Shown: positions 1 to 64,000, counted from the first letter of the stretch. The stretch is DNA of 64,000 nucleotides from an uncultured Phycisphaerales bacterium (GCA_963844715.1 CAWJPJ010000008.1:320001-384000); one strand, 5' to 3'. Notes: generated from the letters alone by a model not told the origin. A program made the numbers and translations.

Positions 1-1918
1 GAGGGATGCGAGGACTCGGGCGAGATCGATCGAGGCATCGTGCGGAACAATCTGTTTGGGTTCGACATTGATCCGGTCGCGATTGAACTGGCGAAGAAGA
101 GTCTGGAGATCAAGACGGGATTGGAGATTCGCGAATTCAATTTGAGGGTCGCCGATGCGCTGTTCGACGTGGAGATGGACGGGCAGTTCGATGTTGTTGC
201 GACGAATCCGCCTTATCTATCGGCGCGGAATCTGGAAGCGGGGCGGATCGCGCGGATGAAGAAAAAGTATCCGGCGGGGTGGCGCGACGCTTACGCGTGT
301 TTCATTCTTAAATCGCTGGAATTGCTGCGGCCGGGGGGCAGGGCGGGGATTTTGTGCATGCACTCGTTCATGTTCACGGGGGCGTTTGAAAAACTGCGGC
401 GGCAGGTTTTCAGCCAGGCAGCGGTGAAGACGGCGGGGCATTTCGGGCCGGGATTATTCGATATTGGGAATCCGGGGACGCTGCAGACCGTGGCGTTTGT
501 GGCTGAAAAACTGGCGGCGGACAAGCGGGGAGTTTTTTTTCGGCTGGTGGAGGAAGACGATAAAGAAGACTCGTTGCGGGAAGCGATTCGGGGGGCGAAG
601 GGATTTGAAGTTTCCGGGGATGAACTGAACGGGTCGCCGCGCGCGGCTTGGATGTATTGGACGGACGGGGCGATTCGGCGGGCGTTTGGGAAGTGCCGGC
701 GGCTGGGGGAGATCGCGCCGCCGCGGCAGGGGCTGGCGACGACGGACAATCTGCGGTTTGTGAGGTATTGGTGGGAAGTGGAAGAGCCGGGATTTTGCGG
801 GGAGCGCGTGCGGTGGATTCCTTATGCCAAGGGGGGGCGGTTTTGCCGGTGGTATGAAGCGGCTCGGCATCGCGTGGATTGGGAAGATGACGGGCGGCGC
901 ATCAAGCGGGCGATCGTGACGCGGTATCCGTATTTGAATGGGCAATGGTCGTGGGTGGCCAAGAACAGCGCGTGGTATGGGCGGGCGGGGATCACCTATT
1001 CGTATCTGACCAGCGGGCGGTTCAGCGCGCGGATGCTGGAGGAGGGGACGTATTTTGACGTAGCGGGGTCGGCGCTGTTTCCGGAGGATCGGCTGACGGT
1101 GCTGGGGATTTTGAATTCTTCAGCGGCCCGAAAGCTGCTGGGGGCGATCAATCCGACGGTGAATTTTCAGGTTGGGGATTTGCGGTTGCTGCCGATGCCG
1201 GATGGAGCGCCGGAAGAATTGCGCGGACGTTGCCGAGGCGGTGAAGTTGAGCCGGGAGCTGGACCGGGGAAATGAAACGAGTCCGGAATTTTCGGGGCCG
1301 CTTTTGACGGATGAGTTTGAGGGGATGGCGCAGAAATTGGCGCAAATCGAGGGGCGACTCGATCGGACCGTGGCGGATTTATACGGGATCGAATGTGAAG
1401 ATGGAGCGGAAAAGCCGTTGGCGCTGGAGCGGGATGAAATCGAGCGGCGGCGAATCAGTTATGCGCTGGGGATTTATCTTGGCCGGTGGGGTGGGGAGAA
1501 GAAAAAAGAGTGGGTTTGCTTGTCGCCGCTGGACGGCGATTTGGAGGAATTTGTTCGCGATAAGACGGGGGAATTGGAAATCGATCGGAGGCGATTTTTA
1601 TCGCGGGAGTTTTCTATTTGGCACAATCGGCTTTATCGGGGGCGGCCGGTGTTTTGGGTGTTTGGGGCGGAGGGGCGGGTCGCGGTGACGGATGGGAGCT
1701 TTGCGAAACGGGAAACGATCGGGGAGATGCTCGATTCGATTGGCGGGAAGCTGCCGCGCGATTGGCGGCGGGTGCCGGATGAGCCGGTCCATTTGAATCT
1801 TGGCCCATTGGCGGATTGGTTGACGGACGGAAAGCTTCGAGAGTCGGTTAGGGAGGCGATCCGCGATCGGGAGATCAGGAGAAAATCGAATTGCGAATCC
1901 GTTCCTCTTCGCGGATGA
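1..1918 (+). CDS. N6-adenine DNA methyltransferase, BREX PglX/Eco57I-like (5' part outside window; frameshift near 1230)
   Basis: Frame is open from base 1. Contains LFGFDID, the NPPY catalytic motif, and PglX-like blocks QGLATTDNLRFVRYWWEV, WIPYAKGG, INPTVNFQVGD and HNRLYRGRPVFW (the last in the 1172..1918 frame). Confidence 0.75.
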
Positions 1919-2305
1919 GTTCGCTGGTGTCCTTGGCGGTGGTGTCCATCTGCCCGATGAATTCGGCTCCGATGAGATAGGATTGGTCTTTCTGCTGGCG
2001 GCAGTGAATGACCTGGCAGATGAGCGGAGCAATGGGGTTGTCGAGGTTCTCGACGGGAAGCTGAACGAGGAAGGTGCTGCCATCCGCGACGGGCTCGTGA
2101 ACGCGAATGGCCAGTCCCGCGCGGAGATGTCTTGCAACTCCGCGGCGATGGTTTTTACGGGGGCGTGATCGGTGTAGGCGCGGATTTCCAGGGCGAGGCG
2201 CAAGTTGACGCGGGGCGCGCGGCGAATATCGCCTTGTTTGTGGGAGGCCGATAATTTCCGCAGTAAGTTGATTGCTTCGGCGAGTCTGGCTTTGGCGGCG
2301 TTCAT
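1875..2305 (-). CDS. PilZ domain (c-di-GMP receptor) protein; frameshift near 2116
   Basis: RRAPR (RxxxR) and DISAR(G) (DxSxxG) motifs. Adding one G to a G-run gives GLAIRV...YLIGAEF, ending in TGA at 1875. Confidence 0.7.
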
Positions 2306-2400
2306 AGATTACCTGTCCCGAATCGGTTTATCGACTGGAAAATCCGCCTACTGAACTTGTAACGGGGACTACGAAGGGAACGGTAAGTTCTGGCGGCGGC

Positions 2401-3428
<1,028 letters not shown>

Positions 3429-3429
<1 letters not shown>

Positions 3430-3815
3430 CAACCGAACCAAAGCAATCCCGACAGGGTGAGGATCAGCACGGTCGCAGTGACGGCGGCGTAAAACCAGTC
3501 GTGCTCTTCAAAGGCGAAGAGGACCGCCGAGACGGCGACGCGCATGACGGGAGTGAGAAGGAGGAGATAGATTCCCAATTCGATAATGCTCTTGCCATGG
3601 CCCTGGCAGATTCCCTGCCAGATGTGGGCGGGGTGGTAATCGAAGGGGTCGCTGGTCATTCTTTCGACGGAGACCGTGCCGTGCACGAAGCTGAAGAGGA
3701 TTCCGACCAGCATGACGGTTAGGGAGACGACCAGGCCGCCGCGGAGAATCCAGCTTGAGGCGTCTTCGATGGCGAGTCGCGGCTGTTTTGGCGGGGATAT
3801 TTGGGAGTCGTTCAT
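3429..3815 (-). CDS. DUF1634-like membrane protein
   Basis: Three hydrophobic segments and GIYLLLLTPVMRV; lies directly downstream of a TauE/SafE gene, its usual partner. Confidence 0.75.
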
Positions 3816-3819
3816 TTGA

Positions 3820-4680
3820 TTAACCGCCGATGCCCAGGCCGCGCAATAGCATTTGAATTCCGATGATCCCCATGGCGGCGGCGAAGATCTTTCGGATCAG
3901 GGCGTTGCTCATGCGTTCCATTAAGAGCGTTCCGGACAGCGCGCCCAGAACGACGGCGATGGCGACGGGGACGACGAGATAGGGCAAAACCATTCCCCGG
4001 CGCAGATAAACGCCGGCGGCGGCGGCGGCGGTGACGCCGATCATGAAATTGCTGGTGGCCGTGGAGACCTTGGCGGGGAGCTTCATGGCAACTTCCTGCG
4101 CGAGGACTTTTACGACACCGGCGCCGATGCCGAGAAGTCCGGAGATGGCGCCGGCGGCGAACATGATGACCGTCGCGGCGGGGACGCCGGTGACGTTGTA
4201 GGGGACGTCGCGGCGGAGATGTTTGTCGTAATAATGGTTGTCCAATCGCAAGAATCGGGCCAGGCGGTCGCTGGGCATCGGTGGGGGGAGTTCTTCGCCG
4301 AACTTGGCGAATACGGGCGCCAGCGAAATAAGCAGGACGGACGCGAACAGGATATCGAGCAGGCGTGGGGAGACATGTCCGGCGAGGAGGCCGGCGCCGA
4401 TGAGGGCTCCGGTGGCGGTGAAAAGTTCCAGGAACATGGCGACGCGAATATTGGTGATCCGGTCCCTGACATAAACGGAACCCGCGCCGCTGCTGGTGGC
4501 GATGATGGAGACGATGCTTGCGGCGATGGCGGCGTCGATGGGAATTTTTAAAAAAAGTGTGAGAAAAGGAACCAGGACGATTCCGCCCCCCAGGCCGCTG
4601 ATGGACCCGATGAGGCCGCCTCCGAACCCGGCGGCGGCGATTTCGAGCAGCCAGAGAATCGAATGTTCGGTTGATGTCAT
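3820..4680 (-). CDS. TauE/SafE family sulfite exporter
   Basis: GLGGG, SGLLGIGAG and ATSNFMIGVTA motifs; multi-TM. Confidence 0.85.
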   Translation of the reverse strand: MTSTEHSILWLLEIAAAGFGGGLIGSISGLGGGIVLVPFLTLFLKIPIDAAIAASIVSIIATSSGAGSVYVRDRITNIRVAMFLELFTATGALIGAGLLAGHVSPRLLDILFASVLLISLAPVFAKFGEELPPPMPSDRLARFLRLDNHYYDKHLRRDVPYNVTGVPAATVIMFAAGAISGLLGIGAGVVKVLAQEVAMKLPAKVSTATSNFMIGVTAAAAAGVYLRRGMVLPYLVVPVAIAVVLGALSGTLLMERMSNALIRKIFAAAMGIIGIQMLLRGLGIGG

Positions 4681-4743
4681 GTTCGTCGGTCACCATATGG
4701 ACATGTTTGAAAACACGCAACGCGCGGCATGCCTATAATCCCG

Positions 4744-5692
4744 GCGTGGCAGCGAACGAGCACATGCAGTGCATGGAAGTTTGGGGCGGCAGCGAGACAA
4801 CGCGCCGGGGTGTCGAGATGGGCGGCATGGACGCATGGGTCTATAGCCGTCCGTTTGGGGAAGCGGAAGATGGCGGGGACGTTTACTATGCATCAAGCTG
4901 CGCGACGGGGCGGATCAACCGCTTGATGCTGGCCGACGTGGCGGGGCACGGGAAAGCGGTTGCGGCAACGGCGGCTTCGCTGCGGACGCTGATGCGGCGA
5001 TACGTCAATTTTCTGGATCAAAAGAAATTTGTGCGCTCGATGAATCAGCAGTTTGCGGCAATGAGCCAGGACGGGTGCTTCGCGACGGCGCTGGTCAGCA
5101 CATTTTTCGCGCCGACGCGGAAACTGTCGATCTGCAATGCGGGGCATCCTCGGCCGCTGATCTATCGGGCGGCGGAAAAGAAGTGGTCGATCCTGGAGCA
5201 CACGGAGGCGGAGGACCGCCGGCCTAGCAATATTCCGCTGGGGATTCTCGATCTGGCGGAGTATGAGCAATTCGAGGTGCAACTGAATGTGGGGGACTTG
5301 GTGATCTTCTATACCGATGCGCTGACGGAAGCGCGGACGAAAGACGGCGAATTGCTTGGAGAGGCGGGGCTGCTGGAGATTGTCGAGGGATTGGATCGGC
5401 GCGATCCGGAGAAATTTATCGATGGCTTGCTGGAACAAGTGGGGGCGAGGCACGTGGGGAATCTGTCGAGCGACGATGTGACGATCTTGCTGCTCTGCCC
5501 GAACGGGCGGCGGCCGAACTATTCGTTTGGGGAAAAGCTTTGGCGCAGGCTCGGTTGATGGGGAAGTTGATTCGGGCGATCGATCCGCGCGCGGAGCGCC
5601 TGCCGCTGCCGGACCTGAACCTGGCAAATATTGGCGGAGCAATCATTCCGCGGTTGGGGAAGCGATCGAGCGCGGGGGCAAAAAAATGCTGA
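4744..5692 (+). CDS. PP2C/SpoIIE-family protein phosphatase (probable C-terminal frameshift near 5545)
   Basis: GGD, ADVAGHG, NAGH, YTDALTE and DDVT motifs; start uncertain. Confidence 0.85.
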
Positions 5693-5749
5693 ATGATGAG
5701 TTCTGAACGATGAATTAAATTCAGCATTCATCACTCATCATTCAGCATT
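5685..5749. repeat. Heptamer-derived palindrome between convergent genes (possible bidirectional terminator)
   Basis: Perfect 17-bp inverted repeat AATGCTGAATGATGAGT (5685-5701) / ACTCATCATTCAGCATT (5733-5749). Confidence 0.75.
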
Positions 5750-5755
5750 GTCTTC

Positions 5756-5977
5756 TTAAGCCGCCTGTTCGGCGTGTTGTTCCACACCAAAATCGAGCAG
5801 CTCATCCAGAGTTTGTTCGAGTCTTCGCTCGGCGTTTCGAATATCGGGGGTGGCGACGCCGGTGCGGCGGTGGGCCAGCAGGCGGCTGAGACCGTCGGGC
5901 CGGGCCAGGGCATCGACGAGCTTGGCGTCGATGAGGTTTTCGATGGCTTTGCGAAGACTTTCGACTTGCGGGGTCAT
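5756..5977 (-). CDS. Small hypothetical protein (73 aa) downstream of the c-di-AMP riboswitch
   Basis: ATG at 5977 preceded by an AGGAG RBS; helical-looking sequence MTPQVESLRKAIENLIDAKL... Confidence 0.7.
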   Translation of the reverse strand: MTPQVESLRKAIENLIDAKLVDALARPDGLSRLLAHRRTGVATPDIRNAERRLEQTLDELLDFGVEQHAEQAA

Positions 5978-6020
5978 GGCAGTATCTCCTGCGTCGTCGA
6001 GACGCGAGCAAGGCTCACAT

Positions 6021-6042
6021 GAAAACGCCGACGAATCGGCAC
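6021..6042 (-). terminator. Candidate intrinsic terminator (riboswitch expression platform)
   Basis: Minus strand GTGCCGA-TTCG-TCGGCGT-TTTC: stem, UUCG loop and short U-tract. Confidence 0.45.
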
Positions 6043-6102
6043 GATCGCGCGAGCGGACCAAACAACGGCAGGATCGAGACGCCTCTGAGGCGCATTGATC
6101 CC

Positions 6103-6345
6103 TTTCACGTGCCGACGGAGTTAGCTGACGGGCTGGGAGTTGAAAGTCTCCCTCGGCGGGCACAAGAGGTGAAATGAATGGAGCCGCTCACCCAGTTGTG
6201 CCAAACGCCACCGATACGCCCCGATTCGCAGCGACCCCTCGTCAAAGGCATCCACAGGTCGCAAACGAATTACGCCAAGTCGAACAAACCTCAGCGTTGG
6301 GTTCTCCGCGCCGTCCGAGTGCCGGACGGCTTAGGCGGTCAAGCG
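6103..6345 (-). ncRNA. Cyclic di-AMP (ydaO/yuaA) riboswitch
   Basis: Minus strand CCGCCTAAGCC...GGCGCGGAGAACCCA...GGGGCGTATC...GGGAGACTTTCAACTCCCAGCCCGTCAGCTAACTCCGTCGGC follows the ydaO consensus, with CGGAG/CTCCG complementarity. Confidence 0.85.
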
Positions 6346-6567
6346 AAAGCGGATTTTAAAAATGATGAGGGGCATGTCAATGAAAAGATTGGCGTAAAGG
6401 GGCCAAAAATAAAAAAATTTTCTGTGTGATTTATGCACATTTGCAATGTGGAGAGGGTCTGGAGCGATCCACAGTTGCCACGGAATGGCATCGCATCGAC
6501 AATAAAAGGCAGTCGCCGAGGTGGGATCGCGGAACTGCAAGATCGGCAATACCGAACCGGAGGCTCT

Positions 6568-7429
6568 ATGAAGAAAATAATTCGCCGCATGATTTTGGGC
6601 GTTGTTGTGCTGGTGGTGGTTGTACTGGTGATTGTCTGGTTCAGCTTAAATTCGATTGTGCGAAATGCGATTCAGAGCGGGGCGACGGCTTCCTTGAACG
6701 TTCCGACGACGCTTGAAGCCGTGGCGCTCTCGCCGATCGGCGGGACCGTGGGGCTGACGGGTTTGGATGTGGGCTCGCCGCAGGGCTACACGGCGCCGCA
6801 CATGTTGGTGGTGGGCGGACTTAAGGTTGCCGTGAGCTATGGACAACTTCTTGGCAATCCCGTGCATATCCAGAAGATCGAGATCGACGCGCCGCAACTG
6901 ACGGTTGAGCAATCGAGCGGGAAATTGAATTTGCAGGCGGTGATGGATCAGTCGTCATCGTCGTCGAGCAGTTCGAGCACCGGGAGCGGGGCGGCGGCGC
7001 CGCCTTCGTCTTCGTCGCAGACCAAACTCATTATCGACGAATTGGATGTGACTAACGCGCAGGTGAGTTTTCTGCCGGGGCTGCCGGGGATGACCAAGGA
7101 GCAGGACGTGACGGTGCCTTCGCTGACGCTGAAGAATATTGGGAATTCGGATAACGCGCGAGAATGGGGCGGCGTTCAAGGATGTCATTATGCAGGTTTG
7201 CACGGGGCTGGCCGGGAAGGCGGGTCAGTCGGCGGGGTTGGGTCAGCTTACGTCGCAGCTTAATCAGGTTGGGTCGCAACTGGGGCAGTCGTTTCAATCG
7301 CAGGTTCAGAATAGCGTCGGGCAGGGCGTTGGAAATATATTGGGGGGCAATGGGAACAATAGCGCGGGGCAGGGCGTGCAACAGCAACTGAACGGCCTGT
7401 TCGGTTCGAGCGGGAAGAAGAGCCAGTAG
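6568..7429 (+). CDS. AsmA-like membrane-anchored protein (frameshift near 7160)
   Basis: GGAGG RBS, N-terminal TM helix, beta-rich AsmA-like region and Ser-rich linker. Confidence 0.6.
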
Positions 7430-7446
7430 GTTTTCGGAGGCGCGGC

Positions 7447-8627
7447 ATGGTTCGACGGTGGTGGTGGCTGGCTGGGGCGATGGTCCTGCTCTGCTGTTCG
7501 CTCCTGCCGTGCGCCAGGGGGTGGTGCGGACGATTGATGGGCGATCGATCGAGGGGGACGTGGCCGATGATCCGAACAGCGACACCGTGACAATTTCAGT
7601 CGGGAACGCGCAGGTCGCGGTTGAGCGGACGGATATCCTCTCCATCGACTATGGGGACGATATCGCCAAGCAGTTCAAGCAGCGGCTGGCGCAACTTCCG
7701 GGGACGGATATCCGCAGCCGATTGGAACTGAGTCGCTGGGCCCTGGATAAGAATGAGTATGCGCTGGCCCGTCAGGCGGCGCAGGAAGTGATGCGGATCG
7801 ATCCCGGGAACGTGGATGCGGCGACTTTGCTGGACACGATAGCCGCCAAGGAGAACCTGAATTCCCGGAAGCAGGGGCCGGTGACGGAGCCGTCGGATAT
7901 GTATACCGGGCCGGGGGTTACGCCGCTGGTGGCGCCGGCGGGGAATTTTCTTTCCGATGACCAGATCAACGTGATCCGGCAGCAGGAGCTGAGGTCGGAC
8001 GACACGGTCCGGGTGAGGTTCGACGCGGGGGTGGTGGCCCGATACCTGCGCGAGAGCGGGCAGGACCCGGCGGAATTCGCGGCGATGGATCCGACGGAAC
8101 AGGCGCTGCGCGTCATCGGGCTGGGCGATCCGTATTTGTCGGCGGGAGTGAAAATCCTTTCCGATCCGGGGGCGCTGGAAGTGTTTCACCGGCGGATCGA
8201 GCCGAAGATTCTGGTCGGCTGCGCGGCGGCGGGATGCCATGGGGATTCGGGGACGGCGGGGGATTTTTTTCTGTATCGGGACGCGGTGGCGACGCCTCAG
8301 TGGTATACGAACTTTTATATTCTTCAGCAGTATCGGCTGAAGCTGGATTCGCAGCCTTCGGTGTGGGGGAAGGGGCAATTGGAACGGCGGATGGTGGATC
8401 GGACGCATCCGAGCCAGTCGCTGCTGATTCAGTTTGGACTGCCGCGGGCGGACGCGGAGCTTCCGCATCCGGCGGTGAACGGGTGGAATCCGCTGTTTAC
8501 GGGGGACCAGGATCCGTACTACGCCGAGATGACGAATTGGATCGGGCAATCGCTGATTCCGCTTGATCCGGATTATGGGTTTAAGTTTGACTTGCCGACG
8601 GGCGTGCCGCCGGCGACTCAGCCTTGA
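7447..8627 (+). CDS. Exported protein with TPR-like region and CxxxxCH (GCAAAGCHG) motif
   Basis: GGAGG-ATG at 7447 with a signal-like N-terminus that frameshifts into the 7458 ORF; ends in PPATQP. Confidence 0.55.
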
Positions 8628-9106
8628 TGCGGGAGGCGCGGGTGTCCCCGGAGTATTTTCTGATCTTTCTGGCCATGCTGACCGGGGCGGCGGCGACGGC
8701 GCAGATTGCCGCGACGAAAAAGCGGCGGCGAAGCTTGCGCGGGCTGGCGACGCAGTGGCAGATGCACTTTGTGCCGTGGGACCGGCTGAGGTTGGGGGAG
8801 AGAATATCGGGGAAGATCCCGGTGCTGGGGGCGGCGGATGTGAGGGTGATGGATCTGCTTTTCCGTACCGAGGGGCATCGGCATCGGTATGTTTTCACAG
8901 TGGAGTACGGGGTGGGGATCATCCGGGGGAAGCGGCGGCGAAAGAGGGTCGCGGGGTTCGATGAGCCGGTGCGGCGCGGGTCGGGTTCGCCGGTGCCGTA
9001 TGAGTTGGAACTGATGATCGCGCCGGAGTCGATGCCGATGCTGGATGCTTATCGGCATGTGTGGCAGAGGCTGTCGCCGTCGCAGATCGGGCCGGGGGCC
9101 GTATAA
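8624..9106 (+). CDS. Hypothetical membrane-anchored protein
   Basis: Overlaps the upstream stop codon; N-terminal TM helix. Confidence 0.55.
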   Translation: MMREARVSPEYFLIFLAMLTGAAATAQIAATKKRRRSLRGLATQWQMHFVPWDRLRLGERISGKIPVLGAADVRVMDLLFRTEGHRHRYVFTVEYGVGIIRGKRRRKRVAGFDEPVRRGSGSPVPYELELMIAPESMPMLDAYRHVWQRLSPSQIGPGAV

Positions 9107-9117
9107 TCCCGGCCTGG

Positions 9118-9984
9118 ATGAGGTTAAGCCAAATTACAATTCTTGGCGTCGGGTTGCTTGGAGGCTCCATCGGGCTGGCTGTGCGCGCGGTTGAGCCGAA
9201 GTGCAAAATCATTGGGTGGGGGCATCGGGCATCGTCGCTGGAGAAGGCGAAGCAGATTGGGGCGATCGATCTGGCGGAGACGGACCTTGCGCTGTCGGTA
9301 AAGGGGTCCGATCTGGTGATTCTTTGCACGCCGGTGGGGACGTTTGAAAAGATTCTGCGCCAGATCGGGCCTTCGCTGGCGGCGGGGTGCGTCGTGACGG
9401 ATGTGGGGAGCACAAAGCGGTCGATCGTGAAAAGCGCGGAGGGGATTTTGCCGAAATCGGTTCATTTCGTGGGGAGCCACCCGATCGCGGGGAGCGAAAA
9501 GCGCGGGGTGGAGTATGCGCGCACGGATTTATTTCGGCATGCGCTGTGTATCGTGACACCGACGAAGAAGACCCCGGCGGCGGCGATCAAGGGCGTCGAG
9601 AGCTTTTGGAAAAAGCTGGAGATGCGGGTGGTGCGAATGTCGCCGGAGGAGCATGACCGGCATCTGGCGGATGTGAGCCATCTGCCGCATCTGATGGCCG
9701 CGGCGATGGTGGCGATGCAGGAGGATTCGTCGGTTGATTTTTGCGGGCAGGGGTTTCTGGACGCGACGCGAATTGCCGGGGGGGACGCCGGACTTTGGCG
9801 GGATATTCTGATGGATAACGCCGGAAATGTGCGCGATGGAATCGAACGATTGCACGATCAGATCGAGCGGGTAATGGCGATTTTGAAAAAAGGGGATGGG
9901 CAGGCACTGGAGAAGTGGCTGGCCGCGGCGGCGGCGCGGCGGGAAAAAATCATGGAGAGGAAATTGCGCTCGCGGCGCGACTGA
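9118..9984 (+). CDS. tyrA: Prephenate/arogenate dehydrogenase
   Basis: GVGLLGGS Rossmann motif, DVGSTK, HPIAGSE, SHLPH and TRIAG. Confidence 0.9.
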   Translation: MRLSQITILGVGLLGGSIGLAVRAVEPKCKIIGWGHRASSLEKAKQIGAIDLAETDLALSVKGSDLVILCTPVGTFEKILRQIGPSLAAGCVVTDVGSTKRSIVKSAEGILPKSVHFVGSHPIAGSEKRGVEYARTDLFRHALCIVTPTKKTPAAAIKGVESFWKKLEMRVVRMSPEEHDRHLADVSHLPHLMAAAMVAMQEDSSVDFCGQGFLDATRIAGGDAGLWRDILMDNAGNVRDGIERLHDQIERVMAILKKGDGQALEKWLAAAAARREKIMERKLRSRRD

Positions 9985-9998
9985 CGCCCCGCGCCGCG

Positions 9999-10175
9999 TT
10001 AAGGCTGATTCTTCCCAATTACAAAATAGAGAATGACGCCGATTGGGCCCAGAAGCAGGACGATGACGGCCCACAGAATCTTTGTCTCGGTTTTGGCTGG
10101 GCTGGTGACGATCACGTAGATCGTGTAAACACTAAGTGCCAATAGCACCAGCCAAATAATCGGGTATCCAAACAT
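9999..10175 (-). CDS. Small membrane protein with PLDc_N-like domain (58 aa, absent from the ORF track)
   Basis: AGGAGG RBS; MFGYPIIWLVLLALSVYTIYVIVTSPAKTETKILWAVIVLLLGPIGVILYFVIGKNQP, with a K..W...P.G..LY pattern. Confidence 0.7.
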   Translation of the reverse strand: MFGYPIIWLVLLALSVYTIYVIVTSPAKTETKILWAVIVLLLGPIGVILYFVIGKNQP

Positions 10176-10208
10176 GGATGCCTCCTCGCGGTGAATCCCC
10201 TTTTCGCG

Positions 10209-10550
10209 TTACGGCAACAGACCCGGCGGAATTCCCATCTCGCTGGCGATCCGGTCCATTTCCTGTTTCATAAATTGCGCGGCCTTGGATTGAGCGGCAC
10301 GGACGGCGGCGGCGATCATGTCCTCCATCAGTTCGGTGTTCGACGCGTCGACGCGCAATTTGTCGATGCGAATTTTTAGAAGTTCGAGTTTGCCGTTGAC
10401 GGTGGCGACGATGCGGCCTTCACCGGCGTCGGCGGTGATTTCCTTGCGGGCGAGTTCCTCCTGCATGGCGTTCATTTTTTCCTTGAGGAGTTTGCCCTGT
10501 TTCATGAGTTCGCCGAGGCCGCCGAGATTTTTCAACGCGTCAAAGACCAT
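10209..10550 (-). CDS. ybaB: YbaB/EbfC nucleoid-associated protein
   Basis: Family-like sequence (MEDMIAAAV); immediately downstream of dnaX. Confidence 0.85.
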   Translation of the reverse strand: MVFDALKNLGGLGELMKQGKLLKEKMNAMQEELARKEITADAGEGRIVATVNGKLELLKIRIDKLRVDASNTELMEDMIAAAVRAAQSKAAQFMKQEMDRIASEMGIPPGLLP

Positions 10551-10559
10551 ATTTTCCTT

Positions 10560-12353
10560 TCATTCACAGCGCACGACTTCGCCGCCGAATTCCTTGAGGA
10601 CGGCCTGGACGAGCGGGTCGGAGTGGATTTCCGGGGGAATTTCGACGGAGACGCGCGGCGCGGATGCCGGAGGGTCGGCGACGGCGGTCTGGCCGGCGGT
10701 TTGAACGGCGGGCGCGGCGCCGGGTGGGGTAACTTCGAATTTCAGCTCGACCGGCTGGCCGCGGATTTGGGAGAGGGTTCGGCCGATGATTTCGCGCTTG
10801 CCGTTGGAGGCCCAGGCTTTGGCGAAAGTTTCGCCGCCACTGCTGAAGCGGATGACGGCTTGGCCGTTTTGAAGAGATTCGAGGGTCGCCAGATTCAGTC
10901 CTGCGATGAGAGCGGAGCCGTGGGGTTTGAGCATGGCGATGAGGCGCGGCCAGATTTTTACGACGTCGTCGTCGTTGATGGGGACGACGGAGGGCTCGGG
11001 GGCGGGGGCGTCTGAGTGCGATTCCCCCTCGTAAGGTACGCTGGGGGAGGGGAATGAGGCGGATTCTTGCGATGGCGCGGGGCGGCCGGTTCTACGGTCT
11101 GCCCCTCACCCATCGTGCCGAAACTAGCGGAAGAGGACAGGGAGTGCTCTCCCCGTGAGTACACGGGGAGAGGGGATGAAGAGTCAGCGCTTACCGGTTG
11201 CGGGGGCTTTTTTTTTAATTCGGAGGGGGCGCCGGCCAGGAGTTGGTTTATGGATTGGAATTGACCGGACAGGGTCAGGCGGACCAGGGTTGCGTCGAGC
11301 AGGGCGCGGCCGGTTTGATTGGCGCGCATGTTCCTTCGCAGTTCTTCGATGATGGCGATGTTTTGGGAAAGTGCGGCTGGGTCGAATTTTTCGGCCAGGG
11401 CGGCGAGCTTGGGGTCGGCGGGGATGTCGAGAAGATCGGCAGCGGATGGGCCGCAGGCGCGGAGGATCAATAAATTGCGGAACTGGTCGCTTAGGACGGA
11501 GAGGAGCGTGTCGGGGGAGAGGCCGGCGGCGATCATTTCCTCGACCTGCGAGAGGACGGCTTTGACGTCGGCGCTGCCGATGGATTCGGTGAGTTGATTG
11601 ACGAGCTGCGTGCGCGGGGAGGCCGAGCATTTGCTCGATCATTTTGGCGGTCAGACGTTTTTCGCCGAGGCTGAGGAGGCGATCGAGGAGGGAGAGGGAA
11701 TCACGCATGGAGCCGTTGCCGGCGCGGGCGACGAGGGCCAGGGCGTCTTCGTCGGCGTCGATCTTTTCCTGCTTGCAGATGTTCTTCAGGTGCCCGGCGA
11801 TTTCGCGCGAGGAGATATTTCGGAAGTCATAGCGCTGGCAGCGGGAGAGAATCGTGGGGAGGACTTTTTCGGGCTCCGTCGTGGCGAGGATGAACTTCAC
11901 GTGTTCCGGGGGCTCCTCGAGGGTCTTGAGCAGCGCGTTGAAGGCCGATTTACTGAGCATGTGCACTTCGTCGATGATGTAGACCTTGAATCGGGAGCGG
12001 GCGGGGCGGTAGCGGCTGTTTTCGATGATCTCGCGGACGTTATCGACGCCGGTGTTGCTGGCGGCGTCGATCTCGATGACGTCGATGTCGTCGCCGCGGG
12101 CGATGGAGAGGCAGGAATCGCATTTTCCGCAGGGAGCGGGGGTGGGACCCTTGGCGTTCTGGCAATTCAGGGCTTTGGCGAGGATTCGGGCCATGCTGGT
12201 CTTGCCGGTGCCTCGGGTGCCGCAGAAGAGGTAGGCATGGGCCAAACGGTCGGTTTCTATGGCCTTTTTGAGGGTCTGGGCGATGTGTTGCTGGCCGACG
12301 ACCTCGTCAAAGGTGCCTGAGCGGTATCTGCGGGCCAGGACGGTGTAGGACAT
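10560..12353 (-). CDS. dnaX: DNA polymerase III subunit gamma/tau (split over three ORFs)
   Basis: [14 protein letters not shown] Walker A, Zn module CxxCxxC, IDEVHML, TILSRCQ and C-terminal [13 protein letters not shown]. Confidence 0.9.
11101..11176. repeat. REP-like palindromic element inside the dnaX linker (copy 1)
   Basis: Hairpin CTCTCCCCGTG-AGTA-CACGGGGAGAG; similar to 43484-43556. Confidence 0.65.
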
Positions 12354-12480
12354 ATAACACCCGCAGTTTAGCAGAGCGGGCGGGGGGAATGTAGGGGGAG
12401 TTTTGTGGCCAAAATCGACGGGTATGTTATAGTAAGGGTCGTCACTTCGTTTGGGGCAGGAAAATTTTGGAGGAAGCGTT

Positions 12481-12986
12481 ATGAACGGTCCTCAGTCGAA
12501 CCCTGGTCAGCCGGGCTTGCACACACATCCAGCGGCGCATCCGGGGATTCATCCACAGGCGCACCCAGCCGCTCATCCGACGGCACATCCCACACTTCAT
12601 CCGACGATTCGACCGATGCCGGTGACCCCGATGGGTCCGGCGGCGCCGAAGCCGATGAAGCATGATGATGAGCCGATCTCACTGGTCGCCGACGAGTCGA
12701 ATCTCGGCGAGCCGGTGAAGAGCAAGATTCGCGCATTCAGCGTTGCCGAGGCGCACATCGGTCCGCACAATTGGAAGCGAACGCCGCACGCGTGCGAGGG
12801 CGGCTTGCCGGATGCGGCACGTTCCACGGTCGATTGAGCGATCAGGGCATGGATTATCTCGACAACGCCATCAACGAATGGCTGGATCAACATCCGGAAG
12901 TCGAGGTCAAATTCGTGACCCAGTCGATCGGCATGTTCGACGGGAAGATCAAGGACTTGGCGCTGATCCTCAACGTCTGGTATTGA
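12481..12986 (+). CDS. Hypothetical protein with His-Pro repeat N-terminus (frameshifted near 12790-12810)
   Basis: GGAGG RBS; HPxx repeats; globular C-terminus [23 protein letters not shown]... Confidence 0.6.
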
Positions 12987-12996
12987 AAAGCGGGCG

Positions 12997-13211
12997 AAAC
13001 CGCCAAGACGCCAAGAACGCCAAGATAAAACACGCGAAGTAATGGGAATCATACTTGAATCGCGCGGATGCCCCTCGCCAACCCTGCCCCGGATTACCTG
13101 TATGAACCGGGGAGGGAAAAGCGCGCGGACATTCGCTGCGATGAGGTTCACGATCGGTACAAAAGAATTCTTGGCGTGTTTTATCTTGGCGTGCTTCGCG
13201 CTTGGCGGTTC
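12997..13211. repeat. Composite inverted repeat of CGCCAAG units enclosing a REP-like hairpin
   Basis: AACCGCCAAGACGCCAAGAACGCCAAGATAAAACACGCGAAG at ~12998-13039 is inverted at 13170-13211. Confidence 0.7.
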
Positions 13212-13222
13212 GTTATCCGAAT

Positions 13223-13998
13223 TTACGGTAGCGCCAGTTCCGCCCAGGCCATGGGGTGGTCGGAGGCGTGTTCTTCGACGAAGCCGCTATTTTTTGCGAT
13301 CAGGCCGCGAGCGAAGATGCGGTCGTAGCCTTTGCCGATGGGATCGATGACGCCAGGGGTGGCGGCGAGGATGGCGATGTCGGGGTGCGTTGTCGGTGAT
13401 GTTGAAATCGCCCATTAATATTGCGGGTTCCTGGAGGGAGAGGAAGAGGCCGGCGACCTCGCGGATCTCCGTGGGATGATCATTGTGTCGATCGATATGG
13501 GTGATGAGGATGGCCAAGGGATGGCCGGCGAAGGTGGCGTTGACGAGAATCGCGTTGCGATTTGAATCGGAATCGTTGCTGGAGATGGGGATGCGCTGCC
13601 AATGAATCACGGGGAGGTCGGTGATGGCGGCGTTGCCGAAGGTTTTGGTCCACCATTGGGTTTCCACGGGGGCATAAAGATACGACTGATGGAGAGCATT
13701 CCCGAGGTATTCGGTTTGATCTTGGCCGTGGACTTCTTCGAGGCCTTCGACATCGTAGCCGCCGCCGTTTTGCAGGGCGTGGGCGACGTGGTCGATACCT
13801 TCGGCGCCGCCGTCGATATTAAACGTCGCGACGCGTAGGGTGGGGCCGGAGGGCTGGGTGGTGGATATCTGTCCGGAAAAGGCGGCGCCCTTCGGCGGGG
13901 CCGGCGGGGTTTTTTTTGTTTTCCTGCCAGGCGATCAGGAGCAAAACGATCACAATAAATAGTGCAATGCGACGCGGGTGTGAATCTTCGTCCGCCAT
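13223..13998 (-). CDS. Endonuclease/exonuclease/phosphatase family protein (frameshifted)
   Basis: N-terminal TM, FGNA, TH, ILMGDFN and C-terminal SDHP motifs. Confidence 0.7.
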
Positions 13999-14015
13999 TT
14001 GCCATGGTATGCCCC

Positions 14016-14769
14016 TTATTACGCTTGTCGTGGAACGATCGAGATTCTCCGCGATTTCATATCCTAGCAGGCGGCTTTTCATCCAGCGAATGGCCAGGAG
14101 GTCTCGGAAGCTTTTGAAGAGGCGGTTCCAGACGCCGTATTTGCTTTCGCCGTGGAGGCGTGGGTTGTTGCTGACGGGGATTTCGACGACGGTGAAGCCT
14201 TCCATTTTCAGAAGGGTTGGGATGAATCGGTGCAGGCCGCGATAGAGCTTGAGCCTGGGGACGCACTCGCGGCGGAAGGCGCGGTAGGTGCAGCCGGCGT
14301 CGGAAATCTGCTCATCGGAAAGTTTGTTGCGAACCCAATTGGCGATGCGACTGGAGGCGACTTTGACGAAGGAGTCGCCTTTTCCGCGGCACGGCGACTG
14401 CGCGTGCCGCAGACGCAGTCGGGGCCCTTGGCCAGGGCCTCGAGGAATTTGGGGATGTCCTTGGGATCGTTTTGCAGATCGGCGTCCATGGTCATGACAT
14501 ATTGCCCGCGAGCGGCGCGGAGGCCGGCGTCGCTGGCGGCGGTTTCGCCGCAATTTTTGCGGAATTTCAGGCCGCGGCACGCGCGGGTCTTTTGCGACGA
14601 GGGCCTGGATCGCCTGCCAGGAGCCGTCGGTGCTGCCGTCGTCGACGAGGATGAGTTCGGCGTCGATTTTTTCGGGATCGACGACGGCGACGATGGCTTG
14701 ATGGAGCAGGGGAAGGTTTTCCGCCTCGTTAAAAACGGGGACGCAGATAGAAATCTTGGGCTGGGGCAT
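14016..14769 (-). CDS. Glycosyltransferase family 2 (ArnC/Dpm1-like; frameshifted, 3' end approximate)
   Basis: PVFNEAENL, VDDGSTD, MDADLQND, HRFIP and SKYG motifs. Confidence 0.85.
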
Positions 14770-15524
14770 CAATCGCCGGCTCCTTTGAGTGTGTCGGCGT
14801 CGGCGAGAATTTCCGCGCCGGCGCGGCTGTTGCGCAAGGCGCGAAGGAGATAACCGCAGCCGATCCAGATGACAACCAGGGCGGTCATCGCGACGGCGAG
14901 ATAGCTGAGGGTCGCCTCAATCGAGGGGCGGACGAGCCCCGCGCCGGCGAGGGTCGTCGGGATCGCCTCGGGGAGGGAGCCGATGAGCGTGCCGAGGAGG
15001 AAGTGACGGTGTTTGACGTTGGAGAGACCGAGGGCGAGATTGATGAGGCTGCCGTGGATGGGAAGCTGGCGGATGAGGATGACGCCGAGGGTGCCGTGAT
15101 CGTGGACGAGATCGGCCCACTTTCTGAGGGCGGGCCAGTGGCGGAGTCCCCAGTCGCGTCCTCCCCATCGGATGAAGAGGAAGACGCCGTAGAAGCCGAG
15201 GAGGCTTCCGACTTGCACGACGGCCAGTCCCCACCAGAACCCGAGGGTCATTCCGGCGATTCCGCACAGGACGAGGCGGGGGACGCCGCAGGCGACGAGA
15301 ATGGCGGTGGCGGCGATGCCGGCGGGATAGACCCAGACTCCTGCCGAGGCGACGATTTTTCGGATTTGAGCGGCGTCCTGATGCCAGTTTTTAACGGGGA
15401 CGAAATAAGCGAGCACGCCGGCGGCGACGAGGATCGCGGCCAGGAGTACGACGCGGCGATGTCCGCCGCTCTGCTTCACCTCGGCGACGGGGGCTGAATT
15501 GCGGTCGAGCATAGAGTGGCTCAT
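14769..15524 (-). CDS. TVP38/TMEM64 (DedA/VTT domain) membrane protein
   Basis: Multi-TM; LIRQLPI...INLALGLS...FLLGTLIG pattern. Confidence 0.8.
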   Translation of the reverse strand: MSHSMLDRNSAPVAEVKQSGGHRRVVLLAAILVAAGVLAYFVPVKNWHQDAAQIRKIVASAGVWVYPAGIAATAILVACGVPRLVLCGIAGMTLGFWWGLAVVQVGSLLGFYGVFLFIRWGGRDWGLRHWPALRKWADLVHDHGTLGVILIRQLPIHGSLINLALGLSNVKHRHFLLGTLIGSLPEAIPTTLAGAGLVRPSIEATLSYLAVAMTALVVIWIGCGYLLRALRNSRAGAEILADADTLKGAGD

Positions 15525-15542
15525 CTACTACCCGCCAATGCG

Positions 15543-16651
15543 TCAGGAGTGCAGGAATTTCTTGATCGCGTCGGCCACGGTTTTGACCTGATCCTCCCTT
15601 AAGGAGGGGTACATGGGAAGGCTGAGGATTCGCTTGACGGCCTCTTCGGTGCGCGGGAGGGGGGGCTGCTTGCCGTAGAGTTCCTCGATGGCCGGCTGGA
15701 GATGGTTGGGCACGGGATAGTGTACGCCGGTTTCGATGGCGTTTTCCTTGAGATAACGGGCCAGCGATTCGCGTTTGTCGTGATCGTCGAGCTGGATGAC
15801 GAACATGTGATAGACCGATTCGGTTTCGCCGGGTTTGTCGATGGGCGGGAGGAGCACGCCTTTCACGCCGGCGAGTTCCCGGCGGTACCACATCCGCGGC
15901 GCGGCGGCGGCCGGCGTTGAGTTCGTCCAAAACTTTCAGTTGCTCGCGACCGACGGCGGCTTGAATTTCGTTGAAGCGCAGATTGAATCCGACTTTTTCG
16001 TGGAGGTATTTGTCCTTGCGCCCGTGGTTGCGGAGCATGGTGATCTTCTGGGCGATTTTGGGATCGGAGGTGAGGACCGCGCCGCCGTCGCCGTAGACGG
16101 TTAAGTTTTTGGACGGATAAAAACTGACGGCGGCATGCTCGGCGAAGCTGCCGGCGCGCTTGCCTTTCCATTTGGCGCCGTGGGACTGGGCGAAGTCTTC
16201 GACGATCCAGAGATTGTTGTCCTTGGCCAGCGCGAGCAATCCGTCGATGTTGGCGGGGCGGCCGTAGAGATAGACGGGGAGGATGCCGACGGTTTTGGAG
16301 TTGATTTTTTTGCGCGTCGGCGAGGTCGATGGTGTAGGTTTCGTCGACGTCGCAAAAAACCGGGCGAGCGCCGGCGTGAATCATCGGCTCGATGCTCGGG
16401 AAAGCCGTCAGGCTGGGGACGAGAACCTCGTCGCCTTTCTTGAGGCCCTGGGCCATGTGAAGGAGCATGACGGCGGCCGTCCAGCTTGAGGAGAGGACGG
16501 CATGGGGCACGCCGAAATAGGCGGCGAGTTCTTTTTCAAATTCCTTGCATTCGGGGCCGAGAATGTAGTTGCCGCCCTTGACGACTTCGAGGATTCGGCG
16601 GTCGATGGTCTCGGATTGATAAACGCGCGACAGGGGTATCTTTTCAGGCAC
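15543..16651 (-). CDS. DegT/DnrJ/EryC1/StrS PLP aminotransferase (two frameshifts)
   Basis: GDEVLVP, EDFAQSHGA, SFYPSKNL, GDGG, GFNLR and LSLPMYP motifs. Confidence 0.88.
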
Positions 16652-16862
16652 ATAACCTCCCACGATTGTTATGGAGATTCAGAGCAAAATACGGGCCACG
16701 GAGGGGGGATGCAAGGGGGGGATGGGTCTGGATAAATGGGGAATGCGGAATGATGAATGATGAATGCTGAACTGAAATCGGCGGGGTATGGCGGGATTCC
16801 AAACCCCGAGGATTCGTTATTCGATCCACACGTTGTAGAATGAGATCGCAAGAGGTGAGCAT

Positions 16863-17087
16863 ATGGTGGCACAGGTACTGAAAGTGGCCGGCAAGCGGTT
16901 CGTGATCGTCGAAGAACGCCAGTTTCGCGAACTGATGGAGACTGTTCGGCAGATACGCCGCATGAGCCGCCAGGATTGGGGAGATGTTGCCGAATCGAGA
17001 CGACGACTGGCTGAGCCCGGGGCGAGCATTTCGTGGAAGCGCATCAAAGCCGATCGCGCGGGGAAAACGAGCAAACGAGTGGCCTGA
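16863..17087 (+). CDS. Putative antitoxin
   Basis: 74-aa ORF translationally coupled (TGATG) to a RelE-like gene. Confidence 0.65.
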   Translation: MVAQVLKVAGKRFVIVEERQFRELMETVRQIRRMSRQDWGDVAESRRRLAEPGASISWKRIKADRAGKTSKRVA

Positions 17088-17350
17088 TGGCCTACACCGT
17101 TGAGTTCCGTCCCACTGCTCGCAAGGCGATCGACCGGCTCGATAAGGCTGTTTTTCGCCGTATCATGCTGCGGATCGACGCACTGGCTGCAAGTCCCCGC
17201 CCATCCCGATGTGTCAAGTTGGCCGGACACGATTCGCTCTATCGGATCCGCGTCGGTGACTGGCGGATCGTCTATGAAGTGGACGACAGCCGCTCAATCC
17301 TGACGGTGACGATCGTGGCGCATCGTCGCGAGAGCTACCGCGGATTGTGA
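17087..17350 (+). CDS. Type II toxin, RelE/ParE family
   Basis: MAYTVEF...LAASPRP...YRIRVGDWRIVY...HRRESYR. Confidence 0.85.
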   Translation: MAYTVEFRPTARKAIDRLDKAVFRRIMLRIDALAASPRPSRCVKLAGHDSLYRIRVGDWRIVYEVDDSRSILTVTIVAHRRESYRGL

Positions 17351-17354
17351 TGCG

Positions 17355-18162
17355 TCATTTCCGGGTTAGTGTTTCCTGAAATAGCTCCAGCAGCTTTTCC
17401 CAATGTCTGTCCGCGGCGGGTTTGTCGTACGCCGGGTGGTCGTCGACCGCGAAGCCGTGGCGGACGTTTTCGTACACTTCCATCGTGTAATCGATCTTGG
17501 CGGTTTTGAGGGCGGTTTCGAGGCGGGCTTTTTCTTCGGGGGTAAAGTGGGGGTCGATGCCGGCGATGCCGATGTAGATCTTCGCTTTGATTTTGGGGAT
17601 GAGGAGGTGGGGGCTGTCGGGGGCGTCGGTGGCGAGGCGGCGCGCCATGGAAACAGGCGGCGGCGGCGACGCGATCGGGATAGGCGCCGGCGGCGCTGAG
17701 GGCCATGCCGCCACCCATGCAGTAGCCGACGGCGCCGATTTTTTCGCCGGCGACTTGGTTTTGGGTTTTTAGAAAATCTAGAAATGCTGCGGTGTCGCGG
17801 GTTAGAAGCGCGAAACTGATTGAGCTGTAGAGCTTCATCATGCGCTGGCGCTCGGGGCCGTCCTGGGCGAGATCGGCGGCGTTGAAGGGGGGATAGGGGC
17901 CGGATCGATAGAAGAGGTCGGGGAGGAGGACAAAATAATTGTGCGAGGCGAGGCGGGCCGCCATGTCGAAGAGAGCGGGGCGGATGGCCAGCGCGTCCAT
18001 ATACAAGATAACCGCGGGCCAGGAGCCGCCCGAGGCGGGGTGGAAAATGTAGGCGTCGGCGACGCCGTCGGCGGTTTTAATTTTTCGCGGGATTGAGAGA
18101 TCGAGTTGGGGTTTTGCATCGGGGGCATTCTGCCTGAAACGGGGTGGGCGTGGCAACGTCAT
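17355..18162 (-). CDS. Dienelactone hydrolase family protein (frameshifted; start uncertain)
   Basis: GYCMGG nucleophile motif, FHG and HGFAV. Confidence 0.85.
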
Positions 18163-18235
18163 TTTTGTGTGCCGCTGCGCGCCTATCGGCGGCCGAGGGG
18201 TGGGATCAAGCGATATGGGGCGGGCGCAGTGCGCT

Positions 18236-21200
18236 TTAGTTATCCAGAATCTTCGAATCGGAATCCAAGGAGCTGGTTGCGCCGCCGGTTGAAGTGGTGG
18301 CGCTGGTTGTGTCATCCGACGTTGTCGGCTGCCGATCGGCGACGACGAAGCCGGGCGCGATGCTCTCTGACGGTGCTGCCGCGCCGACGTTGGCCTCAGC
18401 GATGTTCTGGGCCTCGGCCGTGGTGGTGACGGTTGGGAGTTCAATCCATTCGAACCAGTCGCGCCACTTCAGCGGTATGCGCATGATCTGGAAATTATTG
18501 GTTGAACTTGTGGAGAGCGCGCCGTCGGAGAAGGTGAGCTGGTAGGTTCCAAGCTGGCCGGTGGAGAGGCTGTGGAATTGGGCGATGCCGTTTACGACGG
18601 GCACGGTCGTCTGGCCAGAGAGGGTGGTGCCCGCGCTGACGGTGACGCTGGAAGAGTTGTTGGTGGCGACGTTTCCGTACTGGTCTTCCAGGGCCAGGAT
18701 TGTTTCCAGAGTCACGGGGCCGTATTGGGCGGCGACGAAGTGCTGGTCGGCGATGACGATTTGCGTGGCGGTTCCGGGGGCAACCGTAAAGGAGGTGGAT
18801 GTCGCGCCGGTCAGGCCCGAATCGGTGGCCTGGAGGGTGTACGTGCCGGCCTTGTCGAGGGAGATATTGTTGAAGGTGGCCACGCCGTTGACGACCGGGG
18901 CCGTCACGGTGCCGAGCAGGGTTCCCGAGCCGGTGGCGATTGAGAGCGTTACGTTGGACGAATTGGTGGTGGCGAGATTTCCGTTGCTGTCTTCGGCGCT
19001 GACGGTGATGGCGGGGCTGATCACGTTGCCGGCCGTAACGTCGGTGGGCTGCTGGGTGAAGACAACCTTGGTGGCGACGGCCAGAGCGATGTTGAAGCTG
19101 TTGGAGGTCGCGCTGGTGAGGGAGCCGTCGGTGGCCTGGATGGTGTAGGTTCCGGCGGTCGCGATGGTGACATCGCTGAAGGTGGCCACGCCGTTGGCGG
19201 CGGCGACGGTCGTCGTGCCGGAAAGGGCGCCCGGGCCGCTGGCAGTGGCGAGGGAAACGTCGGAGCTGTCGGTGGTGACGACGTTTCCGAATTGGTCTTC
19301 GACATCGACGGTGATTGCCGGGGCGATTGCAAGATTAACGACGGTTCCGGTGGGCTGCTGGGAGAAGGCGAGCTGTGAAGCGGCGGCGGCGCCGACAGTG
19401 AAGCTGCCAGTGGTGGCGCTGGTGAGGGAGCCATCCGTGGCTTCGAGGGTGTAGGTTCCGGCGGTGTCGATGGCGACGTCGCTGAAAGTCGCGACGCCGT
19501 TGACGGCGGCGATGGTGAGCGTGCCGATCAACGTTCCCGGACCGCTATTGATGGAGATGGTGACGTTGGAGGAATCGGCGGTTGCGATGGCGTTGTTCGA
19601 ATTGAGGACATCGACGGAGACGGACGGCCCGAAATTGCTGCCGGCAGTCGCGACACCCGGCTGCTGGGCGAAGCCGAGTTTCGTCGGAGGCAGGGCCGTG
19701 ATGTTGAAGCTGTTGGAGACGGGGGCGCTCAGGCCGCTGCCCGTGGGGTCGATCGTGTAGGCGCCGATCGTGGCAAAGGAGATGTTGCTGAATGTCGCGA
19801 CGCCGGCCACGGCCGCGACTGTCGCGGTGCCGGAAAGGGAGCCGGGGCCGGTATTTTTGTTGAGGGTGACGTTGGATGTATTGGTGGTGACGACGTTCCC
19901 GAATTGATCATCCACATCGACGATGACCGCCGGGGAAATGGCGGCTCCCACGACGGTATTGGTCGGCTGCTGGGCGAATACAAATTGAGTCGCGGCCGCC
20001 GGTGTGACCAGGAAGCTGCTGGATGTCGCGGCTGGTGAGGCTGCCGTCGGTGGCGAGGAGGGTGTAGCTTCCGGCGGTATCGATGATGGCGGAGGAGAAG
20101 GTCGCTACGCCGTTGACGGCGGCGACAGTTTGGGTGCTGGTAAAGGCGCCGGTTCCGCTGGCGATGGAGAGCGTGACCTTGGAGGAATCTCCGACCGCGA
20201 CGTCGCCGCCGTTGTCTTCCACATCGACGGTGATCGCCGGGCTGATGGCGGTTCCCGCGGTGACGTTGGTCGGCTCCTGCACGAAGACCAACTTTTGCCC
20301 CGTCGGCGACGTGATGTCGAAGCTGTTGGAGGTTGCCGCGGTGAGGCTGCCGTCGGTGGCCTGGATCGTATAGGCGCCGAAGGTTGCGGCGCTGATGTTA
20401 CTGAACGTCGCAACGCCGTTGGAAGCGGCGATGGTGGTGGTTCCGGAAATCGCCGCCGGTCCGGTGGCCGTGGCGAGGGTGACGTTGGAAGAGTCGGTCG
20501 CGACGACGTTTCCGAATTGATCTTCGACGTCCACCGTGATCGGCGGGGTAATCGCGTCGCTCACCTGGGTGCTGGTGGGCTGCTGAGAAAATGCCAGTGT
20601 GGCGGCGGCCGCGGCGCTGATCGTGAAACTGCTGGAGGTGGCGCTGCTGAGGCTGCCGTCGGTGGCCAGGAGCGTGTAAGCGCCGGCGGTGTCGAGGATG
20701 ACATTGTTGAATGTCGCCACGCCGTCGACGGCTGCGACGGTCAGGGTTCCGGTCGCCGAGCCGGGTCCGCTGGCGACGGCGAGCGTGACGTCGGAATCGT
20801 TGCTGGTGTTGATGGTTCCGCCCGCATCTTCGATATCGACGACGATGGAGGGGCTATTGGCGACGCCGGCGGTGGCGTTGCTCGGCTGGACGGCGTAGGC
20901 GAGCTGCGATGAAGGCGCCGAGGTGACGGCGAGGCTGTCGAACGTGGCGGCGGCGGTGTCGCCGTTGCTGTTGGCCGTGACGGCCAGGCCGGCATTGGCG
21001 GCGGCGCCCATTCCGGTGAGGGCTTCGGTGGAGCCGATTTGCGTGTAGGTCGTGCCGCCGTTGGTGCTGTAAAAGCCGGCGAAGTTGTTGCCGAAGCGTT
21101 CGACTTTCACGAACGCCGATCCGACGGCGAGGCTGATCGGCGCGGACGACTGCATGGTTCCGCCGGAGGTGGTGCGCCATTCGAAAATGATCTGGCCGTT

Positions 21201-22826
21201 GGTGGTCTGGACGACGGCGGCGAAAGGATCGGCGGCGTCGGTGCTTTGGCGATACATGACGCCCGCCTGCGGCACGGCGCCTCCGCCGGGGCCGGTCAGG
21301 CTGGTCAGCTGCGCGGCGACGCTGGAGTCGCCGGTCACGGATTGATAGCTGTAATTGAACTGGTCGCTGGCGCCGCTGATATTGGCGCCGCCGCCGTTGA
21401 CCGTCCAGTCTTCGGCGTCAGGGTCGTAAACGGATTCGGACGTGTCGAACGGAACGGTCGGGGAACCGATGTCGATGTTGGTGTAATTAGCCGCGACGAT
21501 TTGCGAATCGACGGGGGTCGGATAGGAGCTAGAGGTTGTTCCTTCGATGTCCGGCCCGCTGGAGACGGTGATGTGCGAACTGGAATCGAAACTCATGTTG
21601 CGCACGTGATCGATCTGCATGCCGGTCAGGGCGGTGATGTTCACGTCGTCAAACGAGATATTGGTCACCGGCGCTTCGGGAATTCCATAAATGGCGGCGG
21701 CGAGGGAACCGCTCTGCAAATCGGTCGAGGTGATGTTGGTGAAGGAAATGTTTTCCCAAATCGGGGTGGTCGAATTGACGGCGAAGCCGGGATCGGAATA
21801 GGGATCGGTGGGGAAATCGTTGGACTGGTTGTAATAGCTATCGATCAGGATCGGATACTCGACGTTGGTCATCGTGATATTGGAATAGGAGACGTTTTCG
21901 ACGAATCCGCCGTTGCCGCGGTCGGCTTTGAGCCGCAGACCGTTGGTGGTTCCGTTGAAGGTGACGTTGTTGACGATGAAGCCGTTGAAACCGGCGTTGG
22001 TTTCCCCGCCGACGGAGATGCCGTGTCCGGCCAGGATGGTGCAGTTTTCGACGTCGATGTTGGCGCAGTACTGGTCCTGGGGTTTGACGGCGATGTCATC
22101 GTCGCCGTCGGAGATGGTGCAGTTTTCGATGAGCCAGTTTTGTCCGGCGGGATCGATGCCGTCGGTGTTGGCGGCGGTGGAGGAGGTGTTGATGCTGATG
22201 TCGTTGATGGTCACATTGTTGACCAGGCCGCTGCCGCACTGAATGTGTTCGTGGGGGGAATTGTTGACGTTGACTTCCTGGATCAAGCCAATCGAGGAAT
22301 CGTTGATCTTGATCAAGTTCAGCGTGCCGGCCAGGCCGCCCGAATTGCCGTCGATGGTTCCCATGGACGCGCCGGTTCCGAGCCCGGTGATTTCCCAGTT
22401 GGAGCAGCCGTTGACGGTAATAAAGACGCTGGCGCTGAGGCCGGAGAGAGCCTGGAGTTCGGCGCCGGAGTCGATCTGAAGATTGACGTTGCTCTTCATG
22501 GAGATCGCTCCGCATTCGAAAGCGCCGGCGGCATCGGGGACTTCGACGGTGCCTCCGCCGGCGGCGTTGCAGGCGTTGATGGCGTCTTGAATGGCGGTGG
22601 TGTTGTTGGTCGTGCCGTCGCCGACGGCGTTGTAGGGGGAGGCGGTGATGAGGAAGTTGGTGCCGGACCCGGTGGGGATCACGGGCAGGGGAGGAGCGGA
22701 GAGCAGATACCGCTTTTCAAGGTTCTCCAGAAGCGGGCGTTGCCGGAGCATGGCGCGATTCAATTTTCGCGCGGAATTGACCCGCTTCGGCCGCATTTCT
22801 TCCATACCGCGCTCGACAATCGACAT
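18236..22826 (-). CDS. Large exported GH28 polygalacturonase with a beta-sandwich domain and ~8 tandem Ig-like repeats (frameshifted near 19985-20030)
   Basis: LENLEKRYLLS planctomycete signal; GH28 motifs NTDG, GDDD, GHG and RLK; ~100-aa repeats beginning LxFxQQP. Confidence 0.85.
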
Positions 22827-23154
22827 AGCTCCTCCATTGCCCGTTTCTCAAAAACCGCAAATCGTTCTTCAGCGGACACTTAACAGCCTGGCGAGTGCTG
22901 TCTACTTAGGCAACAATCAATGGTTAGATCGGCGAATAAATCGGCAAAGTTGGATTAAACGAAATATTCGTTACAAGGTGTCAAAAATGCCTTAAGGGGC
23001 GGCGGGAAATGCAACCGACCGAGTCGAGTCGCAAGCATCAATAATCATTGGGGTTGCGTAAAACTGGTTTGGGTGGGGGAGCAACTTTTTGATGATGTGT
23101 TGTGATTTATGGGACGTGGCGCGCCGTGCCGTCAGGTCCGAAACCAATGATTCA

Positions 23155-25654
23155 TCAAGGCGTGCCTAAAAACGTCGCGGTGAACAGATTTCCGGCAGGG
23201 TCAACCGTGATGGTGACCGCGCCAGAGCGGCTGGTCCGATAAAATGGGCGGCCGGACGCCAGATCGTCGAAGAGCCGCTGCCGGCGCGAGAGCTTGGCGT
23301 TGCCGGACGCAATGATGAGCTGCGGGTGGCGCTGCGCGGAGGAACGCCGCGGTCGCGGCCTCGGCGGATCCTTGGTGGGGGGCGATCAGAACATCGCATT
23401 TGAGCAAAGCGGGATGTTTCAGAAGCTCGCGCAGAGCGGGGTCCTGGATGTCGGCGGTGAAAAGAAACGTGCGCCCGGCGCAGGTGAACTTCATTACTAA
23501 TCCACAATTGTTCGCGCTCAAATTGCAATCGGGCGGGGGCCAGAGAACGTCGAGGGTGGCGCCGCCGGGCAATTGTAGGTGGTCGCCTTTTTTGAGGATT
23601 CGCGGGGAAGTCTGCGCTTCGAAGAGGGTGTCGAGCAAATCCTCGGCCGGGATATTTCCCATCGCATGGCGCGCAAAGACCGGGCTGATAAAAACGGTCG
23701 GGTGGCCGCAATCGCGGAAAATTTCGCCGGCGGCGCTGAGATGAGCGTAGCTGTCGTCGCTGAGAATCATTTGATCGACGTCGGCGCAATCGAGAGTTTG
23801 CAAATAGGGTTCGAGCACTCCGCGGCGGAGATTGGATACGGTCTGCGAGCCGGCGTCGATGAGGATGATGTGCCGATCGGGCGTGCGCAGCACGGCGCAT
23901 TGTCCGTCGCCGATGCTGAGGAGGGTCAGCACATATTGGGAACCGGAAGGTCCGCGCGCGAGAGCCCGAGTAACGGCGACAGAAAAAACGCGGCGACCGC
24001 GATGGCGGGGCCGAGCCGGGTGATCTGACGACGCGGCTGGATCGGAAATGAAGCAGCGTTACGGCGAACAAGGCGTAATAAACGAAGAGCATCCAAAGGG
24101 GAGGGGTCGGCAGGGGAATTTTGGAGCCTGGAATGCGGGCGATGAGTTCGACGATCTGCCTGAGACAGGTGACGGGGAAGGAACAGACAACGGCCCAGAG
24201 ATGGGACGGCCCGGGCCAGCAGAGGGTGAGGGCGATTTTCGCCAGTCCGAAGAGAAGGCTGACGACCGTGACGGGCAGAAGGATCACGCCGGCGAGGGCG
24301 GAGTAGGTGTTGAGCTGGCCATAGTGATAGGCGATGAGCGGAATCACCATGAGCCAGGCGATGCACATCGCGCCGATGGCGGAGACGAAGAATCGGACGA
24401 TCCAGCGGCCGGCGTTGGCGGCGGCGTTGCGCGGCGGCGGGCGAAGGGCGACGGCGTCGGGGCCGCGCCAGGTCGCCCAGAACCAGTAGAAAGTGGGCTG
24501 GGCGAAAAGAATCATGCCGAGGACGGCGGCGAAGCTGATCTGGAATCCGCCGTTGGTCAGATCGTCCGGATGGATCAGCAGAATCGCGGCGATGGCGACG
24601 CAGAACAACTGAATGGAATCGGGCCGACGGCGCACGAGCATGGCGATGCCGAAGGCGCAGAACATGATGACGGATCGCCAGCCGGGCCAGGTGGGGGTGG
24701 CGACCAGGGCGTAAAGAATGACGGCGGTCATGGCGGCGATCAGGCTGGATTTCGGGGATGCGGAAGAGCCGCCCGAGGAAGAGGACGAATCCGCCGGCGA
24801 TGGCGATGTGCAGGCCGCTGATGCTCATGCAATGGACGGTTCCCGTGCTGACGAGCTGGTCTTCGAGATCGTTCAGCTGCGGATCGGAGTCGCCGAGGAC
24901 GAAAGCCTGAAGCAGGGCATGATCGTAAGATTGCCCGAGCAGAAAGCCTCGGGCGAGAAGATGGCGGGATTTTTGCGCGAGCCATTCGATGGGGCCGGGT
25001 CCGGGATCGGAAAGGATTTGCGCGCCGCCGGCGTGGGAGACGCGAAGGGAAGCCAGCGTGCGAATGGATCGCTCCCAGGCGGCGAAATCGAATTCGCCGG
25101 GGTTCATGGCGCCGGAGGGGCGCTCGAGAATTCCCGTGGCGCGGACGATCTGTCCGGGAGCGAGGCGCAGGATTGAATTCTTCCAGAAATAGCGAGACGG
25201 CTCCCACGGCGGGTCGCCGACCCTGGCGGGTTTGGATCGCGACGACATTGGCGCGCACGGTTTGCTTGGGGCCCAACAGGCGCGGATCGTCGGGGGCGGG
25301 GGGAATCAGCCGCGGCGGGTCGTCGATCTTCATGTCGAGCTGGGCGAAACGATCGGCTTGCGACGTAAAAATCCAGACGTGATTTGCGGGGTATTGGAAA
25401 TAAGCGATTTGGGCGGCCAGGAGCCCGACGAGGGCAATGGCCAGGGCGAGGGCGAGATCGGCGAATCGCGTGCGGCGATGGAGAATCGCTGACAGGACGA
25501 GGAAGGCAAATAGGCAGATCATCCACAGCCATGGGCGGCAGGGGAGCAGATCGCGGAGGGCGATTCCCGGAACGAGGCAGATCGCGAATGCGGCCGCCGG
25601 GCGGGCGCGGAGCGCGGCGGTGACGGAGCGCGGGGGTGGATTGGGTTGGGTCAT
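23155..25654 (-). CDS. comEC: ComEC/Rec2 competence protein (multiple frameshifts)
   Basis: NPGEFD, HCMSISGLH, GFQISF, IGDGQC, LIDAG and PHQGS motifs. Confidence 0.8.
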
Positions 25655-25669
25655 TCCCGGCGGGAGAGC

Positions 25670-26345
25670 CTAATCCCTGGCGGGTGTGCGAATCAAAAAA
25701 CGCCTGATTCCACAACCGAGGCAGAAAAACGCGGCGGCGATGGTGAGGTGAACGACGGCGCTGGGCCAGATCTGGGTCGGGAGGTGGATGGGGGTGTCCT
25801 GATTCAATCGCGTCAGGCGGTAGGCGATGATCCGCTCGGTCCAGGGAGGCTCGGCATGCAGAACCCCGTTTTCCACAAGGGGGGGATGCAGGGCGACCAG
25901 ATGGTTAATCAGATTGTCGGACAGATTGGGAATCTGTGGGGATAGCCAGATCGGCCAGGTGAGCCAGGCGAGGGCGAGTAGAGTCGCAATCGCCGCCGAA
26001 AAAGTTGGATGAACGCGGACGGACTTGAGAAAGAAGCTGATCGCCGCGACGGCCGCCGCGAAGCAGACGAGGAGAGCCGCCAATCTCAACCACTCAAAAA
26101 AAGTGTCGGCGGTTTGAAAGAGGGGGATGATCCAAATGAGCGCCACGCCCGCCGCGACGGTTTTCCAATCTGTGGGGGCGAAGAAAGCGGCGACGAAAAA
26201 GCCGCCGATGAAAAGGCCGAGTGTGGGGCCGGCGGCGAAGTAGCAAATTGAGGTGAAGGCAAGACAGAAAACAAAGTTGCCAGTCGCCAGTTGCCAGTTG
26301 CCGGTCAATGCATCTACCGGCAACCGGCAACTGGCAACTGGCAAC

Positions 26346-26356
<11 letters not shown>
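25670..26356 (-). CDS. Hypothetical multi-pass membrane protein
   Basis: Several hydrophobic helices; start overlaps the gyrA end. Confidence 0.6.
26274..26347. repeat. Inverted heptamer (GTTGCCA) array within the 5' end of a CDS
   Basis: GTTGCCA-like x4 followed by TGGCAAC-like x4. Confidence 0.75.
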
Positions 26357-28913
<2,557 letters not shown>

Positions 28914-29046
28914 AAATCCAGGCTCGTTTCATCCGTAAAAAGTCGAGTCGAACTAGAGCTGAATTTTAGGGGATTGGGGGGCAAAAATCGAATCGGCGTA
29001 AGGGGTGGCTCGCGCAGTTCGGTCGCATCAGGCAATAGCTTTTTTC

Positions 29047-29356
29047 ATTCAAATGCAAACCAGGGGAGGTGGGAGACACCGCATACGGCCCCAAGCGGTT
29101 TCTCCCACCTCCCCTGGAACCCCTCCGCCCTCTTCCACTTCCCCTAACCGTCCAGTGGGAGAGAGGGAGAACGACATTTTTTTAGGTGCGCGAATCAGCG
29201 GCATCCGGGCATCAGATTGGCAAACGGCTTCGACTTTTTTGGCTCGGACGGTTAGGGGAAGCCGGAAGTGGAGGAGGGGTTGCAGGGGAGGAGGCGGAAC
29301 CGCTTGGGGCCTGATGGGGTTCCGCCTCCTCCCCTGCATTGCATTGGCATTTCAAA
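29047..29356. mobile_element. MITE-like element with ~110-bp imperfect terminal inverted repeats
   Basis: 29047-29155 is the imperfect reverse complement of ~29246-29356; each arm has an internal hairpin; no transposase. Confidence 0.6.
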
Positions 29357-29461
29357 GCCCATTGCCGAACTTACTCGGATTAAATGGAGCGTCGATTTGC
29401 AAATATGGGTGGACGCGGGGATGGCCTTTGATGAACTCAGGGCGGCCCATCCGTTGGCTTG

Positions 29462-31130
29462 CTAGGATTGGCACCAATTTCGCCACATCTGGCGGTAGGC
29501 GGCTTCGACGTCGCGGGCGAATTGCGGGGCGTCTTTGATGGGGGAGGACTTGACGCGATCGCGCAGGGTTCGGCGTAATTCGGCGCGCCGATCGGCGTCG
29601 TTCGCGAGGTCGACGGCGACGCGCAGGTAGTCGTCTTGCGTATAGGTGACAAGTTCCGGCAGACCGATGTTGGTGAGGATGCTGCGGCCGCCGCGGCCGA
29701 CGGCGGTTCCGCCGGAAAGCGTCACGACGGGGACGCCTTGCCAGAGGCTGTCGAGCGTGGTGATTCCGCCGCCGTAGGGGAAGGGATCGAGGCAGACGTC
29801 GATGCGGCCGTAGCTTTGCAGATAGTCGTTGTATGCCTGAATGGGGAGGAAATCGACGCGGGTTCCGTCGATGCCGTGCGATTCGAAGAACTTGCGGATG
29901 ATGTCGCGGTGCGTGCCGACCGCGGCGTGAAGAACGAGGCGCGAACCGGAGACGGACTGCATGATGCGCGCCCAGAGGGTTTTGGCCTCGGGGGAGACTT
30001 TTCCGAAAGTGTTCAGACAGCCGAACGTGATCGGCTCGCCGGCTTTGCGCGTGGCGTCGGGAGTCTGGGCGAGGGTTTGATAGCACCAGTAGGTGCGCGG
30101 CAGGCGGATGGTTTTTTCCGTGTAAACGGAGAGATCGAAATCCTCCGGGTCCATGTGCGGGTCGGAGAGGCGGTAGTCGATCGTGTCGAGGCCCGTGGAA
30201 CTGCAATAGCCGAGATAGCTGAGCTGCACCGGGGCGGGTTTTTGCGCAAAGACGAGGAGCCGGTTGTCGGCCGAGTGAAGGGCGAGATCGACCAGGATGT
30301 CGATCTTGTCCTCGCGGATTTTCTCGGCCACGGGCTCGTCCGGCACGCCGATGATGCTGCGCCACTGGTCGCACTGATCGCGCAGCAGGCGGGTGAGCGG
30401 GTCGGGGCGAAGCACGTGGGCGTAGCAGAAGATTTCGAATTGCTCGCGATTGTGGCGATGCAGCAGGGGCAGGAGATTCCGCCCCACGGAATGCCAGCGC
30501 AGGTCGGGCGAGACGTAGCCGATTCTCAGCTTCCGGTCGGGATTGCGGTCGTTGCCGTGAGGCTTGATGAATTTGCGGAGGGGCTCGCCGTGGGTTTTTC
30601 CCCACGCTCGATATTCCTCGGCGATCGCGGCCGCGTCGTAATCGGAATGATAGTGCATCGCGTAGATGAGATTCCCGTGCGTGTAGGCGTAATTGGGGCC
30701 CGAGGCGTTGGCCTTTTTGAAACATTCGATCGACTTGCGATAAGCGGCGATCGCCTCGCCCATCTCTCCCTTGTCGCGGGCGGTGCTGCCAAGATTCGCG
30801 TACGCCTTGGCATGGTCGGGCCGCAGGGCGATGGCCCGGCGGTAAATTTCGATTGCCTGATCGGGGTCTCCCTTGTCCTTCAGGACGTTGCCGAGATTGT
30901 TGTAAATCTCCGGCAGATTGGGATTGATGGCGAGGGCGCGGCGCATCAGATCGATGGCTACATCGGTGTGGCCGGTTTGATGGGCGATGAGGCCGAGATA
31001 ATGGATCGACTGGGCGTGATTCGGATCGCGCGAGGATTTGGCGGTAGAGTTTTTCCGCCTCGGGAAGCCGGCCAGCTTCGTGGTATTGATTGGCGAGGCG
31101 GAAGGAGTCCTGGATCGTCGTGGCTGTCAT
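29462..31130 (-). CDS. TPR-repeat O-GlcNAc transferase-like protein (GT41/SPINDLY type; frameshift near 31000)
   Basis: TPRs followed by LRIGYVSPD, IDILVDL, APVQLSYLGY and LDPFPYGGGITT. Confidence 0.85.
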
Positions 31131-31279
31131 GATGCTGGGGAGAATATGCGGCGGGGGGTTATTTCTGTAAAGCGGACCGGTTAAGTCGAGTCGCGGGGCG
31201 AACCGGGTGGAGGCCGTTGGCGGAAAGGCTATAATCTCGCAATCGCGCGGGAGAATTTGCTCGCGGGAGCATATCCGCC

Positions 31280-31666
31280 ATGGCCGAAAAAAACGATGAC
31301 CCGTCGCACTTTATTGCAGTCGCGAAAAAGCATCTCGTTCGCGTCAAGGGTGCCTGGAATCCGCCGGACTGGAGCGATTTGGGTACCTATGGAACCTATT
31401 GTCTGGAGGCGCTGATCCTGCGCACGGCGCTCAAGGCCGGCGAGACGCCGATCCGCACGCATTGGGGAAAAGCGGATCAAGCCACGAATTTGGCAAATCG
31501 CCACGGACTGCCGGATATCGCGCCATTGCATCAGAAGTTGAACGCGTTGAGAAAAGCAGAAGGCTATGGCGATACCGAAATAAAGAAGTCGGATTACGAC
31601 GCGAAAGCGATCGTTCAAGAGATCGAAAACTACTTCAGCAAAGTGTCGGAATTCTGTGCGAAATAG
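31280..31666 (+). CDS. HEPN-like domain protein
   Basis: Helical 128-aa protein with YCLE, RTH and RKAEGY (Rx4Y); directly upstream of an MNT gene. Confidence 0.55.
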   Translation: MAEKNDDPSHFIAVAKKHLVRVKGAWNPPDWSDLGTYGTYCLEALILRTALKAGETPIRTHWGKADQATNLANRHGLPDIAPLHQKLNALRKAEGYGDTEIKKSDYDAKAIVQEIENYFSKVSEFCAK

Positions 31667-31671
31667 GGATT

Positions 31672-32345
31672 ATGCGGCAACTCTATACTGACAAACTCGC
31701 CGGCATTCGCCACTGGGCAGGTGGCTCGCGGCAATGGATGCATACCTTCTTGGAGGATGCTCCGTCGCGCCCGGAGGTCTTGGCCCTTGTCGCAATGGGT
31801 TCGGCAGTCCGAGATCGCGGGCACGGCCGTTCTGACTTCGATATTCTAATTGTTTATCGCGGTATTCGCCCGACTATCGAGGCGCCGATGGAAGTCGACC
31901 TTCGTTTTGCTCGGTACGAGGAGTTGAACGACCTGGTTGCCAAAGGCAACGAAATTGTCTGCTGGGCGATGAAGTTTGGGATTGGTCTTTACGACCCCGA
32001 GGATCGTTGGGGACAACTAGGGCATTCATGGAGGGGCAGGATACCGCTGCCTTCCGCAATCGAGGCCAGGAAACTGCGCCGTGGAGGCCTTAAAACGTAC
32101 CGAGGAGATGCTCCAACTCGGCGACGAATCTGCCGCGGACGATTTGGTTTTGGCGTCTTTGACGCAGTTTGCCAGAGAGCGACTGTTAAGAAATGGCGTA
32201 TTTCCGGCGTCACGCCCGGAGCTTCCGGATCAGTTGCGCGCTGCTCAACAAGGGCGATTCCCTGGCCAAGCTCTTGGAGTCTGCAATGTATGGCGATTCA
32301 CCGGCGGAGAATCTGCTGATGGGACTGAACGACTGCCTTCTATAA
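31672..32345 (+). CDS. Nucleotidyltransferase (MNT) domain protein with helical C-terminal extension (frameshifted)
   Basis: GSAVR...SDFD (GS..DxD) Pol-beta motif. Confidence 0.65.
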
Positions 32346-32416
32346 AGCCGCGATCGTCCCAGCGGTCTCCCCTCGCTTCGATTTTTCGCTACGCCGCTTG
32401 CCGGTATAGTTCCCCC

Positions 32417-33214
32417 GTGCCGACGGACTTTTCTAAATTCGATGCCGTCCTCCTCGATTTGGACGGCACCGTCTATTTCGAGGACGACCCATTGCCGGGC
32501 GCGGCGGATCTGATCGCGCGGCTCAAGAGCGAAAAAATTAAATTCGCCTGTATTTCCAACAGCACAACAAGCCCGCAGCGGGTGGTGCAGCGATTCGCGG
32601 GCATGGGGATTTCGATCTTGCCGGAGCAGATATTCACGGCCGGGGCGGCTTCGGTGGATTATGTGATTGCGCATTTCCCGCGTCCCGGCGGGCCCCGGGC
32701 GTTTAATCTGGCGACACAAGGGGTGCAGGAGATGCTGGGCGGCCGCGGCGTTTGGGTTCAATCGGATTCGGAAGAATGCGACGCCATCATCGTCGGGGCG
32801 CCGGCGAATCGATATGCGGATTTTGAGCGGCAGCGGATCGCGCTCGGTTTGATGCGAAAGGGGGCGCTGGCCGTGGGGGTTTGCGCGGATCGAATTTATC
32901 CCAGCCCGCGCGGGTGGGAGTTTGGGAGCGGGGCGCTGACATTGATGCTGACGTACGCGGCGGATGCGCAGCCGGTTTATTGCGGGAAGCCGGAGAAAAT
33001 CTTTTTTGCCGAGCTGTGCCGTCGGCTGGGGGCTCGGCCGGAGAGGTGCGTGCTGGTGGGGGATAATCTGGAATCGGATATCTGGGGCGGCAAGCGCATG
33101 GGGATGCGGACGATTCTGACGCTAACCGGCGTGGCGCGGCGGAGCGATCTGGAGAAAGCCGATGCGGATCATCAGCCGGATGAGGTGATTGCCGATCTTC
33201 GGGCGCTGCTCTAA
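32417..33214 (+). CDS. HAD-IIA (NagD-like) hydrolase
   Basis: DLDGT, SNS, GKP and VGDNLESDI motifs. Confidence 0.88.
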   Translation: MPTDFSKFDAVLLDLDGTVYFEDDPLPGAADLIARLKSEKIKFACISNSTTSPQRVVQRFAGMGISILPEQIFTAGAASVDYVIAHFPRPGGPRAFNLATQGVQEMLGGRGVWVQSDSEECDAIIVGAPANRYADFERQRIALGLMRKGALAVGVCADRIYPSPRGWEFGSGALTLMLTYAADAQPVYCGKPEKIFFAELCRRLGARPERCVLVGDNLESDIWGGKRMGMRTILTLTGVARRSDLEKADADHQPDEVIADLRALL

Positions 33215-33537
33215 GGCGTATGCGGCGGGTTGTAGCCGTACATTTGCGATTTCTTGAGCACGATAATCTGATCCCCCCGGACCAGAATGTATGAATCGGA
33301 GGTTTCGATCACCGTGAATCCGGGGACGACCGGGGCGCTGGGGCTGGTCGTCGAGGGGACGTATGCGCCGGAAATCTGGGTGGCCGTTTGCTCGAGGTTC
33401 GCGTAAATCTCCGTCGAGGCGACGGTCGCGGCCTGGGCGGCGGTGATGGCGGTGGCGACCTCCTGCTCCTGGGCGCAACTGGCGGCGATGAGGGACAGGG
33501 CGGATAAGGCGGTCAAAATGATCCAGACTCGAAGCAA
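33211..33537 (-). CDS. Hypothetical lipoprotein
   Basis: GGAGG-TTG start; hydrophobic stretch ending IAASC. Confidence 0.5.
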   Translation of the reverse strand: MLRVWIILTALSALSLIAASCAQEQEVATAITAAQAATVASTEIYANLEQTATQISGAYVPSTTSPSAPVVPGFTVIETSDSYILVRGDQIIVLKKSQMYGYNPPHTP

Positions 33538-33664
33538 AGATGCCTCCGGGGGGACTATCGGAAAATCACCACCATTTTGACCGCGCGGGGGCCGGGAAAC
33601 AACCAAATTCCAACCGCTTATACGCTAAAGCCTAAGGGCGAAATCGTCCGATAATTTTCAAGAG

Positions 33665-35608
33665 ATGCATGAACAACTGCTCCAGGCATTGGTCGCCAGT
33701 AAGAACGAGGCGGCGGACGATGTGCTGTTGGAAGGGCTGCGCCTGGGGGTGGAAGTCGAAAAAGCGGTCATGCTGGACGCCCTGATGTCGCGAAAAACGA
33801 CCCGGGGGCTCAGCGGCGTGATCAGTTATTACGAGAATTTGCCGCCCCGTCTTCAAGGGCACGTTCTGCGGCACATCAAGATCTTCCACCACGCCCTGCG
33901 CGAAAGCGGCCGGAGCGACCGGCCGGAGCTTCGCCTGGCGTCGATGAGATTGATCGCCCTGGGGCGCGAGGGGAAGCTGGCATACGTCATTTCCGAAAAT
34001 CTGCACGATTCGCAGGAAGAGCTGAGCAAGGCGGCGGTCGAGGCGATTCTCTCCCTGGCCAAATGGGTCAGCGACACCACGCGCGATTTGCAGGACCATT
34101 ATCCGCCGTTCGAAGACGGACCCGCGGTCGAGGGTTCGCCGGCGGCGGTCTTCGCGACTCGGTTTCGCGAGATCATGGAGCAAAGACCGGAGATCGAAAC
34201 GGCGGTCGCGCGGGCTTTGGACGTTCATCGCGGGAAGCAAACCCAGGAATTGTTGCGGGCGTCGCTGCTTCTGGCCGATTCGCCCAGGAGCAAAACGCTG
34301 GCCATTCTGCAGACGACGAAACACGGCGGGCAGAGCATGATGGTGCGTCGCCTTCAGCAGCCGCCCAATGCCGAGACCGTAGACGCTTTTCTACTGGGGG
34401 CCACGCACGGACAACTGAGGCTCCATTTCGGGACGGTCTTCTCGCACATCACCGAGCCGCCCGTGCTCAGCGCGATTTTGCGAAAGACACACTGGCTGAA
34501 GGACCACCAACTCCAGCTCTGCATGCACCAGGTGACGCGCGGAGCGTGGTGGCAGGAAGTGGATTTGATCCGGGACATCCAAAATCGACCGGGCCCGGAG
34601 GCGGCGATCATCGGGGAATGGCTGGCGGTTTCCGGATCGCACGACCTGATGCAGGATGAGCGCCATGACGCGCCTGGCGGAACATTGCAAGACCGATTAC
34701 GCGGGGCGGCTGCGGTTGCTGCGCATTGCCTTGCGGCGCAGCGCGGATCGAGCGTGCAATTCCTGCGGGTGATGCTGAGCGACGCCGACGAGCGGCTCAT
34801 GCGGCTGGCGGCGCGGGAAATCGTGCGGCGCCGGCCTCCGGAAGCCGACAACATGCTGCTTCAACTGATGACCAACGCGCCGGAAAGCGTGCGGCGTGTC
34901 ATCAGCCGGTCCATCGGACAGGCGGGTTTCGAGCATTTCTGGGCCCGCTACGACCGCCTCGACAGGGCGACGCGAAAACAGGCGGGCAAGGCGATGATGA
35001 AGCTGCTCCCCGACGCCGTGCAGCGATTGTCCCGGCGTCTGGCGGCCGGTCCGGTCGAGCAGCGCATCAAGGCGCTGCAAATGACGCAGGAACTGGATCT
35101 GGCGGACCAATTGCGGGAGCCGCTGGCGGCGCTGGCGTCGCATCCGCATCCGAAAGTGCGCAGCAAGGCGGTGACGGTGCTGGGCGACATGGAAACGGCG
35201 TCGATCGAGGTGCTGATGGATCGGGCGCTCAGCGACCCGGATTCGCGCGTTCGCGCCAACGCGGTCGAGATTCTCGAAATGCGACCGGCGGTGCAGTTCG
35301 TGCCGCTGCTGATGGAGCGGGCCAAGAACAGCCACAACCGCGAGCGCGCCAACGCGATCAAGGCGCTGCACCGCATGAAGGTCGGGAACGTCGGGCCGCA
35401 GCTCATCGAAATGCTGCACGACCAGCGCGCCGAACATCGCATCTCGGCCATGTGGGCGCTGAAACAAATGGGATGGTGGAAGCTGCTTCAGGAAGTGGGG
35501 CAACTGGCCAAGGAAGACAACAACTTGCGCGTGCGGCGCTATGCGGTGGGGGTTCTGAAAGGCGTCGCGGACATGGTGCAGGAAAAGAACAAAGAGAAGG
35601 CGGGATGA
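33665..35608 (+). CDS. HEAT-repeat protein
   Basis: Repeated D/H-P-x-x-VR-AxA HEAT motifs. Confidence 0.75.
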   Translation: MHEQLLQALVASKNEAADDVLLEGLRLGVEVEKAVMLDALMSRKTTRGLSGVISYYENLPPRLQGHVLRHIKIFHHALRESGRSDRPELRLASMRLIALGREGKLAYVISENLHDSQEELSKAAVEAILSLAKWVSDTTRDLQDHYPPFEDGPAVEGSPAAVFATRFREIMEQRPEIETAVARALDVHRGKQTQELLRASLLLADSPRSKTLAILQTTKHGGQSMMVRRLQQPPNAETVDAFLLGATHGQLRLHFGTVFSHITEPPVLSAILRKTHWLKDHQLQLCMHQVTRGAWWQEVDLIRDIQNRPGPEAAIIGEWLAVSGSHDLMQDERHDAPGGTLQDRLRGAAAVAAHCLAAQRGSSVQFLRVMLSDADERLMRLAAREIVRRRPPEADNMLLQLMTNAPESVRRVISRSIGQAGFEHFWARYDRLDRATRKQAGKAMMKLLPDAVQRLSRRLAAGPVEQRIKALQMTQELDLADQLREPLAALASHPHPKVRSKAVTVLGDMETASIEVLMDRALSDPDSRVRANAVEILEMRPAVQFVPLLMERAKNSHNRERANAIKALHRMKVGNVGPQLIEMLHDQRAEHRISAMWALKQMGWWKLLQEVGQLAKEDNNLRVRRYAVGVLKGVADMVQEKNKEKAG

Positions 35609-35731
35609 AATGCAACCGCAGAGACGCGGAGACAGACGCGGAGGATTAATATGTTTAAAAGTCTAAAACAAATTTCCCTTTTGTCTTCTCCGCGTCTTGC
35701 TCCGCGTCTCTGCGTCTCCGCGGTTGCATTT
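35608..35731. repeat. Inverted repeat of GACGCGGA units
   Basis: AAATGCAACCGC...GCGGTTGCATTT termini with internal AGACGCGG units. Confidence 0.7.
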
Positions 35732-36112
35732 GGGATTTGCGCACCGGCACTGGGGGTCCCGACGCAGGAAGAAGTTTTTCAGAGCATCAACCAGCACGTC
35801 GGCTCGACGGTCGATGTGAGCAAAATGGTCCCGTACCTGATCGCGGGATTGGGGCTCGTGATTTTGATTGTCTGGATGACGCATCGCCAGCGATACAAAG
35901 TGGTGCCGCGGGCGCTGAATCACGCGGGGAAACTGATCAAGGAAGTATCGAAGAAAATCGGGCTGCGATCGGGTGAGACGCGGGCGCTGAAAAATCTGGC
36001 CGATGAGCAGGAGATCGCCAGCCCGCTGACGCTGCTGCTCTGTCCGTCGCTGCTGGGCAAGGCGCTTCGCAGCCCGGACACGCGGGTGGACCGCGCCAAC
36101 TGGCCGATCTGA
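35651..36112 (+). CDS. Hypothetical membrane protein
   Basis: Signal-like N-terminus and one TM helix; ends uncertain. Confidence 0.5.
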   Translation: MFKSLKQISLLSSPRLAPRLCVSAVAFGICAPALGVPTQEEVFQSINQHVGSTVDVSKMVPYLIAGLGLVILIVWMTHRQRYKVVPRALNHAGKLIKEVSKKIGLRSGETRALKNLADEQEIASPLTLLLCPSLLGKALRSPDTRVDRANWPI

Positions 36113-36178
36113 TACAAAGACTGCGCGGGGATCCCGGCGCATCGCATGGGGCGGGGCGAAAAGATATCATGGGCGGGC

Positions 36179-37045
36179 ATGTCGGCGAAGATCATTGACG
36201 GTTCCGCTCTTGCCCAATCTACCAAGGAAAATGTGCGCGGGCGGGTCGCGGAGTTGGCGGGGAAAAAGCGCCGGGTTGCGCTGGCGGCGGTGCTGGTCGG
36301 TTCGACGGCGGCGGGAGAACTCTACGCCGCCAGGCAGGCGGACGCCTGCCGCGATTGCGGGATCGAATACGCGCTGCGGAAACTTCCGCAATCCGCGTCG
36401 CCCCAGGAAGTGGGACAGCTCCTGCACTCTCTGAACACCGATCCGGCGTTCACGGGAATCATGCTCCATTTGCCGCTGCCTGCGCAGCTCAACACAACGG
36501 AATTGCAATACAAGATCGACCCGGTGAAGGACGTTGAAGGCGTCAACCCGGCGAACATCGGATACGTGGTCTACGGCCACACGCGCATCGCCCCGTGCAC
36601 GGCCCTGGCGGTGATCGAATTGATCGAATCGACCGGGGTGCAAATCCGCGGCGCCGAGGCAGTGGTGGTTGGAGCGAGCGAAATCGCCGGCAAACCGATC
36701 GCCCTCTTGCTAACGGAGCGGATGGCGACGACAACAACCTGCCATGTCGCGACGCGCGACTTGGGTCTGCATACACGGCGGGCGGAAATTCTGGTGGTCG
36801 CGGTCGGGAAACCGGGCCTCATTTCAGCCGAGCATGTTCGGCACGGGGCGGTGGTGATCGATGTGGGCATCAATCGGATCACCTTGCCCGACGGAACCAA
36901 GAAAACGGTGGGCGATGTCGAGTTCGATTCGGTTAAGGAGAAAGCGGGTTACATTACTCCGGTCCCGGGGGGCGTGGGGCCGATGACGGTGGCGATGTTG
37001 CTGAAGAACACAGTGCGGAGCGCCGAGCTTTCAGGGGCGACATAA
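36179..37045 (+). CDS. folD: Bifunctional methylenetetrahydrofolate dehydrogenase/cyclohydrolase
   Basis: KDVEG, PCT, VIDVGIN and TPVPGGVGPMT motifs. Confidence 0.92.
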   Translation: MSAKIIDGSALAQSTKENVRGRVAELAGKKRRVALAAVLVGSTAAGELYAARQADACRDCGIEYALRKLPQSASPQEVGQLLHSLNTDPAFTGIMLHLPLPAQLNTTELQYKIDPVKDVEGVNPANIGYVVYGHTRIAPCTALAVIELIESTGVQIRGAEAVVVGASEIAGKPIALLLTERMATTTTCHVATRDLGLHTRRAEILVVAVGKPGLISAEHVRHGAVVIDVGINRITLPDGTKKTVGDVEFDSVKEKAGYITPVPGGVGPMTVAMLLKNTVRSAELSGAT

Positions 37046-37101
37046 GCAATTTGGCGCGGACCGGCGGCACCGCGTCGTCTTCAAGCGCAGGAGGAGCGCC
37101 A

Positions 37102-38055
37102 ATGGGAGCCGTGTCGATGCGTAAAAGCGTTGCGTTGTGGTCGGGCATACGCGCTGGTGGTGGCGCTGGCGGTGCTGGGGATCTGGCTTTATGGGCGCAT
37201 GCAATTGACGCCTCCGACGGCGCTGGGGCTGGACCCGGCAAATCTGGCGCCGCTTTCCCCGCCGACGATTTCTCCGCCGGTGGTCGCCGCGACCCAGCCG
37301 AGCGACGCCTCGGCGGATTACCGCCAGGCGTGGCTGGACTACCAGGCGAACACCGACCCATACGATACCTTTGCACTGAACCCGAGCGATCCGCCGCCAA
37401 CGGGGGTGGCGCTGATCCTGGCGCTTCGGGCAAGGCGAGCGCCGCGGTCTTTGCCGATCATCCGGCCGACATCGTGGACTATCAGGCGGATCATCCGGCG
37501 CTGGACCAACTATGCGAACTGGCCCGCACGATCGATCGCGCCGGGCTGCGGCTGAAGCTGCTCAATCAAACCGACAAGGCGATCCAATATTTCCAATCGG
37601 TCTACGCCCTGGGCGAAAAGTTGTACGACGAGCGCCTGACTTACGATGAATATTCCAAGGGACTTTCCCTGATGAACGAATCGACGGTGGCGATGGCGGA
37701 TTGCGAGCCGGCGGATCGCGCGGCGCAATTGCGGCGACTGGAGAGCGCCATGCGCGATTACGACGCCAACCATGTGCAGCCGATCTATCAGGCCCTGGTC
37801 AGTGCCGAGCAGGAGGACATCGCCTTGCATGCGGGGGATATTTTTGCCTTCGCGACAGGTTCCAAAGAGCGCATGTTCCGGGTGGAGGCGATTTTGGCTC
37901 TCGGGCGGCTGAAATTCGACGCGGCCCGCGGCGCGGATCAGCAGGCGGCGCCGGCTTGCATCGAAAATGCCTCAACCGACCCGGACCCCGTAATCCAGGC
38001 GGCCGCCACGGCGGCGGGGGACCTTAGCGTCGAGGATTACCGGCAAATCCATTGA
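37102..38055 (+). CDS. Hypothetical membrane-anchored helical/HEAT protein (frameshifted)
   Basis: TM anchor, ATQP linker and C-terminal DPDPVIQAAA HEAT-like motif. Confidence 0.5.
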   Translation: MGAVSMRKSVALWSGIRAGGGAGGAGDLALWAHAIDASDGAGAGPGKSGAAFPADDFSAGGRRDPAERRLGGLPPGVAGLPGEHRPIRYLCTEPERSAANGGGADPGASGKASAAVFADHPADIVDYQADHPALDQLCELARTIDRAGLRLKLLNQTDKAIQYFQSVYALGEKLYDERLTYDEYSKGLSLMNESTVAMADCEPADRAAQLRRLESAMRDYDANHVQPIYQALVSAEQEDIALHAGDIFAFATGSKERMFRVEAILALGRLKFDAARGADQQAAPACIENASTDPDPVIQAAATAAGDLSVEDYRQIH

Positions 38056-38138
38056 CGCGGTTGCGAGACATGGCGAATGGTTACGATAGGATGCGAGCCG
38101 ACGGATCGCCATCGGTTGGGTTTGCGAGGATTGTTCAA

Positions 38139-39494
38139 ATGAGGAAGCGCAAAGGGTTCACGCTCTTCGAGATGTTGATTGTGATCGGGATCATCGTGGT
38201 CCTGGCTTCGATTATTCTGGTGACCGTGAATCGCGCCCGGCGGAGCGCGGAAATCGCCTCGGAGGGTCTGGATTTTCAGGCGATCGAGGCGGCGTTGGAA
38301 AGCTACCACCATGATTTCGGATCGTACCCCAAGGATATTGCGCTGCCGTCGTGGAACACCAATGCCGGGCAGACGCCCCCGACGCAGCCTCCCGGATGTC
38401 TGACCTTGGCGCGAGCGCCGATGGGCCCCGGGCCCGGCGCCGCCCAGGCGCTGGGAACGACGAACATATTCACGGCCGGCGACGGCGCCGACGGGCCGGG
38501 CTTTCGCGTGCAAACGATGAATATTCCGGCGACCGCCAGCGGGAGTTCCGTTACCTTTAATACGCCGCTGCTGCCCGCGCAGGTTCCGACATTTGTGCAG
38601 GGACAGTCGGTCTGGTGGTTTGATCAGGAGCAGAACGTCTCGGGCATCTTTGTCCACACGCTGGCGGCGATCGTTAGCGTGACGAGTCCTACCAGCGTGA
38701 CTACAAGCGGGATTAACGGGCTCACCTGGAGCCCCGGGGCGCCGACGGCAAACGGCACGACGGGCGTATTGCGCATCGCGATCGGAAAAACCTGGGGCCC
38801 ATATTTACCGCCCGAGCGATTTCAACTCGCCTATCTCGACCCAACGCGCGTGGGCGACGCCGCGGACAATGTCGGCAACATGCACTACCCCGTATTGCTG
38901 GACCGGTGGGGGGGAGAAATCCAGTACTTTCCGGCATACGGACCGGCTACCAATCGAACTGCGCAGTCGAGCTACCCGCAGTACGCCACTCAATACGGGT
39001 TCATATCCTGGCCGCCTAATCCTTTAGGGCCGCCGATCACGGCTGGTCCGTTGTTCGGCTATGCCGCTCCGGAGGTGGTCGACACGTCGCCCGTGAAGTC
39101 GATCGCCTTTCCGTATGGGTCCTACGCGATCTATGATCAGCGCGACGGCGCTCCCGTGATCGACACGCTCAGCAGCGCCGGCCCGGAAGCGATCCCGTGG
39201 CATCTGTACACCTATGTGCATCCGCGGCCGACAACCACCGGCCAGACAACGACGGATTTGTCGCTGGCGGTGAAGTGGATGTTGGGAGATAACAATTTGA
39301 ATAACCTGATCGACAACGGGGAGAGCTACCAGAATATCCAGCCGTACATCCTGATCTCGGCCGGTCCGGATGGTCCGACTCGGTCGGATGGGGGATTCTG
39401 CGACTTTAGTCAAATCCCGAGTACTTCAGGCTCGCCGACCTATCAAAATGCCTTCAAGGCGAGCGGGAACATTTACAATTTTAACAGGCAATAG
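38139..39494 (+). CDS. Prepilin-type N-terminal cleavage/methylation domain protein (pseudopilin-like)
   Basis: RKGFTLFEMLIVIGII, LDRWG and ISAGPDG motifs. Confidence 0.8.
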   Translation: MRKRKGFTLFEMLIVIGIIVVLASIILVTVNRARRSAEIASEGLDFQAIEAALESYHHDFGSYPKDIALPSWNTNAGQTPPTQPPGCLTLARAPMGPGPGAAQALGTTNIFTAGDGADGPGFRVQTMNIPATASGSSVTFNTPLLPAQVPTFVQGQSVWWFDQEQNVSGIFVHTLAAIVSVTSPTSVTTSGINGLTWSPGAPTANGTTGVLRIAIGKTWGPYLPPERFQLAYLDPTRVGDAADNVGNMHYPVLLDRWGGEIQYFPAYGPATNRTAQSSYPQYATQYGFISWPPNPLGPPITAGPLFGYAAPEVVDTSPVKSIAFPYGSYAIYDQRDGAPVIDTLSSAGPEAIPWHLYTYVHPRPTTTGQTTTDLSLAVKWMLGDNNLNNLIDNGESYQNIQPYILISAGPDGPTRSDGGFCDFSQIPSTSGSPTYQNAFKASGNIYNFNRQ

Positions 39495-39619
39495 GATTTC
39501 TGCCGCCCGTCATCCCATTGAGTTTTCTCCATTCCTGAATCTCGTTTGCCGCCGCCAGATAGTTTTTCTACAATTTAACCGGCTGGCGGGTCGGGGATGG
39601 CGGTGCGCCCGGCGATTTC

Positions 39620-40195
39620 ATGCGACCACGAGACGAAAATAAGCACCGCTCGATCATCGCGGCGGCGGGAAGGCTCTTCGCGTCCCGGCCGTTCCACCTG
39701 GTCCGGCTCGACGAAGTCGCCCAGGCCGCCGGCGTCGGCAAGGGAACCCTTTACATCTATTTCAAGAGCAAGGAAGACCTCTACTACGGATTGATCTATG
39801 ATGGATTTGCCGACCTGGTCCGTCATTTAAAGGAACGGCTGGACCAGGACGGCCTGGAGCCGCGCGAGAAAATCCGCGTTATCGTGCATGGCCTGATCGA
39901 TTTTTCCGTGCATCACCCGCAATTGATCGAAGTCATGCGGACTGCGGGCACGCCTGACGCGGATAGCAAGTGGGGCGGTAAACGCAGGGAGCTGCTGCAC
40001 CTGATCGAGAAGACGATTCGGCAAGGGACCGGCGCCGGACGCCTCGCCGATGAAAAGCCGGAACTGACGGCTCTTTATGTGCTGTCAATGGTCCGGGCGA
40101 TACTCCTGCATGTTCCGCAACACGCGGCGGACAACGGGCTGAGCGACCATGCGGCGGGAATCATCCTGCATGGAATCGCCAAGGGACGGAGATGA
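39620..40195 (+). CDS. TetR/AcrR family transcriptional regulator
   Basis: VAQAAGVGKGTLYIYFKSKEDL HTH. Confidence 0.9.
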   Translation: MRPRDENKHRSIIAAAGRLFASRPFHLVRLDEVAQAAGVGKGTLYIYFKSKEDLYYGLIYDGFADLVRHLKERLDQDGLEPREKIRVIVHGLIDFSVHHPQLIEVMRTAGTPDADSKWGGKRRELLHLIEKTIRQGTGAGRLADEKPELTALYVLSMVRAILLHVPQHAADNGLSDHAAGIILHGIAKGRR

Positions 40196-41529
40196 CCAGG
40201 AATCGGATCATCGGAATTGTGGCGGCGGCGACGGCGATCACGTCGATGTGGGGATGGTATTACCATCGCGCCCGCGCGGCTGAATCGCAGCTTCTTGCAA
40301 CCGAGGACGTTATCCATTCCGCGGCGCAAATCGGGGACATCAATCTGAGCGTCGCCAGCACGGGGCTGGTGATTTCCAATCTCGACGTCGCGATCAAGTG
40401 CCGCGCCAGCGGGCAGATTATCAAGTTTCCCTACGACGTGAGCGATCACGTCAAGAAGGGGGATTTGCTGGTGCAGCTCGATCCGTCCGATGAGCAGCCA
40501 TTTGTGGACCAGGCGGGGGCGGAGGTGGCGATCTCGCAGGCAAGACTGGCCGAGGCGAAGCTGAACGCCCAGGTCGCGGATTTGGATTTGCAGACCGCGA
40601 CGGAGAAAGCCGACGCGGACATCACGGCCGCGCAGGTCAAGGCGACGAATCTTCGCAACACGGCGGATCGGCAGCGCACGCTGCTGGAGCAGAAGCTGGC
40701 GGCGCCGCAGGATTACGAAACGGCGCAGACGGACGCCGCCCAGGCGGACGCCGATCTTCAGGCGGCGATCATCGCCAAGCAGGAACTCAAGAGCCAGGCC
40801 GCCAGCGTCCTGGTGAAGAAGCAGGATGTCGATCTGGCCGAGGCGCAGCTCCGATCGGACCAGATCGCCCTGGCCAACGCGCAGCAGCAGTTGTCTTACA
40901 CGACGATCACGGCGCCGATGGACGGCGTGGTGGCGGACGTGGAAGTGGAACTGGGGACCATCATCTCGTCGGCGATCAGCAACGTCGGCGGCGGGACGAC
41001 GGTATTGACCCTTTCCGATCTCTCAAAAATATTCGTCAACGCTTCGGTGGATGAAAGCGACATCGGCGGCGTGCGGGTCGGGCAGCCGGTGGAGATCACC
41101 GCCGACGCCTATCCCGGCAAGGAATTCAGCGGCCAGGTCGTTCGCATCGCCACCCAGGGGGTGAATACGAGCAACGTCGTCACGTTCACGGTGAAGATCG
41201 AAGTGACCAGCCCCAACAAGGACCTGCTGAAGCCGCAGATGACGACGAACGTGAGCATCATCGAAGCGTCGCGCCGGCACGTGGTGCTGGTGCCGACGGC
41301 GGCGGTCTTCCGCAAGGATCGCGACATGTGGGTGACGGTCGTCAAGGGCGACGGTTCGACCGAAGACGAGGAAGTGCGGACCGGCGTCAACGATGGGACC
41401 AACGAGGAGATCGTCTCCGGCGTCGAGGCGGGGCAGACGGTCGTCGTCCGCCGGGGCGACGTGAACGGGCGCTGGTCGGGTCTGGGCGCGGTGCGGCCGC
41501 TGGGGCTTCCGCTGGGAGGGCGGCGGTGA
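40192..41529 (+). CDS. Efflux periplasmic adaptor (MacA-like)
   Basis: VKKGDLLVQLD, coiled-coil hairpin, ITAPMDG and VDESDIG. Confidence 0.85.
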   Translation: MTRNRIIGIVAAATAITSMWGWYYHRARAAESQLLATEDVIHSAAQIGDINLSVASTGLVISNLDVAIKCRASGQIIKFPYDVSDHVKKGDLLVQLDPSDEQPFVDQAGAEVAISQARLAEAKLNAQVADLDLQTATEKADADITAAQVKATNLRNTADRQRTLLEQKLAAPQDYETAQTDAAQADADLQAAIIAKQELKSQAASVLVKKQDVDLAEAQLRSDQIALANAQQQLSYTTITAPMDGVVADVEVELGTIISSAISNVGGGTTVLTLSDLSKIFVNASVDESDIGGVRVGQPVEITADAYPGKEFSGQVVRIATQGVNTSNVVTFTVKIEVTSPNKDLLKPQMTTNVSIIEASRRHVVLVPTAAVFRKDRDMWVTVVKGDGSTEDEEVRTGVNDGTNEEIVSGVEAGQTVVVRRGDVNGRWSGLGAVRPLGLPLGGRR

Positions 41530-42255
41530 TCATCCGCGCCGAGAACCTGGTCAAGACCTACGTTCTGGGCGGGCAAATCGTCCGCGCGCTGGACGATGTG
41601 ACCGTTGAGATCGCCGCCGGCGAAATGGTGGCGATCCGCGGGCCGTCGGGAAGCGGGAAATCCACGCTGATGAACATCCTGGGGTGTCTCGACCGCCCCG
41701 ATGACGGGCGGTATTTCCTGGCCGGTCAGGACGTTTCGGGGATGCGCAAGAACGGATTGGCGGAAGTCCGCAATCGGCGGATCGGGTTTATCTTTCAGAA
41801 TTTCAATTTGCTTCCGCGGATGAGCGCGCGCTGGAGAACGTGGAACTTCCGCTGCATTACGCGGCGCGGCATGACGCGGCCCAACGGGCCGCCGAGGCGC
41901 TGGCAACCGTGGGGCTTGCCGAACGGTCGCACCACGAGCCGAATCAACTTTCCGGCGGCCAGAGGCAGCGGGTTGCGATTGCGCGGGCGCTGGTGACGGA
42001 TCCGGCGATCCTGCTGGCGGACGAGCCCACCGGGTCGCTGGATAGCAAGACGGGCGAGGAAATCCTCGGGCTGTTCAAAACGCTCAATGCCCAGGGCGCA
42101 CCGTGCTGGTCGTGACTCACGACGCGAACGTGGCGGCGCATTGCCGGCGCGAGATTTTTCTGCGTGACGGAAAGGTCGCCGACCCCGCAGACCCGGCCGA
42201 GGGGGCGCCGCCGCCCGCGGTCGAGCCGCAGACGCTGTGGGCGGCGAGCAAGTAA
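41526..42255 (+). CDS. ABC transporter ATP-binding protein (LolD/MacB type; frameshifted)
   Basis: [17 protein letters not shown] and LADEPTG. Confidence 0.88.
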
Positions 42256-42266
42256 AAGGGCGACCG

Positions 42267-43472
42267 ATGCTTCTGTGGATGATCGTCAAAGTCGCCCTTA
42301 AGAGCCTGTCGGCGAACAAGCTTCGCTCGATGCTGGCGATGCTGGGGATCATCATCGGCGTGGGCGCGGTGATCGCCATGCTGGCGATCGGCGCCGGAGC
42401 CCGCTCGCAGGTGATCGCCCGGTTCACGGCGATGGGGACCAATCTCCTGGTCGTCCGGCCGGGGCAGCGCGCTTATGCCGGAGTCATGAACGGGACGCAG
42501 CAGAATCTCACCGTCGAGGACGCGCAGGATTTGCTGAAACTGGACGGGGTGTCTGCCGTGGCGCCGTCGGTGAGCCGCACGATGCAGATCAAATACCTGG
42601 CGCAGAATGCGCAGACCACCGTGCTGGGGACGTGCGGAGCGTATTTGCCGATCCGCGATTTCCAGATCGGAGAGGGACGGATATTCAGCGAGCAGGACAT
42701 CGATCGCTGGGCGCACGTGGCGGTCCTGGGTCCGGTGACGGTGAACAATCTCTTCGGCGCTTCCGATCCGATCGATCAGGTGATCAAAATCAACGGAATC
42801 AATTTTCGGGTCATCGGCGTGCTCAAGAGCAAGGGGGACCAGGGGTGGTTCAACCCGGACGATCAGATCATCGTCCCCTACACGACGGCGATGCACATTT
42901 TGCTCGGGGTGGTCAACATCCGCGAGATCGACATCCAGGTGGATTCGGCGGACGACGTGGACAACGTCCAGGCCGCGGTCTTCGCGGAAATTCGAAAACT
43001 GCACAAGGTCCAGCCGGGGCAGCCGGACGATGTGGAAATCCGCAACCAGGCGGAGTTTCTGCAAAGCGTGCTGGAGAGCAATCGCACGTTTCAGGTTCTG
43101 CTGGGATCGGTGGCGGGGATCTCGCTGCTGGTGGGCGGGATCGGAATTATGAACATCATGCTGGTGACCGTCACCGAGCGGACGCGCGAGATCGGCATCC
43201 GCAAGGCGATCGGCGCGCGCAATTCCGACATTCTCAGCCAATTCCTGCTCGAGGCCCTGCTGATGAGCGGCGTCGGGGGCTTGATCGGCGCCGGGGCCGG
43301 GGTTGGGACGGCGTGGCTGATCGATAACTTCACCTTCTTCCCCGCGATCGTGCAGTCGTACAGCGTCATGCTTGCGCTGGGCGTGTCTGCGGCGGTGGGG
43401 ATCTTTTTTGGGTATTATCCCGCCATGCGCGCGGCTCGGCTCGACCCGATCGAGGCGCTCCGATATGAATAA
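42267..43472 (+). CDS. ABC transporter permease (MacB/FtsX type)
   Basis: NKLRSMLAMLGIIIG, GIMNIML, ERTREIGIRKAIGA and LDPIEALRYE. Confidence 0.9.
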   Translation: MLLWMIVKVALKSLSANKLRSMLAMLGIIIGVGAVIAMLAIGAGARSQVIARFTAMGTNLLVVRPGQRAYAGVMNGTQQNLTVEDAQDLLKLDGVSAVAPSVSRTMQIKYLAQNAQTTVLGTCGAYLPIRDFQIGEGRIFSEQDIDRWAHVAVLGPVTVNNLFGASDPIDQVIKINGINFRVIGVLKSKGDQGWFNPDDQIIVPYTTAMHILLGVVNIREIDIQVDSADDVDNVQAAVFAEIRKLHKVQPGQPDDVEIRNQAEFLQSVLESNRTFQVLLGSVAGISLLVGGIGIMNIMLVTVTERTREIGIRKAIGARNSDILSQFLLEALLMSGVGGLIGAGAGVGTAWLIDNFTFFPAIVQSYSVMLALGVSAAVGIFFGYYPAMRAARLDPIEALRYE

Positions 43473-44967
43473 AAAACCAAATGGCCCCCTCCCGTCGTGC
43501 CGAAACCATCGGAAGGAGACAGAGAGCGCTCCCTCGGAGTACCGGCGGAGAGGGATGTCCAATGCAGTGCTCCTGCCGGCGTTTTGCATGTTAATTTTTG
43601 CTGGCGGGTGCGCGATCGATCAAAAGAAGGAAGTATCGATCTACCGCAAGGTGATCGATAACAACACGCCCGCCCCGGCGCGGGTGCAGCCCGGGCAGGT
43701 GGTGACGCTCACGGATGCGCTGGAGCTGGCCAATGAAAATTCCGAGAATCTCAGCGTTCAGGGTGAGAACTATCTGCAATCCCTGATCGACAAGGACAAG
43801 GCGTTCGCCGCGTTTCTCCCGACGCTTAATCTGGCCCCGACGGAGACGCTCACCAACGTCGGCACTCGCACCTGGACCGTCTCCCATGATTTGGAGGTGC
43901 CGATTGACGGGCAGATCAATTTGTTCAACGGGTTTCGAGACTATCACGCTTTGAAGGCGGCCGACGCGACGATTGAACAGCAAAAGCAACTGACTCTGGA
44001 TTTGCAGCAGACCATCCTCCTGGACGTGGCGCAGGCGTACTACCAGACTCTAACGGATGAACAGTCCGTGGAAGTGCTGAGCAATTCGGTTCAGGTTCAG
44101 CAGGCGAATCTGGAAAACATGGAAGCGCAGGCGAAGGTGGGGACGGCTTCCCCGCTGGTGGTGGCGCAGGCGCAATCGGAAGTCTCGCAGACGGTGGTCA
44201 CCCTGAATCAGGCGCGAGCGAGCGTGCGGAACGACCGGGCGATGCTGGCGTATCTGGTGGACGCTCCGATCGAGAGCAATCCCCTGCGCGACGACTTTGA
44301 GCCGCCGGCGGCGGTTCCCTCGTTGACGCAGTATATCTCGCAGGGCGAAGCCGGTCGGCAGGACCTGCTGGCCGCCAACGCGGCGGTGACGTCGGCGCGG
44401 GAAAACGTCGAGGTGCAGGTGGGGCAGTACTATCCCACGCTTACGGTTAATCTGGATTACATTCTTTACGACGAGGCTGTCGAGGGGCAGTCGTGGGAGG
44501 GGCTGATATCGGTGAATCTGCCGATTTATTCGGCTGGGTTGATCCACGCGGATATTCGGACCGCCTGGTCGCAATTCCGCCAGGCGGCGCTGACGCAATC
44601 GCAGCTGCGCCGGCAGATCGACCAGCTCGTCGAAACCGCCTTCACCAACTACGAACTGGCGATGCAGCAATTGGGCGAGTTGCAAGTCGAGGTGAAAGCC
44701 GCCCACGATGCGTATTACTACGCCGATGCGCAATACAAAGCGGGCACGCAGATTTATCTGAACGTCCTGACGGCGCAAAACACACTGCTCACGACGCAGT
44801 TGCAACTCACCGAGGCGCAGTTCAACACCAAGACCGCCTATTTCAATCTGCTGCGGACGATCGGGCGATTGAACATGGCGTCCGCGGTCTCGGCGACGCG
44901 CCCGTCGGAAGAGGAAATCCGCAACCTGGCGACGCAGCCGGCGACTCAGCCGATCTCCGGCAAATGA
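43465..44967 (+). CDS. TolC family outer membrane efflux lipoprotein
   Basis: Lipobox FAGGC, two OEP-like helical repeats; last gene of the pump operon. Confidence 0.8.
   Translation: MNKKPNGPLPSCRNHRKETESAPSEYRRRGMSNAVLLPAFCMLIFAGGCAIDQKKEVSIYRKVIDNNTPAPARVQPGQVVTLTDALELANENSENLSVQGENYLQSLIDKDKAFAAFLPTLNLAPTETLTNVGTRTWTVSHDLEVPIDGQINLFNGFRDYHALKAADATIEQQKQLTLDLQQTILLDVAQAYYQTLTDEQSVEVLSNSVQVQQANLENMEAQAKVGTASPLVVAQAQSEVSQTVVTLNQARASVRNDRAMLAYLVDAPIESNPLRDDFEPPAAVPSLTQYISQGEAGRQDLLAANAAVTSARENVEVQVGQYYPTLTVNLDYILYDEAVEGQSWEGLISVNLPIYSAGLIHADIRTAWSQFRQAALTQSQLRRQIDQLVETAFTNYELAMQQLGELQVEVKAAHDAYYYADAQYKAGTQIYLNVLTAQNTLLTTQLQLTEAQFNTKTAYFNLLRTIGRLNMASAVSATRPSEEEIRNLATQPATQPISGK
43484..43556. 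repeat. REP-like element inside the tolC 5' end (copy 2)
   Basis: Shares CCCCTC..TCGTGCCGAAAC..CGGAAG..GACAG..GAGTAC..GGAGAGGG with 11101-11176. Confidence 0.65.
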
Positions 44968-44974
44968 GAACTTC

Positions 44975-46003
44975 GTGAAAAAATTCCGCGCACTGCTTGT
45001 GGGGGCCGGGGAGATGGGAAGGCACTGGGCGCGGAACCTTCGCGATTGTCCGGAAGTAAAAACGGCCGGGTGGATGGACATCCGCCCCGGCGCGGCGGCG
45101 ACCGCAATCGAGGAACTCAAACTTACCAGCGTCGAGGCGTATGACGATCTGCCCAAAGCCCTGCGGGAATTGAAGCCGGATTTTTTGGTGGATGTGACGG
45201 TGCCTGCGGCGCATTGTCCGGTGACGCTTGCCGCCCTCGAGGCGGGCGTGCCCGTGCTGGGGGAAAAGCCGATGGCGGATTCGATGGAATCCGCGAGGAA
45301 GATGGTGCGGGCCAGCGAAAAGGCGGGGAAACTTTATATGGTCAGCCAAAGCCGGCGCTATGACGCCGGGGCGATCGCGTTTGGGGAACTAATTCGTGCG
45401 CACGTCGGGAAGCTGGGAATCCTCAACAGCGATTTCTATCTGGGGGCTCATTTCAACGGGTTTCGCGCCGAAATGAAAAGCGTGCTACTGATGGACATGG
45501 CCATTCACACATTCGACTCGGCGCGGCAAATCAGCGGGACCGATCCGGTCTCCGTCTACTGCGAGGAATACCTACCCGAATGGAGCTGGCACAAAGGTGC
45601 GGATACGGCCGTCGCTCTCTTCGAGATGACCGGGGGCTTGAGATACACCTACCGCGGAAGCTGGTGCGCGGAGGGCCTCACGACAAGCTGGGAAGCAGAT
45701 TGGCGGGCGTATGGCCCGGGCGGCGGGGCGACGTGGGACGGCAAATCGCCGCCGGTGGCGGGAATCGTCCGGGGCGAATCGGGCATGGTGCGGGAGGCGG
45801 AAACGATTATCGCGAAAATTCCGGAATTGAAATATGGCGGAATCGCCGGGTCTTTGCGGGAATTTCTGGAGGCGCTGCGCACAGGCGACAGACCGCAGGG
45901 GGAATGTCACGACAACATCAAAAGCCTGGCGATGGTCTTCGCGGCCGTTGAATCGGCGCGAGCGGGCGGACGCGCGGCGGTGTTATGTTCCGCGCGGCGC
46001 TGA
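44975..46003 (+). CDS. Gfo/Idh/MocA family oxidoreductase
   Basis: VGAGEMG, GEKP and DMAIHTFD motifs. Confidence 0.85.
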   Translation: MKKFRALLVGAGEMGRHWARNLRDCPEVKTAGWMDIRPGAAATAIEELKLTSVEAYDDLPKALRELKPDFLVDVTVPAAHCPVTLAALEAGVPVLGEKPMADSMESARKMVRASEKAGKLYMVSQSRRYDAGAIAFGELIRAHVGKLGILNSDFYLGAHFNGFRAEMKSVLLMDMAIHTFDSARQISGTDPVSVYCEEYLPEWSWHKGADTAVALFEMTGGLRYTYRGSWCAEGLTTSWEADWRAYGPGGGATWDGKSPPVAGIVRGESGMVREAETIIAKIPELKYGGIAGSLREFLEALRTGDRPQGECHDNIKSLAMVFAAVESARAGGRAAVLCSARR

Positions 46004-46374
46004 GATGAGGAGGAAGAATTTTCGGCGCGGGCGGCGGAAAATTGGACAAAAGTTGACACTTTTGAAGTGGATGGGGGTTGGGGTGGCCTGGGGCAGATGG
46101 GCGCTGGTATTTATTGAATATTCAACGGACGGGGCGATTGAACCGCAGAGCGGGTATGTTCTTTTTCGAGTTTTTCCCAAGTTGAGGTTTGGGTTCCAAT
46201 GGGCGCTGGTTTTGGCCATTTGGACCACGTTGCTGCCGGAGGTCATTGCACGAGTGATCTTCGAAGGTGGAACGAAACTCGCCGCCTGAGGCTGTCGCAG
46301 CCATCGACTAGTTTTGAGGATATCTCCGACCCGACACAAAATCCCCCGAGCCCATTTTATTGTTTATTATTAAC

Positions 46375-46402
46375 TTGACTTGTCTGGATTGGTTTGTACC
46401 AT
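46375..46402 (+). promoter_or_regulatory. Possible sigma70-type promoter for the exoprotein locus
   Basis: TTGACT-16 nt-TACCAT in an AT-rich intergenic stretch upstream of 46532. Confidence 0.3.
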
Positions 46403-46531
46403 ATTTACTTGTCATCAGTCGTAGAATATTAAGCAATTCAGGGGCGAGACGCCAAGAGTTGTTCGCACTTCTGAAGTTACTGCTATTCCCCAAGACATAA
46501 TGGTGCGATCGTTCCTTGGACGGAGGGAGCC

Positions 46532-49500
46532 ATGTCCATCGGTAGCGATCCGGGTTGTCGTCGGCGATCACGGCGTTCGAGTTTGCATCTTGCCAAAGCG
46601 ATTGTTGAGGCGCTCGAATCGCGTCTTCTTCTTTCCTACGTTGTCAATACCATCAGCGATCAGCTCGACGCGAGCACGTCTCCAACGGTATCTCTTCGTG
46701 ATGCGGTCAATCGAGCGAATGCGGCCGGAGGCAACCAAACAATTACATTTGATTCGAGCGTTTTCACGCCGGGGACGATGCACACGATTACTTTGGCCAC
46801 GGGGACTGGCTTCGGCTCGCTGGTGCTTGACGACACGACGCTCACCTTAGAAGGACCAGGGGCCGGAACACTGTCAATCAATTCCGGTGGAACTTTCCGA
46901 GATATCGCTGTCGATCGGAATTCGAAGGCGGTCATTGAAGGCCTAACTGTCACCGGCGGGGGCATCGTCAATGGGGGCACACTCCAGATCAACAATTCCA
47001 CAATTAGCGGAAACTCTGTTGCCGGGGTGAGCAACGGTGGCGGAATAAAAAATTACTACGGCAGTCTCACGATCTTCAACTCTTATATTCATGATAACGT
47101 TTGCGGGTCATATGGCGGTGGAATTTTCAATAGCCACGGGAGTCCACTCACCATTGCCTCGTGTACCATCACGGGCAACACGGCCGACCTTGGTGGCGGC
47201 GGCATTTACAGCAGCGGAACCCTGGATGTCTACGATAACACTGTAATTAGCGGCAATGACGGAATTGGAAGCGGCGGTGGCGTCTTTGTATACAACGGTA
47301 CCGCCGAAATTTCCCACACGACAGTAAGCGGAAATACAACGAATTCCGGTTCTGGCGCCGGAATCCGCAATCAATTTGGGGACCTGACTGTTACAGACTG
47401 CACCATTACCGGAAATAGCTGCGAAAGCGGCGGTGGAGGAATCGGTAACGACGGCGGAACTCTTCAAGCCTACGGATCGATAATCGAGAACAACGTCGCC
47501 CAGTTTGATGGAGGCGGCATCGAGAATCTCAGCTATTACGCCAGCAACATCAGCGATTGCACGATCACCGGAAACACCACCGGTTACAGCGGCGGCGGGA
47601 TATTCACAGCCGGAGGACCCTTGTATGTTTCCGGCACGGAAATTGAGCACAATGCCGCGCAATATGGCGGCGGCGGTATAGGCAACATTGGCACAGCGAC
47701 GTTGACGAATTCCACCGTCAGTTACAACTCCGCCGAGCACAGCGGGGGAGGGATCGGGAACGGCGGCTCACTGACCGTGTCAGGAACGGCCGTCGACGAC
47801 AACACATCCTCGTCGGGGGGAGGAATTAGCAGGCGCAGTCTCCGTTACTGCTCAATTCGATTGTCAGCGGGGGCTTCGGCCGAGCGAACTTGGGCCGGCA
47901 GGCGTTCGGGGCCGATGCAGGCGAAGCGTATCTGAATATCAGCGATTCCACGATCACCGGAAATTTCTCAACTGGTGGCGGCGGCGGGTTGTATCTCGAC
48001 GGGGATTCATACTCGGCCATCTCAGAGTCCACGATCAGCAATAACTCGGCCCATTGGTCCGGCGGCGGCATCGATAGTGCGAACTGGGCGTCGGAACTCA
48101 ATCTCTCAGACTGCACGATTAGCGGCAACATCAGCGAAAGCGGTAACGGCGGCGGCTTGTATACCTATGGCGGCACCACAACAATTTCGTATTCGCTGTT
48201 CGATGCGAACACGGTAGCCAGCAGGCTGCGCTATGGTGGCGGCGTCGCGAACTTCAACGGCGGCACGCTTACTATTACCAATTCCACGATCGCGCAAAAT
48301 CGGGCTTATGGCGGCGCAGGCATCGATAGCGATTGTGGGACCGCCACCGTTGAAGATTCCACAATTTGGGATAACACCACCTCGATGGAACAGTTCGCGG
48401 GCGGCATATATGACAATTCCAGCAACGGTTCGAACTGCGTTCTGGAAGGCGATATTGTCGGAGACAATCTTCTCGCCGGCAACAATGCCGAATGCGATCT
48501 ATCGGGCGGAGCGTTTACCGGCCAGGACAATCTGATCGGCGACGGATCCGGCGGGCTATCCGCGGCCGCAAATCTCACCGGAATACCGAATATGTCGCCA
48601 TTGGGTTACTACGGCGGTCCAACCGAAACGTATGTGCCCCTGCCGATGACCGGGGGTAATCCGGCCATGGGAAATGGATATCCCGACTCTGCCGCGACCT
48701 TCGATCAGCGGGGCTTCCCCCGATCGACTTCCCATCCTGATATCGGAGCCTTTCAGTCTCAACCCGAACCGATCGTCGTCACTACCCTCGAGGATGCCTG
48801 GCCTGTCGATCCGGGCAATATGTCCTTGCGCGACGCGATCAACCTTGCCAACGTTCTGAAAGGCAACCAGACCATTGCTTTTGCGCCGGAGCTAACTGGA
48901 ACAACGACGCTGACGCTCGGGCAATTCGAGCTGGATGACCCCACGGGCACGATTACGATCGATGGACCGGGCATAAATGATCTGACGGTCGACGCAAATG
49001 GCGCCCGCGCGTTCGTGGTTGACGCCGGTACCGGTGTCGTTCTCGACGACATGAAGATTACGGGTGGCGCAGGCGACGCGTGGCGGCGCGATCGAGAACC
49101 TTGGCACGCTTTCGATAAGTGATTGTGTGATTTCCGGCAGTACCGCATCCCACTCCGGCGGCGGTGTCTACAACTCCGGAACCTTAAGCCTCTATGGAGT
49201 AACCATCCAGTCGAATATCGCCGCTTACGGCGGAGGGATTTTCAACTCCGCAACATGCACGATCTCCAGCAGTTCCACTGTAACCGACAACTCGGCTTCC
49301 AAAACCGGCGGCGGAATCTACTCCAGCGGTGCCCTGACCGTTACCAGTTCCACGATTTCGGGAAACACGGGCCTGTTCAGCGGTGGCGGCATCTACAATT
49401 ACTACAACTATCACACCCATATGTCCGGCACAGGGGTCGTAAATATGTCCGGTAGCACGATCAAATACAATACCACAACGCAAGTTTACCGTGCAGGCGG

Positions 49501-52500
49501 ACTTGGCGACGGGTATGGTGGCGGGATCGAGAACTCCGCCGGGGCGGTCACGATTACCAGTTCCACGTTCTATGGCAATTTCGCGTATCAAGAAGGCGGG
49601 GCGATTTTTACCGGATCACAGGACTTCGGCCACATCATTTCGACGTATAACGGTTCGGTTACCATTTCCGGCACTGAAGTCGATCAGTCGAGTTTCACCG
49701 ACAACGTGGGTCGCGATGGGTTTGAGAACGGGGGCGGGGCGCAATATTCAGCAAGGAGAGCACCGTTACCGTTTCCTACTCGACCTTCACGGGCAACACC
49801 GCGCTCAACGTGAGCGGGGGATATGGCGGAGCCATTTACGCAGGTTCCAAGGGCTCGCTTTACGTCGGCTTTTCCACATTCCTAAATAATTTCGCTGAGC
49901 AGGGTTTGGAAAATGGCCAAGCGGTGTGTGCCGCGTGTACGACGACCATCACCAACTCCGTCGTCCAAGACAACGGGGGTGGGGACGGAGGGGGCCCAGC
50001 GATCAGCGCGGGACCGGACCTGACATTGGATAAGTGCACCATCGAAAATAACAACGGCGCGGGTGTATACGATGAAGTGAGCTTTGTCATCGAAAACTGC
50101 CTGATCCAGGGAAACACCGGCGGGGACGGAGGCGTGTTTGTCTCCGGGGAAGGGGAAATATCGAATTCAGTGATTACTCAAAACTCCTCGACGGATTCCG
50201 GAGGCGGTATTGATATTGATACGGGCGGCGAAGGTCCGACTCCGAACATCGTTATTGAGGACTCGACAATTTCGTATAACACCGCAGCGAACCATGGCGG
50301 AGGAATCGACGGGGGAGGGGATTTAGCGGTGGTGAATTCCACGATAACAGGAAATGTCGCACGCGAGGGGGGCGGAGTTTATGGCGCGGGCTATTGTGTG
50401 CTCACCGACTCGACGATCTCCGGCAACACCGTGACGGGCGGGACCGGAGGGGGCTTTAGTTTCAACGCGCACTACAATTATGTCACCCACACGACCAGTC
50501 CGCCGCCGACAATCAACGGGACGATCGTTTCCGGGAATACCGGCGGTGATTTTTATGGCACGCAATACACTGCCGGGGACGACATTTTCAACGGAACCAA
50601 TAACCTCATTGGCGGAAATGCGCTGCTGGCGGGGCTGGGCACCTATGGGACTTCAATCACCGCCGGATCGAGCGTCGGCGGGTCGACGCCTCAATACGTT
50701 GAAACGATGGCTTTGCTGCCGGGGTCGCCGGCGCTGGACGCGGGCGGCGTCTTTGACGATGAGAGCGGGAATCCGATTACGACCGATGTGCGTGGCGTGA
50801 GCCGCGATCCCGCTGAGGGATCATCCGACATCGGAGCGTTTCAGAGTCAAGGATTTAATGTCACCATTACCGAGGGAAACGGTCAAAGCGCGGCGGTGAA
50901 TACGCCGTTCTCAAGCGCCTTGGCCGTCCAGGTCACCTCCAACGATCCGAATTTCACGAACCTGACCGGTGGAATTGTGACGTTCAGTGCGCCCAGCAGC
51001 GGAGCCGGCGCCGTTCTGGGTACGAACCAGATCATCGATGCGGCCACGATCAATAATGCGAGCGGAGACGTTAGTGTCCCCGCGGAGGCCGACGATACAC
51101 CTGATGCGCCGGGAAATTACAACGTGACCGCCAGCGCGACGCCGATGGCGACGTCGTCTTACACGAACTTCACGTTAACCAATATGGGATCGCTGCCGGT
51201 AGGCCTACCCACGGTCTCAATATCAGGAGCCTCTTCGGTAAACGTTGGTGCGTCGTACACACTAACACTGAACACCAGCAGTACGAGTTCGCTGACCTGG
51301 ACGATCAATTGGGGCGATGGGAGCCCGGACACGGTTTACCCCTATCCTTACGGCGAAAATACGCCGACGCAGACGCACACCTATACCTTTACGTCGACGT
51401 CCAATTTCATCATTACGGCGACGGCGACGGACGGGACGAATATGTACGCGGCGGGCACGCAGGCAGTTCAAGTGACGCAGCCGCGGGCAGGTGGATGGCC
51501 GTCACAACCTCCGACACCGACGGGGCTTCAAATTATTCAGGCCATACCAGGAGAGATTGACATCTCGTGGATCGGAAGTAGTGACCCAAACGTTGTGGGG
51601 TACAACGTGTATGTATCCCCAGAGGCGAATTTCCCGCTCTCGCCGGGTAACCTGATCGCAAGCGACGTGACGACGGCTGGCTACACGGACAATTTCAATT
51701 CTGCTCCCGACGTAACTTGGTATTACGAGGTGACCGCGGTCACCAAGTCGGCACAAGAATCAGCCCCATCAGCGTGCGTTGGAGCAATGATGCCGACGAA
51801 CTTACCTGCGGATTACCAGGAGCCTGGGGTCGATGGGAGTGAGCCGGCCGACGCTGGCGACATCGGAGACAGTGAATCAACAGTCGGCCCAGATACAGGG
51901 ACCGAGAAGGATTTGCTGGCATTCTACGGGTTGAATTTTGGAAATGGCAATCCCGCGGTGACGCCCACCGTTGGTAATGCATACTTGGACGAGATAGTAG
52001 ATTACGGAAATTTTGGAATCAATGGCTATGGCCTTCGCGACTACGGTTACAATCTGGTCGGCAGCCGCATCTTTGCGGACTACGAGTGGCAGCAAGCCGA
52101 AATGGCCGTCATTTCAATACTCGATCCGACTGACACAAAAGTTATAACTCCAACTCAAATTGCGGCGCACCAGATTTACGTACTTGCGTACAGCTGGGGG
52201 GCGATTACTGCCGCGAATGTCACCGAGGATCTAGCTAAGCCGGATTCGGATTTGTTCGGTGTGCGCACTTCCGGACCCGTGCGCGGCCAATTCGTAGTCA
52301 ATAACGGATGGGACCTCGAAGCACCGGTGCAAATTCAAGTGTTTGACGCCATCGACCCGGTAACGTCGGCGTTTCTCGTCTCGGGTCTTATCCGCTTCAC
52401 GGGCCCGCTCGATTCCAACGTAATCAACTTCAATGATTATTACCAGCAATCGGGAATAACGTCGAATTTCGACGTAGAGGACCCATTCGGGACCTCGCTC

Positions 52501-52797
52501 GGTACGGGCCAAATCGGCAGATTTTTCCCCGATGATATGATCGGCGGTAATACACTCGCTTGCGCACAGTCGATCATTCAGGACCAAGAGAACGTAAACA
52601 CGAGCCCCGAATTTTCGACTCTGGACCTTTGCGCTCCATACGACCAATCGTCTACCCCGTTTTATGAATTTATAGATCTCCCTGGCGACGAGGTTAACCA
52701 TGATACGATTGTGGCATATTGTTATCAGCTGGTGTATTTCGACTTTGGGGTTGCCCTTCCCAGTCCCGGGACATTCCCACAGCAATTCCCGCTGTAG
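46532..52797 (+). CDS. Giant exoprotein, putative polymorphic toxin: planctomycete signal, 2x CSLREA-like/beta-helix/choice-of-anchor-Q, Ig, PKD, FN3, C-terminal alpha/beta hydrolase (frameshifts near 47850, 49075, 49745)
   Basis: GGAGG RBS; EALESRLLLS; SLRDA twice; GGGI...N repeats; D.RG..R...DIGAFQ twice; WTINWGDG; tip with AYSWG (52186-52200), IDPV and NHDTI. Confidence 0.8.
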
Positions 52798-53233
52798 AGC
52801 GGTAGCGATTGCGACTTTGTTAGTAGGGTTATGCACGGGTTGCACGGGATACCCGACCCGCGAAGGCACATGGCGAGGGTATGTATTTGTACAGGAATTT
52901 GGAGATAACCAGACTAAATTGCGATTATATAAAATGCGAATAGAGGAAGGACCTCGTGAGCCATCTATGGAACCTGAGGCCCTGGCGGACGAAGATAAAA
53001 AACGGAATCCGGCCTGGTATTCGCCGGTTCTAAGCAACGAGGACTTTGTTGCGTTGGATCTCGGTGACATTCCTCCCGATGAATTAATTACAGTTAGCGG
53101 AGAATACTGCTCTGGCGCGGGGGAATATGTTTACGGAACGCTTCTCGGACGCGAGGTTGGGATCCATGTGATTCGCGTTCATAAGATGTGGGACCGCCAC
53201 GACGAGCGCCTTCCACTTCATCCTATGAATTAG
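52700..53233 (+). CDS. Putative immunity lipoprotein for tip 1 (start uncertain)
   Basis: Overlaps/abuts the exoprotein stop; AVAIATLLVGLCTGC lipobox-like signal; lower GC. Confidence 0.55.
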   Translation: MIRLWHIVISWCISTLGLPFPVPGHSHSNSRCRAVAIATLLVGLCTGCTGYPTREGTWRGYVFVQEFGDNQTKLRLYKMRIEEGPREPSMEPEALADEDKKRNPAWYSPVLSNEDFVALDLGDIPPDELITVSGEYCSGAGEYVYGTLLGREVGIHVIRVHKMWDRHDERLPLHPMN

Positions 53234-53856
53234 TTTGGTGGAAAATGGGAAAACGAAACCAGGACGCAGCTAGATAGCAATTTATAGCTACTGATGCGAC
53301 TGACAACACCGCCCGCAATATGGGGCGCGGTACTGGCGGCTAGCGCGGTGATTCCTGCCCCGATCCGAATGGCAGCGATGGATATGGCGGGGCAGTGTAT
53401 GCCGCAACGCTTGCCAACAAAGGTTCGCTTACCATTACGGGCTCCGTCTTCACCAACAATTTAAGCAACGCGGGGGGCGAGGCAATCGGCGACACATGTA
53501 CCTCTTGTACGATTACCGGATGCACGATCAGCGGGAATACGGAAAGCGGCATCTGGGCCACGGGTGCATTAAACCTGTACAGCTGCACCATCGAGGACAA
53601 CTACGGCGGCAACGGTGGCGGCGTCGATGAGCTCGGTGGGTACCTATTAATGAAAAATTGTCTGGTCGAAGGAAACACGGGGACCGGCGGTGGCCTCTCC
53701 ATTTCAAGCAGTCTCATCGAGAATTCGATCATCGCCGACTGTCAGCGGGCGCACAAAACCGGCCACTGAGGGGCGCGCCAAAACCGGCCATTTTGAAGCA
53801 CAGGAGATTCGATCATTACCGTTGGTTCCCGGTTCTAACCGGGAGACGACGGCACG

Positions 53857-55390
53857 ATGGCGAATCAGCTCAAAATGGCGGAAGTTCAAGCAATTCTTTC
53901 ACTTGCACGCAATGGTTGGTCCAACCGGCACATCGCCCGCCAGCTTGGCGTTCACCGCGAGACGGTTGGACGCCATCTCCGGCTGGCGGCGCGGGAAGAT
54001 TCAAAACCGGCCAGCGCACCCCTCGGCTCGGAGGGCGCGCCCACCGGGTTGGTCAGCGCCGCCAGCGCCTGGCGTGAAGTGATCGTTCAGAAGCTGGGCA
54101 TGGGGCTGACCGCCCAGCGGATTTACCAGGACCTCTGCTCCGATCACGGTTATGCCGGCAGCTATTACAGTGTTCGCCGGCTGGTTGGGAAGTTGACCTC
54201 GGCGGCGCCAACGCCATTCCGGCGGATGGAGTGCGAGCCGGGCGCCGAGGCCCAGGTCGATTTTGGACGGGGCGCCGCCCATCGTCGGTTCCGACGGCAA
54301 GAGGAGAAGCACCTGGGTCTTCCGCATCGTGCTGAGCCACAGCCGCAAGGGGTACGCCGAGGCGGTGCACCGTCAGACCACCGATGACTTTCTGCGTTGC
54401 CTGGAGAATGCGTTCGCGCACTTCGGCGGATTGCCGCGGACGCTGGTGATCGACAATCTTCGGGCGGCGGTGAAGCGGGCGGACTGGTTCGACCCGGAGT
54501 TGTGTCCCAAGGTCCGCTCGTTTGCCGAGCATTACGGAATCGCCATTCTGCCGACCAAGCCCTACACGCCCCGGCACAAGGGGAAGATCGAACGGGGCAT
54601 CGGCTATGTGAAGGGCAACGCCCTCAAGGGACGGACCTTCAGTTCTCTGGCCGATCAGAACCAGCATCTTCAGGCCTGGGAAGCGACCGTCGCCGATACG
54701 CGCATCCATGGAACGACGCGCCGGCAGGTGAAGGAAGTGTTCCAGCAGGCGGAGCAGCCGGCGCTCTTGCCGTTGCCGGCGGCGAGATTCGATCTGTTTG
54801 CCGAAGCGTTGCGCAGCGTCAGCCGGGACGGACACGTGCAGGTCAAAGGCGCGTATTACTCGGTCCCACCGGAGTTTTTGGGCCGGCAGCTTTGGGCGCG
54901 CTGGGATGGGCGCCTGATCCGCTTGCTGGATCAGAAGATGCGCCCCGTCGCGGTGCACGTGCAGCGTCCGCCGGGGACCTTCTCCACGCTGGATGCCCAT
55001 ATCCTGCCGGAGAAGATCAGCGGGATCGAAAAAGGAACGGCCTGGCTCCTGCGCCGGGTCGAATCCATCGGACCGCACGCCACGCAGTGGGCGCGGTCCA
55101 TGCTCCAGAATCGCGGCATCGAGGGCGTGCGCGTGCTCCTGGGCCTTATGTCCCTGACGAACAAGCATTCCCGCCGCGTCATCGAGCAGGCCTGCCAAGT
55201 CGCCCAGGGGCATGGGGCGTATCACCTCCGTTCATTGCGCCAACTCCTCGAACAACAGAATCCGCCCGCCCTTCAGCGGAACTTCGAGTTCGTCCAAGAA
55301 CATCCGATCATCCGCGACCTGGGCGACTACGGCCGATTCGTGCGACAGGCCATTACCCAACAACCACCTTCACAGGAGTCCATTCCATGA
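53857..55390 (+). CDS. istA: IS21 transposase (frameshift near 54270)
   Basis: N-terminal HTH, EAQVDFG, IDNLR and KGKIE DDE motifs. Confidence 0.9.
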
Positions 55391-56268
55391 GACCTTCATT
55401 GTTACAGACGCTCAAACAGCTTCGGCTTTCGGGCCTGGCCCAGAGCCTTGAAGTCCGATTGAGCGAGGCGGCTGGCAATCGGCTCGATCACGCCGAGTTT
55501 TTGGAACTGATTCTCCAGGACGAACTGAACGTGCGGTCCAGCCGATTGGTGAGCCGCCGCGTCAAGGCCGCCCTGTTCGGCGAAGTCAAAAACCTCGACG
55601 AGTTCGACTTCTCCTTCAATCCCTCCATCAAACGCAAGCAGATCCACGACCTGGCCGGCTGTCAGTTCATCCGCGAAAAAGCCGACGTGCTTCTATTGGG
55701 CCCACCCGGCGTCGGCAAAACGTTCCTGGTCCAGGCCATCGGGCATCAGGCGATCAAAGCCGGACACCTGGTTCTGTACCGCTCCATCTTCGATCTGGCC
55801 CGCGACTTCCTCGGCGACGACGAACTCGGCCAGCAGGACAAAACGCTGAATCGTTATCTCAAACCCGACCTGCTCATCATCGACGACATGGGAATGCGAC
55901 AACTTCCGCGTCGCTCCGGCGAATGCCTGCTGGAGATCATCATGCGCCGCCATGAGAACCGCTCGACGATGATGACCAGCAACCGGCCGCTGGAAGACTG
56001 GGCCAAGCTGATCGGCGACGTCCCGGCGGCCACGGCGATCCTCGACCGCTTCCTTCAGCACGCCACCCTCCTCAACATCACCGGCAAAAGTTATCGTTTG
56101 CGCCACGGCGGCGCCGGGGAGGCCGTGGAGGCGAAGCCTTCCACAAAGGCAAATTCAAAAGGACGGCGGAGTACCGCCGACGATGGAGGGTGCTCCCCTC
56201 CGGAAGACACCGTGGCAGAAAGCACGGTCTCTTCTTGTGCTGGGGCGCCCGCCGATCAGGCGTCCTGA
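55387..56268 (+). CDS. istB: IS21 helper ATPase
   Basis: GPPGVGKT, LLIIDDMG, TSN, AILDR and GKSYR. Confidence 0.9.
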   Translation: MRPSLLQTLKQLRLSGLAQSLEVRLSEAAGNRLDHAEFLELILQDELNVRSSRLVSRRVKAALFGEVKNLDEFDFSFNPSIKRKQIHDLAGCQFIREKADVLLLGPPGVGKTFLVQAIGHQAIKAGHLVLYRSIFDLARDFLGDDELGQQDKTLNRYLKPDLLIIDDMGMRQLPRRSGECLLEIIMRRHENRSTMMTSNRPLEDWAKLIGDVPAATAILDRFLQHATLLNITGKSYRLRHGGAGEAVEAKPSTKANSKGRRSTADDGGCSPPEDTVAESTVSSCAGAPADQAS

Positions 56269-59147
56269 TGCGCGGCTGATAACTCAACAGAAAGTTGCAT
56301 GGAACTGAACGGATGAGGTATACGAAGCGTCACAATACTGGCCGCTTTTGAGCGCCCATTGATGGCCGGTTTTGGCGCGCCCCGCGACAGCCGACAACAC
56401 TTCCGAGACCGAGGCGGGCGGCATCCAGGCGCAGGACAACTGCACCATCGAGGGCTCGACCCTCTACGGAAATTCGGCCGTAGATGGCGGGGGCGGAATC
56501 GATTTTGGGGGCGGCACGTTGTCCGTCATCAACTGCACTATCACCGGCAATTCGGCCCTCACGGGCGGCGGAATTTGGGCAGGCGGTACGGACCTTGCGA
56601 TTACCGACTCGACGATCTCCGGCAATACCTCGACCACGCAGGGAGGTGGGTTTAGTTTCGATTCCGATGACGTGTACGGACACGAGATGGACTACGTGCC
56701 GCCGCCGACGATCAACGGGACGATCGTTTCCGGGAACAGGGGTGGCGACTTTTATGGCACCCTTTACACGGCGGGCGATGATGTCTTCACCGGCGCGAAT
56801 AACCTCATCGGCGGGAATGCGCTGCTGGCAGGCATGGGCGCCTATGGGACTTTAATCAAAGCGGGTTCGAGCGTCGGCGGATCAACGCCTCAATACGTTG
56901 AAACGATGGCGTTACTGCCGGGGTCGCCGGCGCTGGACTCCGGCGTCGGCGAGGACGATCAGAGTGGGAATCCGATTACCGTCGACGAGCGCGGCATCAG
57001 CCGCGATCCCGCTGAGGGATCATTCGACATCGGAGCGTTTCAGAGCCTTGGGTTCAACGTCACCATCACCGCGGGGAACAATCAAAGCGCGGCCGTCAAT
57101 ACGCCATTCTCCACCGCTCTGGGGGTCCACGTTACGGCCAACGATTCCGGACTGACCGATCTGAGCGGCGGTATCGTGACCTTCATTGCTCCTTCGACGA
57201 GCGCAACGGCGGTTCTGGGGACCGATCAACTCATCTCCGATCCGGTGACGCTCACCAGCGGCGGGACTGCTACCAGCGACACCCCCACGGCCGACGATGT
57301 GACCGGAACCTACAACGTGATGGCGTCGGCTACGCCTTATGCGACTTCATCGTTCACGAATTTTTCGCTGACGAACGGCGGCAGTCCGGCTTCGGGATTG
57401 CCGACGCTTTCTATCACTGGGCCGACGACGGCAACGGGTGGGCTTTCCTACACGCTGACTCTTAACACCAGCGATGCCACGCAAAACATTCCGCTGACGT
57501 GGACGATCCAATGGGGGGACGGGCAGGTGAGCACCGTCACGCAGAATAATGACGCTCTCACATCGGTGACGCTTACAGACGGATTTGCGACGGCGCCGGG
57601 GAATTTTACAATCTTTGCCACGGCGACAGATTCAAGCGGGAATATTTATGTGGCGGGGACTTGGCAGGTGAACGAGGACGAGGAGGGGCCGGTCCCCCCG
57701 GGGCCCGTCCCTCCCGGGCCGGTGCAGGCACAGGCGATGTCTAGCGATCTCGTTGATCTGAGTTGGAACCCTGTGGCCGGCGCCCAGTACTACGAGGTAT
57801 TTCGCGGAACGACGGCGAATTTTGCGCCGACATACAGCACGTCGATCGCTGACGACCTAGGGTCAAACTCATATCAGGATGAGGAGGTCTCCGCCGGTGA
57901 TACTTACTACTATGTAGTCGCCGTCTATAGCGGAGGAGACGCGCTTGCGGTTGTTGGTAGGAGCGCCGTTTCGATACCAGACGAAGTCGATACGACGGAG
58001 CAACTCCTTGCGCCAGCAAGCGTTGAAGCCGTCGGTGTAAACGACTTAGAGATCTTCGTCTCTTGGGCGGACGTGCAAACAGAGATGAGTGGATTTGAAA
58101 TATTTATCGGGACCAGCGCGTCTCAGGGTTATCTTGCCGGCGAGGTTGGCCCGGCACAGCACAATTTTATCATACGAGGTTGCGGTCAAAATGCAGCCCA
58201 GTTCTTGCAAGAGGACGTAACTTACTATATCGATGTTGCCGCCATTCTGACGAATTCCCAAGGCTACATAACAGGCTCGGGTTATGCCAGTAGCACCGTG
58301 GAGGCTTCCGTTAGGCCGCCCAGTCCCTTTATCGCGGGCGGTGATGATGTGATCGTTATAAGCGGCGGCGCTCGCCAGCCAATGAGTTATCTCCTCAATG
58401 GAATCACCGTGGACACCTCCAATTCCGGCCGGGTCCTTACTGGGCAATCCAATCAAAACAGTGTCGGCGAGATTTGGGCCGATCTTGTCAATCTGGGATA
58501 CAACGTTTACATTTCATCCGATCCGTGGGACGGCGGTGACACAACTTGGACTGAAACGGACTACGAGACTCTTCAATCCGGTGCGACCATTGGACCAGTT
58601 TTAAATTCCGATGGATCAGGACGCCTATATGACGAAATACAGTATGAGCTCCACCAGGGCTTTATGAACGTGGGCTTGATCGGCTATAGCCATGGGGGCG
58701 GAATGATCGCGAAGATATCGACCGACCTCTGGTATGATCCTAACACTCCTCAATGGGCAAGGGTGGTTTTTGCGGGCACGATCGATGCGGTATGGTATGG
58801 AACGGGATTCATGGGCGGACTTGGTAGTAGTTTGAACCCGAACGAGGGAATGGACCCCCTCGCCTGGTCGCCTGCATTAAGTGACGGTTTTAACCCGATT
58901 TGGGGTGGCATAGCATTCAACTATTATGAGACGGCGGGATCCCTGGGAGTCTCCGGTTATTTTGGGCTCATATGTGGTACGACTATGCCGGGGGCATTCA
59001 ACTTGCAGGTCGCCGGAAACCATTCCACTATCGGAGTCGATCAAGCCGTATTGGGCGCAATCGAAACTGATACAAATTTTGTCTTCGGTCAGCTATCGTA
59101 TTAATTAGTTGGGCAATTTATCGCTAAACCAGCAGTTCGATGCGTAA

Positions 59148-59543
59148 ATGTCAAGGCAGAACCATCAATCATCGGGAGGGCGCGCCTCCGATGATGCGGG
59201 CAAACTTGATTATGCTAGCGGCGGGCGCGCAAACCGAGCGTTCGCGTGGGACTTAGTGTCCTTAATTGCGGGGCTGGCGCAAGTTCCTTGGGTATTGATT
59301 TGTATGCTTACCTCTTGGAGTCTCGGGTTGGACCGCTTACCGGGTAACTGGGGGGCTAGAGTTCTACTTGTGAGCATGGGCATCCCGACGGTCGTCGGGA
59401 TATTCTGCGGGCATCGCTCGATGAAAACATGGAGGCGGTCGGGACCGAACTTGCTGGGTGTAGGAGGACTTGTTCTTTCCGTTCTGGGCGCTTTATGGCT
59501 GCTATATGTGGTTGCCAGGGCTTTGATAGCGGGTGCGATATGA
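59148..59543 (+). CDS. Putative membrane immunity protein for tip 2
   Basis: Three TM helices; LDYA, QVPW, PTV and NLLG motifs shared with 63146..63529. Confidence 0.6.
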   Translation: MSRQNHQSSGGRASDDAGKLDYASGGRANRAFAWDLVSLIAGLAQVPWVLICMLTSWSLGLDRLPGNWGARVLLVSMGIPTVVGIFCGHRSMKTWRRSGPNLLGVGGLVLSVLGALWLLYVVARALIAGAI

Positions 59544-59706
59544 TGGGAGGGGGAAATCTAGGGACAGGCACGAACGCCATTCGATTAAGCATAACGCTCG
59601 CGGTGCTTTGCCTTTAGGTTCTGTCTTGGTTCTTTGAGCAGGTCGTATTCCTTGATTCGCCGTTTCAGTTTTCGCGGCTCCCAACGGTCCGGACGATCGG
59701 GATTGA

Positions 59707-62205
59707 CCATCCGACTCGACGATCTCCGGCAACACCGCGACGGGCGGGACCGGAGGGGGCTTTAGTTTCAACGCGGGCTACAATTATGTCACCCTCACGG
59801 GCAGTCCGCCGCCGACGATCAACGGGACGATCGTTTCCGGGAATACCGGCGGTGATTTTTATGGCACGCAATACACTGCCGGCGACGATGTCTTCAACGG
59901 AACCAATAACCTCATCGGCGGAAATGCGCTGCTGGCGGGGCTTGGAGCTTACGGGACGACGGTAATGGCGGGAGCCACGCTGGGGGTGGCGACTCCAGTG
60001 ACCGTGGACACGATGGCGCTGCTGCCGGGGTCGCCGGCGCTGGACGCCGGAGCCAATACCTTCGACGATCAGAAGGGCAACCCAGTTCTCAGTGACCAGC
60101 GCGGGATCAGCCGCGATCCCGCTGAGGGATCATCCGACATTGGAGCGTTCCAGAGCCAAGGGTTCAACGTCACGATTACCGCGGGGAACAATCAAAGTAC
60201 GACCGTCAATTCGCCATTCTCCACGGCTCTGGGGGTCCACGTTACGGCCAACGATTCCGGACTGACCAATCTGAGCGGCGGAATCGTGACGTTCATTGCT
60301 CCCTCGACGGGCGCGACCGCCGTGCTGGGGACCAATCAACTCATCTCTGATCCGGTTACCCTTAGCAGCGGGGGGACCGCCACCAGCGACACCTTCACGG
60401 CCGACGATGTGACTGGAACCTACAATGTGATGGCGTCGGCTACGCCTTATGCGACTTCATCGTTCGCGAATTTTGCGCTGACGAACGGCGGGACTCCCAC
60501 AGCGGGACTCCCGACGCTCTCCATCACCGGCGCGACGACGGCGACGGGCGGCCTTTCCTACACGCTGACTCTTAACACCAGCGATGCCACGCAAAACATT
60601 CCGCTGACCTGGACGATCCAATGGGGGGACGCGCAGGTCAGCACGGCCACGCAGAATAATGACGCTCTCACAACGGTAACGCTGACCGACGGATTCGCGA
60701 CGGCCCCGGAGAATTTTACGATCTTTGCCACGGCCACGGACGGGAACGGGAATATTTACGTTGCTGGCACTTGGCAGGTGAACGAGGACGACGAGGAAGT
60801 GCGTCTCCCTCCTGGGCCGGTGCAGGCAGAGGCGATGTCCACGGATTTGGTCGATCTAACTTGGAACGCCGTGGCAGGAGCGCAGTACTACGAAGTTTTC
60901 CGCGGTAACAGCCCTAACTTTACACCATCATACAATAATGACGTATCTAACGCCGTCATCGCGCCCTCTTTTGCGGATAGCAACCTTTCGGCGGGTACGA
61001 CTTATGATTACAAGGTATACGCAATTGACGCTTCAGGAGCTGCGGGCCTTGTCGGCGCGAGTTCTGCGGCGACGCCTTTATTCGATGCCCCAATTGATCC
61101 CGGCTCGGGCGCAGACTCAACCCCGTCCGGAGCACCCGTCGACATTCAGGCGATGGGAGTTAATGACTTGGAGATATTCGTTTCGTGGACCTGCACAGCT
61201 CGAAATATAGATGGCTTCCAAATACAAATTTCGACCGACCAGGTCAATTGGGGAGACGCCGGCGACGTGCCTGCATTCTACACCGACCTAACAGCTTCGT
61301 CTGCGTCGTACATCCAAAACTACGTTGTCCGGACCGGACCAAACGGCAGTGACCTTCTACAGGAAGGCCAGAAATACTACATTCGCGTAAGATCATATAA
61401 TAGCGGGTATCAGAGTGCCTGGGATTATTCTTCTGGACCAGCTGAAGTCGTCACCCCGAGTGTGGACGTCGGCGCGGGCATGGATACCGTCTTAGTTTTT
61501 GGCGGCAACGACGAGCCAATGACCAGACTTCTACAGGGGGTCAGCGTCGGGTTGGGCGGGGTTCTGCAGGGCGCGAACCCGGCATTGGACGGGGTTGGGG
61601 CCGTCTGGGTTCACGACGTAAACGAGGGCTATAATGCATTTCTCACGGCAGATCCGCACGATGGCGGAGCGCCTAGCGGCTATGGCGGCATGCCACCACC
61701 AGGCGCCGTGCCAGCTTATGAAGACATAATCAATAATAACGGCACCGGCCTACTCTACACTGAACTGCAAACCGAACTTAACCGAGGCTATTACGATCTG
61801 GGGTTGATCGGATACAGTCACGGAGTGGGGATCATGGGGAATATGATGTTGACCTTGGTTAACGATCCGGCGACGCCGTTTTTTACGACCGGCGTTTTCG
61901 TGGGCACAATCGATGGGGTTGAATACGGCGCAGGACCGGATTCGAGCGGGACCTGGCTAACGCCGAGGGACGGGTGGTATATAGGCCCCGATGCACCAGT
62001 TGTCGTATCTCCCGCCGCGCTTTGGCCAACAACGTGCACCGGTGTGAATTATTGGGAGCCCAATTGGTATGATGGTATTGTAGGAGGCTCCAACATGTTG
62101 AGTGCAACGAATTACGAGATCGACTTCCTCACCCACAGCAACATCGATAATTCGAGCGGTGTCCTGAGTGGCATTGAGAATGCCATGGATAGCGCTTTTA
62201 ACTAG
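59707..62205 (+). pseudogene. Orphan cassette 3 (no native start or signal): anchor-Q, Ig, PKD-like, FN3s, hydrolase tip 3
   Basis: Frame opens after TGA at 59704 directly into DNA near-identical to ~50405-50640; GYSHG at 61810-61824, IDGV and THSNI. Confidence 0.78.
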
Positions 62206-63089
62206 GGCCTGTCTGATGAATCCAAAATCCTGAAATAGCGACGGATCATGGCGAGCTTGGCCATGGCCTGAAAGTTCACCGCCAGTTTCTCGTAACGCGT
62301 GCCCAGGCGGCGATTCTCCTTCATCCAATTCACGCAACGCTCCACCACGTTCCGTCGGCGATACGCCTTGCGATCAAAGTTCTCCTGCGGCGGCTGATTC
62401 GATTTCGCCGGGATCACCGCTTGGATTCGGTGGCGACGCAGCCATCGCCGCACATTTCCGTAACTGTATCCCTTGTCGCCCGCCAGCCTCCTGGGGCGAC
62501 GACGGCGGCGACCGATGCGCATCGCGTTCATCACCGGCTCCACGTACCGGCTCTCGTGGCATTGGCCGGCGCTGGCCTCGACGGCGAGCGGAACTCCCTG
62601 GCCGTCAGTAACCAGGTGGAGCTTGCTGCCCCACCCGCCTCGGCTGCGGCCCAACGCGTGATCCGCCGGTTCTTCCGGGGCGGTTTTGATTTTCTGGCTC
62701 CGGCGGCGGATCGACTGGCTCGCACATTGGTGCCGTCGATGCACCACAGGTCCCAGTCGATTCGTCCTTGCTTGTCCAACCTCATCTGCAGCCGCTGGAG
62801 GATTCGATCAATCGTTCCGTCCTTTCTCCAGCGGTTGAAGCGGTCGTAGACGCTTTGCCATCTGCCGTAACGTTCGGGCATCTCGCGCCATTCAGCGCCC
62901 GAGTGCAGAATCCAGAACATGCCGTTGAGCGTGGTGCGGTGGTCGTTCCACTGCCCGCCGCGCTTGCCGTTGCCGGGCAGCAGATCGCCGATCAACTCGT
63001 ACTGCTCATCCGTGAGCTCATAACGTCGCATCCGTGACACCTCGTCTGAAAACCGCTATTTATAACCAAAAGCGATTCATCAGACAGGC
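62206..63089 (-). mobile_element. IS5 family insertion sequence (IS427-like, two-ORF transposase)
   Basis: Perfect 17-bp TIR GGCCTGTCTGATGAATC flanked by CTAG on both sides; ORF A (YELTDEQ, WREMPERYG, IDGT) and ORF B (KLH, GDKGY, RNVVER). Confidence 0.92.
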
Positions 63090-63145
63090 CCTAGTGGGTG
63101 CCATACTTTTTTCACAGTAGTGTGATATGTATGGTGGCGGGCGTT

Positions 63146-63529
63146 ATGAGTGGCGAACCGAAAAATAAAACCGACCCCGAAGCAACGCCCCTGGAGTACG
63201 TCACCCCTGGTACCGAAACCGAAGGCGCCCGGCCATACGAGACCGTGGGGATCATAGCGGGAATCTTGTCCGCCGCGGCAATGGTTATTCAGCTTCCGTG
63301 GGGGTATCTCGCTTTCATGTCTGCGTGGGACCGCGCCAAAGAATTGCCATCTAGCCAGGCGATGGCGGTCCAGTGGATCATGATAATGCTTCCGACGGTC
63401 ATTGCGCTGCCATTGGGAGTCGCATCTATAACACTGGGCGGACTCTCCGAGCGAAACGCTCTTGGGCTGATGGGGCTGATTTTTGCCGCGTTGGCCGCGG
63501 GAGCGGTCCTATGGCATTTTTTCCTCTAA
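63146..63529 (+). CDS. Putative membrane immunity protein for tip 3
   Basis: Three TM helices; LEY, QLPW, PTV and NALG motifs; paralog of 59148..59543. Confidence 0.6.
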   Translation: MSGEPKNKTDPEATPLEYVTPGTETEGARPYETVGIIAGILSAAAMVIQLPWGYLAFMSAWDRAKELPSSQAMAVQWIMIMLPTVIALPLGVASITLGGLSERNALGLMGLIFAALAAGAVLWHFFL

Positions 63530-63669
63530 GAACGAATTAAAGAACGAATTTGAGGAATCTAGGGACCGCCACCACCTACTTATTGTTGCCTTTGGAATTG
63601 GCGATGGGGATGATTGGGGCATGCCGCGTGTGCCTCGGATTGTGCTTCCTGATAAGGGCATGGAAATGC

Positions 63670-64000
63670 ATGAAAGCCCGAAGGCCCCTTGATTACGCCG
63701 GGCCGAGTGGTGCGAAGCCGAAAGCTGCGGCGACCCACGGTGGAGACGGCCGCACGCCGATCCTCCCCTATCTTCCAATGATTTTCGCAATTTTGCAGCT
63801 GCCATGCACCATGTTTTTCGGCGGTGTGTTGTTTCTCCTGTGTAACTATATCGGCCCGATCCAGTTTCTTGACTCGCTTACGCCAAGAGGCGTCGTGTGG
63901 GTTTCACTTTTGCCGTCGGGCGGCGGGGGTTTTACTCGGTGCTTTTGTGATGTTTTGTCTTAGGCCGATCAATCTCGTAGACCGGATCTTTGCGATGCTT
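63670..64000 (+). CDS. Additional immunity-like membrane paralog (stop at 63963, or frameshifted and running off the window)
   Basis: LDYA, QLPC and LLPS motifs matching the other two membrane genes. Confidence 0.45.

Follow-up and report, generated by a model that had tools for sequence, protein, structure and literature searches.

A possible polymorphic toxin-immunity array with hydrolase tips on a beta-helix exoprotein scaffold in a soil planctomycete

We think it slightly better than an even bet that a locus from an uncultured soil planctomycete is a polymorphic toxin-immunity array whose hydrolase tips form a new family, whose partner proteins form two new families, and whose scaffold is non-canonical. 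The window, by which we mean the whole stretch of DNA that we analysed, is 64,000 nucleotides from an uncultured Phycisphaerales bacterium (GCA_963844715.1 CAWJPJ010000008.1:320001-384000). On its + strand are a full-length exoprotein gene that ends in a hydrolase tip (c1), a small gene, and then 5'-truncated (orphan) copies, each with its own small gene. A sequence-only reading of the window had described this arrangement, and the parts are where it placed them. It had counted two truncated copies with different tips; c2 and c3 are indeed in the window, but there are three in total, as c4 lies past its end on the same strand, and tips 2-4 belong to one family.

In the assembly, c1 (46532..52797, + strand) is split into four ORF pieces (46532-47935, 47890-49122, 49064-49813, and 49810-52797). 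Contigs from four public short-read runs have 1-nt indels at all three breaks (+C at 47832, -1 at 49071, and +G at 49735), and with these changes c1 reads as a single open frame of 2,088 codons (2,088 aa), so the breaks are assembly errors. The protein consists of an N-terminal motif, a beta-helix, two choice-of-anchor Q domains, PKD/FN3-like spacers, and the hydrolase tip, in that order. Its stalk matches Beta_helix, Chlam_PMP, and choice-of-anchor-Q. The Pfam matches to Beta_helix (PF13229) have E = 2.4e-14, 1.6e-10, and 8.1e-11; choice-of-anchor Q (NCBIfam NF041518, E = 3.9e-11 to 7.4e-10) is found twice in c1 and also in c2 and c3; and fn3 (PF00041) matches c3 (E = 3.2e-8). These domains had all been named from the sequence, and so had some that fared less well. 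The CSLREA-like match (20.3 bits) is under its cut-off of 25, and the LEPR-XLL-like N-terminal motif IVEALESRLLLS (46601..46636, + strand), at 16.0 bits (NF012209, E = 0.0067), is likewise under its cut-off of 17. PKD is weak (E = 0.0047, below cut-off), and for the proposed Ig domain, the window's copies gave no match to an Ig family. The IVEALESRLLLS motif is presumably an export or sorting signal; motifs of this type lie near the start of eight open frames in the genome (c1 and seven others). That NF012209 scores just below its curated cut-off counts against the toxin-immunity reading, and so does the absence of a classical hydrophobic signal core from the N-terminus of c1.

The first orphan, c2, begins within the beta-helix and lacks the N-terminal motif. 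Its 5' part (53300..53739, + strand), recognised by DNA alignment to c1 49715-49900 and by a Beta_helix match (E = 8.1e-11), has an in-frame TAG at 53341 and a first start (GTG) at 53395. Inside c2 is an IS21-family element (istA and istB; 53740..56389, + strand) with terminal inverted repeats, matches to rve, Mu-transpos_C_2, and IstB_IS21, and a 6-bp target duplication (GCCGAC, at 53734-53739 and 56390-56395), which implies that the 5' part of c2 is no longer strongly selected at present, a point against the toxin-immunity reading. The element is found at five places in the genome, and the short-read contigs show that the frameshift in istA (54275) stems from the assembly. The 3' part of c2 (56390..59104, + strand) encodes the stalk, with its shared segment at 56604-57807, followed by a pair of FN3-like domains and tip 2. 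The open frame of c3 (59707..62205, + strand) begins with ..SDSTISGNT and has its first ATG at 59965; the N-terminal region is absent. Directly 5' of c3 is a junction element of ~160 bp (59555..59712); the copy upstream of c4 is 92% identical, and there are no further copies elsewhere in the genome. Behind this junction, c3 and c4 (window-equivalent 64256-66784, + strand) start at the same residue, so they share a 5' boundary. An IS5-family element (62206..63090, - strand; DUF4096 and DDE_Tnp_1 transposase, CTAG flanks) sits at the stop codon of c3, between c3 and the small gene s3a, and has 28 full-length copies in the genome. Both insertion elements and c4 are absent from the sequence-only reading.

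The tips of c1-c4 are minimal alpha/beta-hydrolases with a conserved Ser-Asp-His triad, which is kept by 4/4 tips. Tip 1 (51850..52794, + strand) is divergent and has Ser115 (AYSWG, nt 52192), Asp169 (nt 52354), and His284 (NHDTI, nt 52699), all invariant in 8 homologues. Tip 2 (58334-59101, + strand) has Ser119 (nt 58688), Asp151 (nt 58784), and His230 (nt 59021), which show little or no variation in sets of 33 and of 14 sequences; in tip 3 (61390-62202, + strand), the Ser, Asp, and His are at nt 61816, 61912, and 62134. Tips 2-4 are 34-44% identical to each other and only distantly related to tip 1 (hhalign E = 5.7e-6), and no tip matches any family in Pfam or NCBIfam. The AF2 model of tip 2 has pLDDT 84.4 and pTM 0.86 (pLDDT is only 59.9 for tip 1). 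With Foldseek, it has 31 PDB matches at E <= 0.001, led by Bacillus subtilis LipA (3d2b_A, E = 1.3e-5, TMt 0.61) and a Streptomyces lipase, and VIA-align gives Z of 11-14 against many alpha/beta hydrolases. These neighbours are ordinary lipases, esterases, and thioesterases among which no group stands out, and the Tle-type T6SS phospholipases are only tied with the others (Z 11.1-12.3 versus 14.0 at the top), which counts against the toxin-immunity reading. Tip 2 resembles the LipA-type lipases in its small lid-less core and its G/A-x-S-x-G nucleophile elbow. Unlike them, this putative lipase has extra insertions (TMq 0.45) and forms the C-terminal end of a giant protein, and the identity is only 14-18%.

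The small genes come in two types. After c1 is s1 (52700..53233, + strand), which encodes a putative lipoprotein with a lipobox-like LLVGLCTGC and then EGTWRG; the listed ATG overlaps the end of c1, and the true start is probably later. Lipobox ORFs lie downstream of 8/8 genes of the tip 1 family (GxWxG in 6/8), and we consider s1 a candidate cognate partner of tip 1. After the truncated copies come small membrane genes, as the sequence-only reading had noted. The candidate partner of tip 2, s2 (59148..59543, + strand), is a 131-aa protein with three TM segments (N-in), of a PLDY...QxPW...RNxLG family with no match in Pfam or NCBIfam. Two genes follow c3: s3a (63146..63529, + strand), a 3-TM protein of the s2 family (25.6% identity to s2, E = 6e-9 in a 5-sequence database), and s3b (63550..64000, + strand), likewise a small membrane protein, which has the motifs PLDY and QLP and whose frame continues beyond the end of the window given a 1-nt deletion at 63922 in a short-read contig. 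With s4, downstream of c4, the partners after c2, c3, and c4 are small 3-TM proteins of one new family. All seven genes of the tip 2-4 family with downstream sequence (c2, c3, c4, two on metagenome contig L041, and one each on L042, which is the same contig as the hit of a same-genus genome, and L044) have a downstream gene from a single family of small membrane proteins, with three TM segments in 6/7 by a crude hydropathy scan. The expectation that downstream genes vary with tips was borne out: across genomes, tip 1 goes with a lipoprotein and tips 2, 3, and 4 with a 3-TM inner-membrane protein. Tip and partner divergence, however, are not significantly correlated (Mantel test, r = 0.47; 329 of 5,040 permutations reach r), a point against the toxin-immunity reading. 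Also, the best-conserved motifs of the 3-TM partners, the PLDY tail and the RNxLG loop, are both predicted to face the cytoplasm, which is a poor fit to simple capture of a toxin in the periplasm and counts against the toxin-immunity reading.

The tips are older than the stalks that carry them. The stalks of c2-c4 are 82-87% identical, with dN/dS of 0.22-0.28 and dS of 0.29-0.58, while at about residue 480 of c2 the identity falls to 30-45% (about 35% in the FN3-FN3-hydrolase cassette) and synonymous sites are saturated. GC content is 0.51-0.55 in the cassette, versus 0.60-0.62 in the stalk and 0.594 in the genome. When 21 tip domains are placed in a neighbor-joining tree, those of this genome form one clade in 0/300 bootstraps; tip 4 falls with the second L041 tip (100%) and tip 3 with P0004-P0007 (85%). 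The variable tips on conserved stalks that the sequence-only reading had envisaged are thus found. The segment of the c1 stalk that is common to the orphans (50405..51036, + strand; blastn, 78-80% nt identity) is a candidate recombination substrate. The longest exact runs are 87 nt (c1-c4), 65 nt (c1-c3), and 26 nt (c1-c2), and recombination of c1 with c4 or c3 appears feasible at the runs of 87 and 65 nt; that identity is only 78-80% across about 630 nt counts against the toxin-immunity reading.

Across genomes, homology begins at the first FN3. The tip family is found on stalks with PKD, Calx-beta, PA14, He_PIG, SdrD_B, or fn3 domains, and none of these has a beta-helix. FN3-FN3-hydrolase plus partner gene is a cassette that sits on unrelated stalks in other organisms, both in genomes and on metagenome contigs. 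On contig L041, a gene of 1,570 aa and a small TM gene are followed by a 5'-truncated copy of 765 aa and then by another small TM gene. Over its first 620 bp, the truncated copy is 78% identical to the internal stalk of the first gene, so the layout of full gene plus orphan is present at a second, unrelated locus. In two genomes of the same genus, the array is absent, and its flanks, the GFO oxidoreductase and carB, lie within 1-2 genes of each other, versus 23.7 kb here. We read the array as a ~21-kb genomic island of a soil Tepidisphaeraceae planctomycete. The comparison of tips, stalks, and downstream genes and the repeat in L041 both favor the toxin-immunity array that had been proposed from the sequence; we infer the toxicity of the tips and the immunity role of the small proteins from such patterns. 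On the other side, the four tips all fall within one hydrolase superfamily and do not show the varied toxin folds that are a hallmark of such systems, and FN3-linked esterases are also common among secreted polymer-degrading enzymes.

Could these be surface-displayed or secreted esterases or lipases for nutrient acquisition, for example by deacylating polymers or lipids? The small protein would then be a non-immunity accessory (an anchor, sensor, or regulator), and the truncated copies would be leftovers of tandem duplication and IS-driven decay. We consider this unlikely, but it deserves some weight. The array does contain IS21 and IS5 elements, yet decay should have left stop codons, and there are none across the 832-910 codons of any orphan, at the dN/dS and dS given above; c3 and c4 also share a single 5' boundary. 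The nearest structures are ordinary lipases and esterases, and tip 1 has weak matches to acetyl-xylan esterases and cutinase-like enzymes, but the tip family amounts to 36 clusters among 1.84 billion representatives, and such rarity would be unexpected for a nutritional enzyme. PKD, FN3, Calx-beta, PA14, and beta-helix stalk domains are typical of planctomycete exoproteins, and the conserved partner motifs appear cytoplasmic; against this, a change of tip family is a change of partner type, the full-plus-orphan layout recurs at an unrelated locus, the cassettes are lower in GC and polyphyletic within one genome, and the island is missing from same-genus genomes.

It seems improbable that the downstream gene encodes a helper that folds or exports its own tip, such as a steric (Lif-like) foldase or a holin-like release factor, rather than a protective protein. 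Lipase-foldase operons are a known arrangement, and the small gene lies on the same strand, 44-50 nt past the stop of the tip. However, the small proteins have no Pfam match at E <= 0.01, hence none to a lipase-chaperone family. The 3-TM partners are small and multi-TM, like holins, but their external loops of 10-30 residues are insufficient to wrap a 250-aa lipase; the partner of tip 1 is a lipoprotein of a different family; and the headless orphans and the mosaic of stalk and cassette are left unexplained. We give still less credence to antigenic or functional variation of a surface adhesin or enzyme without killing (for example, to evade phage or predators), with the orphans only as silent pilS-type donors for gene conversion: the stalk is long and of a surface type, the cassettes are strongly diversified, and a segment of the silent 5'-truncated copies is homologous to the expressed-type c1, but every cassette comes with a conserved small gene of a family that follows the tip family, which pure antigenic variation does not need, and every cassette keeps the catalytic triad, which implies that enzyme activity itself is under selection.

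Under the toxin-immunity reading, the tip, as a lipase or esterase, would damage the envelope of rival bacteria from the periplasmic side, and the adjacent small protein would protect the producer and its kin by neutralising the cognate tip. The cassette would be swapped, and the toxin/immunity type changed, when the c1 stalk (50405-51036) undergoes homologous recombination with the matching segment of an orphan. The Rhs, CdiA/CDI, and MafB polymorphic toxins, as defined by Zhang et al. 2012 (PMC3482391) and Jamet & Nassif 2015 (PMC4436062), are similar in many respects: a large, multidomain secreted protein whose C-terminal domain varies, a small gene directly downstream, downstream orphan modules that keep a homologous segment without the N-terminal trafficking region, one tip on differing N-terminal regions, lower-GC cassettes, and a strain-specific island (the terms orphan module and homologous region follow the definitions of Jamet & Nassif 2015). 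Here, in contrast, the variable unit takes in two FN3 domains, and all tips are of one enzyme superfamily. As the sequence-only reading had said of RHS/YD, FHA/VENN, LXG, and MafB, the stalk has no match to these at E <= 0.01; across the locus, neither Pfam nor NCBIfam gave a match to RHS/YD, FHA/Fil_haemagg, VENN, LXG, MafB-N, PAAR, or VgrG.

Classical polymorphic toxins do include alpha/beta-hydrolase domains (Zhang et al. 2012, PMC3482391). Like the T6SS Tle1-5 lipases and Tox-ABhydrolase-1/2/3 of that paper, our tips are Ser-Asp-His alpha/beta-hydrolases of a kind used or predicted as envelope-targeting toxins. Structures of TleB (Z 12.2) and Tle1 (Z 11.1) are among the fold matches, and the partner is an envelope protein for such effectors and for our tips alike. 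The Tli proteins are periplasmic or lipoproteins, whereas most partners here are 3-TM membrane proteins. Also unlike the Tle effectors, the tips have no match to DUF2235 or another Pfam family, match Tle structures no better than generic esterases, and form part of a giant exoprotein of Sec type instead of being T6SS cargo.

The stalk itself is most like the chlamydial Pmp-like and planctomycete beta-helix exoproteins, with which it shares Beta_helix, Chlam_PMP, and choice-of-anchor-Q domains and a LEPR-XLL-like N-terminal motif. Those proteins, however, are annotated as adhesin-like, and among the literature titles surveyed there is no report of exchangeable enzymatic tips with cognate small genes on them. 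Export would be via Sec and a further outer-membrane route, with neither a CdiB-type partner nor a T6SS involved. No TpsB-type gene is adjacent (elsewhere in the genome there is only a 46-position match to ShlB), and TssC was not found in the 85%-complete genome. The label "T2SS", as applied to polymorphic toxins, reportedly stands for export by a Sec signal peptide. The delivery class, which had been suggested to be undescribed, may be a known one: T2SS is among the export modes listed for many polymorphic toxin domains, beside various repeat types (Zhang et al. 2012, PMC3482391), and the beta-helix exoprotein may be a new scaffold within that T2SS-labelled class.

Our best explanation for this locus, which we hold with modest confidence, is that it is an array of toxin and immunity genes; we infer the toxicity, the neutralization, where the tips act, and how they are exported. 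We prefer this explanation because the features of the array match, point by point, a published description of polymorphic toxin loci. In that description, such a locus has a full toxin gene, an immunity gene, orphan modules that lack the trafficking region, and a homologous segment through which they can recombine (Jamet & Nassif 2015, PMC4436062).

The sequence-only reading took the first gene of the array (c1) to be a full-length exoprotein gene, and it is. As assembled, the forward strand from 46532 contains four successive open frames in differing phases (46532-47935, 47890-49122, 49064-49813, and 49810-52797), which are followed by a 177-codon open frame and then by more large frames. 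A three-frame reading places the breaks near 47830-47890, 49080, and 49735. We checked these breaks against the contigs of four public short-read runs, all from one study, mapped on 46400-64000. Within c1, these contigs have 1-nt indels at 47832 (+C), 49071 (-1), and 49735 (+G). With the three indels applied, c1 is a single open frame of 2,088 codons (46532-52797), so the gene is intact and the breaks are assembly errors. The short-read contigs also have 1-nt deletions, relative to the window, at 54275 and at 63922. The first restores the istA frame of an IS21 element and the second extends one of the small genes after c3 (s3b) beyond the window end, so single-base indel errors are scattered in the assembly.

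The stalk of c1, by which we mean the part of the exoprotein before the C-terminal cassette, matches Beta_helix (PF13229) and Chlam_PMP repeats from Pfam. c1 also has two choice-of-anchor-Q domains (E 3.9e-11 and 4.6e-10) and a sub-threshold match to CSLREA (20.3 bits, with a cut-off of 25). Its N-terminal IVEALESRLLLS scores 16.0 bits against LEPR-XLL from NCBIfam, for which the cut-off is 17, and this type of N-terminal motif is found near the start of eight open frames in the genome, several of them very long. From the domain searches and the comparison of the copies, c1 has a multidomain architecture with a variable C-terminus. Other giant beta-helix exoprotein genes of this genome, with an N-terminal ALESRxLLS motif, are at C3:1398-6815(-), C7:1-7242(-), and C7:925389-940000(+), where C3 and C7 are contigs. 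The gene at 925-940 kb of C7 is broken into many frames, perhaps because the assembly has more indels there, and near-identical sequence that is common to the ends of the C3 and C7 contigs suggests an unresolved repeat.

Truncated copies with their own small genes had also been proposed. Two of them (c2 and c3) lie within the window as described, and we found a further one (c4) just past the window end, at window-equivalent 64256-66784. All three orphans lack the N-terminal trafficking region, and each has its own small gene. By self-comparison, 56604-57807 and 59711-60905 are 81% identical, and the c1 segment 50405-51036 matches both of these orphan stretches at 78-80%. This is the region of homology between the full gene and the orphans, which could allow recombination, and the exact runs that c1 shares with the orphans are up to 87 nt long. 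c2 starts inside the beta-helix, with homology to c1 from about 53300, and is split by an IS21 element (53740-56389) that is bounded by terminal inverted repeats and by a target duplication of 6 bp (GCCGAC). With this element removed, ...IENSIIAD is joined to NTSETEAGG..., in parallel to c1. The open frame of c3 runs from 59707, begins with ..SDSTISGNT, has no start codon before 59965, and is without the N-terminal region. c4 begins at the same residue as c3. Beyond c4 and the small gene that goes with it, the genes are unrelated, carB among them.

A junction element of about 160 bp precedes both c3 (59555-59712) and c4 (window-equivalent 64106-64261). These two copies are 92% identical, and there is no other copy in the genome. 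The reverse strand of the junction element encodes a conserved, charged peptide that ends in a stop (..NPDRPDRWEPRKLKRRIK..) and may be a remnant of another gene; the peptide has no paralogue in the genome. A joint in X3 that goes back from 64000 to 59599 is not a rearrangement: it is the junction element of c4 mapping onto the copy at c3. At the stop codon of c3 there is an IS5-family element of about 885 bp (62206-63090), flanked by CTAG. This element has 28 full-length copies in the genome, with at least 99.4% identity, and the IS21 element is present in five places. These copy numbers indicate a recent expansion of insertion sequences in this genome.

The sequence-only reading called for a comparison of stalks and tips, and the stalks do turn out to be conserved while the tips (the C-terminal hydrolase domains) vary. 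The stalks of c2-c4 are 82-87% identical as proteins, with dS of 0.29-0.58 and dN/dS of 0.22-0.28. At about residue 480 of c2, immediately ahead of a pair of FN3-like domains, identity drops to 30-45% and synonymous sites are saturated. None of the orphans has a stop in its 832-910 codons, which, at these divergences, argues for continued selection on the coding sequence. The GC content of the cassette (the two FN3 domains and the hydrolase) is 0.51-0.55, whereas the stalk has 0.60-0.62 and the genome as a whole 0.594. Homology across genomes begins about 30 residues before the identity break, so the portable unit is FN3-FN3-hydrolase.

The tips of this genome do not group together either. In a neighbor-joining tree of 21 tip domains (Biopython), none of 300 bootstraps united them as a single clade. 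Tip 4 grouped with the second tip of L041, a metagenome contig (100%), and tip 3 grouped with four metagenomic tips (85%). The exact runs of 65-87 nt that c1 shares with c3 or c4 make cassette exchange mechanically plausible. Also, because the IS21 element in c2 is upstream of the shared segment, the c2 cassette could still be used. Among the contigs of the four short-read runs, there is neither a joint between c1 and an orphan nor an IS21 or IS5 site without its element; since rare variants are lost from contigs, this is uninformative about recombination.

The four tips are alpha/beta-hydrolases of two related subfamilies that vary in sequence (16-44% identity) and not in fold. Tip 1 spans 51850-52794, tip 2 spans 58334-59101, tip 3 spans 61390-62202, and tip 4 belongs to c4. 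None of them matches a Pfam or NCBIfam family, and all of them have the G/A-x-S-x-G elbow and the Ser-Asp-His order (GYSHG or AYSWG, then TIDAV or AIDPV, then NHS or NHD). An exhaustive HMMER search with tip 2 against 1.84 billion representative proteins found 36 proteins at E <= 0.001. The match was towards the C-terminal end in all 15 of the proteins with more than 400 amino acids, and 10 matches ended within 25 residues of the protein's end. In the alignments of the tip-2 family (33 and 14 sequences), D151 is invariant, and S119, G121, and H230 are invariant or nearly so. The AlphaFold model of tip 2 (pLDDT 84.4, pTM 0.86) has 31 matches in the PDB at E <= 0.001 by Foldseek. At the top of these matches are lipase A of Bacillus subtilis (3d2b_A, E 1.3e-5, TMq 0.45, TMt 0.61), which is known as the "minimal alpha/beta hydrolase," and a lipase from Streptomyces. 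VIA-align against 48,161 chains gave a flat list of alpha/beta hydrolases (Z 11-14), in which lpg2422 (Z 14.0, rmsd 3.1, 189 aligned), TleB (Z 12.2), and Tle1 (Z 11.1) appear alongside thioesterases and esterases. As judged from the predicted model and the alignments, the fold and the catalytic apparatus of tip 2 are clear.

Tip 1 is more distant: the profile of tips 2-4 does not detect it in its own genome. Across tip 1 and seven homologues from other genomes, S115, D169, and H284 are invariant, and, when their profiles are compared, the two families align over the nucleophile elbow and the strand with the Asp (probability 85.5%, E 5.7e-6, 105 columns). The model of tip 1 is poor (pLDDT 59.9). 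It returned weak alpha/beta-hydrolase matches, and, with this low-confidence model, Foldseek gave no match at E <= 0.001, so on structural grounds we consider the predicted fold of tip 1 to be weakly supported. A word-based search for close relatives of tip 1 with 547-1,742 amino acids returned only the window's own protein. Sequence searches of the PDB with tips 1 and 2 gave nothing significant, and we take the best match, to FimH (E 0.048), as chance. The clusters that came up in the ESM Atlas are labelled only as "alpha/beta hydrolase" or "hypothetical."

The small genes after the orphans (s2, s3a, s3b, and s4) are one family, with a PLDY-like motif in the N-terminal tail, Q-x-P-W in the first transmembrane helix, and an R-N-x-L-G loop before the last helix. 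A crude hydropathy scan, with s3b left out, found three transmembrane helices in 6 of 7 family members, and the distribution of charges points to an N-in topology. When we compared a profile of the family to 5.8 billion proteins, we found just six members, none with a Pfam domain. In an alignment of the partners (A6), an L-(D/E/N)-Y motif is in the predicted cytoplasmic N-terminal tail of 7 of 8 members, and RNxLG is in a predicted cytoplasmic loop of most of them. In a simple immunity protein that faces the periplasm, such conserved cytoplasmic motifs are unexpected. The small gene after c1 (s1) is unlike the others: it has a lipobox-like signal and then EGTWRG.

The type of partner tracks the family of the tip. 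First, a member of the small transmembrane family is directly downstream of all seven of the tip2-4-family genes for which there is downstream sequence (c2, c3, c4, and genes from the metagenome contigs L041, twice, L042, and L044; the same-genus match described below is on the same contig as L042). Second, a lipobox open frame on the same strand follows all eight tip-1-family genes, and 6 of the 8 have G-x-W-x-G just after the Cys. So, as in polymorphic toxin loci, the small downstream gene is specific to the type of C-terminal domain. A Mantel test of tip divergence against partner divergence with 7 pairs gave r = 0.47, which was reached by 329 of 5,040 permutations; this is not significant and is suggestive only.

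Outside of this locus, the tips are rare. In a sample of 401 genomes from the class, near-full-length matches to the profile of tips 2-4 were found only in this genome (in three places) and in one genome of the same genus (G205). Another genome (G171) has a partial match, and 21 further genomes match part of the profile. The tip-1 family is present in 8 of the 401. Motif patterns from a narrower alignment (A5) gave one record among 185,579 species genomes, and a single-sequence search of genome contigs with tip 2 found nothing. A scan of metagenomes for the tip family found 14 loci, of which four were strong. On L041 the entire layout is seen again, with a gene of 1,570 aa, a small transmembrane gene, a 765-aa copy, and a second small transmembrane gene. 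The 765-aa copy starts mid-domain, and its first 620 bp are 78% identical to the internal stalk of the first gene. Directly after the second pair of tip and partner, L041:9665-12230 has a regular repeat (translated as FNPRPRVRGD / FQSTPPREGR) that looks like a CRISPR array. Elsewhere, the tip family is found on PKD, Calx-beta, PA14/He_PIG, SdrD_B, and fn3 stalks and never on a beta-helix. Homologous tips are thus carried on differing N-terminal regions, as is a given polymorphic toxin domain.

The main rival explanation is that the locus encodes a surface esterase used in nutrition, together with an accessory protein, and that the duplicates are decaying. Several results count against the toxin and immunity reading: all of the tips belong to one enzyme superfamily, the neighbors of their fold are ordinary lipases and esterases, the best-conserved motifs of the partners look cytoplasmic, and the co-divergence test was not significant. 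Nevertheless, a nutritional esterase does not explain why the orphans are open and under constraint, why they share a boundary, why the design recurs in L041, or why the type of partner switches with the tip family.

The stalk had been described as lacking the signatures of YD/Rhs, VENN/FHA, LXG, and MafB, and we agree: at E <= 0.01, no copy has a Pfam or NCBIfam match to RHS, YD, FHA/VENN, LXG, MafB, PAAR, or VgrG. The marks of CdiA/CdiB (T5SS) are a TPS domain, FHA repeats, a VENN/pretoxin motif, and an adjacent CdiB, and we do not see them here. Instead of CdiB (ShlB/POTRA), the upstream genes are TetR, HlyD, a MacB-type ABC transporter, OEP, and a GFO oxidoreductase, and the genome's single match to ShlB is 46 positions long and on another contig (C5). 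Rhs/YD toxins have RHS/YD repeats and a core ending in PxxxxDPxGL, whereas there is no RHS or YD match here. Tle lipases are recognized by a family signature, for example DUF2235, and by a T6SS encoded in the same genome; this locus does not have that combination, a search of the genome, which is 85% complete, gave no TssC/VipB, and the fold of tip 2 is no more like Tle1 and TleB than like generic hydrolases. The genome search did give five matches to secretins. Lif, the lipase foldase, has a single N-terminal anchor and a periplasmic helical domain of about 300 amino acids, and it belongs to the lipase-chaperone family of Pfam. In contrast, the partners here are proteins of 113-171 amino acids with three transmembrane segments and short loops, or are small lipoproteins, and they have no match in Pfam.

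Polymorphic toxins combine one N-terminal region with diverse and unrelated toxin domains, whereas all of the tips here are alpha/beta-hydrolases. The "T2SS" label in one account of these toxins reportedly means export by a Sec signal peptide. In that account, many polymorphic toxin domains have "T2SS" given as one of their export modes, together with repeats of various types, and toxin domains of the alpha/beta-hydrolase kind already figure in such systems (Zhang et al. 2012, PMC3482391). Because this export mode is among those of polymorphic toxins, we rate the locus as within a known kind of system and not as a new category.

More tentatively, and we think it rather doubtful, the locus might represent an undescribed class of interbacterial effectors in Planctomycetota. 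A mobile cassette of FN3-FN3-lipase and membrane immunity protein would enter unrelated Sec-exported surface stalks by homologous recombination, without a T5SS, T6SS, or T7SS. The stalk in this genome would be a Pmp-like beta-helix with a LEPR-XLL N-terminus, and the FN3 pair, which would always travel with the tip, could be a module for target recognition or entry. In literature searches on polymorphic toxins in Planctomycetes, giant or beta-helix genes, LEPR-XLL, and orphan or immunity hydrolases, we found no description of this module, which does not prove that there is none.

Most of what is understood about interbacterial toxin systems comes from Proteobacteria, Bacteroidota, and Firmicutes. 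As far as we know, most of the classical delivery machines are missing from Planctomycetes, and little has been established about what their many giant exoproteins do. If this is a toxin and immunity system, then one function for these exoproteins would be identified. It would also add a new family of lipase-like effectors and two new families of immunity proteins, all of them without a Pfam or NCBIfam model. Furthermore, the logic of a full gene plus orphan cassettes would extend to a scaffold that is unrelated to Rhs, CdiA, or MafB, and the FN3-FN3-tip unit would be marked out as portable.

The array appears between genes that are close together in relatives. In two genomes of the same genus, about one gene separates the upstream GFO oxidoreductase from the downstream carB (they are 1-2 genes apart), while in this genome they are 23.7 kb apart. 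Further upstream, 39620-44967 encodes a tripartite efflux operon: TetR, an HlyD-family adaptor, a MacB-type ABC transporter (an ATPase and a MacB_PCD/FtsX permease), and an OEP/TolC-like outer-membrane protein. The GFO/IDH/MocA oxidoreductase follows at 44975-46003, and in two genomes of the same genus without the array, the OEP and GFO genes are also present and next to each other. We set the operon aside as an exporter, as it is linked to TetR and the oxidoreductase gene lies between it and c1, and we regard it as outside the system, as it is conserved in same-genus genomes without the array. Neither promoter-like sites (12, versus 10.0 +/- 3.1) nor terminator-like sites (24, versus 17.4 +/- 4.1) were above chance. 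Elsewhere in the window, 18581-20888 contains internal direct repeats with 65-71% identity, at offsets that are multiples of about 306 bp. These repeats are inside long open frames on the reverse strand (18236-19951 and 19908-22826), which points to a repeat-domain protein.
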